DNA of 64,000 bases. Origin: Candidatus Borrarchaeum weybense. Lineage in GTDB: Archaea > Asgardarchaeota > Sifarchaeia > Borrarchaeales > Borrarchaeaceae. A program made the translations under genes and the position numbers. How positions within the stretch are numbered: position 1 is the first letter of the stretch; every line of letters begins with the position of its first letter. Positions 1 through 64,000 of this stretch are shown one piece after another. Under the pieces are notes generated by a model. The model was not told the origin of the DNA and ran no database searches. It saw only the letters and a list, made by a program, of their open reading frames with translations. The stretch spans positions 128,001 to 192,000 of the forward strand of contig JAHQJS010000006.1 of assembly GCA_019057385.1 (NCBI GenBank), given 5' to 3'.

Positions 1-743
1 GGTTCGTCGTTAAGCAAGCATCATTAATAGTACCACTTGCAAAAAGATTAGTGACGCGTGCTTTATGGCTTGGTGCATCACCATCTAAAATCAGAGTTAT
101 TCCAAATAGTATTGACCCGGTCATATATGCTCCAAATAAAGAAGGATCTAAGATTAGAACAAGATTTGGAATCAATGAAGAAGATGAGGTAATTGGATTT
201 GTAGGAAGACTTGTCCCCCTTAAAGGTGTAAAATACTTACTTGAGGCTTTGAGATTAATAAATAAAAAAATGGATCATGTTAAGATATTAATTGTAGGGG
301 ATGGACCCCAAAGGAAAGAATTGGAACTTCTAGCAAGAAAAGACAAAAACTTTAACACTATATTTACAGGATTTATTCCAAAAGAAGAACTGCCTAACGT
401 TTACTCTGCTTTAGATATTTTTGTCCTCCCCACCCTTACAGAAGGATTGTCTAATACTATTTTAGAGGCAATGGCTTGTGGGAAACCTGTTATTACAACA
501 CCTGTTGGCGGAAATACTGAGTTAGTCGAGGACGGAAAAAATGGATATTTAGTTGCACCCAGATCGTCGAAAGAACTTGCAGAAAGAATCTTAGACTTGA
601 TACATTCGCCTAAGAGAAGAGTTCAGATGGGACAAAATGGAAGAGAAAAAATCAAGAAACACTATACATGGGATAAAACTGTCCCAAGATATGAGGAGGC
701 CTATGAACATCTTCTAAGTCAATTATCCCACCCTAAAGGGTAG
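1..743 (+). CDS. GT4-family glycosyltransferase (5' end outside window)
   Basis: Frame open from window edge; GFVGRLVPLKG, EGLSNTILEAMACGKPVI GT4 motifs. Confidence 0.9.
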   Translation, partial: FVVKQASLIVPLAKRLVTRALWLGASPSKIRVIPNSIDPVIYAPNKEGSKIRTRFGINEEDEVIGFVGRLVPLKGVKYLLEALRLINKKMDHVKILIVGDGPQRKELELLARKDKNFNTIFTGFIPKEELPNVYSALDIFVLPTLTEGLSNTILEAMACGKPVITTPVGGNTELVEDGKNGYLVAPRSSKELAERILDLIHSPKRRVQMGQNGREKIKKHYTWDKTVPRYEEAYEHLLSQLSHPKG

Positions 744-768
744 GGGCTTCCAGAGGCGGGAGATGTGA
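718..768 (+). mobile_element. ~50-bp IS200/IS605 (IscB/HEARO-type)-derived palindromic mini-element
   Basis: GTCAATTATCCCACCCTAAAGGGTAGGGGCTT...GATGTGA resembles the GTCAA-n-CCC-CTAAAG-GGGGCTT end hairpin of these elements; GC-rich in an AT-rich context; removing it restores an in-frame C-terminus. Confidence 0.6.
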
Positions 769-795
769 ACCTATCAAAAAGTTGTGAGGAAAATC

Positions 796-1893
796 ATGAA
801 CTTATTATTTTTCTCGGACAGATTAAAAAGAGGCGAATTCGCAAGTTTAAGAGCAAGAGAAGAGTTTAAATCGTCTTTAAAGAAGAAAGGAATAATCTGT
901 AAGATAGTGGATCTAAAATCTTTTTTGTCACCTAAGAAATACAAATTTGTGGAAATGTATCAGCATGTTCGCAGAGATTCACCTGATTTAATAATGATTG
1001 ATACAATCCCATTAATCGGATCATTCTCTCTAATAATGAAACTATTTAAAGCATATCCACTTTTTGTACGGCTTAGAGGAGATTTTTGGAAAGAATTGCA
1101 ACAACAACGTATCTATCATAAGAATTCCGTTTCTTTGGTAAAAAACATGGCAAGAAATGTTCTGGGAAATCTTTGTTTAAAATACGCAAACGCAGTGTTT
1201 CCAGTCTGCAATTATCTTAAAGATATTGGTATTAAACATCATTTACAACCCGAAAAACTTTTCACCATTTATAATGGTGTAGATCTGGATAGATTTCATT
1301 TAAAAGAGAATGGAGAGGTTTATAGAAGGAAATATGGGATTACAGATGAAAAACTCCTCGTTTGTGTTTCAAACTTCAATTTTCCTGAAAAGGTTGAGGG
1401 ACTAATATTTTTCTTACCGGCGATTAAGAGAATTTTGAATGAAAATCCAGATGTTAGATTTCTGATCGTTGGCGATGGACTTTTCCTTAATTGGGTAAAA
1501 GGTCAAATTGCGAAGCATAAAATTAGTTCACAGACTATTATTACTGGCTTTGTAAGAGATATTGAGCGAATTTATGCTGCAGCAGATATAGTGTTATATC
1601 TTTCTTTTCAAGATGCTTTGCCAACCGTTCTATTGGAAGCATCTGCGAGTGGTAAACCTATAGTAGCAAATAAAATAGGAGGCGTGCATGAAATAATCAT
1701 AAATCAGAAGACAGGGATTCTTATTGATAAATATGACAGAGAGGCACTGTATACTTATGTAACGCAATTCCTAGATAACGATCCGCTAAGAATTAAATTT
1801 GGTGAAATGGCTCAAAAATCGATAAATACACGATTCAATTGGAATGTAATTGGACGTCAATTTGCAGATATTTTTCTTAAACTAATGAAATAG
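796..1893 (+). CDS. GT4-family glycosyltransferase
   Basis: IYNGVD, DALPTVLLEASASGKPIV motifs; GAGG SD before ATG 796. Confidence 0.9.
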   Translation: MNLLFFSDRLKRGEFASLRAREEFKSSLKKKGIICKIVDLKSFLSPKKYKFVEMYQHVRRDSPDLIMIDTIPLIGSFSLIMKLFKAYPLFVRLRGDFWKELQQQRIYHKNSVSLVKNMARNVLGNLCLKYANAVFPVCNYLKDIGIKHHLQPEKLFTIYNGVDLDRFHLKENGEVYRRKYGITDEKLLVCVSNFNFPEKVEGLIFFLPAIKRILNENPDVRFLIVGDGLFLNWVKGQIAKHKISSQTIITGFVRDIERIYAAADIVLYLSFQDALPTVLLEASASGKPIVANKIGGVHEIIINQKTGILIDKYDREALYTYVTQFLDNDPLRIKFGEMAQKSINTRFNWNVIGRQFADIFLKLMK

Positions 1894-1961
1894 ATCATAT
1901 ATTAAAAACAAGATTTGTAAGGTAATCCACACAAGACAACCAGAATGAGCTTTGGGTCAAA

Positions 1962-3155
1962 ATGGTAAGAGTTCTCTTTGTTACTGAACGATGGTTTCCT
2001 CAGGGAGGCGGTGGAGAGATTGATCATCATGGTATCGCATCCTTTCTGGCTAAAGCGGGCCTCGAAGTATTTGTGTTGACTGGTGAGTCACCCTCTCTGC
2101 GAAAAGAAATTCCTCACCCGTTCAAATTTTTACTTAGGTTACCTACGAATTATATTCCTGATGAGAAATTTCATTTTGCCAATCTATTAAAACGAATTTT
2201 TTTCATTTTTAAATTATTAAAGAAAACAATTTTCATTGTTCGCAAATATAACATTGATTTGATTCATACTTCTACGCCCTTGCTTAGTATGCTTCTTTTT
2301 TTAATACGGAATTGTTTAAAAAGGCCGTTAATCGCCTCAAATTTTTCATACTTCCTAAATAGATGGCAAAAAATATTAAACAGCTATTTTAAAGCAAAGC
2401 TATTTGAAACCATTGAATTAATTTCATATAAACTTCCCTATTCTTGTCTTGTTTCAGTAAGCCCTAAATTTATTGAACTTGTACGCAGATATGGCATCAC
2501 AACACCTATAGTTCATATACCAAATGCTGTAGATTTTGAAATCTTTAATCCCTATATTGATTCAAAAAATACTAGAGAACAATACTTGCCTTCAGATGGG
2601 AAGTATTTAATATCCTTTATCGGGCGATTAGTCCCTCAAAAAGGAATTGATGTACTTGTAAAGGCAATTCCACATGTAAACTCCTTTGTGAAGAACTGTA
2701 TGTATCTTATCGTTGGAGAAGGAACTTATAGAGAAAAGTTAGAAAACATTGCGAAAAAGTTAAGCATCAAAAATATTGCTTTCACAGGGATGATCCAGTA
2801 TTCCAAGATCCCTGAGTTAATATCTGCTTCAGACATTATAATTTTACCCTCTCTTGGTGCAGAAGGTAGCCCAAGAGTTCTTTTAGAAACTATGGCCTGT
2901 GGAAAACCTGTAATCGCAACTAAGATTAGAGGTATTAAAGAACAGGTTATCGATGGGAAAACAGGGGTTCTCGTTGAGGAAGGTAATGTGCATCAACTCA
3001 CAGAAGCCGTAATTTCATTACTAAGAAATAAACAAAATCGAGAAGAGATTGGTAAAAACGCTTATGAATTTGTAAAAGACAAATTTGCGTGGACACATGT
3101 AGGAAATGAAACCCTAAAAATCTACCGTCAAGTGATCTCCTCCTATAGGAGATAA
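1962..3155 (+). CDS. GT4-family glycosyltransferase
   Basis: PQGGGGE N-terminus, FIGRLVPQKG, EGSPRVLLETMACGKPVI. Confidence 0.92.
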   Translation: MVRVLFVTERWFPQGGGGEIDHHGIASFLAKAGLEVFVLTGESPSLRKEIPHPFKFLLRLPTNYIPDEKFHFANLLKRIFFIFKLLKKTIFIVRKYNIDLIHTSTPLLSMLLFLIRNCLKRPLIASNFSYFLNRWQKILNSYFKAKLFETIELISYKLPYSCLVSVSPKFIELVRRYGITTPIVHIPNAVDFEIFNPYIDSKNTREQYLPSDGKYLISFIGRLVPQKGIDVLVKAIPHVNSFVKNCMYLIVGEGTYREKLENIAKKLSIKNIAFTGMIQYSKIPELISASDIIILPSLGAEGSPRVLLETMACGKPVIATKIRGIKEQVIDGKTGVLVEEGNVHQLTEAVISLLRNKQNREEIGKNAYEFVKDKFAWTHVGNETLKIYRQVISSYRR

Positions 3156-3168
3156 CTCATTTTTGGCT

Positions 3169-3861
3169 TTATTTTTCAGATATCGAGGAAAAAATCGATT
3201 TTAACAATCCGTACCAATATGTGGACATTTTTTTCTTTGGTTTGCCAAAAGCTCTTGATGTTATATTTACAGGAACTTCAATAATTTTAAAACCTGCCAA
3301 CGCTCCTTTTATTAGTAGTTCTGGAGCTGAATATTGATCTTGTTCTAGCTTGAGGTTTTCCAAGACCTCTCTTCGCAATGCGCGAAATCCACAAGTAAGA
3401 TCACTAATTTTTAAACCAACCAAATTTCGGACAATCCATGTAAAAAATTGAATTCCCAAATATCTTACAAGGGTGGAGTTATGTTCGCCTTGAAACCTTG
3501 ATCCTACTACGATATCAGCTTTTCCATTTTCTATGAACTTTATTAAATTTGGAATCTCCTTAGGATCATGTTGTCCATCAGCATCTAAAGTAATGATGAT
3601 ATCTGCTTTTTCCCTTTTTGCAATAATAAAACCTGTTCTCAGAGCCATTCCTTGACCAAGATTTAAAGGTAGTGGAACAACATACGCTCCTGCTTTTTTG
3701 GCCTCGATTTTTGTACCATCGCGACTACCATCATCTATTAGAAGCGCCTTATCAACGTAGGGAAGAACTTCTGATACAACTCTACCCACCGAATTAGCTT
3801 CTTCATATGCAGGAATTATTGCAAAAACCTTTTGTTTTGTTTTGCCACACATTTTTTTCAT
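3169..3861 (-). CDS. GT2 glycosyltransferase (dolichol-phosphate sugar synthase-like)
   Basis: IIPAYEE, DDGSRD, DADGQH, GSRF motifs. Confidence 0.9.
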   Translation of the reverse strand: MKKMCGKTKQKVFAIIPAYEEANSVGRVVSEVLPYVDKALLIDDGSRDGTKIEAKKAGAYVVPLPLNLGQGMALRTGFIIAKREKADIIITLDADGQHDPKEIPNLIKFIENGKADIVVGSRFQGEHNSTLVRYLGIQFFTWIVRNLVGLKISDLTCGFRALRREVLENLKLEQDQYSAPELLIKGALAGFKIIEVPVNITSRAFGKPKKKMSTYWYGLLKSIFSSISEK

Positions 3862-3935
3862 ACTCTGTATGCTCTAGTACCTTAATTTATTTATGACCCT
3901 ATTGAAAGATGTAGCAAAAAGCATTACAATTCAAA

Positions 3936-4364
3936 ATGAGTGATGAATCTATGCAACTTAAAGGCATTCAAATACTTGGAATTGTTTTAGTAGCAATTGC
4001 CCTTGTCCAGACGTACATCTTTTATAAAAAAAAGCGCTATAATCTGTGGGATTTTCTTCTTTGGGTCGGCATCTGGATTAGCGCTGCAATTACGTTTATT
4101 TACCCCGGAATAGCTAATTTGGTATTACCTGCACTGACATTGCAGACTAGTATATTTGCAACATTGATATTAAGTACCATCGTGTCATATATGCTCCTAT
4201 TCATCATTTATGGCTCTCTTAAGGATCTAAAAAGAAAAATAGGTGAAATAGCGCAATCACAAGCAATTTTAAGATATGATATCGAAAATATTCATCCAAA
4301 GCAGATAAATATAGAAAATAGCAAACCTATAGAAAATAGCAAACCAAAGGAAGAGAATCAATAA
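3936..4364 (+). CDS. DUF2304-like small membrane protein
   Basis: Three TM segments plus C-terminal coiled coil; divergent from a GT2, its usual neighbour. Confidence 0.7.
   Translation: MSDESMQLKGIQILGIVLVAIALVQTYIFYKKKRYNLWDFLLWVGIWISAAITFIYPGIANLVLPALTLQTSIFATLILSTIVSYMLLFIIYGSLKDLKRKIGEIAQSQAILRYDIENIHPKQINIENSKPIENSKPKEENQ
4310..4345 (+). repeat. 18-bp tandem duplication encoding IENSKP x2
   Basis: TATAGAAAATAGCAAACC repeated twice. Confidence 0.85.
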
Positions 4365-4504
4365 GACATCTAATTGCTTTTTTCTTGTTTCCCTTATTTT
4401 ATCTTTTAATATGCAGTCTTCCGCTTGTATCAATAACAAAGATAGTATTTTATTGTCAAATATAGGAACTTAACCTACAAGCCTTTGATATTTTCTTGGT
4501 ATCG

Positions 4505-5284
4505 TCATTTCCTCCCATAAAGTACTAAAGCATAGCTTAGATGACTGTCTAGAAATGTCCCTTTTTCTCTTTTCATGTGAGTGTTTAGATTATTAATTCC
4601 ATACGCCTTTCGTATAAGTTTGAAGGGATTAATAAAATCAAATGAGGAAAATAAAGAATCTCCAAAAAACGAGCAGTCTATAATTCCAATTTGTTGACAA
4701 ATATTTCTAAGTTCTCCTCTTGAAAAAGGATATTCTTCGCCGACCCGCCATCTGCCAGTATGCTCAGCAACAAACTTGAATATCCTATATGGCAGATTAT
4801 ATTTGTTAGGAACTGAAATAAAGGCTATTCCACCCTTTCTTAAAACATCAAAATGGCCTTTGATTATCTTGGTTCTTTTAACCCCCCAGAAATGTTCGAC
4901 AAGACCAAAGGACATACAAATGTCAAATTTATTAGGCAAGTTTGTTGGTAGAGATAGTGCATCTTGTTTAATAAATTCAGCAGATAACCCATTTCTTTCA
5001 AACAATTCTCTTGCTCTTTCAAGAGCGCTTGCTGAGTAATCAAGCAGTGTAATTTTTGCTCCCTTTTTTGCCATTAAAGCAGCATTTGTTCCAGTACCAG
5101 CGCCAAGTTCTATGACTTTTAAATCCTTAAAATCTCCAAATTCCTGTAATACAATTTTTTCGATTCTTTGCCATCTAATACCACTTTCTTCTTTCATCAG
5201 AGTGAAAACATCTTCTTTTGTTGTAGGAGTGTCTGTCCAAAATTTATCCCACAGTTCAGATGTGCTTTTTTTCACAGTCTTCAA
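4505..5284 (-). CDS. Class I SAM-dependent methyltransferase
   Basis: VIELGAGTG motif I; SFGLVEHF; ISVPN. Confidence 0.88.
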   Translation of the reverse strand: MKTVKKSTSELWDKFWTDTPTTKEDVFTLMKEESGIRWQRIEKIVLQEFGDFKDLKVIELGAGTGTNAALMAKKGAKITLLDYSASALERARELFERNGLSAEFIKQDALSLPTNLPNKFDICMSFGLVEHFWGVKRTKIIKGHFDVLRKGGIAFISVPNKYNLPYRIFKFVAEHTGRWRVGEEYPFSRGELRNICQQIGIIDCSFFGDSLFSSFDFINPFKLIRKAYGINNLNTHMKREKGTFLDSHLSYALVLYGRK

Positions 5285-5567
5285 ACATCCACTTTCATTG
5301 TAAAGTTATTTCGGAATGATACTCTGATAATCATTTCTTCTTCTATGATTCCTTTTATATATTCTACGCGCGGGCGTTTTCCAAAAGAATTAAAGGATTT
5401 TTTAATTTGACATTGTACTTAACATGAAAAAGTTTTAGTTTAGAAGATTAGTAAGTATTTTTATGTTAGGAACACAAAAAGCTGGCGATAAGCGCTTTAG
5501 GATTCAACTTCTATCTAATATGAAGTTTTAAAATTTAATTGCCTATCATTTCTTCAGGATGTAAACA

Positions 5568-6596
5568 ATGAAAATTCTGTTAAGTAGCATCTTTCTACCA
5601 CCATTTCCAGGTGGTGCTGAAAGAGTCGCTTGGGAAACTGCAATAAGACTCGCCATGCGCCACGAAGTACACGTTCTGGCAGCAGGAAAAAGGGGGATTG
5701 AAAAAAAGCACGGAGTTTTCATTCACAAAATACCTTTTCCACTATTTTATACTAGATTCGGCAAATTTGCAATGAGTAAGTCTTTAAGAGATATACGCTT
5801 TGATGTAATGCATTGCCACATGGTAGGGCTTTGGGGGAAGGTAATACCAAAGCTAATCAAACATGATAAACTAATAATAACTTGTCATGGAGATGGTATA
5901 TATCCTAAGAAATTTAAGTCAAAATTAGTTGCAGAACCCGTTCTAAAATCAGCAGACGTGATTACTTGTGTTTCGAAATGGATGGTGGATTATGTCAAAG
6001 AGAAATACGGAATAAAAAGTCTTTACATACCAAACGGGATAGATAAACGATTCAAACCATTACACATAGAAAGAAAGAAGAATATGATTCTCTATGTAGG
6101 ACAGTTTATAGAAAGAAAAGGAATATTAGAGTTGCTTGAAGCAGCAAAAACCTTGCCAGAATATAATTTTTATTTTGCAGGAAGAGGAAAATTATCAAAT
6201 AGAATAAATCTTCCAAATACTAAATTTCTAGGATTTGTTCCAGATGAGGATGTGCCAAAATTATATAACGAAGCAACAATCTGCATATTTCCTTCTCGTT
6301 TTGAAGGTTTACCGTTGGTAGGCCTTGAAGCTATGTCATGTGGATGCCCTATTATTGCAACAAGAAGCCTAGGGTTTTCAGAACTATTACAAGATGGGAC
6401 TACTGGAGTTTTGATAAAACCAAAGTCTATCAGCGCAATTGTAGACTCTATAAGATATCTTATGGAAAATGAAGAACTGCGAGAAAAAATCGGCATGAAT
6501 GCGATTACAGAATCTAAGAAATACCAATGGGACACAATAACAGCAAATTATGAATTAGTTTATAAAACAGCTTGCGATAGACCTCTTCCCACCTAA
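5568..6596 (+). CDS. GT4-family glycosyltransferase
   Basis: GGAER, IPNGID, EGLPLVGLEAMSCG. Confidence 0.92.
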   Translation: MKILLSSIFLPPFPGGAERVAWETAIRLAMRHEVHVLAAGKRGIEKKHGVFIHKIPFPLFYTRFGKFAMSKSLRDIRFDVMHCHMVGLWGKVIPKLIKHDKLIITCHGDGIYPKKFKSKLVAEPVLKSADVITCVSKWMVDYVKEKYGIKSLYIPNGIDKRFKPLHIERKKNMILYVGQFIERKGILELLEAAKTLPEYNFYFAGRGKLSNRINLPNTKFLGFVPDEDVPKLYNEATICIFPSRFEGLPLVGLEAMSCGCPIIATRSLGFSELLQDGTTGVLIKPKSISAIVDSIRYLMENEELREKIGMNAITESKKYQWDTITANYELVYKTACDRPLPT

Positions 6597-6662
6597 AAAT
6601 GGACCATTCTAACTCACTTCTATGTAATTTTCCTCTTAGATATTAAGATGAAGGCATGAATA

Positions 6663-7454
6663 ATGGTCGACAAATTAAAAAACCAATATCAAAAGCCCTC
6701 TAAAAAACTTGAAACATATAGAAAAAACCCAATAAGGGAATATTTTTATCATAAAACTAAAGATATAACAATCAAACTTCTTGAACTTCAAAATTCTGAA
6801 TCAGTTTTAGATGTTGGTTGTGGAAACGCCTTTTTAATTAATAAAATTAAACTGAATTATCCCAAAATAGAAATAGTTGGAATTGACATAATCAAAGATC
6901 AAATGTTAAGTACGGTGAAAAAGGGTAAGGATTTTTCTCTAGTTTTGGGAGATGCAATGAAACTTCCTTTTGCCGACAATAGTTTTGATAGAGTAACATG
7001 TACTGCTGTGCTTCAATATCTTCCAAATCCTTTGTCGGCTATTAAAGAAACTTACCGAATTACGAAAGAAGGTGGTATTGTCGTATTTGATGTCCCTGGG
7101 GGTTTCCATCTCCAAAACTATCTCGAACATTTCCTAACTGTAATTTTCAAAATAGTCCCATTTCAGAAAAATTATTTGACTAGTAAAATAAAACAGTGGA
7201 TAACTAAATCTGGATTTAAAATAAGCCAAACTCATTCTACTAGGTTTTTAGGATCAATATTTTGCCCGTTTCTCCCAACACTCTACCTTCCAGGTCTTGG
7301 GAGTTTTTATTGGTGCAGTGAACAATTTACTAAACGACTAATAAAGATTGATTCGTTCATTGGACATGTATTTGGTCAAAATGACTTTACTAAGTTATTT
7401 GGAGGGTCCTTATTATTCCAATGCAAAAAACCCCAACACCAAAAAGTGAAATAA
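6663..7454 (+). CDS. Class I SAM-dependent methyltransferase (Methyltransf_11-like)
   Basis: VLDVGCGNA; GDAMKLPFADNSFD. Confidence 0.88.
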   Translation: MVDKLKNQYQKPSKKLETYRKNPIREYFYHKTKDITIKLLELQNSESVLDVGCGNAFLINKIKLNYPKIEIVGIDIIKDQMLSTVKKGKDFSLVLGDAMKLPFADNSFDRVTCTAVLQYLPNPLSAIKETYRITKEGGIVVFDVPGGFHLQNYLEHFLTVIFKIVPFQKNYLTSKIKQWITKSGFKISQTHSTRFLGSIFCPFLPTLYLPGLGSFYWCSEQFTKRLIKIDSFIGHVFGQNDFTKLFGGSLLFQCKKPQHQKVK

Positions 7455-7490
7455 TTAATTTATACCAAAAGAATTTAAGTTAATTGAAAT

Positions 7491-8693
7491 TTGAGGGAGT
7501 TTATGTTTCAAACGCTAAAGAAGAAAATGTTAGATGCATATTCTTCCTTGACTCTCCATCTTCTTATAATGACCTGCATCTCAATCTTTTTGTCTCTATG
7601 GTTATTTAATCTTCAGGATCCGTTAACAGATCCATGGGATCTATGGTATATTTATGCAATTAATATTAGAAACAAAATATTAGATTGGAATTACGATATG
7701 GCCCCTTTCCTATATGAATTAAGTTGGCAGCCACATTTACCGTTTTTTGCATTCATCTCAGCCTTGCTTCTCTTTATCGTAGGTGATGCCAAACTTTCCT
7801 GCATCTTGGTATCAATCTTTTCAGTAATGCTTACTTTACTTTATTTAAGAGAGTTTGCAATTTACATTGGACTAAAAGATGAAGTAAATAAAATTCTCAT
7901 CGTTTATATTTCGAGTTACACTGTAATTTCAAACATTGCACGTCCAATGAATGATTCATTAGCCGCTTTTTTCTCTGTAGTAAGCTTATTCTATATATAT
8001 CGCTCTCTTAAAACAGATCTTCTTAAGGAATATGTTATTCTCTCAATTATACTCACATTGTCAGTACTCACTAAAGACTCTCTTTTTCCTTTGTTATTAG
8101 TTCCAATAAGTTTCTATTTGTTAACCCTTCTAAAAATGAAAGAAAATATGAATGCCGAAATATTAGGAAAACTTATTCTTTTTACTATTTTAATTCCATT
8201 CATTCTTTGGCTTTCTTTTGTTTTGAGTCTTGATCTTCTGCCAGTTATCCTTAACAGAAGAATAGGTGGTTTAGAAAGACTCTATAGTACTGCTCGTTCT
8301 CCTTTCATGTTTATTTTTTCAATTATTGTTTGTTTTCATTTCCTCCCAATTTTAGTATTCTCCAATTACAAGGTTTTTAGGAATCAAAAATATTGGATAT
8401 TATTAATTTGGCTATTCCTCTTTATTATTGCTAGAATAATAGCTCCAGGACCTTTCTGGGATAGATTATGGCTACCTGGACTCTTCTCCGCCGTTATATT
8501 AGGCTGTGGAGAACTTAAGTCGAATAAGTTATATGAGATCTCTCCAAAACTTCCGAAAATCCTCTTTATTTTAATGATAGCTGTGAATTACTCTGTTGCT
8601 CTTTTGTTCATCATGTATTCTGCCGAAATTCCGGTCATATTTCAACTAATTTCGCCTATTTTCGAATTTTTAAAAAGGTACTATGTTCAATAG
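7491..8693 (+). CDS. Multi-pass membrane protein, probable GT-C (PMT/ArnT-like) glycosyltransferase
   Basis: About 10 TM helices; ARPMNDSL and LTKDS motifs resemble PMT_2 family. Confidence 0.6.
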   Translation: MREFMFQTLKKKMLDAYSSLTLHLLIMTCISIFLSLWLFNLQDPLTDPWDLWYIYAINIRNKILDWNYDMAPFLYELSWQPHLPFFAFISALLLFIVGDAKLSCILVSIFSVMLTLLYLREFAIYIGLKDEVNKILIVYISSYTVISNIARPMNDSLAAFFSVVSLFYIYRSLKTDLLKEYVILSIILTLSVLTKDSLFPLLLVPISFYLLTLLKMKENMNAEILGKLILFTILIPFILWLSFVLSLDLLPVILNRRIGGLERLYSTARSPFMFIFSIIVCFHFLPILVFSNYKVFRNQKYWILLIWLFLFIIARIIAPGPFWDRLWLPGLFSAVILGCGELKSNKLYEISPKLPKILFILMIAVNYSVALLFIMYSAEIPVIFQLISPIFEFLKRYYVQ

Positions 8694-8800
8694 GTTACCT
8701 TGAGTTCGTTGAATGACTTCGGGATATTTTGATGAAGAAAAAAGTTTTAACGTAAGATGCAGTTTTAGACTTAAAATCTTAAAATCGGGTGTTCACTTAA

Positions 8801-9733
8801 ATGGAAAATCTAAGAAGTTTATTATCTGATAGCAGATTTCCCATTTATTTACACTACAATTTATTGAAAAAGATTCTAACAAGTAGAAGAACTAAAAAAC
8901 ATAAAGTAAAAGAATTAGCAGTTTCATTAACTTTCGATATAGAAAAAGATCCAATAAACAACAAGATTAAACCAATCGGTAATTTTCTTCATAAGATGAA
9001 CAAATTACTTAAATCAAAAAATATTGAGACGACCTTGTTTATTCAAGCAAATCTCATAAACGATTTTTCGACTCAATTTAAAAATCTTCAAAAAACACAC
9101 GAATTAGGCTTGCATGGATATGCTCATGAACTTTGGGGCTATGAACAGTGGTGGGATAGCAAAAAATCTCTGGATTTAAAACAAAAGAGAAAATTAATTT
9201 CAATCTCTTTAGATATTTTTGAAGAAAATGATTTAGAGCGACCTACTTCGTTTAGGGCACCTAATTTGGTAATTAATAAGGAAACCTTGTCTTTAATAAA
9301 GAACTATGATTTTAAGATAGACTCTTCTCTTCCATCTTATTTAGGAGTTAAACCTCTACCTAAGTTTTATGATAGTTTATTAATGATTCCTCATACTGCT
9401 AATCCAATACCTAAATTCCAATTAAAGTATCATATAATTCCACTTGTCTATTATGATCGGTTTACTTTCCCAAGTGTTCTGTCAATGAGTAAAAACGAGT
9501 TTTTAGATTTCGTAGAAATCGTAGCATCTTATCAAATTTCATTTGGGTTTAAACCACATTTAGTGTTTTTTGCACATTCATGGGAATTTGTAGAGCATGA
9601 TACTAAAAAGATTAAATGTTCTGAGGATAATTATAAGAGTCTCTTAAATATTTGTAGCTTGCTAGAAAATAACTATGAAGTTGAATATGTATCTCTGAAT
9701 AATTTAGCCAAGAAACTAGAGTTGTTCGATTGA
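8801..9733 (+). CDS. Polysaccharide deacetylase family protein
   Basis: LTFDIE, HELGLHGYAH, FRAP, DSS, HSWE motifs. Confidence 0.85.
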   Translation: MENLRSLLSDSRFPIYLHYNLLKKILTSRRTKKHKVKELAVSLTFDIEKDPINNKIKPIGNFLHKMNKLLKSKNIETTLFIQANLINDFSTQFKNLQKTHELGLHGYAHELWGYEQWWDSKKSLDLKQKRKLISISLDIFEENDLERPTSFRAPNLVINKETLSLIKNYDFKIDSSLPSYLGVKPLPKFYDSLLMIPHTANPIPKFQLKYHIIPLVYYDRFTFPSVLSMSKNEFLDFVEIVASYQISFGFKPHLVFFAHSWEFVEHDTKKIKCSEDNYKSLLNICSLLENNYEVEYVSLNNLAKKLELFD

Positions 9734-9770
9734 AGTTGTGCAATCGAGATAGCTGTTAGATCAAATTTGG

Positions 9771-11453
9771 TTATAGCACATTATAAACGTAAATACTGTA
9801 TTCTCCTTGAAAGATTCTAACCAGGCTAAATTCTTTAGGATTTTCTAAAATATAATTGACATATTTGTCTAAGTTTTCATACATTGGCATATTTCCTGGA
9901 TCTGAAATAAGTAAATGTGAAATGTTAAGTTGTGTAATTAAATCTCTAAATTCATCAACAGTCAGTTCTCCTCTTGTTGTCCATAATACGTCAAAATATC
10001 TCGTTTCATGTTCTCGATCATGTTTAAGTATATAGAAAGTCATCGCCGATGGTGATATAGTTGGATTTAATGTCAATTGCATAGTTTTTGCTTTGTTTTC
10101 TACTAAAAATATGGCAGCGTCTTCCATTACAGTCTCGGATGTAGGCATCTGAGGATTATAAAAATAGGGATAAGGATGCTGCAGTGTATTTACCAATCCA
10201 ACAAGGAATATTATTGCGATTACAACGATTGTTCCTACATTAACAGTACTAGGACGATATTTTTTTACACGATCATGTATCTTAATCAGAGCACGCGCAG
10301 ATAGTAGAAAAATGACAGGAAATGCTAGTAGAAAGTATCTTGCTTCTCTATCTTGAATAAATGAGAAGATTATGTATATGACAAAATACCATGAAAGTAA
10401 TAACTTATCCTTCTTTGTCCTTCTGTAAATTGCATAACACAAGCCAATGAGTACTCCTCCCAATTCTGGAATTGTAAGTCCAATTCTTATAATATAGAAA
10501 AGCCATCCTTGAACTGTTACTAGGAAGGTGTGGGGCTCATTTGTTCCATAAGCTAACCAAATCTTAATCGAACCCGAAAATATAATGATGCCTGCTTGGA
10601 AGCTAATTAAGAGAAGAGCGGGGATTATGCCATAGAAAATCCATAAATTACTTTTCAGGGTCTTAATCAGTTTTTGGCAACATTCTAAAAGTCCTCGATC
10701 CTTTATTATATGCGCATAGTTTAGTATAAATGCTAAACTTATTACAAGAAGAAGAAGGATACTTGTAGGCTTCGTCATAAAGGCTAGGCCTACAAGTAAA
10801 CCAGTAAGAAATGATTGCTTTTTTGGATCTTGTTTTTTCTTTAACTTTTTCTTGGTGAGAATTAGTGAATAAATTGAAAGAGTGAATATCGTCGTTGCAG
10901 GAATGTCCAGGAGTGCTGTTTTTGAAAATGCGAAAAACACCGATGAAAATGCTAGAAAAAGCGCTGCAAGCAAACCAATACGTCTATCGAATAACTCTGC
11001 CCCTAAGAAGAAAGTTGTTAAGATACAGATATTTCCCATGATAATAATAACAAGATATGCAGAAGAATAGGAAATTCCTAAAATGAAATAAGAAAGCATG
11101 AAGAGGAATGGCACAAAAAGCCCGTAGTGAGCAATCGATCCACCAAGCGAGGCATACCATTCTAAATTAAATTTAAGAATATAATCATACAAAGCAAAAG
11201 GAGAAAAATTATGATCCCTTATGATGACATCTCGAATCATATCATGCAGGATAATTCCATTGCTAGCATGAGCTGCGCCATCCCAACTCATTTCTAGAAT
11301 CTTAAGATTATAAAGAAGAATATTATAAAGACAAACTACTAATATGAGAGAAATTGTGTAATAATTAAGATGTTTTTTGAGTGTTTCTTGAGTGAAACGC
11401 CCTAATCGAATTAGAAATTTCGTAAATGCTGAATTATTATCTTTACTGAGCAC
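9771..11453 (-). CDS. ArnT/PMT-like GT-C membrane glycosyltransferase
   Basis: WDGAAH, ALLDIP, GLAFMTK, EARYFL; many TM helices. Confidence 0.8.
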   Translation of the reverse strand: MLSKDNNSAFTKFLIRLGRFTQETLKKHLNYYTISLILVVCLYNILLYNLKILEMSWDGAAHASNGIILHDMIRDVIIRDHNFSPFALYDYILKFNLEWYASLGGSIAHYGLFVPFLFMLSYFILGISYSSAYLVIIIMGNICILTTFFLGAELFDRRIGLLAALFLAFSSVFFAFSKTALLDIPATTIFTLSIYSLILTKKKLKKKQDPKKQSFLTGLLVGLAFMTKPTSILLLLVISLAFILNYAHIIKDRGLLECCQKLIKTLKSNLWIFYGIIPALLLISFQAGIIIFSGSIKIWLAYGTNEPHTFLVTVQGWLFYIIRIGLTIPELGGVLIGLCYAIYRRTKKDKLLLSWYFVIYIIFSFIQDREARYFLLAFPVIFLLSARALIKIHDRVKKYRPSTVNVGTIVVIAIIFLVGLVNTLQHPYPYFYNPQMPTSETVMEDAAIFLVENKAKTMQLTLNPTISPSAMTFYILKHDREHETRYFDVLWTTRGELTVDEFRDLITQLNISHLLISDPGNMPMYENLDKYVNYILENPKEFSLVRIFQGEYSIYVYNVL

Positions 11454-11614
11454 TTTTTTACCTCATATGCGCTGGATGCAGATATAAGTTTTGCATTATT
11501 AACTAGAGGTCGTAGGAGATACAGAAAGATTGGTGATTTTCCCTGTAAATTAAATTATGCATTTTTTGAATAAACAATCCTTAAAACTATAATAAGGTTT
11601 CTTAGATGCTACAA

Positions 11615-12739
11615 TCAATTCTTAACACCATAAATCGTATAAAAGGGAGACAATCTAATGCCCTGCTTCTTTAATTTGGTAATAGAGAGATTCAAAAGAC
11701 TGTAAATTATTCTTCTTATGATGTCTTTAGATTCGGTATAATACCCATTTAGGACCTCTACCTTAATGCCTTCTTCTGCTAAAATTTCTTTTAATTTAAA
11801 CGGATCCATTAAATGTTCTGCCCAATTTCCGGTGTACGGGTCGCATGTATTTGTAGGATGGATTGGTTCTTTAGGTAGTCGACTTGTTTTAAGATATACA
11901 GATATGGTTTTTTCGATATCCTCTTTTATCATACCCCTAGTTGCTTTAGTCAGCCTTGCAATTTCCTCGTTGGTTAAACCTTCGAAATTAGAAATAATTT
12001 CTCTTCTAACTTTTGAATAAGCCTTTAGGCAATCCCTTTTCTTATGCCCTTTTATTTTAACTCTATCTGTATATTCTATTTCCCTTTGTTGTTTCATTAT
12101 TGATCTATTGATTATGGGATTTAACATATTTGCGCCTGAACTCATTACCACTGTTATTGATTTTCCAGGTAAAAACTTCATTTTTTGGAAAAATTTGGTT
12201 ATATCGTATATGTGTTCTATAACATCAGATGATGCTATAGCATTACAAGACATTGATTTTTTCCTTAGAAATTTGATTAAATCGTCAATTTCACCTTGAA
12301 TATAATAATCAATTTCATTTCCAATAATTTGGGCGATTGTTTTCGCATCTTTGCATGAAACATCATAAATATCGTTATAGATCACTGTACCAATATCACA
12401 TTCTTTAGCCAATAAACTTAATATTCCTGTTCCACCGCCATAGTCTATGAAGGTAAGTTTATTAAGAGACAAATTAGAAGTGCTTAAAGATAATGCTAAG
12501 ATATAAGAATATTTTTGCAATGTGCCATATAGGTCCTCTAAATAACTTTTTAGATATGTTCTATTATAATCCGAGATATCTAGTTCTTCAACTCTAAGAT
12601 TTTTAAGCCGTTTAAATAATCGCTCAGCAGCTGAATTTATAATTGACAAAGATTTGTGATCTTTTGGCAACTTCGCACAATTATACAAAAATTCCATAAA
12701 CATAACACCGGGTCTAGAAATGCAGATATCAGGGAACAT
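11615..12739 (-). CDS. SAM-dependent methyltransferase-like protein
   Basis: FIDYGGGTG motif I; DVIEHIYD. Confidence 0.7.
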   Translation of the reverse strand: MFPDICISRPGVMFMEFLYNCAKLPKDHKSLSIINSAAERLFKRLKNLRVEELDISDYNRTYLKSYLEDLYGTLQKYSYILALSLSTSNLSLNKLTFIDYGGGTGILSLLAKECDIGTVIYNDIYDVSCKDAKTIAQIIGNEIDYYIQGEIDDLIKFLRKKSMSCNAIASSDVIEHIYDITKFFQKMKFLPGKSITVVMSSGANMLNPIINRSIMKQQREIEYTDRVKIKGHKKRDCLKAYSKVRREIISNFEGLTNEEIARLTKATRGMIKEDIEKTISVYLKTSRLPKEPIHPTNTCDPYTGNWAEHLMDPFKLKEILAEEGIKVEVLNGYYTESKDIIRRIIYSLLNLSITKLKKQGIRLSPFYTIYGVKN

Positions 12740-12804
12740 TTTTCGAAAATATAAGATTTTTGAAGCACTAAAAATTTGTGTAAATACTTATTGAACATTA
12801 AACC

Positions 12805-14697
12805 TTAAAGAACATACAGAAAGATTCCTTGTTCTTCAGCATAAATTAAATTTGCTTCGTAGGGCACTTGAGACGTGTTTGAGAGTATCAATACGTCATA
12901 TCCTCTCAATTTTAATTCGTTGATTCTCTCTAATGAAGGATATCCAGGTAATGCAGTTCTGTCTGAATAAAACATTATTTTATAACTATCTATTTCATCT
13001 AATCCGTAAATTACAGTCTTTGGATCTGTGTTTTCTCTTATAAAATACCCCACTTCACGATATTGAAAGCGTTGATTAAACAAACATGCCCAACCTTGAG
13101 TAGTCCATCCAAGTAATGTAATGAGTGTGCCACTGATAAATAATAGTGAAATAAATAGTACAATAGATATTTTAACTCGCGGAAAAAATATGCGAGATTT
13201 TTTCATCTGCTTATTATAGAAAATATAGAGAAATGGAATTAGAACGGCTATTGAAATAAAGAAACTGCTCCCAAAGAATGAAAAATCCTGATTGAATTCA
13301 ATGAGCCGACTTACTATTAAAAAATACTGTTTTCCTAAGACATTTTTACTAAAAATCCAAAATGGTCCGAATAAACATGCGCCGATTAAATAAACAAAAA
13401 ACAGTATAAGTTTGATCACAAAAGTCTTTTCCTGTTTTATCCTAATAATATAAGGATATTTTGTGGAATCAATTAGTAGAAATGAAAACAGAAGAACTGA
13501 AAAAGGAATCATTATGTATTCGAAAATCAAAAAGCGCTCTTGAATCTCATTAATCACCCAAATAAAGGTAAATGCTACTAAAAAGAGATGGAACAATGAA
13601 AAACCCTTTTGCCTTATAAGATCAGTTTGATCGCTTAAAAAGTTAGAGATTATTATGTAGAAATATGGATAGATCGGAAAAAGAAAATGGGGAAATTTTG
13701 ATTTAGCGAGAGAAAAAATAATAATGCTTGGGAGAATTAAAGACAACAAATATAGATCTGACATTGAAAATGAGTGTTTAATTCGTTTAAAATGAGTAAT
13801 GAATCCTAAGATAAACAAGATGAATAAAGGCCCTAACAAATTTTCGTTTAATATCTCCAAATGATAATACCAAGGTCCTGATGGCGCTAAACTTACAGTT
13901 AAGTGCGTGAACAACTCTGTTGGGTACACCCGCCCATATTGAAGAAATGAATTTATCTCCCACGGAATTATTATCAGAGAAGAGACTATTATGACATACA
14001 GTAAAAGTGTATATGATTCTCTTCCCACCTTATTTTTTAACTTTTTGTAGAATAAACTTATGACTAACGCGAGGATGGGTATAAAACCAACAAATGACAA
14101 CGATAAATAACTAATTCCGCTAAAAAGTCCCGCAAATATATAGAAAATATTCTTTCTCTCTTGATAACTAATAATAATACATAATACAGTAAGTTCAAGC
14201 CAAAAACTAAAGATAGCAAAAATTCCACCTGGTATCCAGGTACCGCGATCAAATAATACGGTTATGGGACAAATTGCTTGAATAAATGCAGCCAAATATC
14301 CTGTTCTTTCCCCGAATAATCTTCTAGAAATCAAGAAGGTGATAAAAAGGGAACAAGTACCTAATAGAACAGCTGTAATTCTGTATCCAAACTCATTTGG
14401 ACCAAAAATAAACATGAATAGTGCTATCAACCAAAAACTAAATGGCGGCTTATTGAGCCAAACATGAGCTTTAGGCCAATCTCTCCAACCACCGTTTTTA
14501 ACTGGTGCTAAATAGGGGTCATCGAACAAAGTCAATCTACTAAAATGTTTCATAGCATTATTAGCAACTATAGCATGCTCTACCTCATCACCTACTTTCA
14601 TTAATGGATACCCTACATTATAAACCCGTAAGAGAAACCCTAATGCTACTATCAGTATGAGCAATATGAAGGATGTATATTTATTGTATTTTTGCAT
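12805..14697 (-). CDS. ArnT/PMT-like GT-C membrane glycosyltransferase
   Basis: GDEVEH, NKPPFSFWL, FGPNEFGYR, PWYYHL, KFPHFL. Confidence 0.82.
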   Translation of the reverse strand: MQKYNKYTSFILLILIVALGFLLRVYNVGYPLMKVGDEVEHAIVANNAMKHFSRLTLFDDPYLAPVKNGGWRDWPKAHVWLNKPPFSFWLIALFMFIFGPNEFGYRITAVLLGTCSLFITFLISRRLFGERTGYLAAFIQAICPITVLFDRGTWIPGGIFAIFSFWLELTVLCIIISYQERKNIFYIFAGLFSGISYLSLSFVGFIPILALVISLFYKKLKNKVGRESYTLLLYVIIVSSLIIIPWEINSFLQYGRVYPTELFTHLTVSLAPSGPWYYHLEILNENLLGPLFILFILGFITHFKRIKHSFSMSDLYLLSLILPSIIIFSLAKSKFPHFLFPIYPYFYIIISNFLSDQTDLIRQKGFSLFHLFLVAFTFIWVINEIQERFLIFEYIMIPFSVLLFSFLLIDSTKYPYIIRIKQEKTFVIKLILFFVYLIGACLFGPFWIFSKNVLGKQYFLIVSRLIEFNQDFSFFGSSFFISIAVLIPFLYIFYNKQMKKSRIFFPRVKISIVLFISLLFISGTLITLLGWTTQGWACLFNQRFQYREVGYFIRENTDPKTVIYGLDEIDSYKIMFYSDRTALPGYPSLERINELKLRGYDVLILSNTSQVPYEANLIYAEEQGIFLYVL

Positions 14698-15226
14698 CTA
14701 ACATCGCCATATATTCTTAGAATGAGTGCCCGAGATTCTTAATTTTTAATAATAGACTCGTAAATCTTCGAAGGTAGCAAATACAACATCAATATTTTAA
14801 TTTGTTGGTAATAAATTCGTTAAATTTCATTGAAGATCTCTTAGGTGTCGAAGAATTTAATTGCTTTTTGTCTGGACGAAAATATAAAATTTCATTAGTT
14901 TATGAAATTGAGGATACGTCAAGTAAATGAGATGGCTATTGAAAGCGTGTTTAGAATCTCCATATAGACTAGTAACGAATTGATTTTAATCTACTTTACT
15001 CGTAAAAACCATTGACGCCCTCATCAAAAGAATTCTGTTTTATTTTTTGTTAATAACTACAACAATCTTTATGATCTCTGTTTCTCCTAAGAAGCATTAA
15101 TATAGATCAATTGATTAACCTTGAGAATAAATTCCCTTATAAGTTAAATACAGTCTTCAAACAATGCTAAAAAGCGTGAACATGATATTTTAAGAGAATT
15201 TAGAGCCCTTATGAAAGGCGGGGTTT

Positions 15227-16525
15227 ATGAGAAAAAATGAACTCTATATGATATTCTTCATAATTTTCGTGAATTTCGTGTATTTTGTTATTGTGTTTTC
15301 AACGTTTTCAATAGCGGAAAGCAAATGGTACATGTTTACATGGCTTGCTGAATGGCTTGATTATAAGATAATTTTAATGAGATCATCTAAAATAGAACGG
15401 TTCCAATATCTGTTTGAATTTCCTGTTTTAGGAGTAGCATATCTAATTGGGGTAGGACAAGCGGCAGTTACCACTAGATCTCTAATGGCGTCACGTATAC
15501 CTTTTTTACTTCCATTTCATTATCATGTGATATATATGGGACTGCTTAACGTGTTATTTGAAATTATTACTGTTATTTTGACAATGCGACTGGTTTCACG
15601 TTATTTTGAAAGGATCTATGCTTCAAATATAATGTTTATTTTCATTCTATTACCTGTAGTTTGGTGGATAACTATAAGTCGATGGGAATTGCTTCCTATG
15701 GCCTTTATTGTTTCCACTTTATATTTCGCCGTTGAAAATAGGCCTTGGTATGCTTGGATATCGATCACCATAGCCATTTTGACGAAATTCTATCCAATAT
15801 TATTCACAATTCCGTTGATATGGTATTATTTCGAACGCGATGGTTTCAAAAAAACGGTAATATATGTGGGGAGCATACTTGCCTTAACAGTGTTAATTCA
15901 CATTCCATTTTATTTAATCTTTGGGACGAAAATTCTTTCCGGGATTTTCTTTCAAGCAACTAGAATATCTGTACCATACTCGATTTGGTATTGGATCTTC
16001 TTGATATCTAGAGGAAATGAGTTAGTATCTGTCATTTCAGTTTGGATTCAGGTAGGGAGTATATTCATCTATGTTCTAGCAGATTATTTTTACGAAATAA
16101 AAAAAGAGAACCCGCTCAGTACGGATAGGGCTTTAATAAAAAGATTTTCAATTGTTAGTTTAATTTTTTTGTTGACTTTCAAGATGGCGGGATATCAATA
16201 CGTCGTATATGCATTCCCATTTGTATTAATTTTCATGAATTGTTTTAAAAAATTCACCTATTTTGCTTTCTGGATTATTGCATATCATATAACCACTTAT
16301 CTAACGATCATTATCTACGGGTTGGCTTTCTTATCAAAAAGGTTAGAAGTGACAGCTACTATATTTTTTTCCATGTCAATAACCTATGTTGTTCTTTATA
16401 TGGTCGCGATTGCCTTAATCCATTTCAACAAAAATCTATACGAAAATAGGATTTCAATTTTGAACGATAAGGAATTCATATTACAGCTGTATCATTTTGT
16501 GAAGAAAGAGAAATCCCATAAATGA
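15227..16525 (+). CDS. GT87/DUF2029-like membrane glycosyltransferase
   Basis: FEFPVL, SRWELLP, LTKFYP, KMAGYQY motifs; multi-TM. Confidence 0.7.
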   Translation: MRKNELYMIFFIIFVNFVYFVIVFSTFSIAESKWYMFTWLAEWLDYKIILMRSSKIERFQYLFEFPVLGVAYLIGVGQAAVTTRSLMASRIPFLLPFHYHVIYMGLLNVLFEIITVILTMRLVSRYFERIYASNIMFIFILLPVVWWITISRWELLPMAFIVSTLYFAVENRPWYAWISITIAILTKFYPILFTIPLIWYYFERDGFKKTVIYVGSILALTVLIHIPFYLIFGTKILSGIFFQATRISVPYSIWYWIFLISRGNELVSVISVWIQVGSIFIYVLADYFYEIKKENPLSTDRALIKRFSIVSLIFLLTFKMAGYQYVVYAFPFVLIFMNCFKKFTYFAFWIIAYHITTYLTIIIYGLAFLSKRLEVTATIFFSMSITYVVLYMVAIALIHFNKNLYENRISILNDKEFILQLYHFVKKEKSHK

Positions 16526-16633
16526 GAAAAAGAAGGAATCAAGAAATTTTATTTTATGACTATGTTTGATATCTGATAGGATCTGTAAAAATGACCAAAG
16601 TCCACTTGCGACAGATGTGCTTTATAGAAAAAT

Positions 16634-17344
16634 CTAGATAGAAATTCTATGAAAAATTTCCTTAATGAGCGGCCTTAAAATATGCCACCAACTTAAGATA
16701 GGTTTCATTTTGGAGTAGCCTAATTCCTTAAAATACATCTTGGTAACTGGGACTTCTGTGATTTTATAGCCCTTTTTGATTGTCTGTAGAAGTAAATAAG
16801 GTTCTAGTTCATATCTATCCAACCAGTGCTGATGAAGATTAATTTTTTGATCTTTTACTATTTTAGTACGGAATGCTCTGTATCCATTAGAGGCATCCGT
16901 TATTTTAACTCCTGCAACTATCTTAAAAAAAAGACTGAATAGATATGTAGTAATCTTCCGGAAAATGGGAAAATTTACTACTGCCCCATAAAACCTAGAT
17001 CCTTGTACAAAATCATATGTATCATTTAGTATAGGCGAAATCACACGATTTATTTCATGTGGGTCGTCTTGTGCATCTCCACCCATTACAACACAAATGT
17101 CGAAGTTATTTTGTACCGCATAGTCGATACCTGTCCTGATAGCAGCGCCTACTCCCTTATTTTTAGGATGAGATATGACTGTTGCACCACTTTTTTCAGC
17201 TACAATCGCTGTCTTGTCGCTACTACCATCATCTATTACTATTACTTCGTCTACAAGTCCTTCTGCGTATTTTAGAATGCCACTAACTACTATACCTATT
17301 TTTTTTTCTTCATCCATAGCAGGAATAATTACAATTGTACTCAT
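16634..17344 (-). CDS. GT2 glycosyltransferase
   Basis: IIPAMDEE, DDGSSD, NKGVG, QGSRF. Confidence 0.9.
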   Translation of the reverse strand: MSTIVIIPAMDEEKKIGIVVSGILKYAEGLVDEVIVIDDGSSDKTAIVAEKSGATVISHPKNKGVGAAIRTGIDYAVQNNFDICVVMGGDAQDDPHEINRVISPILNDTYDFVQGSRFYGAVVNFPIFRKITTYLFSLFFKIVAGVKITDASNGYRAFRTKIVKDQKINLHQHWLDRYELEPYLLLQTIKKGYKITEVPVTKMYFKELGYSKMKPILSWWHILRPLIKEIFHRISI

Positions 17345-17371
17345 TGGTATCAGTCATGTTAGTGGTGGATA

Positions 17372-18457
17372 TTAGCGGTAAAATTCTCTGATTTTCTCTG
17401 CAACAAACTGTACATCTTCTTGTGTAAGTGCAGGATGAACTGGGAGCGATATTATCTTATTAGCAATTTTTTCGCTTATAGGATACATTCCTGAAGTAAA
17501 ATGCAATCGATCAATATATGATGGCTGGAGATGAATCGGGATAGGATAATGTATGCCCACACCAATTTCATTCTTGGTCAAGAATTTTACTAATTCATCT
17601 CGTTTTTCGCATTGAATTACATATAAATGGTAAACGTGATATGCCCATTCCTTTTCGATCGGTTTAATAACACTTTCTTCTAAGAGCTCATTGTATAAGG
17701 CTGCATTTGCCCTTCTTTTCTTATTCCAGTTATCTAACTCTTTGAGTTGTTCTCTTCCAATTGCTGCTGAGATTTCACTAAGACGGGCAGTAAATCCAAT
17801 GAGATCATGTCTATTTTTCACCCTCTGACCGTGACTTCGTAACATCTGGATTTTCTCAGTAAATTCCTCGTTGTCTGTCACGACCATTCCACCATCTCCA
17901 CAAACCGTCATATTTTTAGAAGGATAAAAACTAAAGCATGCAAGATCACCAAGCGAGCCTGTAGGTTTTCCTTTGTATTTTCCACCGTGAGCCTGACAGG
18001 CATCTTCAATTACGGGAATATCATACTGTGTGGCTAACTCAACGATCGGATCCATATCCGCTGGGTGTCCATAGAGATGTACGGGAATTATAGCGCGTGT
18101 TTTATTCGAGATTTTTTCTTCTAATTTATCTACATCCATAGTATATGTAATAGGATCGATATCCACAAATACAGGGGTAGCATTAGTATGTATAATTGAG
18201 TTTGATGTCGCTATAAAGGTATTTGGTACGGTTATAACTTCATCACCCGCAGTGATTCCTGCAGTTAATAGAGCTAAGTATAAAGCTTCAGTACCTGAAC
18301 TTACACCAATCCCATACTTTGCTCCACAATAAGCTGCGAATTCCTCTTCGAATTTGTGAACATTCTCGCCTAAGATAAATGAGGTGGTCGATAATACGTT
18401 TAATACAGCCTCTTTTTGCTTTTCAGTCACGATAGGCTTTCCGAAAGGTATCATCAT
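17372..18457 (-). CDS. DegT/DnrJ/EryC1 PLP sugar aminotransferase (WbpE-like)
   Basis: SSGTEAL, IEDACQAHG, SFYPSKN PLP-lysine motif. Confidence 0.93.
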   Translation of the reverse strand: MMIPFGKPIVTEKQKEAVLNVLSTTSFILGENVHKFEEEFAAYCGAKYGIGVSSGTEALYLALLTAGITAGDEVITVPNTFIATSNSIIHTNATPVFVDIDPITYTMDVDKLEEKISNKTRAIIPVHLYGHPADMDPIVELATQYDIPVIEDACQAHGGKYKGKPTGSLGDLACFSFYPSKNMTVCGDGGMVVTDNEEFTEKIQMLRSHGQRVKNRHDLIGFTARLSEISAAIGREQLKELDNWNKKRRANAALYNELLEESVIKPIEKEWAYHVYHLYVIQCEKRDELVKFLTKNEIGVGIHYPIPIHLQPSYIDRLHFTSGMYPISEKIANKIISLPVHPALTQEDVQFVAEKIREFYR

Positions 18458-19086
18458 TACATCTCCTGATAGGGTTTCTCAATAATACCGGATTTGCATT
18501 CAATTTCAGTAATCTTTTTTATGAACTTTGCTGGATGTCCCATAACAACTGAATTTGGAGGAACATCTTTTGTGACCAATGATCCTGCGCCGACCAATGA
18601 ATTTTCTCCAATGGTCAATTTTGGCAGTATTGTAGAATGTGCACCAATCCTGGCATATCTCTTGATGATTGGACCCTTCATACATTTTGCACAGGGCGGA
18701 TGGGGGTCATTAGTTAACACTACATTCGGTCCAATCCAAGCGTTATTTTCTATTACGGTATACTGTGGGATGAAGACATTAGAGTGAATTCTCACATTAT
18801 TTCCAATATTATTATCGTTCTCAAGGACACTATTCGTTCCAATAGAGCAATCATTACCTATTATATTCCCTTCTCTTATCATTATTCCGTGTCCTGTTTC
18901 TAGCCCACTGCCAATTTCTGTGCCGGCATAAATAATTGAATGTGAACGTATATGTGAATGATCTCCAATCGTAGTTGCTAATTCACCTGGTTTTTTCCCA
19001 CGTGGCGGTGCGCCAATTATGACGAAATCTTCAATCACTACATCTGTTCCGAGTTGAACATTTGGATAAATCTTAAGAAACTCCAC
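18457..19086 (-). CDS. Hexapeptide-repeat N-acetyltransferase (WbpD-like)
   Basis: Left-handed beta-helix repeats, GPNVVLTND, GAGSLVTKDVP, GHPAK. Confidence 0.88.
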   Translation of the reverse strand: MEFLKIYPNVQLGTDVVIEDFVIIGAPPRGKKPGELATTIGDHSHIRSHSIIYAGTEIGSGLETGHGIMIREGNIIGNDCSIGTNSVLENDNNIGNNVRIHSNVFIPQYTVIENNAWIGPNVVLTNDPHPPCAKCMKGPIIKRYARIGAHSTILPKLTIGENSLVGAGSLVTKDVPPNSVVMGHPAKFIKKITEIECKSGIIEKPYQEM

Positions 19087-19087
19087 T

Positions 19088-20083
19088 TTATTCCCTCAAA
19101 TCAACTGTTTTTTTCTCCTTTATGGATTTATATGTCGCCTCGATGATCTTAATTACTTGTAAACCAACTTTTCCATCCGTTAGAGGCTGTTTCCTGTTTT
19201 CGACGCATTCTAGAAAATGAGCAAGTTCCAGTTTGAGTGGTTCTAAGTTCTGTATATATGGTTTGTATGTATCGCCCTCTCGAGTAATAAGTTTAAATCC
19301 ACCAAAGGAATCATATTCTGGGACAACACCAATATCATAAATTTCAATATCTTGCGACATGTAGTCCAAGCTCGCACTTTTTTCTTGCCCGACTACCCAC
19401 AAATCTCTTATTTTCTTTGGAGTAAGCCAACTGACCTGAATATGAGCAAGGATTTTGTTTGGAAAGCGAAGTGTAACCATTCCCACATCTTCATATGGCT
19501 CTCGTAAGTATGGCGTTCCTATTGCTGTAACTTCAATGGGCAAATCGTTTAATAAAAAACAAAACACATCAAAATCATGGAGTGCAAAGTCGAAGATAAC
19601 GCCACAATCATCTCTTGGCGTTCTTAATCCCATTCTTGAGCCGTACAAAAAGAATATTCTACCAAAGTTATCTTTACTGATTTCATCTTTCAATTTTCTT
19701 ACGGCAGGATTAAAACGAAAGATGTGTCCTACCATTAAGGTTTTCTTCTGTTTTTCAGAAATATCAATCAGTTTTTGAGCGCTTAATGAGTCCAAACACA
19801 TGGGTTTTTCCACAAGAACATGTTTTCCTGCCTCTAAACACTCTCTTACAATTTCAAAATGAGTTGAGCTAGGTGTACATACACTCACGGCCTCTATCTC
19901 TGGATTATTTAAGATATCACGATAATCATTTGTCACAGCTACTTTGTATGTTTTATTGAGTTTTTTCAGCCTCATACCGCTTAAATCTGCTACCATGACT
20001 AAATTTGAATTTTCCAACTCTCTATATACCCGTGCATGGTTTTTTCCCCATTCACCAACACCAAGCACTCCAATTTCAACCAT
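19088..20083 (-). CDS. Gfo/Idh/MocA oxidoreductase (WbpB-like sugar 3-dehydrogenase)
   Basis: GVGEWG, GKHVLVEKP, DFALHD. Confidence 0.9.
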   Translation of the reverse strand: MVEIGVLGVGEWGKNHARVYRELENSNLVMVADLSGMRLKKLNKTYKVAVTNDYRDILNNPEIEAVSVCTPSSTHFEIVRECLEAGKHVLVEKPMCLDSLSAQKLIDISEKQKKTLMVGHIFRFNPAVRKLKDEISKDNFGRIFFLYGSRMGLRTPRDDCGVIFDFALHDFDVFCFLLNDLPIEVTAIGTPYLREPYEDVGMVTLRFPNKILAHIQVSWLTPKKIRDLWVVGQEKSASLDYMSQDIEIYDIGVVPEYDSFGGFKLITREGDTYKPYIQNLEPLKLELAHFLECVENRKQPLTDGKVGLQVIKIIEATYKSIKEKKTVDLRE

Positions 20084-20469
20084 AAAATCGCCTCATTGTA
20101 TATTTATAATGTAATCGTACACATCCTATTGATCCTGTCGTGAAATACATCTACGTCCGCTTATGTTGTGTAAAATGGTAAAACAAAAGGTATGTCAAGT
20201 ATTTTGTGGCGTATCTGTTTTATTTCGTGACCAACTCTCAGTAGTTTGATTTATAAGTATTTTTTTGCGAATTACTAAAAATAGCAATCTTTCATCTAGT
20301 TGAAAAAAGATCTAAAATGAGTCTCTGTGAGCTCTTTTTTCATAATAATTGCTCTTATCTTGTTAATGTTTTATTGTATATCAATCTTATAAACTTTGGT
20401 GAATACTCTGCTCTTATATCGGTACTTACTCATTCGAATATTGATATGCTAATGACCTTAACCACTAAC

Positions 20470-20514
20470 TTTAAATATGGCAGTAAATGAACTTATTATG
20501 TCACCAAAAGTGAC
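20470..20514 (+). promoter_or_regulatory. TATA box plus GTCAC-N5-GTGAC operator upstream of grpE-dnaK-dnaJ
   Basis: TTTAAATA at 20470-20477; palindrome at 20500-20514 over the expected start site, same architecture as HSR1 CTAAC-N5-GTTAG. Confidence 0.55.
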
Positions 20515-20702
20515 TTAGTTAATCTGCTATAAAATGAACACATTTTGTATAAAAATCAATAAGAAGTAATAAAGCAACAGATTAAATATTTTTCTAAATT
20601 AAAAGATGATATTTAATCGTGAAAATATGTATAAAACACCCAAGTAAAAAGAAAATCAAATATTAATGTTTAACTTAAATGAAAAGTAAAATTTATCTAT
20701 AT

Positions 20703-20721
20703 GCGTCTATTAAATAGACGC
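20703..20721. repeat. Perfect inverted repeat GCGTCTATT-A-AATAGACGC in grpE leader
   Basis: 9-bp arms seen directly. Confidence 0.7.
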
Positions 20722-20779
20722 TTCTGTATTAAAAAAGCATAGTATAGTTTGTTACTCTTGATTGAGTGGAGGCTCACAA

Positions 20780-21439
20780 ATGACGAATGAGACTAAAGAT
20801 GACGCAACAAAAATAAATGAAAATAACAACGCGGCAAGTAGTGCAGAAAAAGAAAAGCATGAGGTAGAGATACAAATTGAAATGACCGAAGCGGAAAAGA
20901 TAGAGCAGTTAAAAGAAGATTTAGAGACTGAAAAAGCACGAGCCGAAGATTACTTAAAAAGGTTAAAATACTTGAAGGCAGACCTTGAAAACTTTCAAAA
21001 AAGAGCTAAAAAAGAAATGGAACGAATACAGAAAGTTGGAATTATAAGTTTATTGGGCAAACTATTGACTATTGTAGATGATCTTGAACGAGCCGTTTCA
21101 ACTGCCCAAACCAGTAACAAAGAACTAACTAACTCTACATTTTTTGATGGAGTAATGATGATTTCAGATCAGTTTAATAAGGTCTTAAAAGAAGAAGGGG
21201 TAAAAAAGATAGACGCCTTAGGAAAACGGATGAATCCTCGTTATCATGAGGTAGTCAGTCGGATTGAATCTTCAGATCACCCCAATAACACAATAATTGA
21301 AGAATATAGAAAAGGATACTTGTTAGATAATGAAGTAATTCGACCTGCTACGGTTGCAGTATCGAAAATTCCTAAAAAAGAAGAATCTATCAAAGAAGAT
21401 TCTGCAAAAGATGATGATAATAAAGAAATGGAGGTATAA
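20780..21439 (+). CDS. grpE: Nucleotide exchange factor GrpE
   Basis: [28 protein letters not shown]; GGAGG SD before ATG 20780. Confidence 0.95.
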
Positions 21440-21441
21440 TT

Positions 21442-23328
21442 ATGGCTAAGGAAACAAAAAGAGAAAAAATTATTGGTATAGATCTTGGAACTAGCAATTC
21501 AGCAGCGGCGGCTATGATGGGCGGTAGACCTGTCATAATTCCGAGTGCGGAAGGAAGCACTCAATATGGCAAAGCGTTCCCTTCATATGTAGCTTTTGCT
21601 GAAGATGGATCGCTACTTGTAGGTGAACCTGCACGTCGCCAGGCAGTGTCAAATCCTGAAGCTACCATCACTGCGATTAAGCGAAAAATGGGCCAAGATT
21701 ACAAGGTGAACATTTTTGGCAAGACATATTCACCCCAACAAATCTCAGCTTTCATACTTCAAAAGATTAAACGCGATGCTGAGGCCTTTCTAGGTGGAAA
21801 AGTGGAAAAAGCAGTGATTACAGTACCAGCGTATTTCAATGATAACCAGCGACAAGCAACAAAGGATGCAGGGGTCATTGCCGGATTAGATGTTGTTCGT
21901 ATTATCAATGAACCAACTGCTGCATCTTTAGCTTTCGGCATTGACAAAATGGATCAGGAATTAAAAATTCTTGTGTTCGACTTTGGCGGCGGTACTCTTG
22001 ACGTAACAATTATGGATTTTGGACAAAACGCGTTTCTGGTTGAATCAACAAGTGGTGATACCCAGTTAGGCGGAACTGATATGGATAATGCTATTGTTGA
22101 CTATATTGTTGATGGGTTTAAGAAAGACAGTGGAATTGATCTTCGTTCTGATGCGACCGCAATGCAGCGCGTGAGAGAGGCTGGAGAGAAGGCAAAGATC
22201 GAACTATCTACGATCTTGGAAACAGAAATAAATCTCCCATTTATTGCTGCAGATGAAAGCGGACCTAAAAACCTGCGAATGAAATTTACTCGTTCAACAC
22301 TGGAACGACTCGTAACTCCTATTATAGAGCGATGCAGAGGCCCAATGATGACCGCATTGCAAGATGCAAAATTACAACCAAGTCAAATTGATAAAGTCAT
22401 CCTCGTCGGTGGTCCCACTCGCATGCCTATTGTAAGAAAATTCGTGGAGGATATCATTGGTAAACCTGCTGAACGTGGAGTAGATCCGATGGAATGTGTA
22501 GCTACGGGTGCAGCTATTCAGGGAGGCATCATGGCTGGAGAAATAGATGAGATTGTACTTCTAGATGTTACACCACTTACACTCGGCGTTGAAACACTAG
22601 GTGGAGTCGCTACTCCGATAATGGAAAAAAATACGACAATTCCTGCCGAACGAAAACAGATATTTTCAACCGCAGCTGACTTCCAAACATCTGTAACAAT
22701 TAACGTGTTACAAGGTGAAAGAAAAATGGCAGCAGATAACGTATCGCTTGGCATGTTTAATCTTGTGGGTATCCCACCTGCTCCAAGAAATGTTCCACAA
22801 ATTGAAGTAAAATTCGATATCGATGAGAATGGAATATTAAATGTTACAGCGAAAGATCTTGGCACGGGCAAAGAACAGTCAATCACTATTACGGCGTCAA
22901 CCAAGTTAGATCAGTCTGAGATTGATCGGATGGTTAAAGAAGCGGAACAATTTGCCGAACAGGATAAACAAAAGAAGGAAGAAGTCGAAGTTAGAAATAA
23001 CGCGGATTCAATGATATATACTGCAGAGAAGACTTTAGCAGATCTCGAAGACAAATTGGCGAAAGAACAAAAGGATAGAATCAGAAATACAGTGAATGAA
23101 TTAAACGAAGCCTTGAAAGGCGATGATATAGCACAAATAAAAGAGAAAACGGAAGCACTTGCAAAGATATTACAAGAAATTGGAACCGCAGTATATCAAC
23201 AGGTTGCACAAGAACAAGCTGCTCAACAACCGCCTCCTGGTAGCGGGGCTGAAACCACAGGAACATCTCCACCACCACCCGGAGAAAAGGTTGTAGATGC
23301 AGACTATGAAGTTGTGGATGACGAATAA
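21442..23328 (+). CDS. dnaK: Chaperone DnaK (Hsp70)
   Basis: [33 protein letters not shown]. Confidence 0.98.
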
Positions 23329-23359
23329 CCTATTTTCCTTTTTTTAAAGGTGAGTTGCA

Positions 23360-24472
23360 GTGGAAAAGCGCGACTACTACGAAGTATTAGGCGTCTCAAA
23401 AGATGCTTCACAGGACGATATCAAAAGGGCATACCGAAAGCTAGCTGTTCAATTCCATCCAGATCGCAACAAAAACCCAGGTGCTACAGACAAGTTTAAA
23501 GAGGTCTCTGAAGCCTATGCTGTTCTTTCTGATGATGAAAAAAGACGCATGTATGATCAATTTGGGCATGCAGGAATTGATGGTAGATACACTACTGAGG
23601 ATATTTTCAGTGGGGTTGACTTTGATTCCATTTTCAGAGATTTTGGCTTTGGAGGTGGCTCTGGAGGATTCGGTGGATTTGAAAGTATTTTTGATGTATT
23701 CTTTGGGAATCGGCGAGCGAGAACGAGAGGTCCAAGAGTTCAACGCGGTGACGATTTACAAATTGAACTCGAAATAACTTTAAAAGAAGCGGCTAGCGGC
23801 ATTGAACGTCAAATTGACGTGCCACGTAGAGAACGATGTCCAGTTTGTGAGGGGACAGGTGCCGAACCAGGCACATCGGTAAATACTTGCCCAAAATGTA
23901 AAGGAAATGGACGACTTCAAATTTCTCGTACACAAGGATATTCGCAGTTCGTACAAATAGTACCATGCGATCGCTGTAATGGCGAAGGAAAAATTATTGA
24001 GAAACCTTGCCATAACTGTAGAGGATCTGGAGTGGTTCGCTCAACTCGAAAAATAAATGTTACAATACCTAAAGGTGTAGAAACAGGCTCTGTACTGCGA
24101 TTACGAGGAGAAGGAGAAGTTAGCACTTCAGGAGGGGGACCTTCAGGAGATCTATATGTCGTTCTTAATGTTCTTCCGCACGAAATATTCCAGCGAGATG
24201 GCACTACTCTCTATCTTGAACAGCCAATAAGTTTTTTCCAAGCCGCACTCGGCGCTAAAGTAAAAATTCCTACTCTTGATGGTGCTGCAGAACTCAAAAT
24301 CCCAGCAGGCACCCAAACCCATACACTATTTCGTCTAAAAGGAAAAGGAATGCCAAGTTTAAATGGTGGACGTGGAGATGAACTCGTAAGAGTGATCATC
24401 AAGACTCCCGAAAATTTGACAAGATCTCAAAAAAAGCTTTTGCAAGATGTAGCTAAAGAGCTTGGTGAATAA
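23360..24472 (+). CDS. dnaJ: Chaperone DnaJ
   Basis: J domain HPD, G/F region, four CxxCxGxG repeats. Confidence 0.98.
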
Positions 24473-24476
24473 CCGC

Positions 24477-25013
24477 ATGGAACTTGATATTGAGAAGATT
24501 TTAGATATTTTAGGCAACAAGACTCGCCGAAAGATTCTTGCAGCTCTTTCCGAAGAGGCGGGTTATGTCTTTCAATTATCTGAAGACATTAATATCAGAC
24601 ATCAAGCTATAAGAAAACATCTCGATCAGCTTAAAGAATTAAAAATCATAAAGAGCTATGAAGGTGCAAGTACAGTTGGTGGTCCACCCAGAAAATATTT
24701 TAAGATCACTAAATCTTTTTCAATCATGGCAGATATTACACCTGACTCGTTTGAAACAAAAATCCTGTCTTTTGAACGACAAAGTCCAGATCAGGACGAA
24801 TATGAAGAACTAACTGATAAAATAGAAACTATTGTTAACACTAGAGATTCTCCAGATGAAAAGATTTCTGATTTGAATATGGCTTTAGAAAACCTGAATT
24901 CTGAAATTGAGGAACTGGAGAAAAAAAGACAGTATCTTGTCGAATTACGACAGAAAATAATAAATTACATCAAAACATTCAATGAAAAATTAATTGAAAC
25001 TAAATCAGAATAG
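24477..25013 (+). CDS. ArsR-type wHTH regulator with C-terminal coiled coil (Phr/HSR1-like heat-shock repressor)
   Basis: LDILGNKTRRKIL, AIRKHL, GPPRKYF; last gene of dnaK operon. Confidence 0.8.
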   Translation: MELDIEKILDILGNKTRRKILAALSEEAGYVFQLSEDINIRHQAIRKHLDQLKELKIIKSYEGASTVGGPPRKYFKITKSFSIMADITPDSFETKILSFERQSPDQDEYEELTDKIETIVNTRDSPDEKISDLNMALENLNSEIEELEKKRQYLVELRQKIINYIKTFNEKLIETKSE

Positions 25014-25020
25014 TTTTTTT
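25014..25020 (+). terminator. Oligo-T archaeal terminator
   Basis: T7 directly after stop codon. Confidence 0.5.
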
Positions 25021-25089
25021 GATGAGATATTCTTTGATAGAGACATTAAGAGTTATAGAAGAATCCATGAAAGTTTAATATTGACGAAG

Positions 25090-25430
25090 GGTTCTGTTCT
25101 AAGTAGAACTACATACCTTGACGTGTAAAAAGGCTGTAGCTTCGGCGAACTTGGGCTTCATTGTATCATGTGGAGACCTCGCATCGCCTTTTTAAAAGAA
25201 TAATCCGGAATGGTGGGTAGTATACGATGCTGATTTTTGCCCCTAATTTTCTTTATTGTCCATACAATCTGCTCCCATATATCAGAAAGCATGCCATTGA
25301 GTACATGTCTGTAGTCGCAGAGAAATTCATACAGGTCGAGGTTATACTTAAGAGAATAGGTCTTGAACAGTAGTAACCACCGTTTTTTGTAATGATAGAA
25401 CAGTTTACGCCATATAATGGTGTATACGTA
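25090..25430 (-). mobile_element. Internally deleted IS200/IS605-type tnpB element (non-autonomous relic)
   Basis: Hairpin TACGCCAT-ATA-ATGGTGTA at 25406-25424, 5' tnpB fragment, then a right-end-like tract ending ACAGAACC near 25090; boundaries approximate. Confidence 0.6.
25158..25370 (-). pseudogene. tnpB: N-terminal fragment of archaeal TnpB (70 aa, CTG start, absent from ORF track)
   Basis: Manual translation FKTYSLKYNLDLYEFLCDYRHVLNGMLSDIWEQIVWTIKKIRGKNQHRILPTIPDYSFKKAMR resembles archaeal OrfB N-termini; no RuvC or zinc finger. Confidence 0.6.
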
Positions 25431-25600
25431 ACTCTATTTAAATATTACAGTCTTTAACCTATTTGGATGGCTTTAAAAGGAAAAATGATTCATTTAAACG
25501 AAATAAAGTTACCTTTATTTCCATAGAGTTCTAAATTTTTATATAATGTGACGAAGGCGTAAACTTTTTATTCACTTTAACTTCATGTTTTCCCCAATCT

Positions 25601-25649
25601 ATCTACATACACTTCATGTAGATATCTACATAGAGTGAGTTGTCACTCT
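25601..25649. promoter_or_regulatory. Palindrome cluster upstream of thermosome operon
   Basis: ATCTACAT-N7-ATGTAGATATCTACAT followed by AGAGTGA-GTTG-TCACTCT. Confidence 0.5.
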
Positions 25650-25711
25650 CAAAAATTGTTGTAACCTAATTTTCAAAAAAAATAAAATGTAACAAAAAGA
25701 AGGTGTTAAAA

Positions 25712-27358
25712 ATAGCAGCAAATTTAGGTGGAACACCTATCCTTCTATTAAGAGAAGGAGCACAAAGAACTGAAGGAAAAGATGCTCAAAGAAACAATAT
25801 TGCAGCAGCAAAAGTAATCGCTGAAGCGGTTCGGACATCACTCGGACCCAAAGGCATGGACAAAATGCTGGTTGATTCATTCGGTGATGTTGTTATAACG
25901 AACGACGGTGCTACAATACTAAAAGAAATCGATGTACAGCATCCTACAGCGAAAATGGTTGTCGAATTAGCTAAAACGCAAGATGTGGAAGTCGGGGATG
26001 GCACAACAACAGTTGTCGTGCTGGCTGGAGAACTATTAAAAGCCGCAGAGACACTCCTTGACTTGGATGTTCATCCTACAGTCCTTGTTGAAGGATATAG
26101 AAAAGCAACAGAAAAAACCCTTGAAATCCTTGATGGCTTTGGAATGCCAGTAAATATTGAAGATACAGCAATGCTAAAGAATATCGCTATGACCGCAATG
26201 GGCTCAAAAATGGTAGCTTATTCCTCAGACTATTTGGCAGATTTAGCAGTGAAAGCATGCAAGCAAGTCGCTACTCAAGTCGACGGTGGAGCGTGGAAAG
26301 TAGATATCGAAAACATCGCTATACAAAAGCAAAAGGGCGAAAGTTTAGAAGACACAGAATTGATTAACGGAATTGTCATGGACAAGGAAATGGTTCATCC
26401 AGGCATGCCTAAAATCATAAGAGATGCTAAAATTGCTCTTCTCAGCGCTGCCTTAGAGATAACAAAAACTGAATTCGATTCGAAAATCAATATAACAGAT
26501 CCAACTCAAATGCAAGCATTCCTAGACCAAGAAGAAGATATGATCAAAGAAATGGTCGATAAACTAAGTATCGCTGGCGCAAACGTCGTTCTCTGCCAGA
26601 AGGGAATGGATGACATAGCTCAACATTTTCTCGCAAAAGCAGGAATGGCAGCTATTAGACGAGTAAAAAAATCTGATATCGAGAAACTAGCTAAAGCAAC
26701 AGGTGGACGAATAGTATCAAATCTTGACGAACTTACTCCTGAAGATCTAGGTGAAGCCACAACAGTAGAAGAACGAAAAATTTCTGATGAAAACATGGTT
26801 TTTGTCGAAGGTTGCAAGAACCCAGGAGCTGTGAGCCTCTTAATTCGAGGTGGTACAGAACTTATAGTTGATGAGGCAGACCGCGCGATCCATGATGCAC
26901 TTTGCGTCGTGAGAAACGTGATTCAAGACGCAAAGGTCGTACCTGGCGGAGGCGCACCTGAAATTGAAATTGCAAGAGGTTTACGTGATTATGCGCGATC
27001 TCTAGGAGGTCGTGAACAGTTGGCAGTAAACAATTTTGCAGATGCAGTCGAAATCATCCCACGCTCGCTAGCAGAAAATGCTGGTTTAGATCCCATTGAT
27101 TCATTGGTGCAACTACGTGCAGATCATGATCAAGGTAATACTAGCTATGGTGTTAATACAGAAGAAGGTGGTACAACAGATATGGCCGCATTGAACGTAT
27201 TCGAGCCTCTTGCTGTGAAAAAACAGGCGATTAAAAGTGCAAGCGAAGCCGCTCAAATGATCCTACGAATTGATGACGTCATCGCAGCGTCAGACCTTGG
27301 AGCAGGTCCAGGAGGACCACCAGGAGGAATGCCCGATATGGGCGATGAGGAGTATTAG
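25712..27358 (+). CDS. thsA: Thermosome (group II chaperonin) subunit 1; probable ATA start
   Basis: [24 protein letters not shown]; ATA at 25712 aligns with the paralog's ATG (ORF track uses GTG 25703). Confidence 0.96.
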
Positions 27359-27370
27359 GAGGAATAAAAA

Positions 27371-29041
27371 ATGGCATTAAATCTAGGAGGAGTGCCAATC
27401 CTGATTCTTAAGGAAGGCACAGAAAGAACAACAAAAAGAAAAGCTCAAATGAACAACATCGCTGCTGGTAAAGTTATCGCTGAAGCCGTTAAATCAGCTC
27501 TAGGTCCACGTGGTATGGATAAGATGCTTGTAGACTCTCTAGGTGATATTGTAATAACGAACGATGGTGCTACTATTCTTGATGAAATGGACGTGAAACA
27601 TCCCGCTGCGAAAATGATGGTTCAGGTTGCAAAGGCCCAAGACGATGAGGTTGGCGACGGAACAACATCCGCTGTTATTATAGCAGGTCAACTACTTAAA
27701 GGAAGCGAGGAACTGTTAGAATCAAAGATTCATCCAACAACAATTGTCGCTGGACTAAAGAAAGCAGCCACTAAGGCTACTGAAATTTTAGACAATATGG
27801 CAGTCGATATCGACCCTGAAGACGTAGCTACTTTAAAGAAAGTTGCAATGACAGCTATGAACAGTAAAAGTATCGCTGGATCAAAAGATCTTTTTGCAGA
27901 TATCACAGCAAAAGCTATTGGTCTTGTCAAGGAAGATCGTAATGGAAAGCTTGTTGCAGATTTAGATCATGTAAGTATAGTTAAAAAACAAGGCATGGGC
28001 TTAACAGACACAGAACTTGTAAGAGGCATGGTAATCGACAAAGAAATTCTTCACCCTGCGATGCCTAGACGGGTAACTAACGCTAGAATCGCGATTCTTG
28101 ATGCCGCACTAGAGATCGAAAAGACAGAATTTGACGCAGAGATACGTATATCTGATCCTTTCCAAGTCAAGGCTCTAATGGAAGAGGAAGACCGAATGCT
28201 TAAATCTCTCGCTGAAAAGGTAATAAATACAGGTGCCAACGTTTTGCTATGCCAGAAGGGCATAGAGGATGACATAGTAGGTTTCTTAGCAAAAGCAGGT
28301 ATTCTGTCAGTACGACGTGTTAAAAAGAGCGACATGAAAAGACTCGCAAGAGCTACAGGCGGAAGAATTGTGAGCAATGTAAAAGAACTATCAGCCGATG
28401 TTCTTGGAAGTGCAGGCGTTGTTGAAGAAGCGACGCTCGGCGATGACAAAATGGTCTACATAAGAGACTGCGCAGATCCAAAAGCAGTTACAGTTGTAAT
28501 CAGAGGAGGCTCTAGCCAAGTAGTAGACGAGGCTGAGAGGGCCTTGCACGACGCGCTCTGTGTAGTGCGCAATGCAGTTCAAGATAAGAAGATCGTAGCA
28601 GGCGGAGGAGCTCCGGAAATAGAAGTTGCTAAAGGACTTCGCGAATATGCTGGAACTATTGGTGGCAGAGAACAAATTGCGATCGAAATATTTGCAGATG
28701 CATTAGAAACGATTCCAAAAACGCTAGGCGAAAACGCTGGCTGGGATCCAATCACTATCATTGTAGAACTAAGAGCAAAGCACGAAACTCCAGAAGGAAA
28801 ATGGTTCGGTATAAATGTCTACACTGGCAAGCCTAGTGACATGATGTCAGAAGGTGTCATCGAACCATTATCTGTCAAGAAACAAGCAATTAAAAGCGCA
28901 AGTGAAGCAGCACACATGATACTTAGGATCGATGACGTCATTGCCAGTAAAGCTGAGAGAGGCCCACCTATGCCCCCAGGCGGAATGGGCGGAATGCCCC
29001 CAGGCATGGGCGGAATGGGCGGAATGCCCGGCATGATGTAA
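27371..29041 (+). CDS. thsB: Thermosome subunit 2 with GGM-repeat tail
   Basis: [17 protein letters not shown]-terminal PPGGMGGM repeats. Confidence 0.96.
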
Positions 29042-29070
29042 AAGAGCATAAAACGTCTATAGACTAATAT

Positions 29071-29103
29071 CTTTTCTCTTCTTCTTTTTTTAATTCTTTT
29101 TTT
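29071..29103 (+). terminator. Pyrimidine/oligo-T terminator after thermosome operon
   Basis: CTTTTCTCTTCTTCTTTTTTTAATTCTTTTTTT. Confidence 0.6.
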
Positions 29104-29290
29104 ATAACAGAAAAAAACGAGTAACAAAGTCGGCAATTAAGGCAATACACATGATGCTACCGATCTAAAACGTTATGATTATACATAACGCTCGTTATGA
29201 AAAACGTCTATAACTAGAAAAAGAAAGCGTCTCCGCTCTCTCCCCTACCGCGTCGTTGAAAAAAATATTCGCGATCATTATATATTGTGT

Positions 29291-29443
29291 TCAAGCAATT
29301 ACGATTTTCAAGCGATCAATGACTTCATCGCAAGCATCGCATACCCACTTATACTCGCCTTCTCTACCATTTTCACCGTTATGGTTTATAATAAAGCGGG
29401 CGTGCACTTCTTTTCCACATTTAGGACAGATTTTAGTTTCCAT
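29291..29443 (-). CDS. 50-aa zinc-ribbon microprotein
   Basis: METKICPKCG...WVCDACD; GGAG SD upstream of ATG 29443. Confidence 0.7.
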   Translation of the reverse strand: METKICPKCGKEVHARFIINHNGENGREGEYKWVCDACDEVIDRLKIVIA

Positions 29444-29723
29444 AGTTGTGTTACAACTCCAATAACTGTTTCTATAGTTGCTTTGCAAATGCAAAGATTG
29501 TAATATAACTCCAGACAATTTCTAGAGTTCTGGAGTCTAATATATGTAGATCTTTTTAAATCTTTGGATTAAATCCTCTATAATTGACTATTGTCAACCT
29601 TTGTAAATGTAAAGACTAAACTGGATTTTTTTAAGAATGTCTTTTATACAGTCTATTACGTATTCTAAGTCTCTTATGTAGACGCGCTCAGTATTAACAC
29701 GAACGTGTCTAAAAAAAATCATG

Positions 29724-30665
29724 TTACTCATTAAACTGAGACAGTTCGTCAGCGATATCCAAAGCCTTTCTAACGACGTCTTCAGCATCATTTCCAGTGA
29801 TATACATGCAGGGTTCGATGCCAAAAGCTCCAATGTCGCAGATACAATCTGGGACTATACCATTAACCATCTCAATTGCCGAAGTCATTCCCCACGTTTC
29901 AATGTCTATTATCTCTTTTGGTGCATTCTCTCTATTAAATTCAGAGACAGATAAATTTAATTCTTGACACGCTCGATTAATTTCTTCGTCGTATCTGGCG
30001 TTCATTACAGCCCTTTTGTTCGAATCAAACTTCATAATTGTTAATAGAACTAAAGCGATATGATGCGAAACGTTGAATGCTGGTCTTTCGACGGCTTTAG
30101 GTTTACCTCTAACGAGAACAATGCGACCTGGAATCCCGGCTACTTCCATAACATCATGTGCATCAGGAACAGCCATCGCTAAATTTACGCGCAGTTTAGG
30201 CATGAGCACACTAAAAGTTTCGCTTTTTTCTAATAAACTGACAGCACGTTCCATATTTGAAAGCACATATGATCGTTCTGAGATTTCCATTGAGTCCAAA
30301 ATTCTGAGTTCTGTACACACATTACATTCGTCTCCTAAAGGAAGTATGCGTTTATGTTCTCTGCAAACAAAGCTTCCTTCACGTAGCGAAAAACAGCTTT
30401 TGCAAAGTTCTAATATAATTTCTTTTGGGCCTATATCTGATAAGTCAATTGAGCGTGCTAAGTTCTTAGCGATATCTTCAAAGCTTGAATCAGTTTCCCG
30501 CAATTTCATATTAGATAAATATTTCGAAACGCTTGCTTGAGTTAAACCTAGAGTCTGAGCAACTTTTTCTTGAGTATAGTTATAACTTTCACTTAATTCT
30601 CTTGCAACCAGTCGTCTTAAACGTGGTAAATACATTTTCACAATGATTTCGCAAGGTGGACGCAT
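29724..30665 (-). CDS. thiR: HTH + ThiN-domain thiamine regulator (ThiR-like)
   Basis: MRPPCE..HTH (TQEKVAQTLGLTQASVSKY), VAGIPGRI, SHHIA, FGIEP. Confidence 0.8.
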   Translation of the reverse strand: MRPPCEIIVKMYLPRLRRLVARELSESYNYTQEKVAQTLGLTQASVSKYLSNMKLRETDSSFEDIAKNLARSIDLSDIGPKEIILELCKSCFSLREGSFVCREHKRILPLGDECNVCTELRILDSMEISERSYVLSNMERAVSLLEKSETFSVLMPKLRVNLAMAVPDAHDVMEVAGIPGRIVLVRGKPKAVERPAFNVSHHIALVLLTIMKFDSNKRAVMNARYDEEINRACQELNLSVSEFNRENAPKEIIDIETWGMTSAIEMVNGIVPDCICDIGAFGIEPCMYITGNDAEDVVRKALDIADELSQFNE

Positions 30666-31026
30666 ATTTATCCCTTATCTCGTTTTTTGTTTGTACACTC
30701 CTGAGCGAACTTTCTACGAATGTATTTAAGTGACGTGCGCGAATATAAACCCTTGCTTCATAACATTACAAGGGCAATAATCTCTTTTCGCTGTTTTTTC
30801 GTTGATTTTTCAAGTAGAAGAGTTTATATGCTTACTTTCTGTGATATATATAGTAAGACAGAAGTCTACACACATCTTACTCATTCTTTAAGTAAGATGA
30901 ATATCAAAATTGAAACGAACTATTCACCCAAAATACAAAATAGTTATGAATAATGAAATTGTGAATTACTCAGAAAAAATTATCCCTAACTATCTATAGG
31001 TTGACGTTAATCTGAGCATAGGGGCG

Positions 31027-33747
31027 ATGGCGTTGTCATCTCATTCTAAATATGCAAAATATTTGTCTATAATCAATACCCTACGAGAACAGTTTCAGGC
31101 AATTGGAACTAAAGTTGAAGATGTAAGCGAATCTATAACTACAGTTACCAATATATCAAAAAAACTTGAGCAGCTTCACAAGGAACTTAAAGAAGCGACA
31201 GGTTGGAGACAAAAAGGAAAGCGAAAACAACTTGAGGAAGATATTGATAAACGAACAGATCTTCTTAAGGATAAGTTCTCAGACTGTGCCCTTACTTTCT
31301 ATAACATGTTTGTGAAGGAAATCAATAAACTTAAACCTTTAAGCAGTGATTTATCGGCTATAGATTCGAAAAGCGTACAATCACTTCAGATGTTGAAAAC
31401 CCCACCAAGACTTGATGACACTTTTACGTTTCTTGATAATATGGGGAATGCTACAAGTAGACTACTAACCATAACCACTTCTTTTCGAAACAAGTTATTA
31501 AAAGAAGACTCAAGCATTTTAGACGAGAACAGACTCACGTTAAAAACGTATGATAAGTATTTGTCAATCGATCAGGCAAAAACTCCCTTATCTGCGTCAA
31601 AGGAAAGAGTCACTGAGACTGCAATAGATGAACTCTTGACGCTTCGTTCTAGACTCATGGAGGAAAAACTGTATCTAGAAAGTCGGCGGGACGAAGTAAT
31701 ATCTCTTCTCCAATCTAAATTACTAAATGAATTATCGTCTTTTGAGACTTATGTTAACACAGCAGAAAAAATTGGGGTTCAGGTACCTCCTACAGTGTCC
31801 CAGAACATCGAGACGATTCGTAAGAGTACAAACACTGATAATCTGACTAGTTTACTCAGTCTCGATAACCAGTTTGAAAGTATTAAGGATAAATTTGGCA
31901 ATTTAATAAAGGACTCTGTGGTGAACGTAGAACATGATATCATCAATTTATTGCTTAATGTAGGTATCACTAAGAAATCCGAGGTAATTCCCAATACACC
32001 TCCCATTAGCCAAGAAGTATCAGATATTGCGACTTTACTCTCCGACTATCAAGGGATTTTAGACTGGAAAAAACAAGTTGAAGGAAATCTAAAAACATAC
32101 TGTTTTTCATTCTTAGATGAGCTAAAACCTGTATTAGCAAAGGCCGACGAAAATGAAGACTTTCTCCGCGACTTTGTTGAAAAAAAGCGTGTACAGATAG
32201 AAGAGAGCTCCATTGAGGATTTAACGACCGTGTACCTTGAAATTACTGACAGATTCCAAAAGGAAAAAGAAAGAATCATCGATCATATTAAGCTTCTTGA
32301 AGGTGAACTTGAAGATCTTTCTTCAACAGCGGGCGAGAGTTTAGATCAAACAGAACTAGCTACGATGAGTGTGCTGGGAAGCCTCAGATACTCAACTGAT
32401 CGCGAAATTCCTGATTTATTGGCTGTGGAAAAGCAACTTGAAACACACGTTGCAAAATATTCAGAAAATTATCAAAGAGCAGCACAAGAAGAATTGACAA
32501 ATCTCATGGAAGATTTGCAAACGATTAAGCCTCCTTTTAATGCTTACTTTGAGCCAATCATTGAATTAGCCAAAAAAAACATACACGTAATTGGAGATAC
32601 AGTTTCCACTTTTGATATTAAAAATTTGATTCAGGATACCAAAAAAGAAATCGTTGTGAAAGGTGGAGACGCGATAGAGAATATAAAATATAAATTGACA
32701 TTAAAGGTACGTTTAGCGATAGTAAAAATACTCGAAGGACAGTATCATCTACCAAAAGAAATCCAAGAAGCAGTTTCTGAATTGAATGAGATGAAAACAT
32801 CCGTATTAGATCCCTATGCAGTTGCTACACACACTCGCCGCATGATTGAGGTTTACGAGAAGAAAATTGAAGGAGAACTTAATAACTACTTAATAGAAGA
32901 GGCCAAAAAACTAGAAGAAATGCTTGCTTCTCTACTTGAAGTTGGTATTGAAAGTGTACAACCGCATCTAGAAACACTTCGAAAATTAAGAACAGTTCTC
33001 CCGGCCGAAATGAGTGAAATGACAGACCATTTTGATAGTATCGAAACAATAAAGACGGATCAAAATCTATTGAAAGATATTCGAGAGCAAGTTAATATTA
33101 AAATCTCAGAACTTGATCGTAGCAACTTCTTACTTCGAAAGCACGGTCAAGGAGAACTAATCAAGCGATTTGAGACATTAATTATAGGGGTACGCAGTAA
33201 AATCGACAAGGAACCTCTTGAATCGTTAATTGGGCTTAGTCAAGATTTAAATGCAGTTATGAATGAGATTAAGTCTATCATCATTGAGATTGACAAAGGA
33301 GAAAGTGACCAGTTTAATGCATCTCTAAATGAAATCAGCAAATATTACTCAACAATAAAAGAAGTCTATAATGCGCATAAAATGAATTTTGATACTGTGA
33401 TTTATCCCGTTTCTAGAATATTTGATTTGAAGGAAAAATTATTGAAAACACCATCGCTTAGTGATGCGAGCGACTTTTTTGAAGAGATCAGAAGGTTGGA
33501 AGAAGGTTGGTCAAAAAAAGTAACTGACATCCATGAATGGCACAAAACACTTCGTGTATTCCTTGCTAGTTTTGATCCAACTGCATCTGAAGGAGAGTTG
33601 TTTAGACAGGTGGAAGACATCAAAAGGTCGATTAAGGAGACGTATCCTGCTGATGATGTCTCATCTTATCTCTCATGGGCAGCAGAGGAGATAGTGGAAA
33701 CTATGTTAAAGAAGAAAAAGAAAGAAATAGAGAAGGAGGAAACTTAA
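31027..33747 (+). CDS. Large alpha-helical/coiled-coil protein of unknown function (TTG 31033 may be the true start)
   Basis: 906 aa, E/K/L-rich heptads, no catalytic motif; stop overlaps ATG of tubulin-like gene. Confidence 0.8.
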   Translation: MALSSHSKYAKYLSIINTLREQFQAIGTKVEDVSESITTVTNISKKLEQLHKELKEATGWRQKGKRKQLEEDIDKRTDLLKDKFSDCALTFYNMFVKEINKLKPLSSDLSAIDSKSVQSLQMLKTPPRLDDTFTFLDNMGNATSRLLTITTSFRNKLLKEDSSILDENRLTLKTYDKYLSIDQAKTPLSASKERVTETAIDELLTLRSRLMEEKLYLESRRDEVISLLQSKLLNELSSFETYVNTAEKIGVQVPPTVSQNIETIRKSTNTDNLTSLLSLDNQFESIKDKFGNLIKDSVVNVEHDIINLLLNVGITKKSEVIPNTPPISQEVSDIATLLSDYQGILDWKKQVEGNLKTYCFSFLDELKPVLAKADENEDFLRDFVEKKRVQIEESSIEDLTTVYLEITDRFQKEKERIIDHIKLLEGELEDLSSTAGESLDQTELATMSVLGSLRYSTDREIPDLLAVEKQLETHVAKYSENYQRAAQEELTNLMEDLQTIKPPFNAYFEPIIELAKKNIHVIGDTVSTFDIKNLIQDTKKEIVVKGGDAIENIKYKLTLKVRLAIVKILEGQYHLPKEIQEAVSELNEMKTSVLDPYAVATHTRRMIEVYEKKIEGELNNYLIEEAKKLEEMLASLLEVGIESVQPHLETLRKLRTVLPAEMSEMTDHFDSIETIKTDQNLLKDIREQVNIKISELDRSNFLLRKHGQGELIKRFETLIIGVRSKIDKEPLESLIGLSQDLNAVMNEIKSIIIEIDKGESDQFNASLNEISKYYSTIKEVYNAHKMNFDTVIYPVSRIFDLKEKLLKTPSLSDASDFFEEIRRLEEGWSKKVTDIHEWHKTLRVFLASFDPTASEGELFRQVEDIKRSIKETYPADDVSSYLSWAAEEIVETMLKKKKKEIEKEET

Positions 33748-35174
33748 TGACATGGGAATCTGAGGAAAAAGAAATTGCACCTCGCGCTGAGGTCTTCGCG
33801 ATAGGTATGGGCGAATGTGGATCAAATCTTGTTGGTGCTTACCTCAAGAAGAGCGCAGAAAGAGCGCTTCCTCCCCGTATACGCGGATACTTATTAATGA
33901 ATACCGATAGGGCAGATGTCCAAAAAGTAAGAACATTATATGACATTCCAAAATCTCATACGCTTCTCTATGGAGAAAGCGATACTGGTGTTGGTGGTAA
34001 ATTTTCGGACGGTTATAATTATATCCACCAATCAAAGGACATAATTTTGGATCAGCTTACCCAATTGGGTTATGAAGGTGTCTCAGGATTTGTGATATTT
34101 TCCTCATTGGGTGGAGGAACTGGTTGTGGAGGCACTCCTGCTTTAATAGAAGTTTTAAAACACCGATTTGAAGTCATGGAACAGAGAAGGATCTTTATTT
34201 ACGTTATAGGAGTCCTTCCTTTCAAAAATCAAAGCAGTGAGGCTGTTAACACTGTTTGGGCGATTACTAAATTGTTACGCAACCAATTACAAGATATAGG
34301 TCCTGATCTGATTGTTTTACTAAGTAATCGAGCTATGCTTAAGCGGATTTTGAGTTGGAGGTCTGGTGTTATCGAAGATTTTCTTTCGAAAGAACTAGAC
34401 ATTGATGTAGGTGATATGGGCGATATAGAAAGACTGGTTCCTTCTACCCTAGAAGAAGAAAGCGCCATGATGAAGCAACAAGAGCAGACATTCATTGATT
34501 TAGTCAATCCCTTAGCGCTTGAGGTCACAGATTATATGCTCAGTCCGGGTGTAGTTGAATCAGGAAAACGAGTTTTCCCTACTACCGATTTGGCAGATTA
34601 TTCGCATAAACTAGATCCCATTATTGTCCCCTGCTTGTACACTGACGTTGGATTCATTCCATCCGCAGGAAATATCCAAAAACAGTTCGAGAGGATCGTC
34701 AGTCATACGGTCAATGAGTGCTCTTACACCGAAATTGGAAAAGATCCACGCGCTGAGTCGGTGTACTATGTGTTTTCAGCCCCGTCCGAATTAGCTCGTC
34801 CAGAATTTGACATGCACCTTAAGGCAGGCTTGCAAAAATACGTTCTACCAGGGGCAGCCATAACTCCTTGCTTTGTTCAATTTACGGACCAAGAAAAGGG
34901 TTCAGGTGATGTTACACCTGAAAAGAAACAAGCAAGCCTATTAGTATTACTTGGTCTTCCAAAAATCCCAGAGCTAAAGGACATACTGTTCGAAGCGAAC
35001 CAACTAATCAAACTTCACACAGGCCCATCCCCCATTAAAAGAGAATGGTTCCGTCGTTCAAAAGGCACTACAAAAGAAGCTCTCGAAAAGGCCTTAGCAG
35101 ATCTGAAAGAATTATTTGGGTATTATATAATGTCCGAACCTACAGAGGAAACGTCTTCAGGTGAATCGACTTGA
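33747..35174 (+). CDS. Divergent tubulin/FtsZ/CetZ-superfamily GTPase (475 aa)
   Basis: GMGECGSN, MNTD, GVGG, SLGGGTGCG, VLPF, TDLADY; GGAGG SD and TAATG coupling fix the start at 33747. Confidence 0.88.
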   Translation: MTWESEEKEIAPRAEVFAIGMGECGSNLVGAYLKKSAERALPPRIRGYLLMNTDRADVQKVRTLYDIPKSHTLLYGESDTGVGGKFSDGYNYIHQSKDIILDQLTQLGYEGVSGFVIFSSLGGGTGCGGTPALIEVLKHRFEVMEQRRIFIYVIGVLPFKNQSSEAVNTVWAITKLLRNQLQDIGPDLIVLLSNRAMLKRILSWRSGVIEDFLSKELDIDVGDMGDIERLVPSTLEEESAMMKQQEQTFIDLVNPLALEVTDYMLSPGVVESGKRVFPTTDLADYSHKLDPIIVPCLYTDVGFIPSAGNIQKQFERIVSHTVNECSYTEIGKDPRAESVYYVFSAPSELARPEFDMHLKAGLQKYVLPGAAITPCFVQFTDQEKGSGDVTPEKKQASLLVLLGLPKIPELKDILFEANQLIKLHTGPSPIKREWFRRSKGTTKEALEKALADLKELFGYYIMSEPTEETSSGEST

Positions 35175-36247
35175 GCGCAGATGAGTTAATTGAGAAATTG
35201 TGGACAGTTTCCACAATAAATACCGTTCTAATTAATTTGCTGCTGAATAAAGAAGTAAATGAGACGCTCGATGAAAGATATTGGCAAATAGTCAAAAAAA
35301 TGTTAGATGGCAGTAAAAAACAAATGGGTAAGGCATTATCGGGTCCCGTAGATTCCTTCATTGAAAGTGCGATTACATTAACTAATAAAACATTGTCACA
35401 GATCGATACCCTTCTGGAAAAACTACAGCATGCAAAAGTTGAAGTTGAGAAAGAAGAACAATTCTTGTTTGATGATGAAGGACTCTTCCAACTCGAAGAA
35501 GAAGTTAAAAAGCGTCAGAAGATAGAGGCCGTTGCCAGCTCTACTCCAGAGTTAACACCTCAAGAAACTCCCACGCAATTAATTGAAGAAGTTGAAGTGG
35601 AAGAAGTAAAAGAAGAAGAAAAACCCATGTTTGCCAGACAAAATGATGCTATCGACGAATGGGATTATCTTGAGCATTTAAACAGACTTTTTGAAACCTA
35701 TAGACAGAATTCGCATATGCTTCTGCCAGCTTTCTGGCATGCTGCTACACAGGAACTTCTTTCTTATGAGGCTCGCGACGAAGATCACAAATTCGCCATT
35801 CAGACTCCTGCTGAAACTATTTATCGTCTCATTCGCACATTTCTTAGTGAAGCACCGTTTGCTCGTCTTATGCAAGATATGAAGCAAAAACATGGCGAAT
35901 CAGAACTCACTTCAAGTTATTTGGATGCCATCAAAGCGAAGGTCGATGAATACTATATACGCGTCGAAGAAGATTTAACAAACGAAATCGAATCTTCAAA
36001 GATCATAATAAAAGCCGAACATGAACTTGAGACGTTCAATATGGGTGCAGCAAGCCTTGAAAAGCGAGTGTTGAAGTACATCCGTGATGTTTGCAACAAT
36101 TTATTAACTCAAGCAAAAACTCTGTCCCATCGAAATGAGTTAGAGAGCATCGTATATGCTGAAGCAACAATTTTGCTCTCAAGATTAAATGGAGCCATGA
36201 TTGAGTCTCCACCGTTAGAATTTCTTTTAAAAGCAATGAAGCCGTGA
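35171..36247 (+). CDS. Acidic alpha-helical hypothetical protein
   Basis: TTGA overlap with tubulin-like gene stop; GGTGA SD. Confidence 0.8.
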   Translation: MSADELIEKLWTVSTINTVLINLLLNKEVNETLDERYWQIVKKMLDGSKKQMGKALSGPVDSFIESAITLTNKTLSQIDTLLEKLQHAKVEVEKEEQFLFDDEGLFQLEEEVKKRQKIEAVASSTPELTPQETPTQLIEEVEVEEVKEEEKPMFARQNDAIDEWDYLEHLNRLFETYRQNSHMLLPAFWHAATQELLSYEARDEDHKFAIQTPAETIYRLIRTFLSEAPFARLMQDMKQKHGESELTSSYLDAIKAKVDEYYIRVEEDLTNEIESSKIIIKAEHELETFNMGAASLEKRVLKYIRDVCNNLLTQAKTLSHRNELESIVYAEATILLSRLNGAMIESPPLEFLLKAMKP

Positions 36248-36460
36248 TCTTCAAAATTCTAAAGCCAGCAGTTACTAAATGATAGTATATATTTCCTTTT
36301 TTATTTTACAAATCAAAATTTTATACTTATTTTTAATAGAATAATTCACAACAAGGAAGAATTAATACTTCATGATTCGATATCCCCAGATTAACATTTT
36401 ATTTCTATATTGTTACAGCAATGGACTTTCTAGCCCTATGTGCCTCAGGAGATGATCCCT

Positions 36461-37861
36461 ATACCACAATCGATTATAGAACAACTAGACAAATTTTTCA
36501 AACCTAGAGCAGTTGCCGTTGTGGGCGTATCGTACCATCCCGAAAAAATCGGTCATATTATTTTTAAAAGCCTGCTTGAATCTCAATACTGTGGCAAGAT
36601 CTATCCCGTAAACCCCAAAGGCGGCGACATTATTGGCCATATGGCTTATCCTTCAATACTTGATTGCCCCGATGATACTGAGTTAGCGGTAATCACAATT
36701 GCGGCAAAATACACTCCTCAGGTTATTGAACAATGCGGAAAAAAGGGTGTACGAAATATAGTAATTGTGAGCGGGGGTTTTAAGGAAGTTGGAAATGAGG
36801 AACTCGAATCCCAAATCGTTGAGATTGCGCGACAAAACGGCATACGTATAATTGGTCCGAACTGTATTGGCATTTATGATGCAATAACTAAAGTGGAAAC
36901 ATTTTTCCAGTCACACGATCGCATGGTTCGTCCTTCCTACAATGCGAAAACCAAGATCTCGTTTCTAACGCAAAGTGGTACATATGGGGCTAGCTTCTTA
37001 GAATTACTTGATGAAGATGGCCTCGGAGTAAGCAAATTTGTTTCTTACGGAAATAAAGCAGATGTTAATGAGACAGATATGCTTCAATATCTTGCAGAGG
37101 ATCAAGACACAAAAGTTATAGCAATTTATCTTGAAGCCATAGGACGTGGCGAGGGAAGAACTTTTTTTGAAGTAGCAAAAGAAGTCACTCGCAAAAAACC
37201 AGTTGTCATTTACAAAACTGGAACAACAACTGAAGGAACAACGGCTGCAAAAAGCCACACTGGTCATTTAAGCAGCCAAGCAGCCGTATACAATGGAGTT
37301 TTTAAGCAAACAGGAATTCTTTCAATCAGAAATTTTGATGAACTTCTTGCAGTTAGTAAAGCTTTAGCATTTCAGCCACTTCCAAAAGGAAATAGATGTG
37401 CATTTGTTTCCAATGGCATAGGTCCAGTAATTGCTATGATTGATGAGGCGGTGAAGAATAAGCTTGAAATTGCGAAATTACAAGAACTTACGCGAGAACA
37501 CTTAAGAGAGAAATTTCCGCCATTCTTCGTAATAGAAAACCCTGTTGATGTTACGGGGTCTGCAACTTCCAAAGATTATGAAATTGCAATAGAAGCATTT
37601 CTTAATGATCCCAATGTTGATATTGTGATGCCTTGGTTTGTATTTCAAGATACTCCTTTAGATGAAAATATAGTCAATGTTCTCGATGAAATGAATAGTA
37701 GGACTCAGAAACCCATATTGATTGGTGCACATGGCGGTCCTTATACAAAGAGAATGTCCAAAATAATACAAGGAAAGGGTATCCCAGTTTTCGATCAAGC
37801 AGGAAAAGTCATTGCCGCAGCATCTGCTCTTTATCGCTATTCTCAATATCTTTCCCGATAA
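36461..37861 (+). CDS. acdA: Acyl-CoA synthetase (ADP-forming) alpha subunit; probable ATA start
   Basis: FFKPRAVAVVG, GPNCIG, TQSGT, GNKADV, SHTG phospho-His; ORF track start 36440. Confidence 0.9.
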   Translation: MPQSIIEQLDKFFKPRAVAVVGVSYHPEKIGHIIFKSLLESQYCGKIYPVNPKGGDIIGHMAYPSILDCPDDTELAVITIAAKYTPQVIEQCGKKGVRNIVIVSGGFKEVGNEELESQIVEIARQNGIRIIGPNCIGIYDAITKVETFFQSHDRMVRPSYNAKTKISFLTQSGTYGASFLELLDEDGLGVSKFVSYGNKADVNETDMLQYLAEDQDTKVIAIYLEAIGRGEGRTFFEVAKEVTRKKPVVIYKTGTTTEGTTAAKSHTGHLSSQAAVYNGVFKQTGILSIRNFDELLAVSKALAFQPLPKGNRCAFVSNGIGPVIAMIDEAVKNKLEIAKLQELTREHLREKFPPFFVIENPVDVTGSATSKDYEIAIEAFLNDPNVDIVMPWFVFQDTPLDENIVNVLDEMNSRTQKPILIGAHGGPYTKRMSKIIQGKGIPVFDQAGKVIAAASALYRYSQYLSR

Positions 37862-37924
37862 TCTCATAAAATTAAAGATCAGGATTCTTGGATGAATTCG
37901 CTATGTAGAATAGTTTTTCAGTTT

Positions 37925-38194
37925 CTATTCGTTGGCATCTAAACTTTCTAATTTGCTTATTACGTGTGCTAGTCTCTCACTAATGCTTACAATATCTTTC
38001 AGAATTTTTATTCTGAGTTTTTCTGTAGCATCTTCTTTCAAAGTTACTCCACTTATAATAATTTGAAGACTGCTCGTTAAGGAAACAAGCAGTTGTTCAA
38101 CTTGTTTTTGAATATCTTTAAGATCAATTATCTCTTTCCTGATTACTGGCATTATTATCGCTTTATTCTCTTTCAATAAATCTATGTAGTTCAC
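37925..38194 (-). CDS. Hypothetical helical protein
   Basis: Start overlaps stop of upstream gene. Confidence 0.6.
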   Translation of the reverse strand: MNYIDLLKENKAIIMPVIRKEIIDLKDIQKQVEQLLVSLTSSLQIIISGVTLKEDATEKLRIKILKDIVSISERLAHVISKLESLDANE

Positions 38195-38760
38195 TGTTGC
38201 GATTCGTCAGGTTTGAAAAAAAGTTCACCGATTTCTTTTAAAGCCTTCTTAACAGATTCCTTCTTTCCGCGGACTCTAATAATATTGTCTTCTTCGAATT
38301 CCACAATAACTCCACAATTCTCTGCTATATCCGATACACGTTCAACTGGCAACTCTTTATCATATGTAATTCGTGCAAAGCCTACTTCTTTCTCTCGGGG
38401 GAGATCCTTCACGAATCTTACCACTTCTTTATTGGACGACTCAGTACTAGATTGGTCTTTGGCTACATTAGCAAGCTTTTCTTTCCATAAATCGACAAAA
38501 TCCTTACCACGTTCGCTTGCGAATGCAAGAAGCATTTCTCTAACTCTTAATAGTGCAATTTCTAACTCATCAAGAAATTCTACATTTTTCTCGATTGCTT
38601 CTTTTCCATAGAGCTTCAAGTGGGTTAATAAGTATTTACTGTGTCGTAGATCTTTGTTGATTGAGATAGGTAACTCGATGTTTTCACGATTTAGTTTACC
38701 AAAAAGATCATGAAGAAGAGACCATGTCTTTTCTTTTAATTTTATTTCGTCAGCGTCCAT
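38191..38760 (-). CDS. DUF2096-like archaeal protein
   Basis: W..L.DL...L N-terminus; DIAENCGVIVEF..G.KE.VK.ALKE C-terminus. Confidence 0.7.
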   Translation of the reverse strand: MDADEIKLKEKTWSLLHDLFGKLNRENIELPISINKDLRHSKYLLTHLKLYGKEAIEKNVEFLDELEIALLRVREMLLAFASERGKDFVDLWKEKLANVAKDQSSTESSNKEVVRFVKDLPREKEVGFARITYDKELPVERVSDIAENCGVIVEFEEDNIIRVRGKKESVKKALKEIGELFFKPDESQQ

Positions 38761-38978
38761 ATCTTTCCCTCGGTGTGATATACACTACAAATTATAATGT
38801 GCTAGATTTATAACTTTATAAAATTCCCAATTATTTCGAAAATGACTTGCATGAAAGTATAATTTCACGTAATTGACAAAAAACTCTAAAATAAACTAAC
38901 TATTATACTGATTGGCAACTCTTATACCTAAAGTAAAATAATTTTATGGAGTCCAACTTACAATCGGGAGGCGTCTCT

Positions 38979-39473
38979 TTGCCTAAAAGGAAAATAGCAA
39001 TAATGGGCGTAGGAAACACTTTACACAAAGATGAAGGGGTAGGAATTCACATAATACGTGCCCTAGAAAAAGTAAAAAAACGTTACGATCCATTAAAAGA
39101 TGTAGAACTAATTGATGGAGGTACAGGAGGTCTCCTTCTCTTAAAACTAATAGAGGATTTCGATACAGTTTTTATTGTTGATGCCGCTTTAGCAGGAGGC
39201 AAACCGGGAGATATCTATATTTTAAGTCCAGAACAAATTTCCAAATCACCAGATTCTCAACATATGTTTTCAGCTCATGATATCGACCTAACATATACCC
39301 TTCAAGTGGGTAGAGAACTGGGCATGCAAACTGAGGTTATTATAATAGGTGTTGAACCGAAAGACTACACTTCCCATGGTTTAAATCTTTCAGATGAATT
39401 AAGTAATAAAATCACTGAAATAATAAAAACAATAGTTAATGAAGTCAAAAAACTTAAAATGAAGTTTAAGTAA
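38979..39473 (+). CDS. Hydrogenase maturation protease (HyaD/HycI family)
   Basis: GVGNTLHKDEGVG, DGGTGG, IVDA, SAHD; GGAGG SD before TTG 38979. Confidence 0.92.
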   Translation: MPKRKIAIMGVGNTLHKDEGVGIHIIRALEKVKKRYDPLKDVELIDGGTGGLLLLKLIEDFDTVFIVDAALAGGKPGDIYILSPEQISKSPDSQHMFSAHDIDLTYTLQVGRELGMQTEVIIIGVEPKDYTSHGLNLSDELSNKITEIIKTIVNEVKKLKMKFK

Positions 39474-39536
39474 CTTGCCAATGTAATCCTCTAAAGTAAT
39501 ATATTCAAATTTTAATTGCGTCCGTTAACGGTTTGA

Positions 39537-42443
39537 GTGGTATTTGTGAAAAAAAAGAGCCTGTTAGTCCTGCTAGTCCTGCTATTAAGTTTTTATATCA
39601 CTTTATTAAAAATTGACACAGTTGTTGCTCTACCAAATTCACAACCGTATTATTATGAAGAAAACGTGACTGTGCGAGTAGATGCAAAGAATGACAGCTT
39701 AAACGAAATTAGGTTTCAAGGAACTCATTTAAACATAACATCCAATGGTGAAATAATCGACATCTCGGACAAATCAGCTTTTGAGAACGCCACTTATGCA
39801 CTTTTAAGTAGCCAACGTGGAGATTATGACTTTAATAGATACGGAAATACATTTCTTCATCAAACAGGTGATGGCTTAATTTTCACTATTGCTTATGCAG
39901 ATCTTAGTCAGAGTGATGCAGAATTAAAAGCAGAAACTGCGAAAGGGATCTTTGAAAATGCTTTCGATGTCACACTATATAATGGTACTAATACAATTGA
40001 TAACGAATATCACATTTTTACATTCGTGAATGATCAATCACATTTTAGCAATATAACTGATAAATTCTGGGATGATGCTAAAGATACTAATGATGTAACT
40101 ACTGGTTTTGCTGGTTTACTCGATGATGATTTAATAATCGATATTAAAGCAAAAGATTATGCGAAAGTCGTTATGGGATTTATAAATAATACTAGAGATA
40201 TTAATAGCACAAGAACAAAATTGCGTGAAGTATTTTTCTCTGTCGAATACTTAGAAGAAGGAATTATGGAACTTTCATCAGGAAATCATAATTTCAGTTT
40301 GAATGACATTTTTCATCATACCGGCGATATTTCGAGGTATGAGCCCTCTAATAGCTCAAGAATTAATGTGTATTTACCAACTCCTTTAGAGCCAAATGTG
40401 ACTGATCCTAATCCTGAATCATATCAATCTCTTCTTAATGTAAATAATGGAACAATAGAGTTTGAATATAATTCAACAATTCCCTCTCTAACTAATTTTA
40501 ACGCAAGTTTTCTTTTTGAAAAATGGCCTTTGCTTCTTGTAGAAAAGACCATATCTATTGAAGATTCCTACTCTAGAGGTGAAGAATTTAAAGTAAAAGT
40601 ATCAGTAACCAACATTGGGGAAGGAAAAGCTAGCGATGTAGTAATTGACGACAATGGAAATTGGGACGCATACCTAGATCTCGTTAGCGGAGAAGATCCA
40701 AGTAGGCAATGGCTATCCATTTTACCAGATGAAACTGTAGATTTCTCATATTGGCTGTATGTGAATGGTTCAGCGCCATCAGAAGTTCTTTTCTTAAATC
40801 CTTCCATTGTGAACTACACTTTCTCATCAAATTTCACAGCAACTATTGTTAGTTTGAATGCTACTTCCAATGATGTGTTGATTCCAATAGAAGACAAGGA
40901 TTTTCCATCTTTAATTGTCACTAGAACGATCTTAAGAGCTGCTTATTCTAGTGGGGAAGAAATTAATGTGACTGTAACTATTGAAAACTTAAGTGATTTG
41001 AGTCCTGATGGTAGCATATCAGTTGTTGAAGGTATCCCGGGGCTTTTTGATAGTTCTTCGATTTCCAATAATACATCTATATTGGAATCTCAGTATGAAT
41101 CAGGAGTATATTGGGTGAACTTTACCTTAGATGCTCCTTCTGATCATGAATCAGTCAATTTTAATTACACTTTCTATTCTTTAAATCCAGGTAAATTATA
41201 TTTTGAACAGGGTAACGCTTCATATTACTACAAAGATGACCCTACTACTATTCAATCTAATATCTTATCATTTATGAGTTATCCGCAAGTCATCCAAGAT
41301 CGTTTTTACCATACCATCAATGTTGAAGCAGATTTCAATTCAATTGTTAACCCAGACACTACTATGACTGTCAATGTAACCATTACCAATTTTAGTAATT
41401 CCTCTAAAAAGTACAGGATTATAAACCGTGCACCATATCGAGTAGTACAAAATCAAATTGAAGCACTTAAACAGATATCTGAAGAAGATAACAATTTTAC
41501 TAAAGAACTTTATCCAGGTGAAAGCTATACTTATAACTATAGCTATTATATTCCTGATCTAGAAGGTTATAATTACAAATATGCTCCTATACTGGTGATC
41601 TCCAATACTTCTACGTCTCTTGATCCAGTAATTGCTTTTTCCGAAGTAGAAAATATCCATATCAATAGAAGACCCAATATCGATTCAGTTTCTTTAAATG
41701 CGACAAAACTAGACCGTGTGCAAGACACCGTTCTTGTAGAAGCTAGTTGTTCAGACGGGGAAACGCCACGAGCTGAATTAAGTGTTTTAATGAGGATTAA
41801 TGACTCAGATGATCGACTCTATAATATAACTATGACATTTGATGAAACGACAAACTTGTTCGTTGGCAATTTTACTCCAGGTGCTGGCGCTGATACCGGA
41901 ATTCACACTTTTCGAATTTATGTCACCGACGAACATGATCTAACAGGTCGCTCATCTTATTATAACTTCACAGTAAAAAACACAAAACCAAAGGTAGAAT
42001 GGATGGAGTTGTATGAAACAAACGTGACAGTAGGTGATACAATAAAGGGATCGCTAGGCGTTAGAGAAGTAGAAACTCCCTTATTTAATCTAAATATCTC
42101 CCTCTACTGTAGTTCTCCAAATGTCAGTATTGTTTACTATGGAACGTTGAGCTTGTTTGAATCGCAGCTTGTTGAAAATGACTTCCGTGTAGGAACATTT
42201 GATATAGAAATAGACACGTCTAATTGGCAAGAAGGTACCTATGATGTATACGTAAATATCGAAGATGACAAGACGTCTATAACTTACTATTATGGAGAAA
42301 TAACCGTTCAAAGAGATGATTCGCCATTTTATGCAAATCCTGACCTAATTTTTGGAATAGCATATAACATCGGAGTCATTTTGTTCTTGATTTTCCAATT
42401 TCGAGGTTTTGCTCTTCTCTTAAAGAGAGAAATTCCTTTTTAG
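39537..42443 (+). CDS. Large secreted membrane-anchored Ig-like (DUF11/CARDB-type) surface glycoprotein
   Basis: Signal peptide, repeated V.V.V.VTN.G beta-sandwich motifs, many N-x-S/T sequons, C-terminal TM. Confidence 0.75.
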   Translation: MVFVKKKSLLVLLVLLLSFYITLLKIDTVVALPNSQPYYYEENVTVRVDAKNDSLNEIRFQGTHLNITSNGEIIDISDKSAFENATYALLSSQRGDYDFNRYGNTFLHQTGDGLIFTIAYADLSQSDAELKAETAKGIFENAFDVTLYNGTNTIDNEYHIFTFVNDQSHFSNITDKFWDDAKDTNDVTTGFAGLLDDDLIIDIKAKDYAKVVMGFINNTRDINSTRTKLREVFFSVEYLEEGIMELSSGNHNFSLNDIFHHTGDISRYEPSNSSRINVYLPTPLEPNVTDPNPESYQSLLNVNNGTIEFEYNSTIPSLTNFNASFLFEKWPLLLVEKTISIEDSYSRGEEFKVKVSVTNIGEGKASDVVIDDNGNWDAYLDLVSGEDPSRQWLSILPDETVDFSYWLYVNGSAPSEVLFLNPSIVNYTFSSNFTATIVSLNATSNDVLIPIEDKDFPSLIVTRTILRAAYSSGEEINVTVTIENLSDLSPDGSISVVEGIPGLFDSSSISNNTSILESQYESGVYWVNFTLDAPSDHESVNFNYTFYSLNPGKLYFEQGNASYYYKDDPTTIQSNILSFMSYPQVIQDRFYHTINVEADFNSIVNPDTTMTVNVTITNFSNSSKKYRIINRAPYRVVQNQIEALKQISEEDNNFTKELYPGESYTYNYSYYIPDLEGYNYKYAPILVISNTSTSLDPVIAFSEVENIHINRRPNIDSVSLNATKLDRVQDTVLVEASCSDGETPRAELSVLMRINDSDDRLYNITMTFDETTNLFVGNFTPGAGADTGIHTFRIYVTDEHDLTGRSSYYNFTVKNTKPKVEWMELYETNVTVGDTIKGSLGVREVETPLFNLNISLYCSSPNVSIVYYGTLSLFESQLVENDFRVGTFDIEIDTSNWQEGTYDVYVNIEDDKTSITYYYGEITVQRDDSPFYANPDLIFGIAYNIGVILFLIFQFRGFALLLKREIPF

Positions 42444-42982
42444 GCAATTATCCCCAATTTTTTTCTTATTTCTTCATAAATTAGGGCGACTGTCTCCTTA
42501 GGGTCGCTACCAGTCGTATCTATTTCGAATACACGTTCCAAACCGTATGTTTCTATTGCATCTTGAGCGCAAATTTTACAAAGTTCAGCATCGATGTTTT
42601 CTAATATTTTTTTAACTTCAAAACCTTTTTTATTTAGCCTTTCATATAGTTCATCAGTAGTAGCATGTAATACTACAACAAGAAGTACATTTTCTAGAGA
42701 GACGATATCTGGCAGAATACTGTCAATGACCGTTAGTTTTCTTATTTTAAGTAGCATATTGTCTATAAACAGCTGTAATTTATCGATATCGGCAATTAAA
42801 GAGTTTCTTTTGATATCCAAACCCAAAAAATAACCATTTCTCACAATATTGCCACTATTTATGTAAATTCCGTTTAACTTTTTACTAAGAAGTTTAGAAA
42901 CGGTTGTTTTTCCAGTTCCTGGTGTTCCTATAATTAATATGACTCTGGGTTTTGAATTATTGTGGGTTTTTTGCAGTGGCAA
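42440..42982 (-). CDS. Atypical adenylate kinase (AK6/Fap7-like)
   Basis: GTPGTGKTT P-loop, L.ERL..KG....KI.ENI.AE, EIDTT. Confidence 0.85.
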   Translation of the reverse strand: MPLQKTHNNSKPRVILIIGTPGTGKTTVSKLLSKKLNGIYINSGNIVRNGYFLGLDIKRNSLIADIDKLQLFIDNMLLKIRKLTVIDSILPDIVSLENVLLVVVLHATTDELYERLNKKGFEVKKILENIDAELCKICAQDAIETYGLERVFEIDTTGSDPKETVALIYEEIRKKLGIIA

Positions 42983-43127
42983 TCGTCTCCATTCTATGAT
43001 AACTCAACAATTTCAATTGGCTAGATAAGAAAATCAAAGCATATATTTCTATAGTTGTTTGGACTAGCTATAAAATCAATTCCTTCATAAGACCCGATTA
43101 AGTAATAAACTATTAATTCTACCATTT

Positions 43128-44030
43128 ATGTATCAAAATTTTGAAGGCGACCTCAATTTGGATATTACAGTGCTTATTCCTACAATGAATGAACCAGCGG
43201 TTCAAGACGTGATCAAAGATGTATTTACAGCTTTAGAGGAGCATAACGTGAATGTTATAGTGATAGACAAGTCAAGCGATGATACTCCAATACGTGCAGA
43301 ACAAGCTGGTGCACGCGTTATATTTCAATTGGCACGAGGATACGGTGACGCCTATCTAACTGGTTTCAAATATGCAACTGGTGATATCATTGTCATGCTT
43401 GACGGCGATAGAACCTACGATCCTATGGATATTCCAAGTTTGTTAGAACCTATTTTGCGTGAACAAGCCGATTTTGTTTTGGGAAATCGATTTGCCAATT
43501 TAAAAGAAGGTGCAATGAGTTCTCGGAACAAACTCGGTAACAAAACCATAACTGCTTTTGTTAATCGTTTGTATGATCTTCAGATTTCGGATAGTCAAAG
43601 TGGTATGCGTGCATTTAAAAGAAACATGCTCGATGATGTTAATCTTGATTTAAAGGGTATGCCTTTCGCTACTGAGATGATAATTGAGGCTAGACGTGCT
43701 GGGGTTAGAATTGCTGAAATTCCAATAAGTTATTATCCAAGGGTAGGTTCTGCAAAACTGCGGGCATTTAGACATGGGGCATCAATTTTTGGTACCTTAC
43801 TACGGATGCTTCGAGATTATAATCCTCTGCTCTTATTTGGAAGCATTGGTTTTTTACTCATTATTTCAGGTATTCTTGTTGGATTGCTGCCAGTTTTTGG
43901 ATGGATAATTTCGAGTAGTGCAACAAATCTTACATTTACAATTTTTTCAGTACTTCTTATACTGAGCGGCTTGCAAGTATTACTTTTTGGGTTAATGGCA
44001 GATATACTTGTCAGAAAATTTCATCAATGA
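43128..44030 (+). CDS. GT2 glycosyltransferase with two C-terminal TM helices (AglJ/DPM-like)
   Basis: IPTMNE, GYGDA, DGDRTY, DSQSGMRAF. Confidence 0.88.
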   Translation: MYQNFEGDLNLDITVLIPTMNEPAVQDVIKDVFTALEEHNVNVIVIDKSSDDTPIRAEQAGARVIFQLARGYGDAYLTGFKYATGDIIVMLDGDRTYDPMDIPSLLEPILREQADFVLGNRFANLKEGAMSSRNKLGNKTITAFVNRLYDLQISDSQSGMRAFKRNMLDDVNLDLKGMPFATEMIIEARRAGVRIAEIPISYYPRVGSAKLRAFRHGASIFGTLLRMLRDYNPLLLFGSIGFLLIISGILVGLLPVFGWIISSSATNLTFTIFSVLLILSGLQVLLFGLMADILVRKFHQ

Positions 44031-44085
44031 AAACTCTCTAACTTTGCAAAACCGAAAGTTTCACTTTTTTAACTTAGAGGGAGTG

Positions 44086-44574
44086 TTAACGTACGTCTAG
44101 CCATATTTGAACCCAATTGCCCGTATACTCTATATCTCCAGTGTTTTCGTTGTATCGCCAAAGTTCAAAAATTAGCCTATAGTCATTTCCTCTTTCATTG
44201 ATAGATACATCTACTGGAAATTGCCAAGATTCTCCATCGCTTAGGATTTTCTGATAACTCTTCCTCGTCGAGAGGCTTGCTGGGTGGTCGTTGCTAATGT
44301 CTGTGGTTACATCGCCCAATTTAAATCTAACGACATAATATTCTGCTCTGTTCTCGTGATTCTCAACTAATACATACATGTCAATTGTCTCTCCGACATT
44401 GACTTCCTCTGGGTAATCGGTTGCGGTTTGATTCGGTCCAAGTATGCTAATAACACTGAAAGATTCACTTGGAGGACTTGTCACTGCAGTATAAAGTAAC
44501 ATAGACACTACAATCATTGTAGACACTGCGACTGCAATGAAAATTAGATTTTCTTCCATTCTTCTCTTTGGCAT
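44086..44574 (-). CDS. DUF1616-like protein
   Basis: N-terminal TM, ESFSVISILGP....DYP, VENHE, RLIFELW. Confidence 0.75.
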   Translation of the reverse strand: MPKRRMEENLIFIAVAVSTMIVVSMLLYTAVTSPPSESFSVISILGPNQTATDYPEEVNVGETIDMYVLVENHENRAEYYVVRFKLGDVTTDISNDHPASLSTRKSYQKILSDGESWQFPVDVSINERGNDYRLIFELWRYNENTGDIEYTGNWVQIWLDVR

Positions 44575-44575
44575 A

Positions 44576-45094
44576 TTACTCTTCCTCCTCCTCCTCTGGT
44601 ATTCCGATTTCCATTTCTAGAAATTCCTCATCTGCCTTTCTTTCAAGCCATTTCCAACCACGTTTTATAAAAATATAACTAAATATGACCACTAAGACAA
44701 TAACTACAGGTATGACAATTATTTGTAGACTTCTGGCAAAACTAGCTCTTGCGTGTAAGTCGTCAGCGTTCTGTTTAACAGTTTCAGCTATACTTTCAGC
44801 CTCTACTGCTTTTTCATATGCCGTTGAATAGTCTCCTTGCCCATATGAATCCCTAGCCTCTTCCAATAATGAAACCGCAGTATTAAGTTGATCTACTAGA
44901 TTTGTTACGTCTCCACCTGCCTGATCTGCTTGAGCAATGCTTTTGTATGCCATATAAATAGAATCTTGCGCTTCATTAATTGCTCTATTGGCTGAGGCTT
45001 GTGAGTTCTGAGCATATGCAGGCGATCCCGTATAGAAGACTATTAAACTTACTAAACTTACTATTATAATGAAAAGTGCTGTGTTCTTCTTCAA
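44576..45094 (-). CDS. Secreted helical membrane-anchored protein
   Basis: Signal peptide, A..AGGDV..L...LN.A helical bundle, C-terminal TM. Confidence 0.7.
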   Translation of the reverse strand: MKKNTALFIIIVSLVSLIVFYTGSPAYAQNSQASANRAINEAQDSIYMAYKSIAQADQAGGDVTNLVDQLNTAVSLLEEARDSYGQGDYSTAYEKAVEAESIAETVKQNADDLHARASFARSLQIIVIPVVIVLVVIFSYIFIKRGWKWLERKADEEFLEMEIGIPEEEEEE

Positions 45095-45205
45095 TAGGTA
45101 TCCTTCCGTGAGAACTCCTTGCTAAATTCTCATCCCGTAAGAGATTGCAACTTGCATTATAAAGCTTACTTTATTTTTTCTCTAAATCAAAGGGGTTTCA
45201 GATTT

Positions 45206-46801
45206 TTATTTTCCTAACCACTGTAAACCTGATTTATATACTTCACGCCAGTATTCGATAGGCTGGATAATCTCCGGTATTCTTTCTACTATATCTGATG
45301 CTAATAGTTGATATCCTTTTTCTACACATGCTAAATCTCCGGCTGCACCATTTACAAAAGCACCTGAAACTGCTGCTCTAAAAGGTGGTGTTTTCCAAGA
45401 TAAAAACGCGCCAACGATACCTGTCAAAACGTCACCAGTTCCTCCTACTGCCATTCCTGGATTGCCAGTTCTATTTATTTTCACACGAATTCCATCAGAA
45501 ATTACGTCGGTATGGGCCTTCAACAATATGGTAACACCTAATTCTTTGGCAGTCTCTGCTATTTTGTCCATTCTTTCTTCGATGTTTTCAGGGGGCGGCA
45601 ATTCTTTTCCTGTTAGAATCTGATATTCTTTAGCATGAGGAGTAAGTACTGCTGGTAATCCCTTTAAAATCGCTGGCTCTTGACTCATAGCTTTTAGTCC
45701 ATCAGCATCTACAACCGTTGGCAAGTTGTTTGTTTTTACCATTTCTAATATCTTAAGGACAGTATCAAAACTCTCTTTTTCGAGTCCCAATCCCGGTCCG
45801 ATGATAAGGCCGGTCGCTTGGTTTAACATTTCTTCTATTATTGGTATACTTTCTTCCGATATCACATTCCCTGGTGTTTCGCGGACGATTATGTCAGGAC
45901 TAAAACTTCGAATATTGACAGCGACTTTTGCTGGGGTAATAACAAACACCAAATCTGCCCCAGTTCTAAGTGCACCCATTCCAGAAAGTGCTGGTGCACC
46001 AGTATAATCTATTCCCCCACCTATTATAACAAGTCTTCCATAATTTCCTTTATGTGAATGAGGTGACCTTTGTTTGATAATATTTGCAAGATCGCCCGGT
46101 CCTACAATATATTCGGCGTCCCAAGGTATTCCAATTTTTTTCACGATTACGTTACCAGTGTATTTCTCGTTTTTCTTCATTACAAGACCGGGTTTTGCTT
46201 TATGAAGTGTAACTGTAATATTTGCCTTTACAGTGGGCCTTTGTGTTTTCCCTGTATTTGGATCCAGTCCTGTTGGTACATCAATAGCGGTAATAAATGC
46301 TCTTTCTGAGGCTGAATTAATGAGTTTAATCGTAGACAAAATCGGTTCTCTTATTTTTCCTTTGATCCCAGTGCCTAGGATTCCATCAATTATTATATCT
46401 GCGGTCGTGATCTCTTTTTTGAGGTCTTGTAATTGAGAGGAATCTTTTAATGACATTAATTTGACAGAAAGAGGAAGTTTTTGCAGAACCTCCCAATTAG
46501 TTCGTGCAAGGTCAGATCTAATTTGTTCAGGTCGACCTAGAAGGAGTACCAAACCTTTACATCCGTAGTGAGAAAGATGTCTAATTGCAACTAGCCCATC
46601 TCCGCCGTTATTGCCTAATCCTGCGAACAAAACTATTTTTTTTCCTGCGATCGATCCCGGATAATTTTCAAGAATTGCATCTATTATGCTTCTACCAGCG
46701 TTTTCCATTAGTAAAAGCGCTGGAACACCAAGATATACAGTGTTCATATCTACAATTGCCATTTCTTCTGATGTTATGACGTCATCAGTCAATTCCATCA
46801 C
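45206..46801 (-). CDS. nnr: Bifunctional NAD(P)H-hydrate epimerase/dehydratase
   Basis: LMENAG, GNNGGDG, DVPTG, HKGNYG, GPGLG, DADGL, GGTGDVL. Confidence 0.95.
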   Translation of the reverse strand: MMELTDDVITSEEMAIVDMNTVYLGVPALLLMENAGRSIIDAILENYPGSIAGKKIVLFAGLGNNGGDGLVAIRHLSHYGCKGLVLLLGRPEQIRSDLARTNWEVLQKLPLSVKLMSLKDSSQLQDLKKEITTADIIIDGILGTGIKGKIREPILSTIKLINSASERAFITAIDVPTGLDPNTGKTQRPTVKANITVTLHKAKPGLVMKKNEKYTGNVIVKKIGIPWDAEYIVGPGDLANIIKQRSPHSHKGNYGRLVIIGGGIDYTGAPALSGMGALRTGADLVFVITPAKVAVNIRSFSPDIIVRETPGNVISEESIPIIEEMLNQATGLIIGPGLGLEKESFDTVLKILEMVKTNNLPTVVDADGLKAMSQEPAILKGLPAVLTPHAKEYQILTGKELPPPENIEERMDKIAETAKELGVTILLKAHTDVISDGIRVKINRTGNPGMAVGGTGDVLTGIVGAFLSWKTPPFRAAVSGAFVNGAAGDLACVEKGYQLLASDIVERIPEIIQPIEYWREVYKSGLQWLGK

Positions 46802-46957
46802 CCTATGAAAAAACTAGTTAGGAAAGGAACTTCAAAACACCTTAAGGGAACTTTGTCCCTATAAACATTTCAAGAAACTCTGTATTAAAGTCTGGCAAAA
46901 AACTGACACTACTATGGGTTGTTTGTTGATAGCATTTTCTGTTATGAAATTTTAAAA

Positions 46958-48298
46958 TCAAACGTGGTGTGCTTTTTGAAGGCTGACAGATGAACATGAA
47001 ATGCAGGGATCAAAAGATCTCACTATAAATTTCGCAGTCTCTTGTACGGTCTCAAGAGATTTATTTTTAGTGAATTCTTTTTGACAAATTCTGTTTAGAA
47101 TTTCGTGAATTGAAAAGGTGTTTAACTCTGTTGGGACATGGATTTTTACATCATTGGCGGTCATGTTTTCATTCACTTTATAGTAGTGAATTAAGGTTCC
47201 TCTAGGTGCTTCCACGGCGCTAAATATGTTATCGTATTTTAACTTCGTAGATGTAACAAAAACAGGTTGTTCTTTAGTTATTTCTGTATTATCGAGGATC
47301 AAAAGCCCTTTATATAAGCATACAAGGATTTCAATCAACCTTAAGACATTCATCATTAAAATGTTTTCATCCCATTTCTGAAAATCCTTAAGGATTTCAT
47401 GAACTTCATAAACCCCATATTCGTTTGTTATGTGATACCTCGCTAGAGGTCCTACCAAAAGACCTCTTCCTCTTTCTTGCGTACTTGATGAAGTGAGGCT
47501 TGAAGTTTTTATTCTATTATCAATGATGAACTTGTCATAATCGTTTACATCAAAAGTTGCCAAAGTTTCTCTGTCTTCATTCGCAATTTTTAAGCGCCCA
47601 TCATAGATACTATATGTTCCATCTCTCTGAAGTCCCATATACAACGGATTTTTCAATTCAAACATTTTTACTGTATCATCAATTTTTTCGATTATTTCCT
47701 GTGCAAAATTAAGGAAAAATTTAGCAATAGCAATACCGCTTTTTAAACTCCTTTTTAAAAGGTTTATTTCTTTTTCTGTTAAATTTTTTGACATTCCGCC
47801 GATAATTATAGAAACAGGTTGAACAGCGCGTCCACCTACAATTTCCGTCACATTTTTCCCGATACTTATGAGCTTTGCAGCCTTTACGAAAAGTTCCGAT
47901 CGATTAAGTATTACATCATTTTCTTGACTTGCGGACGCTAGACTTAATAAATCCGGCAGTGCCATGTACACAAAATGTATCATATGATTAGTAATTGTTT
48001 CTCCTATTAAGACTAATTGTCTTGATAAGGCTGAGGCATACGTGGGTTCTATATCCAAGGCTTTTTCAAAAGCTTTACAAGATGCAACTATGTGTGCCGC
48101 AGAACAGAATCCACAAATCTTCGAAACTAATCTAGGAATCTCTGAGATTTTTTTTCCGATAAGGATTTTCTCAATTCCTCTGTAATCTAGCGTTGAGAAA
48201 TTTACTCTTGAAACTTCATCTTTGTCTTTGTTTACAAAGATCTCTATCTGTCCGTGACCTTCAATTCTGGTTAATGGTTTTATTGTCATTTTTTTCGT
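46958..48298 (-). CDS. Group 3-like [NiFe]-hydrogenase large subunit with atypical motifs; probable ACG start
   Basis: TRIEGHG, KICGFC, EAPRG, DPCISC; lacks L1 Arg and terminal His. Confidence 0.85.
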   Translation of the reverse strand, partial: TKKMTIKPLTRIEGHGQIEIFVNKDKDEVSRVNFSTLDYRGIEKILIGKKISEIPRLVSKICGFCSAAHIVASCKAFEKALDIEPTYASALSRQLVLIGETITNHMIHFVYMALPDLLSLASASQENDVILNRSELFVKAAKLISIGKNVTEIVGGRAVQPVSIIIGGMSKNLTEKEINLLKRSLKSGIAIAKFFLNFAQEIIEKIDDTVKMFELKNPLYMGLQRDGTYSIYDGRLKIANEDRETLATFDVNDYDKFIIDNRIKTSSLTSSSTQERGRGLLVGPLARYHITNEYGVYEVHEILKDFQKWDENILMMNVLRLIEILVCLYKGLLILDNTEITKEQPVFVTSTKLKYDNIFSAVEAPRGTLIHYYKVNENMTANDVKIHVPTELNTFSIHEILNRICQKEFTKNKSLETVQETAKFIVRSFDPCISCSSVSLQKAHHV

Positions 48299-49058
48299 TT
48301 TGTTCACCCCTCTTCACAAAGCTTTTTGGACGTGTGAATTTTGAATAAATACCACTAGTTATAATGTCCTCAGAAACTTCAATAGATGAAAAGAAATTGA
48401 CAATATTGGACATAAAATCTGGCACTATAGGCCCCATACACCCTTCGCATGGGATATTTGCCTTTATACACTTTGCTTTGCACCCTGCTCTCGTTATGGG
48501 GCCAAGACAAAGTACATTTTCATGTAAAAAACACTCAAAAGGCATTTTTTCTGGTATTAGTTTATCTACTTTTATTTTGCTTTTAAAACCATTATCGGGC
48601 CTTAATTCGCATTCTGAACATAGATTCTTTAGAGATAATTTAACTCTTTCACCATTCAAAAGTGCCATTAGAGTGTTTCCAAGGAAATCTGTAGGAACAG
48701 GACATCCCGGAATGAATCCATCTATCTCTATTATATCGTTAATTGGTATTGGATCTATTTCATCTGAAAGTGAAGTAATTCCACCTGAGATTGCGCAAGT
48801 ACCAAGGGCAATGACCTTCTTAGCCTTCCTTCTGATTTCTAAAAGTTCCTCTTTCTGTTCCTCTTGAGAAACGCTTCCTTCTATTAAAGCTATGTCACAA
48901 TTGTCGATATTGTCGTTATCTTCAATTAGTGGGAAAATAAAATCAACGGACTCTAAAAGTTCTGGAAAGATATCTAATTCTATAATAGAGGTAAGACACC
49001 CGTTACAGGATGTTAATGAAGTTACTAAGATTTTAGGTTTCACTAAGTTTCTCTCCAT
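48261..49058 (-). CDS. [NiFe]-hydrogenase small subunit (MvhG-like)
   Basis: SCNGC, EGSV, GTCA..GG, PGCP, CLGP.TRAGC...C......C.GC.GP. Confidence 0.88.
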   Translation of the reverse strand: MERNLVKPKILVTSLTSCNGCLTSIIELDIFPELLESVDFIFPLIEDNDNIDNCDIALIEGSVSQEEQKEELLEIRRKAKKVIALGTCAISGGITSLSDEIDPIPINDIIEIDGFIPGCPVPTDFLGNTLMALLNGERVKLSLKNLCSECELRPDNGFKSKIKVDKLIPEKMPFECFLHENVLCLGPITRAGCKAKCIKANIPCEGCMGPIVPDFMSNIVNFFSSIEVSEDIITSGIYSKFTRPKSFVKRGEQNEKNDNKTINQN

Positions 49059-49097
49059 TTTCGATCGTTCTTATGATTATCAAATTGTAAGTTCGCT

Positions 49098-51683
49098 TTA
49101 TTGCGTTGCGGTGATAGTAGGACTCTCTAATCCAGATAATCTTCTATAAAAATCGTTTACTATGGATGCAAATTTATGACTGTCAATAGCGGAAAGCGAA
49201 ACTATGTGGAGTTTATCCTTGAGCTCGGGAACAAGTTCTTTTAGCAACATTATTCTTTTTTCTGCTTTCGAGAAACCGTCTATATATTTACAAGATTCTT
49301 TCTGACACCCTATTACTAACACTCCGTCGAAACCTTGTTCGAAGGAATAGAGTACGAAGCGCACGTCGACTCTTCCCGTACAGGGCACCTTTACAATCAA
49401 AACGTTTGGCGTGTACTGTATTTTCTTTAGACCTGCGTCATCGGCTGCTGAGTAACCGCACGACTCGCATGCAAAGGCGATAATTTTTGGCGATTGTGAA
49501 AATTTTGAGTATGTTTCAATTGTTTTCATCATTTTGAGCGTAGTATCAATCTGCATTTCAATTGCTTTCGTCGGACAAACTGCAACGCAAATGCCGCATC
49601 CCTTACAACTAAATTGATCGATAATTACGTCTTCCGAATCAATGGAAATAGCCCTGTAGGGACATGAAGTAACGCACAATCCGCAGAATCCACATTTGTT
49701 AGTATCTATTGTGATGCCATGAATTTCTGGTATCAAATGATCTTTTGACAAGAGACCGATAACCTTTATCGCAACATCATTTGTTGCAGAAATCGTGGTT
49801 TTATAATCCGCTGGTCCTCTTACAGAACCACAGCCAAAAATACCCGAAGCTAATGTAATGTCTGACATAAATCCTTTAGAATCTAAACTGAAGTCTAAGG
49901 CCGATTCTCTCAGTTCTTTTAAGCTTTTGTTAGGGACCATACCAATGTTTAGAATAATCATGTCGGTTTCAAAACGATCTGATTCTGTCGCTATATATTT
50001 CCTAGTCCCCTCTACTTCGATTTTAAGGATTTTTGCCCAATGAAAAATCTTATGTTCTGGCGTAAACCACATAACTGGGTTCTGTGGTATTCTACTGATA
50101 TCATAGAATACATGAAGTTCGCATTCTGGTAACCTCTTTTCGATTTCATCAATGTACTTTTTAGTAAGGGTACAACAATAGGTAGAGCATTTATCGGTTC
50201 CCCCGACACACTGGATTATTGCTATACTCTTTGGTGGGTTTCCATCAGAAAGTTTGATCAGTTTACCCCTAGTAGGACCATCAGAAGCTAGAATCCTTTC
50301 AAACTCAGCTGATGTCAACACATCATTTTGAGGGTTATGTTGATATGCTGACAAATCTTGAAATAAGTCAGAACCAATTGCTAGCACCTTTGCCCCTACA
50401 TTGATTCTCAATTTTTTGGTTTTTTCTTCTAAGTTAATGGCGTTCGTCGGACAAGATTCTTCACACAGTCTACAGTTTCTACAATCTTCAATAGATTCTT
50501 CATCTATGACAGAGGCGTAGGGATATGCATTTGAAAAAGGGATATGGATGAACTTTCTTTGCTTAAGTCCGAATTCATATTCATCTGGTTTTTCATTTGG
50601 ACACACATTGGAGCATCTCTTACAACCGGTACAATCATCCACGTCGACAAATCTAGGATGGATTAGCAATTCAATTTCAAAATTACCAACGTGCCCAGAC
50701 ACTCTTTCGACAGTGGTGTTTGTAAAAATCTTCACATTTTTCTCTTTCACGACTCGGCTAATTAACTCTGTAAGATAACATGACGCACACTCTTTAACAT
50801 CATGAATAGTACTCCATCTTGCAATCTTTCCACCTAACGTTGGGGATTTTTCGATGAGGATAACTTCCAAGCCCGCCCTTGCAAATGATAAAGCTAAGCT
50901 TATACCCGCAAGTCCACCTCCAATCACTGCAACACTTTTTTGAGTTCTTATAATTTCTTTTACTTTGATGTCTTCTTGAAGAATAACCCGATTAACAGCG
51001 GCTTCTATTAAGATCTTTGCTTTTTCAAGAGCGATTTGTGGTTCTGAATCATTGACCCAGACACATTGCTCCCTGATATTGGCAAATTCTGTGTTTTTGA
51101 TTACTTCAACTGGGAGAAGTCCTTCGAAGATGTCCGCAACCACGAATGAATGAGTTCTTGGTGAGCATGAAGCAACCACGATGCGATTAATAAAGAACTG
51201 ATCAACCCATTCCTCTTTTATGCCCTCCACTTCTCTTATATCACACAATCTATCAACAATGCGTACCGAAACAACGTTTTTTAGAGAGGCAACATACCTC
51301 TTTAAGTCAGCGACATCTAATACACAAGATATTTCTTCAGCACATAAACAGATGATGACACCTATGCGTAGTATTCCTACTTTGGTGATGTCATCTTTGT
51401 CGATTTGATCAAATTGCGCTGTCCCAGAAAGGATGTTATCATTTAATTTCATGATTTTTAGAGCCAATTTGCCTTCTTCAGTCAACATATAGTTCTTTCC
51501 GCTCTTTTTAATCAAATCTCCCATCTTTTTCAGATGGAAGTTAAGTTTCCCCGACGTTTCCAACTTCAACAGCGGCAGAAAAGCGGAAAAAGACAAAACC
51601 CCTTCTCTCTCAAGGAATTGGAGTATTTTTTGCCTTGTTGGATGTGAAAGAACTGAATATAATTCCATAATTGTTAACTCCAT
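49098..51683 (-). CDS. Winged-helix HTH / HdrA / MvhD fusion protein
   Basis: N-terminal LSHPTRQKIL..SGKLNFHLKKM..YMLTEEG wHTH; HdrA motifs NIREQC, GGGLAG, EFERIL, QCVG..CS.YCC, ferredoxin motifs; C-terminal MvhD CESCGY, PCTGRV, GC....C. Confidence 0.88.
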   Translation of the reverse strand: MELTIMELYSVLSHPTRQKILQFLEREGVLSFSAFLPLLKLETSGKLNFHLKKMGDLIKKSGKNYMLTEEGKLALKIMKLNDNILSGTAQFDQIDKDDITKVGILRIGVIICLCAEEISCVLDVADLKRYVASLKNVVSVRIVDRLCDIREVEGIKEEWVDQFFINRIVVASCSPRTHSFVVADIFEGLLPVEVIKNTEFANIREQCVWVNDSEPQIALEKAKILIEAAVNRVILQEDIKVKEIIRTQKSVAVIGGGLAGISLALSFARAGLEVILIEKSPTLGGKIARWSTIHDVKECASCYLTELISRVVKEKNVKIFTNTTVERVSGHVGNFEIELLIHPRFVDVDDCTGCKRCSNVCPNEKPDEYEFGLKQRKFIHIPFSNAYPYASVIDEESIEDCRNCRLCEESCPTNAINLEEKTKKLRINVGAKVLAIGSDLFQDLSAYQHNPQNDVLTSAEFERILASDGPTRGKLIKLSDGNPPKSIAIIQCVGGTDKCSTYCCTLTKKYIDEIEKRLPECELHVFYDISRIPQNPVMWFTPEHKIFHWAKILKIEVEGTRKYIATESDRFETDMIILNIGMVPNKSLKELRESALDFSLDSKGFMSDITLASGIFGCGSVRGPADYKTTISATNDVAIKVIGLLSKDHLIPEIHGITIDTNKCGFCGLCVTSCPYRAISIDSEDVIIDQFSCKGCGICVAVCPTKAIEMQIDTTLKMMKTIETYSKFSQSPKIIAFACESCGYSAADDAGLKKIQYTPNVLIVKVPCTGRVDVRFVLYSFEQGFDGVLVIGCQKESCKYIDGFSKAEKRIMLLKELVPELKDKLHIVSLSAIDSHKFASIVNDFYRRLSGLESPTITATQ

Positions 51684-51789
51684 TTTTCAAAAATCAATAT
51701 TTTTCCTTTTTTCCTGTTACATTCAACTGAGAGTGCAAGATTATAATCGTGAATTTTTTGTTAACTTATAAATAATTATCGATGGTTAC

Positions 51790-51940
51790 TTACAAAAACT
51801 TTTTTGATAATTTTTGTTTACAAAATAGGAAAAAAAATATTTTCTTTTTCAATAGCTTAGGTTGTCTTTTGGGCGTTTAGATAAGTTGACTTTTTGTCAA
51901 TTTTTGTCGCAAAAATTTAGAAACAAAATTTTTGGACAGA
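51790..51940. promoter_or_regulatory. Repeated TTTTTG/CAAAA boxes in divergent promoter
   Basis: TTTTTG-nn-AATTTTTGT at 51801 and 51891 (90 bp apart), each extending into a TTTTG..CAAAA palindrome. Confidence 0.45.
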
Positions 51941-52040
51941 ATTATATATTCTTGCATATATGGTTGAAATAACACTGAAAAAATTCAATTGGTGAAAATT
52001 ATCAATTAAAATCACTTAAAACTAATATGGAGGAATGTTA

Positions 52041-52403
52041 ATGGCTCAAATTGAAGTTTCTGAAGAAATCAAAAATAAAACTCCTGAAACAAACAATTTC
52101 GCGTGCCCAAACTGGGATACCTGTACTGTCCACCGATGTGATATCTGCGCTTTTGGTAAAAGCTTGACCTATGAATCGGTAAAAACCGCTAATGAACCAA
52201 ATTTAGCATATTCATGTGAAACATTTGGCCAATATGACGTAAAAAATCTAATCTGTAGCAGATGCCCCCTTAAACTGAATTGTATGGAAGAAAAAGAAAA
52301 AAGGCAAGCCTACCTAAACTCTCTGGCAGAAATGGAATCTTTGGTAGGATTAGTTCAGAAGAAAATCGCAGAATCCAAAGTCAATCTGGGAATCAAACTT
52401 TAA
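52041..52403 (+). CDS. Small Cys-rich (two Cys4) metal-binding protein
   Basis: C-x5-C-x4-C-x2-C and C..FG.YD.....C..C.....C; GGAGG SD. Confidence 0.75.
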   Translation: MAQIEVSEEIKNKTPETNNFACPNWDTCTVHRCDICAFGKSLTYESVKTANEPNLAYSCETFGQYDVKNLICSRCPLKLNCMEEKEKRQAYLNSLAEMESLVGLVQKKIAESKVNLGIKL

Positions 52404-52558
52404 TCGAATGATTCCCCTATTTTTGCCCCTCACTCTTTTTAATCATTATTTTTATGAATCTTTTAAGAAGAAAACTGTATCTTTTTAATCATTAATGCGT
52501 ATTTCGATCGTACATTTCTAAACTGTTGTGAGAGTCTAAAATAAATAAAATATGAAGT

Positions 52559-53884
52559 TTAGGCTTTTTTCTTAGCCTTTAGTTCTTTTACCCTTATCAA
52601 CAATCGTTCTAAGATTTCTTTGTCCGATAAGCATCCTTCTGGCGCTTCTATTACTTTCTTAACGCGAATGGGAACCCCATCCATTCTGTAACCCGTGCCT
52701 TCCGCCTCAATGCCCGCTATCGAGCATGGAAGCAATACATCCGCTAGCTCTGTCGTAGGTGTTTGATGAGGGTCAATTGCTATAAGAGGGATTTCTGCTA
52801 GACGTTTTGCTGCTTTTAATGGAAAATTAGCTACGGCATCCGCCGCAATAACAAGAGCAGCGTCAACCTCTCCTTTTGCCAACACTTCATTTGAGGTAAA
52901 TTCGCCCGGTCCATACCTTGGATAGCCCCTGCTGAAATCAACTGCAAAGGGATATCCTGTTATCCACGTTAGGACCTGACCAATGCCAGTTACATTCCAG
53001 TGTCCTCGCATCGGACAGATCAAAAATTTGGTGAAAGCAGCGAGATCTCGAACAAGACTTAAGGCGATATCAATATTTCTATGCTTTCCGCTACTCATGG
53101 TAAGCCCAAGACCGAAAAAGACAATTCCCATTTTGCTATTCTTTAAGATATTAACGAGCTCAATTATTTCTTCCTTAGAAACTCCACCTACCTCATCAAC
53201 AGCAAGTTCATTGCCTGCTAACACTGTTCTAACAGCACTTATTACTTCGAAATCTGTACCCGGTTTCGGTTGAATGAAGAGATTTGCCAATTTCGCAGTG
53301 TGGGTTTCTCTGGGGTCTACCACTACCATGAGTCTGTCTTTAACACCACGTTCCGTAAAGAATCCCCTTCGATAAACGGAATATCTACTCATATGACGGG
53401 GATGAGCATGAACTGGATTGCAGCCCCAATAGATGATTAAGTCTGCTCGATTCATGATTTCTCCTAAGGTTGCTCCTGATAATCCAATATCCTGCACTCC
53501 TAAAATAGACGGACCGTGACATACAGAAGCGGTCTGATCTATACAACCACCTACTTCTTCGGCTAATGCTACTCCTATGCTTTGGGCCTCGCATTCTGTT
53601 GAAGCCCATCCATAAAGCAACGGCCATTCTGCATTCACTAAAAACTGTGCTGCCTTTTCTATGGCTTCATCTAATTCAACTTCTTTGAGCTTCCCATTTT
53701 CTCTTATCATCGGAGCAGTGATTCTGTGAGATACGTTGTTGGCTGACATGAATTTTGCTGTACCGAGGACACAGGCATTTGCAGTTTCCACAATCTTACC
53801 ATTTTCCACATAAATTTCAATATCGTCGCATAAACATCCACAAAAAGGACAAATGACATTTTTAACAACAGTTTGTTTGCTCAT
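52559..53884 (-). CDS. fwdB: Formylmethanofuran dehydrogenase subunit B (Cys form)
   Basis: CPFCGCLCDD, SVCHGPS, HAHPRH, MRGHWNV. Confidence 0.96.
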   Translation of the reverse strand: MSKQTVVKNVICPFCGCLCDDIEIYVENGKIVETANACVLGTAKFMSANNVSHRITAPMIRENGKLKEVELDEAIEKAAQFLVNAEWPLLYGWASTECEAQSIGVALAEEVGGCIDQTASVCHGPSILGVQDIGLSGATLGEIMNRADLIIYWGCNPVHAHPRHMSRYSVYRRGFFTERGVKDRLMVVVDPRETHTAKLANLFIQPKPGTDFEVISAVRTVLAGNELAVDEVGGVSKEEIIELVNILKNSKMGIVFFGLGLTMSSGKHRNIDIALSLVRDLAAFTKFLICPMRGHWNVTGIGQVLTWITGYPFAVDFSRGYPRYGPGEFTSNEVLAKGEVDAALVIAADAVANFPLKAAKRLAEIPLIAIDPHQTPTTELADVLLPCSIAGIEAEGTGYRMDGVPIRVKKVIEAPEGCLSDKEILERLLIRVKELKAKKKA

Positions 53885-53900
53885 CCTTTAGTTCACTCCC

Positions 53901-54311
53901 TCACTTTTTGAGCGGCATTATTTTTTTCATTAGTGCAGTAGGGGCTGGCACCCTTTCATTTGGAGCAGGTTCAATAATAGCTTCGATTCCTTTATAGGAT
54001 GGCATTCCTGTGCTATCAGTCTCTGGATTGACCACAGCATTTGCGTAAAGCCCCATTGGAATGAATACAATTCCTCTGTGTGGGGCCTGAGTTGATTCAA
54101 TTCCGCTTACTAAGACTTCACCATAATCAGTTTTAACTTTCACAGTATCGCCATCGTAAATTCCTAGTTCCTTCATGTCATCCGGGTCGATATCACATAC
54201 AGCAGTGCTCAGGACGTATCCTCGTGTGAGTTTTTCACCTTCTAACGCTACTCCTTGCTCAATCGATCGACCGGTAAGAAGGGTGACCTTTTTTGATTTT
54301 TTCATTCCCAT
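53901..54311 (-). CDS. fwdD: Formylmethanofuran dehydrogenase subunit D
   Basis: LLTGRS..QG, FIPMG.YAN, TGMPSYKG. Confidence 0.93.
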   Translation of the reverse strand: MGMKKSKKVTLLTGRSIEQGVALEGEKLTRGYVLSTAVCDIDPDDMKELGIYDGDTVKVKTDYGEVLVSGIESTQAPHRGIVFIPMGLYANAVVNPETDSTGMPSYKGIEAIIEPAPNERVPAPTALMKKIMPLKK

Positions 54312-54914
54312 CTCTTTTCACCATGTTCCTACTGGAAATTTAAGAGGGTATCTTGAAAACTAATATGGATGAATAGTAGGATCTAGTCAACAAATTTTCA
54401 AGTAATGGTCTTTCAAATATGTACAATTTGAAAGTTGTCGAAACTTTCACACTCATCTTTCCATTTAAATTTTGCTCATTTTAATGTTTTGAATAGTACA
54501 TTTAGAATATATAAAAAGAATCAATCAACTTCTAAGATGAGAGGCTTATTGTTATTTTCCATGAACAGAAATAGATTGCTTTAGAGCTAAAGTAGAATTT
54601 TTGCCAAAAACAGCACATATAAAGAACCTGTGCTTCTAATACTATATGATGAAAAGTGCAAAGGAGAACAGAGGAACAGATACTAGCTAGACGATATACA
54701 ACCACTTTACGCGTTTCAATGATTTAGTGACTAAAAATACAACTTTTGTTGACCTTGTAATCTTTTTGAAGCCTCATCCTATTCTAATTAAGCGACTGGG
54801 TGTAAACTTCATAAAAAGGTAAATGCTTAAATATCCAAATACTGCTTAAAGGACTGTTGATCGCCTTAATTTTGGGTGATTATCGGCAAACTCCTATGAG
54901 CTTGAGGGACGTTA

Positions 54915-55157
54915 ATGCCTTACGAAATTGTTATCAATGAAAGATTGTGTCATGGATGTGGAGATTGTTACACTGCATGTCCAAAGACTCAATTGTGTTT
55001 AATAAATGAAGATCATGAAAACCTAATTTTTGTTGTTAAAAAAGGGAAGGCTCATGTTGTAAACTCAAAGTTATGTGACGGATGCGGAATGTGTATTGAA
55101 GCTTGCCCTGTTCAAGCAATAAAAATAATCATTTCTGCAAAAGAGGTGCCTCGCTAA
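54915..55157 (+). CDS. 2x[4Fe-4S] ferredoxin (FwdG-like)
   Basis: CHGCGDCYTACP and CDGCGMCIEACP. Confidence 0.85.
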   Translation: MPYEIVINERLCHGCGDCYTACPKTQLCLINEDHENLIFVVKKGKAHVVNSKLCDGCGMCIEACPVQAIKIIISAKEVPR

Positions 55158-55915
55158 TGTTACCGTTACATAGAAAAATTGTTGAACCTGATACGATCAC
55201 AGCAGAATTTAAACTCTTGACGATTGATCTGAAACTTAATTATGACAGAGCACATTGTACAGGTTGTGGTACGTGCATCTTAGTTTGTCCAAAAAATGCT
55301 ATTGAAAGAGGACCTGTAGGCGCTTCCATTAAAGGGGATACCGACACACCTGCAATACTGATCGATGAAAATAAGTGCGTTTACTGTGGCACTTGCGCTT
55401 ATATGTGTCCTTTCTTTGCCTTGAAATTGGAGATAAATGGCGAGCCTAAAAATTTGCTTGCTGAAAACAAAGCGGTTCCGCCATTACCCACAGACTTTGT
55501 CGACCTCGAAAGGAGAAAAGGAATGAAGGCACGAAAGTTATTCAATGGTAAGATAAAACTCTATCCAGAAAATTGCCCTGGAGGTTGTTCGACTTGCGCA
55601 AACATTTGCCCCACTGGAGCACTTTACGTACCACATCCTAAAGAAGGTGGAGAACGAGTTGATAAAATTGCGCTTGACGAATCGAAATGTATCTATTGTG
55701 GAGCCTGTGTTAACGCATGCCCAACAAAATGTACAATAATGAGGGATGAAGATCAGTGTCTTTTTGATACCGAATGCCCTATCGTATGTGTAAACGAATG
55801 TCCTATTGAATTAGAACGTGAAGTCATTTACGATGAAGAAGGGGAATATACAGAATTTTGGCTTAATATAGTAGAAAAATTAAGATCTCCCCTTAAATTC
55901 TACGAACGTGAGTAA
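55157..55915 (+). CDS. Polyferredoxin (FwdF-like)
   Basis: Four CxxCxxCxxxCP-type motifs plus extra Cys; TAATG coupling sets the start at 55157. Confidence 0.85.
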   Translation: MLPLHRKIVEPDTITAEFKLLTIDLKLNYDRAHCTGCGTCILVCPKNAIERGPVGASIKGDTDTPAILIDENKCVYCGTCAYMCPFFALKLEINGEPKNLLAENKAVPPLPTDFVDLERRKGMKARKLFNGKIKLYPENCPGGCSTCANICPTGALYVPHPKEGGERVDKIALDESKCIYCGACVNACPTKCTIMRDEDQCLFDTECPIVCVNECPIELEREVIYDEEGEYTEFWLNIVEKLRSPLKFYERE

Positions 55916-55961
55916 TGGAATCAAAGAAGAATATTTCGTCACTTTGGAGGTGGTGATAAGA

Positions 55962-57950
55962 ATTTCAGAAGAAGAAATGCGCATTGGAGTTTTCGTTTGT
56001 CGTTGAGGTTTCCAAATTGCAGCTTACGTTGATGTTCCAGCATTAACTGAGTACGCAACTACACTTCCGAACGTTGTACTTGCAGAACAAAATCTCTCTC
56101 TTTGCACAACAGCAGGAGCAGACCTTATAAAGGATAAAATCGTGGTTTACAATTTGGACCGCATCGTTGTCGCGTCCTGTACGCCAAAAACACATGAACC
56201 CGTTTTCAGATCTATACTCAGTGATTTGGGGATGAGTCCTAGTTTCCTAGAGTTCGTAAACATCAGAGAACATGTTGCTTCGGTACATATGGAGACCCCA
56301 AAGAAAGCCTTAGAAAAAGCAAAAGAATTATTGCGGGCTGGCGTAGCCCGTGCGGCGGAGCTTGAAGACGTTCCTAGAAGGGTTATCAGTGTAAATCCGA
56401 CTGCCTTAGTGATCGGTGGCGGGATCGGTGGATTAACTGCAGCATTGAATTTAGGAGATGAAGGAATACAGGTTTATCTCGTCGAAAAGGCACCAAGCGT
56501 TGGTGGACACATGGCAATGCTCGATCGCACGTATCCCACTGATGATTGCAGTATCTGAATCTTGGGTCCAGTAATGCTGGAAGTCGATAGACATCCTAAC
56601 ATTGAAGTTATGAGTTATTCTGAAGTGAAAAGCGTTTCAGGCGTGATCGGTGATTTCGCAGTTACAGTTGAACATAGACCAAGATACGTCAATGAGATAA
56701 GGTGTAATGGATGTGGAGTTTGTATGGATGTTTGTCCGGTCTATGCACCTAATGAGTTCGACTGTAGTCTTGGACCAAGAAAAGCGGTTTATAAGCCATT
56801 TGCACAGGCAGTTCCTAATATTGCTACAATCGACATGGATTATTGTATTCGATGTAAACTCTGTGAACGCGTATGCGAATTAGAAGCAATCGATTTTAAT
56901 CAGCACCTCAAGGAAACAGAATTACATGTAGGGACAATTATCGTTGCTACCGGTTTCGATGAATTCAAACCCTATGGTCTATACGGCTATGGTGAATATG
57001 AGAACGTTCTAACGCAAAATGAATTCGAGCGAATATTGGCGCCGAATGGACCTTCTTCAGGCCACTTACGGAGAATTTCTGACGATAAAGAGCCAAAGCG
57101 AATTGCAATAATACAATGTGTTGGTTCTAGAGACCGAACTAAGAATCTTCACTGTTCAGGATACTGTTGCATGGTTGGGATTAAGAACGCAAAACTTGTC
57201 AAACAGCATTATCCTGATGCTGAAATCACAGTATGTTACATGGACATAAGAGCGTCTGGAAAAGATCTTGAAGAATACTACACGCGTTCTAGAAAACATA
57301 AAATAAAATATCTTCGAGGAAAAGTATCAGACGTATCAGAAGATCCAGAAACTAAAAACCTTATTGTACGCGTTGAAGACACGTTAGCAAATCAGATTAG
57401 AACAATCGAAGCGGACCTAGTTATTCTATCAGTAGCCATGGTTGCAGGCGAGGGAACAGAAAAGATAGCCGAAATTCTAAAACTTGAAAGAAGTTCTGAC
57501 GGCTTTATCAAGGAGTTCCATAACCGACTAAATCCTATTGACACCAAGATCCCCGGCATTTATATTGCGGGGGCAGCACAAGGTCCAAGAGCTATAGGTG
57601 ATACAGTCGCCTCGGCAAAGGGTGCAGCGGCAGCAGCATCGTCGCCAATGATAACGCGAAAGTACGAGATGGAACTTATCAAGGCTCTTGTTGACGAAGA
57701 AAGATGTTCAGGTTGTACTCTTTGTGTCAAAACCTGTCCATACGGTGCTATAACTATGGAGGAAGGTGTTGCAAAGGTGGATGAAGTTCTTTGCCGTGGT
57801 TGTGGTACTTGTACTTCGGTATGTCTATCGAACGCGATTGCGCTACGCTATTATAGAGATGAACAAATGGAAGCCTATATTGACGCTTTATTGGCACCAG
57901 AGGAAACCGTGACCGAGAAAGCCGTAGCGGAGGAAAAAGTAGGAGGTTAG
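55962..57950 (+). CDS. hdrA: Heterodisulfide reductase subunit A, selenoprotein with two in-frame UGA (U15, U199)
   Basis: One frame across TGA 56004 (VFVCRUG, canonical CHCG) and TGA 56556 (DDCSIUIL, canonical DCSxC); about 662 aa full-length HdrA. Confidence 0.93.
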
Positions 57951-57954
57951 AACA

Positions 57955-58410
57955 ATGGGTCAGAGTAAGAAACAGAAGGTTGATGCAATTGAGTTCGTAC
58001 CTAAAATCGTCACTTTTGCATGTTGGAAGTGAGGATACGAAGCCGCAGACATGGCTGGTGTTACAAGAACCCAGTATCCTGCCAACGTGTTGCCTATAAG
58101 GGTCCCGTGTGCTGGTCGAGTATCTCCTGACCTCATTATACGAGCGTTGAGACGAGCCGATGCTGTGATAGTTGTCGGTTGATACGAAGGCGAATGCGAC
58201 TTTGAGATTGGGAACAAGATTGCAAAAATGCAGATTGACTATCTCAAAGAAATGCTTAAGACCATCGGATTAGACGAACGTCGTATACAAATGAAATGGT
58301 GTTCCGCCGCTGAAGGCGAAAAATTCGCTCTGATGGCGAATGAAGTGACAAACGAAATCTTAGAATTAGGACCTAATCCACTAAAAAACAGACCTGCTGC
58401 AAAAGAATGA
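57955..58410 (+). CDS. mvhD: MvhD/VhuD [2Fe-2S] subunit, selenoprotein with two UGA (U26, U76)
   Basis: FACWKUGYEAADMAG, VPCAGRV, VVGUYEGEC, WCSAAEG; TGA at 58030 and 58180 sit at conserved Cys positions; GGAGG SD. Confidence 0.93.
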
Positions 58411-58464
58411 AACTCATGGGAAAACTTAGTTCATGAGTTAACGCCCCTGCGAGGGGTGCGGCAG
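58394..58464 (+). promoter_or_regulatory. Candidate SECIS element (eukaryote-like, three-way-junction variant)
   Basis: Helix CUGCUGCA/UGCGGCAG, AUGA (the mvhD stop), 10-bp helix AACUCAUGGG/UUCAUGAGUU with AAAA apical loop, side hairpin CCCCU-GCG-AGGGG. Confidence 0.65.
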
Positions 58465-58506
58465 ATATACCTTATCTTTATCATTCTCTTAGGAGATTAT
58501 ATACAA

Positions 58507-59712
58507 ATGGAAATCGGAGAATTCTTCGCTGTAAGGCCAAAAGAAGGTCTTGAAGAGCTTGAATCCCACGAGTTGAAGTATGGAAACGGTGCAATTCAAG
58601 CTATAATGAATTTCATGCTAAAAAACCAATTAGTTGATGTCTTCTTGTCATTTACAGAACGTAAAGATCATTTTTCACTTAAACCGGTTATTGTAGAAGA
58701 GCCCAAAGAAATATTTGATATTTCTCTTTCACAATTTATTGCGTATAATTTACCAAACATCGATTCTGTTTCAAAATATGTTGCCTCTAAACTCAACGGG
58801 GCAAAAGATAACGACAAAAAAATAGGGGTAATTGCCAGACCCTGTGATATTAGAGCGTTCATAGAACTGGCAAAACGTGATCAAATTTCACTTGATAATC
58901 TTTTTGTGATTGGGCTCGAATGTATTGGTCGAATAGACCCAAGAGAACTCAAAAAAGTCCTTAAAAAAGCCGAGATTGACCCTGAAAGTGTGGTTAACGA
59001 AATAATAAATAACGGAGTCTTGACTCTGGAACTTAATACTGGAACAACTCAAGCCTTCAAGTTGGGCGAAGAAATCGATGTCAGGAGTTATTGTAATCAG
59101 TGCCCAAAGAAGGTTCCGAAAGAAAATGTTGCAGATTTAACCTTCTGGATTGATCATCCTCTTGAAGGAAATGAAGAGATTTTTGAAGTTCGTTCTACGC
59201 AGGGAAAGGAAGTGTTGGAGAAAGCAGCAACTGAAGTAATCGAGGTAGAAAAGCTTTCGGATGAGAATATTCAACAACTCAAGAATTACATTGCCTCCTT
59301 AGAACAAACTGCGCTTGAGCTGCAAGAGTCCGAATTTGCCAAGTTAGACGAAATGTCTGATGAAGAGCGGTTTGATTATATAATTTCAAACTTCGAGCAA
59401 TGCACGAGTTGTATGATGTGTATCCGTGCATGCCCGATCTGCTATTGTAAAGATTGTAATGTTGTACGAAGAAGAAAGGAATTAGATCCTATTATGATTA
59501 ATTTAACCCGCCTATCTCACGTAGGAGATACGTGCATCGCATGCGGAAAATGTAGCGAGGTCTGCCCGAAGTCGATTCCGCTATGTCTCATTTCAAAGAA
59601 ACTAGTGGAAGATTTAAAAGAACTCTGGCCTGGTCACGAGCCTGGTCACACTATAGAGGAAATTCCGCCAAGATCTTGGAAAGGCATGAAAGCAGCGAGT
59701 GGCGCTGAATAA
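58507..59712 (+). CDS. FdhB/FrhB-like F420-interacting flavo-Fe-S subunit
   Basis: GVIARPCDIRAFIELAKRDQI, IGLECIG, CxxC, C-terminal 2x[4Fe-4S]. Confidence 0.85.
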   Translation: MEIGEFFAVRPKEGLEELESHELKYGNGAIQAIMNFMLKNQLVDVFLSFTERKDHFSLKPVIVEEPKEIFDISLSQFIAYNLPNIDSVSKYVASKLNGAKDNDKKIGVIARPCDIRAFIELAKRDQISLDNLFVIGLECIGRIDPRELKKVLKKAEIDPESVVNEIINNGVLTLELNTGTTQAFKLGEEIDVRSYCNQCPKKVPKENVADLTFWIDHPLEGNEEIFEVRSTQGKEVLEKAATEVIEVEKLSDENIQQLKNYIASLEQTALELQESEFAKLDEMSDEERFDYIISNFEQCTSCMMCIRACPICYCKDCNVVRRRKELDPIMINLTRLSHVGDTCIACGKCSEVCPKSIPLCLISKKLVEDLKELWPGHEPGHTIEEIPPRSWKGMKAASGAE

Positions 59713-59762
59713 TTAAATAATTCTCAAACTGTCAATAAACCATCAAAATCAGTTATGAGGGT

Positions 59763-60929
59763 ATGAAATTGCAAAAAAGCATGATGACTGCTGAAGATAT
59801 AGTAGATTATTGTTATCAATGTGGCAAATGCTCTGGCAAATGCCCACTCGGACATATTATGGAATCGCCTAGAGTTATAATTCAGAAAGTACTTTCAGGA
59901 GACACCGAAGAGGTGATAAAGTCTAAAGATGTTTGGCGATGCCTCACGTGCAATGAATGCACAGTTCCAGAGTGTCCAATGGCTATCAATTTTGCTGAGT
60001 TTATTCGGACAATACGTACCAATGCGGTACGTGAGGGCTACCAAAACTTCAGAGAAACACATCACGAGGTTTTCAAAACAGCAACTAGATTAATGGCAAA
60101 CCCTAATATTAAGCCGAACAAATTATTGAACTGGCCAGAAGATGCTAAAATAAGTAAGGAAGGAGAAACTGCCCTCTTTGTTGGTTGTTTAGAGTTTTTT
60201 GATAACGTCTCTTATTTTGCCGATATGGGAGCTAAGTACGGTGAGATTTCAAAAGATGCTGTGAGAATCCTTAATGAATTAAATATTGTCCCTGTAGTCG
60301 TTGAGGACGAGAAATGTTGTGGACATGACGTTCTATGGTCTGGCGATGAAGAAACTTTTCTGAAATTGGCAGAGTACAATACAACTGCCTTTAAGAAAGC
60401 TAATGTGAAGCGTATTATAACTACTTGCGCAGAATGCTACCGCACATTAGCAGTAGATTATCCGAATTACGTGCCAGATTTTGATTTTGAGGTTATCCAT
60501 CTCTCCGAATTTCTTGCAAAGAAAATTGATGAAGGAAAATTAAAATTCCCCAGACATTTTAACAGAGTGGTAACGTATCACGATCCATGTCGACTAGGAC
60601 GACACATGAGTGTTTACGATGCTCCTAGAAAAGTGATGGAGCGTATCCCAGGTCTTACCTTAAAAGAAATGAAGAAGAATAAAGAGAAAGCGCTCTGTTG
60701 TGGTGTCAGTTCTTGGCTTAATTGTGATGATTATGCAAAAGCAATAAGGATAGACAGATTGACTGATGCACAAAACACAGGAGCACAAATATTAGTGAAT
60801 ACGTGCCCCAAGTGTGAGATGCATTTCAATTGTCTGAGATGTGAAAAAGGTGAGGACAAACCTTTAGATTTTACAAAATTAGAAGTAATGGACTTCGTGA
60901 CGCTTGTCGCAAAGGCTTTAGGTATTTAA
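59763..60929 (+). CDS. HdrD-like (HdrC + two CCG domains) Fe-S oxidoreductase
   Basis: CYQCGKCSGKCP, WRCLTC..C...CP, CCG, YHDPCRLGR, CCG..CPKC. Confidence 0.88.
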   Translation: MKLQKSMMTAEDIVDYCYQCGKCSGKCPLGHIMESPRVIIQKVLSGDTEEVIKSKDVWRCLTCNECTVPECPMAINFAEFIRTIRTNAVREGYQNFRETHHEVFKTATRLMANPNIKPNKLLNWPEDAKISKEGETALFVGCLEFFDNVSYFADMGAKYGEISKDAVRILNELNIVPVVVEDEKCCGHDVLWSGDEETFLKLAEYNTTAFKKANVKRIITTCAECYRTLAVDYPNYVPDFDFEVIHLSEFLAKKIDEGKLKFPRHFNRVVTYHDPCRLGRHMSVYDAPRKVMERIPGLTLKEMKKNKEKALCCGVSSWLNCDDYAKAIRIDRLTDAQNTGAQILVNTCPKCEMHFNCLRCEKGEDKPLDFTKLEVMDFVTLVAKALGI

Positions 60930-60944
60930 CTGGGAGGTTCATAC

Positions 60945-62498
60945 ATGGCTAGTCCCAACGAGTCAAACAATGTCGTCTTGGTTATTGGTGGTGGAATTGC
61001 AGGTATCCAGTCTTCATTAGACCTTGCGAAATTGGGTTTTAATATATACCTTGTTGAAAAACGCCCTAGTATTGGAGGCATAATGGCGCAACTCGACAAA
61101 TTATATCCTTCAATGGAAAACAGTCTGTATCACTTAACTCCGAAAATGGGTGATGTACTAGAAAACCCAAATATCGCATTACTCACCTATTCTGAAGTGA
61201 CAAATGTTGATGGATCCGCAGGCGACTTTAAAGTGACTATTCTGCAGCATCCACGCTTTGTCGATGGTACAAAATGCGATGCATGCGATACATGTACGAC
61301 GGTTTGCCCAATGGTGACCGTGGACACAGATTTCGATATGGGGCTGGGAAAAAGAAAAGCAGCGTACACACCATTTACACAGGCAGTACCAAAAACATAC
61401 GTGATCGATAAAGATATCTGCTTATATTTCAACAACAAAATGTGCCAGAGTTGTCAAAAATTATGCCCAAAAGGCGCTATTAACTTTGATCAGGAGCCAG
61501 TTGAGAGGCAAATCGATGTAAATGCGATAATTGTCGCAACTGGGGTACTACGATATAACATATCAAATCTATCAAAGTATGGCTATGATTTTGAAAATGT
61601 TTTGACAGGATTGGAATTTGAAAGAATTCTAACATCGAATGGACCTACTGAGGGTCAAATAATTAGAATTTCTGACAGGCAAATACCAGAAACCATTGCA
61701 TTCATTCCCTTAGACTCATCAAAGTCACAAAAAGCGGTTGCAATAAAACAAAGTATTGAATCCAAAGAAAGAAATCCCAACATAGAGTGCGTTGTTCTCA
61801 TGGATGGAACTTTAGAAGATGAGAAGTTTGCCACATTTATTCAAAGGTCAATGGCAGACGGTGTCAGTTATATTGATGGGATTATTTCCGCAGTAGAAGA
61901 AGATCCAGATCGCAAAGATTTGATTCTTCAATACAAAGACAAAAATTCAGAGGAAAATAAAGAAATAAAAGTCAATATGGCAATCCTCTTTGACCAATTA
62001 CTTCCTTCAAAGGAAGAGATGACCCAGCTGGCATCAGTTTTGGGGTTAAAACTAACCAAGAAAGGGTTCTTTAAAAAGAAATCAAAATCAGAAACTGTTG
62101 AAACAAAAAAGGCTGGAGTCTTTGCTATAGGTGCTGGGCTGCAACCAGAAGATGTTTCGTTGGTATTAACTGATGTTAATACGGTAGTATCAAAAATCGC
62201 CTCACAATTTGCACCACCAGAACTATGGACGCCTAAAGCATTCGTTGAAACAGAATATTGCATTGGTTGCGGATATTGTAGAGAGGCCTGTCCCTTTTAT
62301 GCTATTAGCCTGCAGGTAGTAGAACTAGAGTTACCTGTGGCAGAGGTGGCGGGTATACCTCTCAAAACAAGAAAGGCACAGGTACATGAAAGTCTCTGTA
62401 GAGGTTGCGGAATCTGCGTTTCAGAATGTCCTGTTCAAGCCATCAGATATGGTGACCCACAAACATTGGAGCAAGTACTTTCGGCACCTGTTGAATAG
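60945..62498 (+). CDS. Degenerate HdrA paralog lacking N-terminal domain and several Cys ligands
   Basis: GGGIAG and EFERIL kept; DCSxC replaced by ENSLY; QCVGSR..CS..CC absent. Confidence 0.85.
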   Translation: MASPNESNNVVLVIGGGIAGIQSSLDLAKLGFNIYLVEKRPSIGGIMAQLDKLYPSMENSLYHLTPKMGDVLENPNIALLTYSEVTNVDGSAGDFKVTILQHPRFVDGTKCDACDTCTTVCPMVTVDTDFDMGLGKRKAAYTPFTQAVPKTYVIDKDICLYFNNKMCQSCQKLCPKGAINFDQEPVERQIDVNAIIVATGVLRYNISNLSKYGYDFENVLTGLEFERILTSNGPTEGQIIRISDRQIPETIAFIPLDSSKSQKAVAIKQSIESKERNPNIECVVLMDGTLEDEKFATFIQRSMADGVSYIDGIISAVEEDPDRKDLILQYKDKNSEENKEIKVNMAILFDQLLPSKEEMTQLASVLGLKLTKKGFFKKKSKSETVETKKAGVFAIGAGLQPEDVSLVLTDVNTVVSKIASQFAPPELWTPKAFVETEYCIGCGYCREACPFYAISLQVVELELPVAEVAGIPLKTRKAQVHESLCRGCGICVSECPVQAIRYGDPQTLEQVLSAPVE

Positions 62499-62610
62499 AT
62501 TCCAATCTAAACTTATCCTCTCTGGTGCCTTCATAAAAAGACGTGATGCAAAAACAGCATGTTAAATAATGTTCAAAAACTGACACGATGGAAAGATTAA
62601 AAGAGATCGT

Positions 62611-62640
62611 TTCAGCTCATATATTTGAAATTCAGCTCAT
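62611..62640 (+). repeat. TTCAGCTCAT direct repeat (20-bp spacing) upstream of fwdA
   Basis: Identical 10-mers at 62611 and 62631. Confidence 0.55.
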
Positions 62641-62658
62641 CTAAATATGGTGGTAACA

Positions 62659-64000
62659 TTGACAAGGAATCTGTTAATCAAAAATGGAACCGTTTTTGAC
62701 CCAACTAACGAAATTGACGGCGAGAAAATAGATATTGCTATCAAAGACGGGAAAATTGTCGAGAAAGTACCCAAAGATGCTAAAATTATAGATGCTTCAA
62801 ATATGATCGTGATGCCTGGTGGAGTCGACCTTCATGCGCACATTGCAGGGAGCAAAGTAAACAGTGGTCGGCTCTTCAGACCTGAAGATCATCGTTATGA
62901 GGTTTACGCACGTACAGCTACGACTCGCGCTGGCGTGGGACATTCAGTTCCCTCGACATTTACGGCAGGATATCGCTATGTAAATATGGGTTATACTACG
63001 GTAATGGAACCAGCAGTACCTCCACTGAAAGCCAGACATACCCACGAGGAACTAAGAGATACACCCATAATTGATAAGGCGTGCTTCCCACTCTTTGGAA
63101 ACAACTGGTTCGTATTAGAATGCATTGCAAACGACAACCTTGACATGCTTGCCGCATTTATTGCATGGATGCTCAAAGCAACAAAAGGATATGCCATCAA
63201 GCTCGTCAATCCGGGCGGATCAGAAGCCTGGAGTTGGGGTAGAAACGTGGACTCTTTAGATGATCCCGTTCCTAGTTTTAATGTTACTCCACGCCAGATC
63301 ATTAGATACTTGGCACAAGCAAACGAAAAACTAGGGCTTCCTCATCCAATCCATCTCCATACGGTAAATCTCGGACAACCTGGTAACGTTGAAATTACTA
63401 TTGAAACGATGAAAGCGCTAAAAGACATTAAGGTAGCAGGAAATGGGAATGGAGGGCGTAAAGAAGTTCTTCATATGACACATCTTCAATTTCATAGCTA
63501 CGGTGGAACTGGTTGGAGAGATTTCGGTTCTGGTGCCGCTGAAATAGCGGATTATTTGAATAAGAACGACCATGTAAGCTTCGATCTCGGGCAAATAATG
63601 TTCGGAGACACGACTACAATGACTGCGGATGGTCCAATGGAGTATAGCCTATATAAACTGACACATAACAAATGGATGAACGGAGATGTCGAATTAGAAT
63701 GTGGCTCAGGAATAGTGCCTTTTACATATTCTAGAAAAAACCCAGTGAACTCCATTCAGTGGACAATTGGAATGGAATATGCATTATTAATTGAAGATCC
63801 TTGGCGGGTAGTTCTAACAACTGACCATCCTAACGGAGGTCCTTTTACTACATATCCTGGCTTAATTTCATGGCTTATGAGTAAAAAAGCACGTGACGAC
63901 ATATTGAAAGGTGCACATAAAAAAGCAACCAGCGCAAGCACATTAAGTGACATCGACAGAGAACTGACCTTCTATGAAATTGCAATCATGACGCGAGCAG
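62659..64000 (+). CDS. fwdA: Formylmethanofuran dehydrogenase subunit A (runs off 3' end; missing from ORF track)
   Basis: Manual translation LLIKNGTVFDP.NEIDGE, GGVDLHAHIAGSKVN.GR.FRPEDH, TTDHPNGGPF. Confidence 0.95.
   Translation, partial: MTRNLLIKNGTVFDPTNEIDGEKIDIAIKDGKIVEKVPKDAKIIDASNMIVMPGGVDLHAHIAGSKVNSGRLFRPEDHRYEVYARTATTRAGVGHSVPSTFTAGYRYVNMGYTTVMEPAVPPLKARHTHEELRDTPIIDKACFPLFGNNWFVLECIANDNLDMLAAFIAWMLKATKGYAIKLVNPGGSEAWSWGRNVDSLDDPVPSFNVTPRQIIRYLAQANEKLGLPHPIHLHTVNLGQPGNVEITIETMKALKDIKVAGNGNGGRKEVLHMTHLQFHSYGGTGWRDFGSGAAEIADYLNKNDHVSFDLGQIMFGDTTTMTADGPMEYSLYKLTHNKWMNGDVELECGSGIVPFTYSRKNPVNSIQWTIGMEYALLIEDPWRVVLTTDHPNGGPFTTYPGLISWLMSKKARDDILKGAHKKATSASTLSDIDRELTFYEIAIMTRA

Follow-up and report, generated by a model that had tools for sequence, protein, structure and literature searches.

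The stretch of DNA analysed here (the window) comprises 64,000 nt of Candidatus Borrarchaeum weybense (GCA_019057385.1, contig JAHQJS010000006.1, positions 128,001–192,000). It contains a gene for a protein in which an ArsR/SmtB-type winged helix (wHTH) is joined by a flexible linker to a complete HdrA, with MvhD at the C-terminus; the gene is followed by the small- and large-subunit genes of a hydrogenase. The position and strand of these three open reading frames were confirmed, all being on the minus strand. The features, in window coordinates, are:

49098–51683, minus strand: wHTH-HdrA-MvhD fusion gene, 861 aa (Pfam, NCBIfam, homologues)
51426–51671, minus strand: ArsR/SmtB-type wHTH, aa 5–86, α1-α2-α3-α4-β-β-α5 (Pfam DUF7347, PDB profile, AF2, Foldseek)
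51513–51554, minus strand: recognition helix, aa 44–57, sequence ETSGKLNFHLKKM
51369–51425, minus strand: linker joining the wHTH to the N-terminal domain of HdrA, aa 87–105 (low confidence, poorly conserved)
49512–51368, minus strand: complete HdrA, aa 106–724 (5ODC alignment, invariant columns)
49128–49493, minus strand: MvhD domain, aa 731–852, with conserved Cys739/742/768/793/798 (PF02662, 5ODC chain D)
48261–49058, minus strand: mvhG, Mvh-type [NiFe]-hydrogenase small subunit, 265 aa (PF01058)
46958–48307, minus strand: mvhA, Mvh-type [NiFe]-hydrogenase large subunit, 449 aa (PF00374)
52035–52403, plus strand: divergent Cys-rich ORF, 122 aa, of unknown family, clade-conserved (114–116 aa in relatives)
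55908–57950, plus strand: neighbouring Sec-type hdrA, about 4 kb away
from 57955: neighbouring Sec-type mvhD

Translation of the fusion probably starts at the second ATG (M6, window position 51668), giving 856 aa, because the relatives begin with MELYS or MDIYS and a GGAG lies upstream. The linker has a pLDDT below 50 over aa 87–103 in the structure model, and its alignment shows indels and low conservation, with a dN/dS of 0.08–0.25.

The MvhAGD-HdrABC complex is the electron-bifurcating complex of hydrogenotrophic methanogens. Its subunits HdrA, MvhD, MvhG and MvhA (structures PDB 5ODC, 8RVU) are the best solved matches for the respective parts of the present system, and all the cofactor ligands are kept here. 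The HdrA region aligns to 5ODC chain A with E 1.7e-104. Its FAD motif is GGGLAG; the N-domain cluster has Cys112/114/147/173, and there is a Cys pair at 299/302. An inserted and a C-terminal ferredoxin domain are present, as is the thioredoxin-reductase-domain cluster motif QCVGG..CSTYCC. MvhD matches PF02662 (FlpD/MvhD, aa 734–852, E 8e-36) and 5ODC chain D (E 7.6e-26). The sequence-only reading had described an N-terminal winged helix, an almost complete HdrA and a C-terminal MvhD. The two ends of the protein are as it described them, and HdrA is in fact complete: each Cys aligned to the HdrA and MvhD of 5ODC is present, so that the FAD motif, the conserved Cys pair, and the Cys ligands of six [4Fe-4S] clusters and of the MvhD [2Fe-2S] cluster are all in place. 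Since none of the sites for electron transfer in HdrA is impaired, both ferredoxin domains being intact and, in this clade, also the thioredoxin-reductase-domain motif, the protein looks like a working enzyme. MvhD is joined to HdrA in the same way in HdrA2-type fusions; the match to the curated HdrA2 model (NF040770, aa 106–853) scores 566 bits and does not reach its cut-off of 1100, and that to NF041778 scores 354 bits against a cut-off of 1400.

The hydrogenase genes lie downstream on the same strand, as had been noted. The gap between the stop codon of the fusion gene and the start of mvhG is 39 nt, and mvhA overlaps mvhG. The best solved matches are MvhG (5ODC_E, E 1.3e-32) for the small subunit and MvhA (5ODC_F, E 5.8e-57) for the large. 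The large subunit has the motifs RIEGH, KICGFCSAAH and a C-terminal DPCISC, and a motif survey of orthologues found the Ni-Fe ligands (N-terminal CxxC, C-terminal DPCxxC) present; the small subunit has its Fe-S Cys. Its C-terminus is DPCISCSSVSLQKAHHV, in which DPCISC is followed by SSVSLQKAHHV, without the usual processing-site His; in most other Asgard lineages the protein ends at DPCISCATH (DPCxSCATH), with no C-terminal extension. The curated VhuA model gives 194 bits, short of its cut-off of 800. Group 3 enzymes match best, while uptake-type enzymes align over the N-terminal 120 aa only. By these comparisons the hydrogenase is Mvh-like (group 3c-like), and not related to the HoxBC/HupUV sensors. 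No kinase gene was found in the operon.

The gene after mvhA is a NAD(P)HX repair gene, and the operon therefore lacks hdrB and hdrC, in agreement with the sequence-only reading; no other acceptor gene was found in it either. Compared with MvhAGD-HdrABC and HdrA2, the system is thus set apart by an added N-terminal ArsR-type wHTH, an operon without HdrB/C, an odd large-subunit C-terminus and scores far below the curated cut-offs. An HdrD-like gene lies 8 kb from the fusion, in a separate unit, and a second, canonical cluster (frhB-like/hdrA/mvhD/mvhG/mvhA/hdrC/hdrB) is found at G000:C6:679000-690000. The fusion is Cys-only beside a Sec paralogue, as had been claimed: the neighbouring hdrA/mvhD has in-frame TGA exactly at the positions of Cys114, Cys302 and further Cys of the fusion. 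An Atlas search with the divergent 122-aa ORF returned nothing usable, and Rfam gave no match over 51500–55200. Short contigs (214–267 nt, 95–98% identical) match short segments of hdrA, among them the wHTH/HdrA junction at 51228–51447; the runs that yielded them, though labelled metatranscriptomic, are probably DNA, and the contigs are no proof of expression.

In the N-terminal domain, Pfam DUF7347, a wHTH family, matches at aa 7–73 (E 2.8e-9), and a profile search against the PDB matches the archaeal ArsR 1Y0U (E 2.4e-4). The AF2 model has a pLDDT of 88.8, and DSSP gives the ArsR topology α1-α2-α3-α4-β1-β2-α5. A Foldseek search with this model places PagR (2ZKZ), CadC (1U2W), AntR and SmtB (1R22) on top, all of them ArsR/SmtB repressors, with TM 0.6–0.7 and E 2e-3 to 3e-2. 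The domain shares with these repressors the fold, an HLKxL-type recognition helix and a predicted homodimer via α1 and α5 (residues 3–15 and 73–85), which is the canonical ArsR interface. The ipSAE of this dimer is 0.63, against 0.02 for the best control; at least 72% of contacts agree between runs, with a partner pLDDT of 82 or more. Of 30 solved homo-pairs 20 attain the mark applied to such predictions, as does 1 of 23 single chains; that it is passed here may reflect likeness to solved ArsR dimers.

The domain differs from the ArsR/SmtB repressors in its lack of a metal- or thiol-sensing site. There is no Cys in aa 1–100, the only His being His14 and His50, and the α3N and α5 metal motifs are missing. 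The fused enzyme must therefore be the source of any signal. On the exposed face of the recognition helix, G45, L47, N48, F49, H50, K52 and K53 show no or almost no variation among 24–25 diverse orthologues, and the dN/dS of the wHTH within the clade (0.03–0.12) equals that of HdrA (0.06–0.11) and MvhD (0.07–0.10). The recognition helix reads SGK here, against TGQ in other Asgard lineages (Q46K).

The fusion occurs in about 120 of 400 Asgard genomes, roughly a third. PF24038 is found on all of more than 120 full-length homologues, and the gene order wHTH-hdrA-mvhD, mvhG, mvhA is kept in each locus long enough to show it, so that both the fusion and the synteny suggested for it are conserved across Asgard archaea. 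Non-Asgard HdrA-MvhD relatives begin at about aa 104, without the wHTH. In Loki-type loci a frhB-like gene comes first in the operon. An assembly chimera or frameshift joining a small regulator gene to hdrA can be dismissed as extremely improbable: we found no point in its favour, and the frame is uninterrupted in more than 120 clusters from NCBI, JGI, ENA and Logan, in 80 GTDB loci, and on independent contigs of several studies that are 83–96% identical. The sequence-only reading knew of no description of this architecture, and our literature searches likewise found none.

In other Asgard lineages a palindromic operator accompanies the gene. Allowing at most one mismatch, TGACAA-N6-TTGTCA occurs 75 times in the 80 loci, against 3.6 in shuffles, and 71 of the 75 sites are noncoding, although noncoding sequence makes up only 11% of that DNA. 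The sites are often twinned, about 165 bp apart, and 44 of 69 fusion loci have one upstream. Exact sites number 0–4 per genome, and about 25 of about 45 among the matches listed are no more than 11 kb from the fusion gene. Because this palindrome adjoins the gene in other lineages, DNA binding by the fusion family is very likely.

The same operator has no match in either intergenic region. Its degenerate form TGAYAA-N6-TTRTCA has 0 exact sites in the 4.18 Mb genome (0–7 in shuffles). Of the four other genomes of the genus, three have none either. L095 carries a single degenerate remnant at the aligned position. The features of the promoter region next to the fusion gene are:

51684–52034: divergent promoter region, flanked by the fusion gene and the 122-aa Cys-rich ORF
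51766–51775: TATA-like box, hdrA side
within 51938–51952: TATA-like box, divergent ORF side
51976–52004: pair of 12-bp TGA-W6-TCA palindromes, a candidate operator specific to the clade

Although synonymous sites are saturated, six relatives share about 100 nt (51925–52020) nearly unchanged. The two candidate palindromes start 17 bp apart, with 5 bp between them, and lie a short way downstream of the divergent ORF's TATA-like box; all 6 relatives keep the first unchanged, and 4 of the 6 the second. The pair occurs once in the 4.18-Mb genome and not at all in five shuffles. Its geometry is unlike that of the family operator, and nothing ties it to the wHTH. A search of 51684–52034 for clade-conserved palindromes found A/T tracts only, and none with at least 2 G/C per arm. 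A further palindrome, TTGAC-N5-GTCAA at about 51880–51894, was rejected as an operator and attributed to chance, because it is not conserved in relatives of 96%, 90% and 83% identity. The genome-unique palindrome TGAAAGTT-N5-AACTTTCA (54429–54449), upstream of fwdD, is conserved and clade-specific; it was set aside, having a different geometry and no link to the wHTH. A scan for sigma-70 promoters and terminators is uninformative for an archaeon.

With the architecture, fold, conservation, intact cofactor ligands and synteny observed here, and the operators that adjoin the gene in other lineages, we hypothesise that the fusion is a trigger enzyme, that is, a hydrogenase-linked HdrA-MvhD that also acts as a gene regulator. 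We give this reading about an even chance of being correct. That the enzyme also controls genes is probable, because a conserved repressor-type DNA-binding domain is attached to it, although this genome lacks the DNA site that the relatives use. The HdrA-MvhD part would be the flavin/iron-sulfur partner of its own Mvh-type [NiFe]-hydrogenase (MvhG/MvhA), and would pass electrons between H2 and FAD, and onward to ferredoxin-type or other acceptors. The wHTH would sit on a flexible tether of about 20 residues attached to the HdrA N-terminal domain. In solved Hdr complexes this domain is part of a mobile donor arm. Two wHTH domains would pair via α1/α5 and then bind DNA at promoters near the operon. 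Binding would follow the redox or assembly state of the enzyme, and expression would track the supply of H2 or redox equivalents. DNA binding in the window's lineage, its target and its coupling to redox state are what we infer, the redox control purely so.

Such an arrangement has precedents. PutA of E. coli and Salmonella, a flavoenzyme, has a DNA-binding domain at its N-terminus and is the repressor of its own divergent operon; the redox state of its flavin switches the protein between DNA and its catalytic location. PutA has a ribbon-helix-helix and unrelated enzyme domains, however, and the redox switch in the Asgard protein would be by analogy. The archaeal riboflavin kinase/regulator RbkR combines an enzyme with a wHTH and controls its own pathway, and its operators differ strongly between lineages (PMC5397151). 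RbkR is a small kinase controlled by nucleotide and FMN ligands, without redox centres or a hydrogenase. A trigger enzyme would join an intact enzyme to a DNA-binding domain and have an operator at its own promoter. The fusion has the enzyme sites and the domain; the operator is present in other lineages, and here there is only the candidate at 51976–52004. Several observations go against the trigger-enzyme reading: the family operator is absent, the operon has no acceptor gene, the processing His of the large subunit is missing, and the HdrA2 and VhuA scores are far below cut-off.

The sequence-only reading suggested that the protein may be a dedicated one-component sensor, in which the DNA-binding domain takes the place of the output subunit. 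Here MvhGA-MvhD-HdrA would report the H2/ferredoxin redox state to the wHTH with no metabolic throughput, the canonical Mvh-HdrABC elsewhere doing the work. The wHTH, the fusion, its synteny, the lack of hdrB/C and the Cys-only character all stand; the pure sensor is not supported, and no operator of the family type was found in this genome. The absence of hdrB/C from the operon and the presence of the canonical cluster elsewhere in the genome would fit a sensor, as would the two Mvh-type large subunits found in 4 of 5 other Asgard genomes sampled, one of them adjoining the fusion gene. In addition, lack of a C-terminal extension of the large subunit, as in most other lineages, is a trait of regulatory hydrogenases. 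The thioredoxin-reductase-domain cluster is probably HA4, an assignment made by elimination. HA4 feeds HdrBC (PMC13580544), and the Cys of this probable HA4 is lost in most orthologues outside the clade, which also favours a sensor. In the window's clade, by contrast, the motif is kept, together with all other HdrA clusters and the ferredoxin-facing inserted domain, and the enzyme part is under purifying selection as strong as in metabolic HdrA. Moreover, the hydrogenase is Mvh-like and not group 2b-like, the frhB-like gene heading the Loki-type operon suggests a real redox partner, and no operator was found in this genome. HoxBC/HupUV likewise connect H2 to transcription, but they do so through the separate kinases HoxJ/HupT and belong to another hydrogenase group. 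We consider a dedicated sensor unlikely; because every FAD, Fe-S and Ni-Fe ligand is present, we rate the trigger enzyme as no less likely than a pure H2 sensor.

Alternatively, the wHTH in this lineage may bind no specific DNA, and serve as a dimerisation, docking or nucleoid-tethering module, or it may have been retargeted to a non-promoter site. The loss of the family operator from this genome and most others of the genus, and the altered recognition helix, point this way, and the predicted α1/α5 dimer could serve oligomerisation alone. This explanation seems doubtful given that the exposed face of the recognition helix is conserved and the domain is constrained within the clade, that operators adjoin the gene in relatives, that RbkR provides a precedent for operator change between lineages, and that the adjacent promoter contains a conserved, genome-unique palindrome pair.

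It is also conceivable, if improbable, that the protein is a direct switch from hydrogenase to transcription. H2 oxidised at the [NiFe] site would reduce the HdrA flavin via MvhD, and a redox-linked swing of the mobile arm carrying the wHTH would make or break the wHTH dimer on DNA. The result would be a switch from H2 to gene within a single protein, and one that Asgard archaea have conserved. The changed recognition helix (Q46K) would, in this lineage, now address a new operator, for example the palindrome pair at 51976–52004. The unique palindrome before fwdDB would be an alternative target, which would couple H2 supply to CO2 fixation.

Asgard physiology and the origin of eukaryotes are currently modelled with H2 metabolism at the centre, and we know of nothing on its regulation in Asgard archaea. 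An HdrA-MvhD with a built-in repressor domain is a concrete and testable candidate regulator beside its own hydrogenase. If the trigger-enzyme reading is correct, it would be the first hydrogenase or electron-bifurcation-type flavoprotein to act as a transcription factor. A link between Hdr metabolism and transcription is already provided by HdrR of Methanosarcina barkeri, a wHTH protein whose binding site is a palindrome at the hdrBCA promoter (PMC11218639); HdrR is a stand-alone regulator and not fused to an enzyme. Because the domain is under strong selection, yet its recognition helix has changed and the family operator has been lost, the window's lineage would be a natural specificity variant, in which it could be tested which residues read which bases.

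The fusion gene stands at the head of a hydrogenase operon:

49098-51683, minus strand, wHTH-HdrA-MvhD fusion ORF, 861 aa
48261-49058, minus strand, hydrogenase small subunit (mvhG), 265 aa, PF01058
46958-48307, minus strand, [NiFe] large subunit (mvhA), 449 aa, PF00374

The fusion protein matches Pfam and NCBIfam models for a DUF7347 winged helix (aa 7-73), for MvhD/FlpD (aa 734-852) and, over aa 106-853, for an HdrA2-like body. These domains, with those of the two hydrogenase subunits, bear out the fusion and the same-strand hydrogenase genes claimed in the sequence-only reading, and the gene content of the operon likewise agrees with its claim that hdrB and hdrC are absent. The parts find their best solved relatives in the Methanothermococcus Mvh-Hdr complex (PDB 5ODC), namely its HdrA, MvhD, MvhG and MvhA. 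The second ATG (51668) is likely the true start of the fusion gene, since relatives begin MELYS/MDIYS, and it is preceded by GGAG. The mvhG ORF is longer in the window than in relatives (246-248 aa); its extended 3' end (48261-48307) shares 47 nt with mvhA, and this tail is not conserved in the 96% relative.

The next gene downstream of the operon encodes a NAD(P)HX repair enzyme. On the upstream side there is a divergent 122-aa Cys-rich ORF, then fwdD-fwdB, and beyond these a plus-strand cluster with polyferredoxin and the following genes:

55908-59712, plus strand, Sec-type HdrA with two in-frame TGA codons (CRUG, CSIU), MvhD with two to three, then an FrhB-like protein
59763-60929, plus strand, HdrD-like CCG-domain protein
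60945-62498, plus strand, short HdrA
from 62569, fwdA

The neighbouring hdrA-mvhD genes read TGA at positions where the fusion protein has Cys, as expected from the earlier description of a Cys-only protein beside a Sec-containing pair. A 175-aa ORF at 38946-39473 resembles, by eye alone, a hydrogenase maturation endopeptidase of the HycI/FrhD type.

The source genome is Asgard, 4.18 Mb in 8 contigs, and its nearest public relatives carry the labels Borrarchaeum (96%) and Sifarchaeum (83%). It encodes at least 15 HdrA paralogues, among which the fusion protein alone has the wHTH. A separate canonical cluster (L093, G000:C6:679000-690000 of the same genome) has the genes frhB-like/hdrA/mvhD/mvhG/mvhA/hdrC/hdrB. 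Its MvhA (435 aa) ends ahead of the C-terminal DPCxxC motif, and the gap at 7725-8241 of that locus may therefore encode the C-terminal piece as a peptide of its own, VhuU-like and possibly with Sec.

The HdrA part, previously called almost complete, has the expected FAD motif and the Cys299/Cys302 pair, and is in fact complete: all Cys aligning with cluster ligands of 5ODC HdrA and MvhD are retained. The motif QCVGG..CSTYCC of the thioredoxin-reductase domain is retained in the clade of close relatives and lost from most other Asgard orthologues. By elimination, we infer that it probably binds the cluster feeding HdrBC; its Cys loss outside the clade may mean that the branch towards HdrBC has gone in those lineages. 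In an alignment of 25 orthologues (A1, columns 510-526), the four Cys (CxGxxD..CSxxCC) are retained in seven sequences, and their loss is seen for example in L025 and other Loki-type loci. The Loki-type loci have an frhB-like gene (4796-5941 in L025) as the first of the operon, before wHTH-hdrA-mvhD. The large subunit retains both Cys pairs and has an unusual C-terminus. In most other Asgard lineages (loci L003-L078) the fusion-linked large subunit terminates exactly at DPCISCATH, with no cleavable extension; its N-terminal motif is RICGLC[HY]ASQ, with Gln replacing the usual His.

The best explanation, in which we place moderate confidence, is that the fusion protein is a trigger enzyme, that is, a functioning hydrogenase-linked flavoprotein that would double as a gene regulator. 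The sequence-only reading had instead proposed a pure H2/redox sensor. The presence of a second, canonical Mvh-Hdr cluster in this genome and in four of the five other Asgard genomes sampled supports that proposal, but the electron-transfer apparatus of the fusion protein is complete and under selection, and we regard a pure sensor as improbable. The literature searched holds no published description of a wHTH-HdrA-MvhD fusion, in line with the earlier remark that the architecture is undescribed. One of the nearest concepts is PutA. Others are RbkR, an archaeal wHTH-enzyme regulator (PMC5397151), and HdrR (PMC11218639), which is stand-alone, whereas the wHTH of the fusion protein is joined to HdrA.

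An assembly artefact is excluded, as PF24038 is present in every one of the full-length homologues, which number more than 120 (50-96% identity, 98% coverage), and the fusion is far from unique to this assembly: among 400 genomes of the phylum 139 gave a match, and in about 120 of these, by our own count, the match covers the wHTH together with the HdrA N-domain. The homologues come from Loki-, Thor-, Hel-, Hod-, Hermod-, Odin-, Jord- and Kari-type assemblies. The synteny anticipated earlier is general: the order wHTH-hdrA-mvhD, mvhG, mvhA is found in every sufficiently long locus among 80 from species-representative genomes. Non-Asgard HdrA-MvhD relatives start at about aa 104 and have no wHTH. 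There is one non-Asgard carrier, a Bathyarchaeota chromosome (CP070649, locus L059) with the entire wHTH-hdrA-mvhD-mvhG-mvhA unit at 43% identity, likely acquired by horizontal transfer.

The N-terminal winged helix proposed earlier is supported by structure prediction. Folded with its alignment, the isolated domain has the ArsR topology a1-a2-a3-a4-b-b-a5 (pLDDT 88.8). The best Foldseek matches are the ArsR/SmtB repressors PagR, CadC, AntR, SrnR, HlyU and SmtB (TM 0.6-0.7, E 2e-3 to 3e-2), and its profile matches the archaeal ArsR 1y0u (E 2.4e-4). A homodimer is predicted via a1 (aa 3-15) and a5 (aa 73-85), with ipSAE 0.63 against 0.02 for the best control, at least 72% of contacts shared between runs and partner pLDDT of at least 82. 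Of solved homo-pairs, 20 of 30 reached the mark, as did 1 of 23 single chains. Since ArsR proteins canonically pair through a1/a5, resemblance to solved structures may lie behind the pass. Unlike the ArsR/SmtB repressors, with which it has the fold and predicted pairing in common, the domain has no metal-site motif; it also has no Cys, and therefore cannot sense by itself. A linker (aa 87-103), of low confidence in the full-length model, connects it to HdrA, whose N- and C-terminal domains are part of the mobile donor arm in solved Hdr complexes (PMC12350162, PMC13580544). Exposed residues of the recognition helix show little or no variation across the fusion family, and dN/dS within the clade is 0.03-0.12 for the wHTH, the same as for HdrA and MvhD. 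This wHTH type is common (2173 cluster representatives at E 0.001 or better, mainly small proteins). In the source genome it also occurs C-terminally on an apparent cobalamin-binding-domain protein (L099, G000:C7:869800-871600) and N-terminally on a multi-pass membrane protein (L100, G000:C7:192700-194100).

In the 80 loci the palindrome TGACAA-N6-TTGTCA, allowing one mismatch, occurs 75 times, against 3.6 in shuffles. It is noncoding in 71 of the 75 cases, where 11% of the DNA is noncoding, lies upstream in 44 of 69 fusion loci, and is frequently twinned at a spacing of about 165 bp within the divergent promoter region. Exact sites are rare, at 0-4 per genome; of about 45 that were listed, we count about 25 no farther than 11 kb from the fusion gene. 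This enrichment, noncoding placement and proximity make DNA binding by the fusion family a well-supported proposal. In the Loki-type locus L025, twin palindromes (4535 and 4704) lie in a divergent region facing a Sec-type hdrA. A Sifarchaeum paralogue (L002, 58% identity) has, 116 nt upstream of the gene, the palindrome ATTGTCAAAAAA-N8-TTTTTTGACAAT, whose 12-nt arms match perfectly and in which the family half-sites are everted; the recognition helix of this paralogue is a third variant, TGR.

The family operator was not found in either intergenic region of the window locus or at the Bathyarchaeota locus, and exact degenerate sites number 0 in the whole genome, against 0-7 from shuffles. Such sites are likewise missing from three of the genus's four other genomes. 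The recognition helix reads ETSGKLNFHLKKM in the window protein and ETTGQLNFHLKKL elsewhere, and all three loci with non-TGQ helices are without the family operator. RbkR shows that strong operator differences among lineages are possible (PMC5397151). A role of the wHTH other than DNA binding in this lineage is conceivable, though we consider it unlikely.

In the promoter region 51684-52034, a block of about 100 nt is nearly invariant across six relatives, with synonymous sites saturated. Within it lies a TGA-W6-TCA palindrome pair (51976-52004), the only one in the genome and with 0 in shuffles; the divergent ORF has its TATA-like box just upstream of the pair. This pair is a candidate operator, with a hypothetical link to the fusion protein. 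An intergenic stretch of about 600 nt (54312-54914) separates fwdD from a small ferredoxin/polyferredoxin operon. Four relatives show strong conservation of this stretch even though synonymous sites are saturated; it has no convincingly long ORF and no Rfam match. It contains a palindrome with perfect 8-nt arms (54429-54449, TGAAAGTT-N5-AACTTTCA), single in the genome. Found in none of the remaining 94 fetched loci, its core GAAAGTT-N5-AACTTTC (7-nt arms) is exact also in L001, L094 and L097/L098.

Follow-up and report, generated by a model that had tools for sequence, protein, structure and literature searches.

Two neighboring genes of Candidatus Borrarchaeum weybense contain internal UGA codons, and the second of them ends with a further UGA that lies within a stretch of RNA predicted to be highly structured. 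This raises the question of which element could direct the insertion of selenocysteine (Sec) at the internal codons and how the last UGA can be read as a stop. In this study, we analyzed the locus within a window of 64,000 nt (contig JAHQJS010000006.1, referred to below as contig 6, positions 128,001 to 192,000 of the forward strand), together with the remaining genome and related Asgard archaea. From the results, the region 58394-58464 is very probably the SECIS element common to the co-transcribed genes hdrA and mvhD. It would belong to the eukaryote-like class termed lokiSECIS or eSECIS-like type I and has the form of a conserved three-way junction, for which a kink-turn and a role in Sec decoding are predicted from the sequence. 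The genes at the locus are:

55977-57950, + strand: hdrA (heterodisulfide reductase A-like), open when TGA is read as U, with Pfam Fer4, Pyr_redox_2 and FAD domains and a UAG stop codon
57955-58410, + strand: mvhD/vhuD/frhD (FlpD family; PF02662, E 9e-42), with the stop codon UGA 58408-58410 inside the core of the putative SECIS
58507-59712, + strand: the next gene downstream, encoding an FrhB/FdhB-like iron-sulfur protein, with its own ribosome-binding site AGGAGA at 58491-58496

In hdrA, in-frame UGA codons are located at 56004-56006 and 56556-56558. In mvhD, they are located at 58030-58032 and 58180-58182, corresponding to residues 26 and 76, and both positions align to invariant Cys columns of related proteins. 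The four codons are found 227, 377, 1851 and 2403 nt upstream of the SECIS core. As noted in the preliminary description, the AUGA of this core is at the same time the stop of mvhD, i.e. UGA 58408-58410 ends the open reading frame 57955-58410 in frame. The FrhB/FdhB-like gene is in frame with mvhD, and from the core UGA to the stop of this gene no other stop codon is present. Termination at the core UGA would give an MvhD ending in ...AAKE, whereas Sec at this codon would give an MvhD-FrhB-like fusion. The closest named relatives of the mvhD locus were found in Candidatus Borrarchaeum yapensis and Sifarchaeum MAGs, more distant ones in Freyarchaeia, Jordarchaeia, Atabeyarchaeia and many Promethearchaeota (Asgard) MAGs.

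With respect to the machinery, the genome encodes SepSecS (489.9 bits, above the cut-off) and SelD (250 bits, with one in-frame TGA) as well as a PSTK-like protein with an E-value of 1e-54 that is under the curated cut-off. A tRNA-Sec was found in the genome neither by ARAGORN nor above the Rfam cut-off. Sub-threshold matches to RF01852 with a length of 71-82 nt resemble ordinary tRNAs and were rejected as tRNA-Sec.

The element itself was folded with RNAfold and can be divided into the following parts, with the kink-turn positions given as predicted:

58394-58464, + strand: whole putative SECIS element, a three-way junction, whose first 17 nt are the last codons of mvhD and its stop codon
58394-58400, + strand: 5′ strand of helix I, CUGCUGC, also the codons for Pro-Ala-Ala; paired with 58458-58464 in the minimum-energy fold
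58405-58410, + strand: bulged strand of the predicted kink-turn, read from the sequence, with G58405 (-1b), A58406-A58407-U58408 (L1-L3), G58409 (1b) and A58410 (2b)
58407-58410, + strand: AUGA core, containing the UGA 58408-58410 that is the in-frame stop codon of mvhD
58411-58439, + strand: helix II and apical loop, 58411-58420 paired with 58430-58439, spanning 29 nt
58421-58429, + strand: apical loop AAAACUUAG, capping helix II
58440-58442, + strand: non-bulged strand of the predicted kink-turn, read from the sequence, with A58440 (2n), A58441 (1n) and C58442 (-1n)
58443-58457, + strand: third arm (side hairpin), 58443-58448 paired with 58452-58457, loop GCG at 58449-58451
58458-58464, + strand: 3′ strand of helix I, GCGGCAG, from the fold and from relatives

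The three-way junction that had been described beforehand was returned by RNAfold both as the minimum-energy and as the centroid structure. With -29.1 kcal/mol, the element is more stable than all of 200 dinucleotide shuffles (-17.6 ± 2.9 kcal/mol; z -3.95; 0/200 as stable). The AUGA at 58407-58410, the 10-bp helix II and the AA following the stem proved correct in every base. Helix II is uninterrupted, and its top two pairs are G.U. Across the core, A58440 is opposite A58410 and A58441 is opposite G58409, while C58442 pairs with G58405. The additional GC hairpin reported in the 3′ side of the internal loop is also present, its CCCC/GGGG core falling within the arm 58443-58457. In helix I, seven pairs, one of them U.G, are formed between 58394-58400 and 58458-58464; the proposed eighth pair A58401-U58457 competes with G58443.U58457.

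The SECIS class to which such an element could belong is known from two publications. According to the text of Mariotti 2016 (PMC4989117), the lokiSECIS consists of AUGA, a 9-bp stem, an 11-nt loop starting with adenines and ending with (A)G, and then GA, or AA in the case of VhuU. It abuts the end of the coding sequence, and a single element is located behind the hdrA-vhuD pair. The text of Huang 2024 (PMC11227280) gives a general eSECIS-like model with a stem of 7-15 bp, an apical loop of 8-20 nt and AUGA, rarely GUGA, and it reports an AUGA_AA core with G[U/G]AAA loops for hdrA/frhD of Sifarchaeia/Borrarchaeales. Roughly 1200 Asgard eSECIS-like elements are compiled in that study (Table S4), which also describes a conserved hypothetical protein linked to Sec genes. 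At the locus studied here, AUGA 58407-58410 is likewise located immediately 5′ of the start of helix II at 58411. The stem and loop comprise 10 bp and 9 nt, or 9 bp and 11 nt if the top G.U pair is open, which amounts to 29 nt either way. The loop (G)AAAACUUAG contains AAA, the loops of the class having an A-rich start and, at their end, a conserved G, usually as AG. AA 58440-58441 followed by C directly 3′ of the stem corresponds to the 'AAC' of the published GAC/AAC motif, and one element is present behind the hdrA-mvhD pair, overlapping the end of the coding sequence. The earlier assignment to the Loki/eukaryote type rather than to the methanococcal GAA_A type is therefore borne out by AUGA, a continuous stem of 9-10 bp, an A-rich loop, AA, and the position at the 3′ end of a two-Sec mvhD that follows a two-Sec hdrA.

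The preliminary description had also called the element unusual, which goes too far. The AA core of the clade and an AUGA serving as stop had already been published, and three arms turned out to be the norm (see below); only the third arm is not found in the published text. Taken as a single locus, the element is an unexceptional representative of a class already in print, and neither the AA core nor the overlap with the stop codon is new. Within the mvhD elements of relatives, the core after helix II reads GA in 60/67 and AA in 7/67 cases, and AUGA, the AAA of the loop, and the A and C after helix II are invariant among 56 aligned relatives.

Standard tools fail on Loki-type genes according to the text of Mariotti 2016 (PMC4989117), and the expectation that common searches miss the element held here as well. 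Rfam yielded no match at the gathering score across the window, and at E<=10 only chance miRNA/snoRNA matches and no SECIS-like match were obtained for 55500-60000, so Rfam models give no SECIS in the window or in the hdrA-mvhD region. A better canonical SECIS elsewhere on the transcript had been named as a finding that would speak against the assignment; within 55500-60000, neither a second element nor an Rfam SECIS was detected.

To identify further elements, a covariance model was built from the elements of 56 relatives with a structure supplied by hand, because MAFFT and RNAalifold recovered only helix II, the indels shifting helix I and the side arm. At 58394-58464, this model scored 59.6 bits, which with an E-value of 4e-14 for the complete genome of 4.18 Mb is well outside chance expectation. 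Other scores were 50.3 bits for the second Sec-containing mvhD on contig 4, 26.9 bits for a Sec-containing hdrA-mvhD fusion, and 17.9 bits for a Sec-peroxiredoxin. In the surroundings of six Cys-type mvhD paralogues, the model gave at most 11.3 bits (E 0.84), and the element is absent there. Elements scoring with the model in this genome thus occur only behind Sec-encoding genes, where the genome-wide search covered the best 150 of about 3000 first-pass candidates and the weaker elements were recovered by an unfiltered search of chosen regions. Loose genome-wide pattern scans, yielding 141 and 222 matches, were too unspecific for use. Among 80 Asgard mvhD loci, 73 matches were obtained with the model; a helix-I subclass 'AUGUG/CACAU' comprising 11 loci was not reported at E<=0.01 and is covered by the script-based parse alone.

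The further candidate elements of the genome are:

Contig 4, about 1215447: SelD element; in addition to helix I and the side arm, it has an apical ministem (type II), and its minimum-energy fold is the full junction
Contig 4, 583564, minus strand: Sec-peroxiredoxin element; its minimum-energy fold is the full junction
Contig 6, 507480, minus strand: element of a thioredoxin-fold gene with a U-P-F-C motif; full junction, AUGA being the stop codon
Contig 4, 638607, minus strand: element of the second mvhD; full junction, AUGA being the stop codon
Contig 5, 171523: element behind a 40-codon ORF with one UGA; full junction
Contig 6, 372154: element of the hdrA-mvhD fusion; helix II and side hairpin, no predicted helix I, AUGA being the stop codon
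Contig 6, 678474: element of a CxxU candidate beside SepSecS; helix II and side hairpin, no predicted helix I

An apical ministem (type II) has been published for selD. The search for similar structures near other selenoprotein genes, proposed in the preliminary description, was successful, since three arms were found at no fewer than five further such genes of the genome. Because the three-armed form recurs behind these genes, it is the usual one in this genome and not a peculiarity of mvhD.

These results bear on the possibility that the element is no SECIS at all but a group of hairpins between mvhD and the following gene that arose by chance or has a regulatory role, for instance as a terminator, as an attenuator or in translational coupling. 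Such a reading would account for the lack of a match to the Rfam SECIS families and would suit a genome in which tRNA-Sec escaped ARAGORN and the Rfam cut-off. It is opposed by the restriction of the element to genes with UGA codons at Cys positions and its absence behind the six Cys-type paralogues, by the nucleotides invariant in 56 sequences, by the Sec machinery genes present in the genome, and by the agreement with the published features of Asgard SECIS elements. We consider it extremely improbable and close to refuted.

Since the third arm is the part beyond the published text, its distribution was analyzed in relatives. Helix I and the side hairpin could be drawn in 67/67 distinct Asgard mvhD elements by a script-based parse that requires pairing of helix I. 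The common layout of these 67 elements starts with a helix I of 4-12 bp and a spacer of 0-7 nt, usually 3-5, to AUGA; from the GA/AA after helix II, a linker of 0-5 nt leads to a hairpin of 3-8 bp, which is separated by 0-4 nt from the 3′ strand of helix I. Among the relatives, helix I occurs in no fewer than 10 self-complementary versions that differ in sequence, e.g. CUGCUGC/GCGGCAG, CCGCCU/AGGCGG, ACCGAA/UUCGGU, AAUGUG/CACAUU, CGUGUUA/UAACACG and UUCCGAC/GUCGGAA. Similarly, the side arm is found as CCCCU/AGGGG, AACCAU/AUGGUU, AUGGU/ACCAU, AGCUU/GAGCU and AUCCG/CGGAU.

In the model-fitted alignment, 88.5% of the cells of the side arm are paired with compensatory changes in 5/5 pairs, and 89.4% of those of helix II with compensatory changes in 9/9 pairs; in the MAFFT/RNAalifold alignment, compensatory changes were found in 8/8 pairs of helix II. 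For helix I, compensatory changes were present in all pairs, and the paired fraction of 65% was attributed to register slips caused by the variable spacers. The covariation score of the whole structure was reached by 0/500 shuffles, and slid controls were 35-50% paired. The sole unbiased test of helix I was the shuffling of the flanks with the core kept. Here, the junction was as stable as the real one in 11/2010 trials (median z -3.7), with z < -2 in 63/67 elements. The minimum-energy fold contained the full junction in 39/67 of the AT-rich relatives vs 15% with shuffled flanks. The loop of the side arm is conserved, too: a G-pyrimidine step was observed in 67/67 elements with about 30 expected, and GC in 52/67 with about 16 expected. 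Lack of covariation had been named as a result that would disprove the structure; compensatory changes were found in helix I, in helix II and in the side arm. A conserved, covarying third arm is thus general across Asgard mvhD genes.

The text of neither Mariotti 2016 (PMC4989117) nor Huang 2024 (PMC11227280) mentions a third arm, which may be drawn in their figures or supplements. In the text of the latter, an 'internal loop and lower stem' are described as having no conserved nucleotides, and the text of a 2026 review repeats the two-type model. A literature search retrieved no paper combining SECIS and a three-way junction in archaea.

It could be argued that the functional SECIS consists only of the published core, helix II and the apical loop, and that the GC hairpin and helix I form a separate feature, an mRNA-stability or 3′-end structure, travelling along with it. 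The published models need only core, upper stem and loop, two elements of this genome have no predicted helix I, and U-rich tracts follow helix I in most Loki-type relatives, making a link to 3′-end formation conceivable. Against such a division, helix I joins sequence 5′ of AUGA to sequence 3′ of the hairpin and thereby encloses both parts, the parts are joined by short linkers of constrained length (0-5 nt and 0-4 nt), and the same arrangement with differing sequences recurs behind unrelated genes of the genome (SelD, Prx, Trx-like). Furthermore, at the locus studied here only 43 nt separate the element from the start of the following gene, which has a ribosome-binding site of its own; therefore, no terminator is expected. 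A separate feature is improbable in our view, and we favor a single element with three arms.

Next to the third arm, the core shows a further regularity. A closing pair is formed between the nucleotide located two positions 5′ of AUGA and the one that follows GA/AA; it is G-C in 52/67, U-A in 10/67 and U.G in 1/67 elements. Because this G-C/U-A pair covaries beside AUGA and GA or AA, the core reads as a standard kink-turn, which would consist of the closing pair, a 3-nt N-A-U bulge, G.A, and then A.G or A.A. In the window, the respective positions would be G58405-C58442, A58406-A58407-U58408, G58409.A58441 and A58410.A58440. A.A at 2b.2n is a natural k-turn variant, as cited in the text of Huang 2024 (PMC11227280). 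In the k-junction of TPP riboswitches, a third helix is inserted in the non-bulged strand (Wang 2014, PMC4005666); the text of Huang 2024 (PMC11227280) cites the k-junction paper for the GA_AA pairing only. The geometry of a k-junction is kinked, with the third helix stacked coaxially on the C helix. A k-junction-like SECIS that combines the side arm, its loop motif and a complete kink-turn consensus appears to be undescribed in published text, figures and supplements aside. In the versions of Frey/Jordarchaeia, a 4-bp helix (GUAG/CUAC) is located between kink-turn and junction. Because of this intervening helix, a kink-turn directly at the junction is not universal.

Taken further, Asgard SECIS elements in general might be k-junction-like three-way junctions and not two-helix hairpins of the eukaryotic style. 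Function would then depend on the third arm with its G-pyrimidine loop, which could pre-fold a weak kink-turn or, in organisms without SBP2, serve as a docking site for SelB or an L7Ae-type protein; a helix over the last codons would close the junction, and the arm would have been lost toward eukaryotes. We put this forward tentatively, as a proposal that we rate well below probable.

The second question concerns the stop codon. At 81 loci, the mvhD stop is always located within about 25 nt of the core. UGA serves as stop in 20/81 mvhD genes, and nearly all of these stops coincide with the core UGA or with the codon preceding it. For the hdrA-side ORF upstream of mvhD, a long ORF ending about 450 nt upstream of the element, UGA is the stop in 0/76 cases (UAA 37, UAG 39). 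The difference between 0/76 and 20/81 has a Fisher p of 6e-7, which is overstated because the loci are related; genome-wide, UGA ends about 29% of the long open frames. According to the text of Mariotti 2016 (PMC4989117), the avoidance of UGA stops in hdrA was attributed to a minimal-distance limit of recoding, and for a gene whose AUGA is the stop, nearby UGAs were argued to be unable to be recoded. Frequent overlap of UGA stops with AUGA in Asgard elements is reported in the text of Huang 2024 (PMC11227280). The suggestion that a UGA embedded in the element escapes recoding fits these statistics, which support the published minimal-distance idea together with the escape of the embedded UGA.

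Whether the overlap as such is protective is a separate matter. The core UGA could simply be the first stop encountered in one of three frames, with any close UGA terminating translation equally well. Only about 16/67 parsed mvhD elements use the core UGA; other stops are UAG 5 nt or UAA 6-25 nt upstream of the core, and there are UGA stops at distances of 4 nt and 24 nt upstream as well. Proximity alone accounts for the pattern in the text of Mariotti 2016 (PMC4989117). This explanation is not truly opposed to the main reading, both holding that a close UGA cannot be recoded. Yet the entire genus as well as Frey/Jordarchaeia have kept the overlap, and of the roughly 8 elements in the genome, 4 show it; such conservation and recurrence suggest that it is at least well tolerated. 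An overlap without a protective role is quite possible, if somewhat short of an even chance.

For the preferred reading, i.e. a three-armed SECIS that embeds a stop which escapes recoding, the following mechanism can be proposed. AUGA/AA together with G58405-C58442 would fold as a kink-turn with the A-A-U bulge, G.A at 1b.1n and A.A at 2b.2n, and helix II would present the A-rich loop. The third hairpin would be inserted in the non-bulged strand and helix I would close the junction, resulting in k-junction topology. When ribosomes pause at the upstream UGA codons, the folded element may bring Sec-tRNA on SelB/EFSec to them, either directly or with the help of an L7Ae-type protein. Once a ribosome has the core UGA in its A site, helix I would already be unwound and helix II covered, so that no SECIS would exist at that moment. 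The core UGA would be read as a stop, with the release factor winning, because the arriving ribosome has melted the element. We infer Sec insertion, kink-turn folding and protein binding from sequence and predicted structure.

Asgard SECIS elements have been proposed to connect selenocysteine decoding in archaea with that in eukaryotes. If the three-armed kink-turn junction is the real unit, search models of core, stem and loop are incomplete, an arm was lost during the evolution of the eukaryotic SECIS, and the search for the missing binding partner can be directed at the arm with its conserved loop. Also, the comparison of stop codons cleanly supports a minimal-distance rule for Sec decoding in archaea.

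Compared with known systems, the element differs from the lokiSECIS of the published text in two respects: the 3′ side of the internal loop forms a hairpin that is conserved, covaries and has a G-pyrimidine motif in its loop, and a conserved G-C/U-A pair closes the predicted kink-turn. With the euryarchaeal SECIS of Methanococcales/Methanopyrus, characterized by a GAA_A bulge, it shares the gene families and the location in the 3′ region. For the euryarchaeal vhuD SECIS, AUGA and GAC/AAC are described in the text of Mariotti 2016 (PMC4989117) as flanking the main stem plus a short extra stem. Unlike the euryarchaeal elements, helix II has neither the GAA_A bulge nor the upper-stem run of three G-C pairs. 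The eukaryotic SECIS (type I/II) is found far out in the 3′ UTR, whereas the element described here is located against or inside the stop codon. It also differs from the eukaryotic form by having no Rfam match, a shorter upper helix, AA instead of GA, and a third hairpin located within the internal loop on its 3′ strand; according to the text of Huang 2024 (PMC11227280), no SBP2 is known in archaea. With the k-junction of TPP riboswitches, finally, it has in common the third helix in the non-bulged strand, the bulged strand being G-AAU-GA and the non-bulged strand AA-C. Unlike in the riboswitch, unpaired linkers of 1-5 nt from core to third helix and of 2-7 nt from helix I to core are present, and the likeness is one of secondary structure only, with no sequence relationship and a different function.

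The mvhD gene and the FrhB-like gene that follows it (start at position 58507) share one reading frame (window positions 58408-59712). From the core UGA, which is both part of the AUGA of the SECIS element and the mvhD stop codon, this frame is free of stops up to the stop of the FrhB-like gene, so that read-through of this single UGA would give an MvhD-FrhB-like fusion protein of approximately 585 residues. In genus-mates, back-up stops are present 33-144 nt downstream; therefore, the open frame past the core UGA is not conserved. Upstream, a second Sec codon of hdrA, in the context V-C-R-U-G, lies close to the N-terminus (window positions 55977-56006). Other HdrA proteins probably have the second Cys of a C-x-C-G cluster motif at this place.

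The use of the AUGA core as stop codon also occurs elsewhere in this genome, for example in a fused gene:

Contig 6, 371xxx-372157 (locus L110): hdrA-mvhD fusion gene, 1161 codons

The AUGA core of the gene's own element supplies its UGA stop codon. The Sec codon lies in the mvhD-like part (V-V-G-U-H-K-G-D-C), and the open frame contains another in-frame TGA at around codon 63.

Three-armed elements were found behind two other genes with one in-frame UGA each:

Contig 4, 1214414-1215540 (locus L118): SelD gene, one in-frame UGA
Contig 5, 171379-171501 (locus L109, 1079-1201), + strand: 40-codon ORF, one in-frame UGA
Locus L109, 1206-1292: three-armed SECIS-like element behind the 40-codon ORF, z-score −3.5

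The SelD SECIS bears an apical ministem (type II), with a side arm (UCCACC/GGUGG) and a closing helix (GACGG/CCGUC), the same two arms as in type I elements. The UGA of the 40-codon ORF, whose start codon is uncertain, lies within the motif C-S-F-R-G-U-G, and the C-terminal stretch is hydrophobic. The well-folded element is located 23 nt past the end of this ORF, which may encode a very small, membrane-anchored selenoprotein.

For the entire genome, ARAGORN called only 17 tRNAs, including one with anticodon CUA ('tRNA-Pyl'; contig 7, 143743-143811, complement). Many tRNA genes were therefore missed, probably those containing introns.

Among the mvhD elements, inspection of about 20 nt on either side of helix II revealed one subclass (L029, L031, L034, L035, L037, L043, L048, L052, and L055, all from relatives) in which C-U-G-A-U-G-A precedes the stem and G-A-A-G follows it. 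These flanks are similar to the kink-turn consensus formed by box C (RUGAUGA) and box D in C/D RNAs, and they provide two Watson-Crick pairs beneath the bulge (C-G, U-A).
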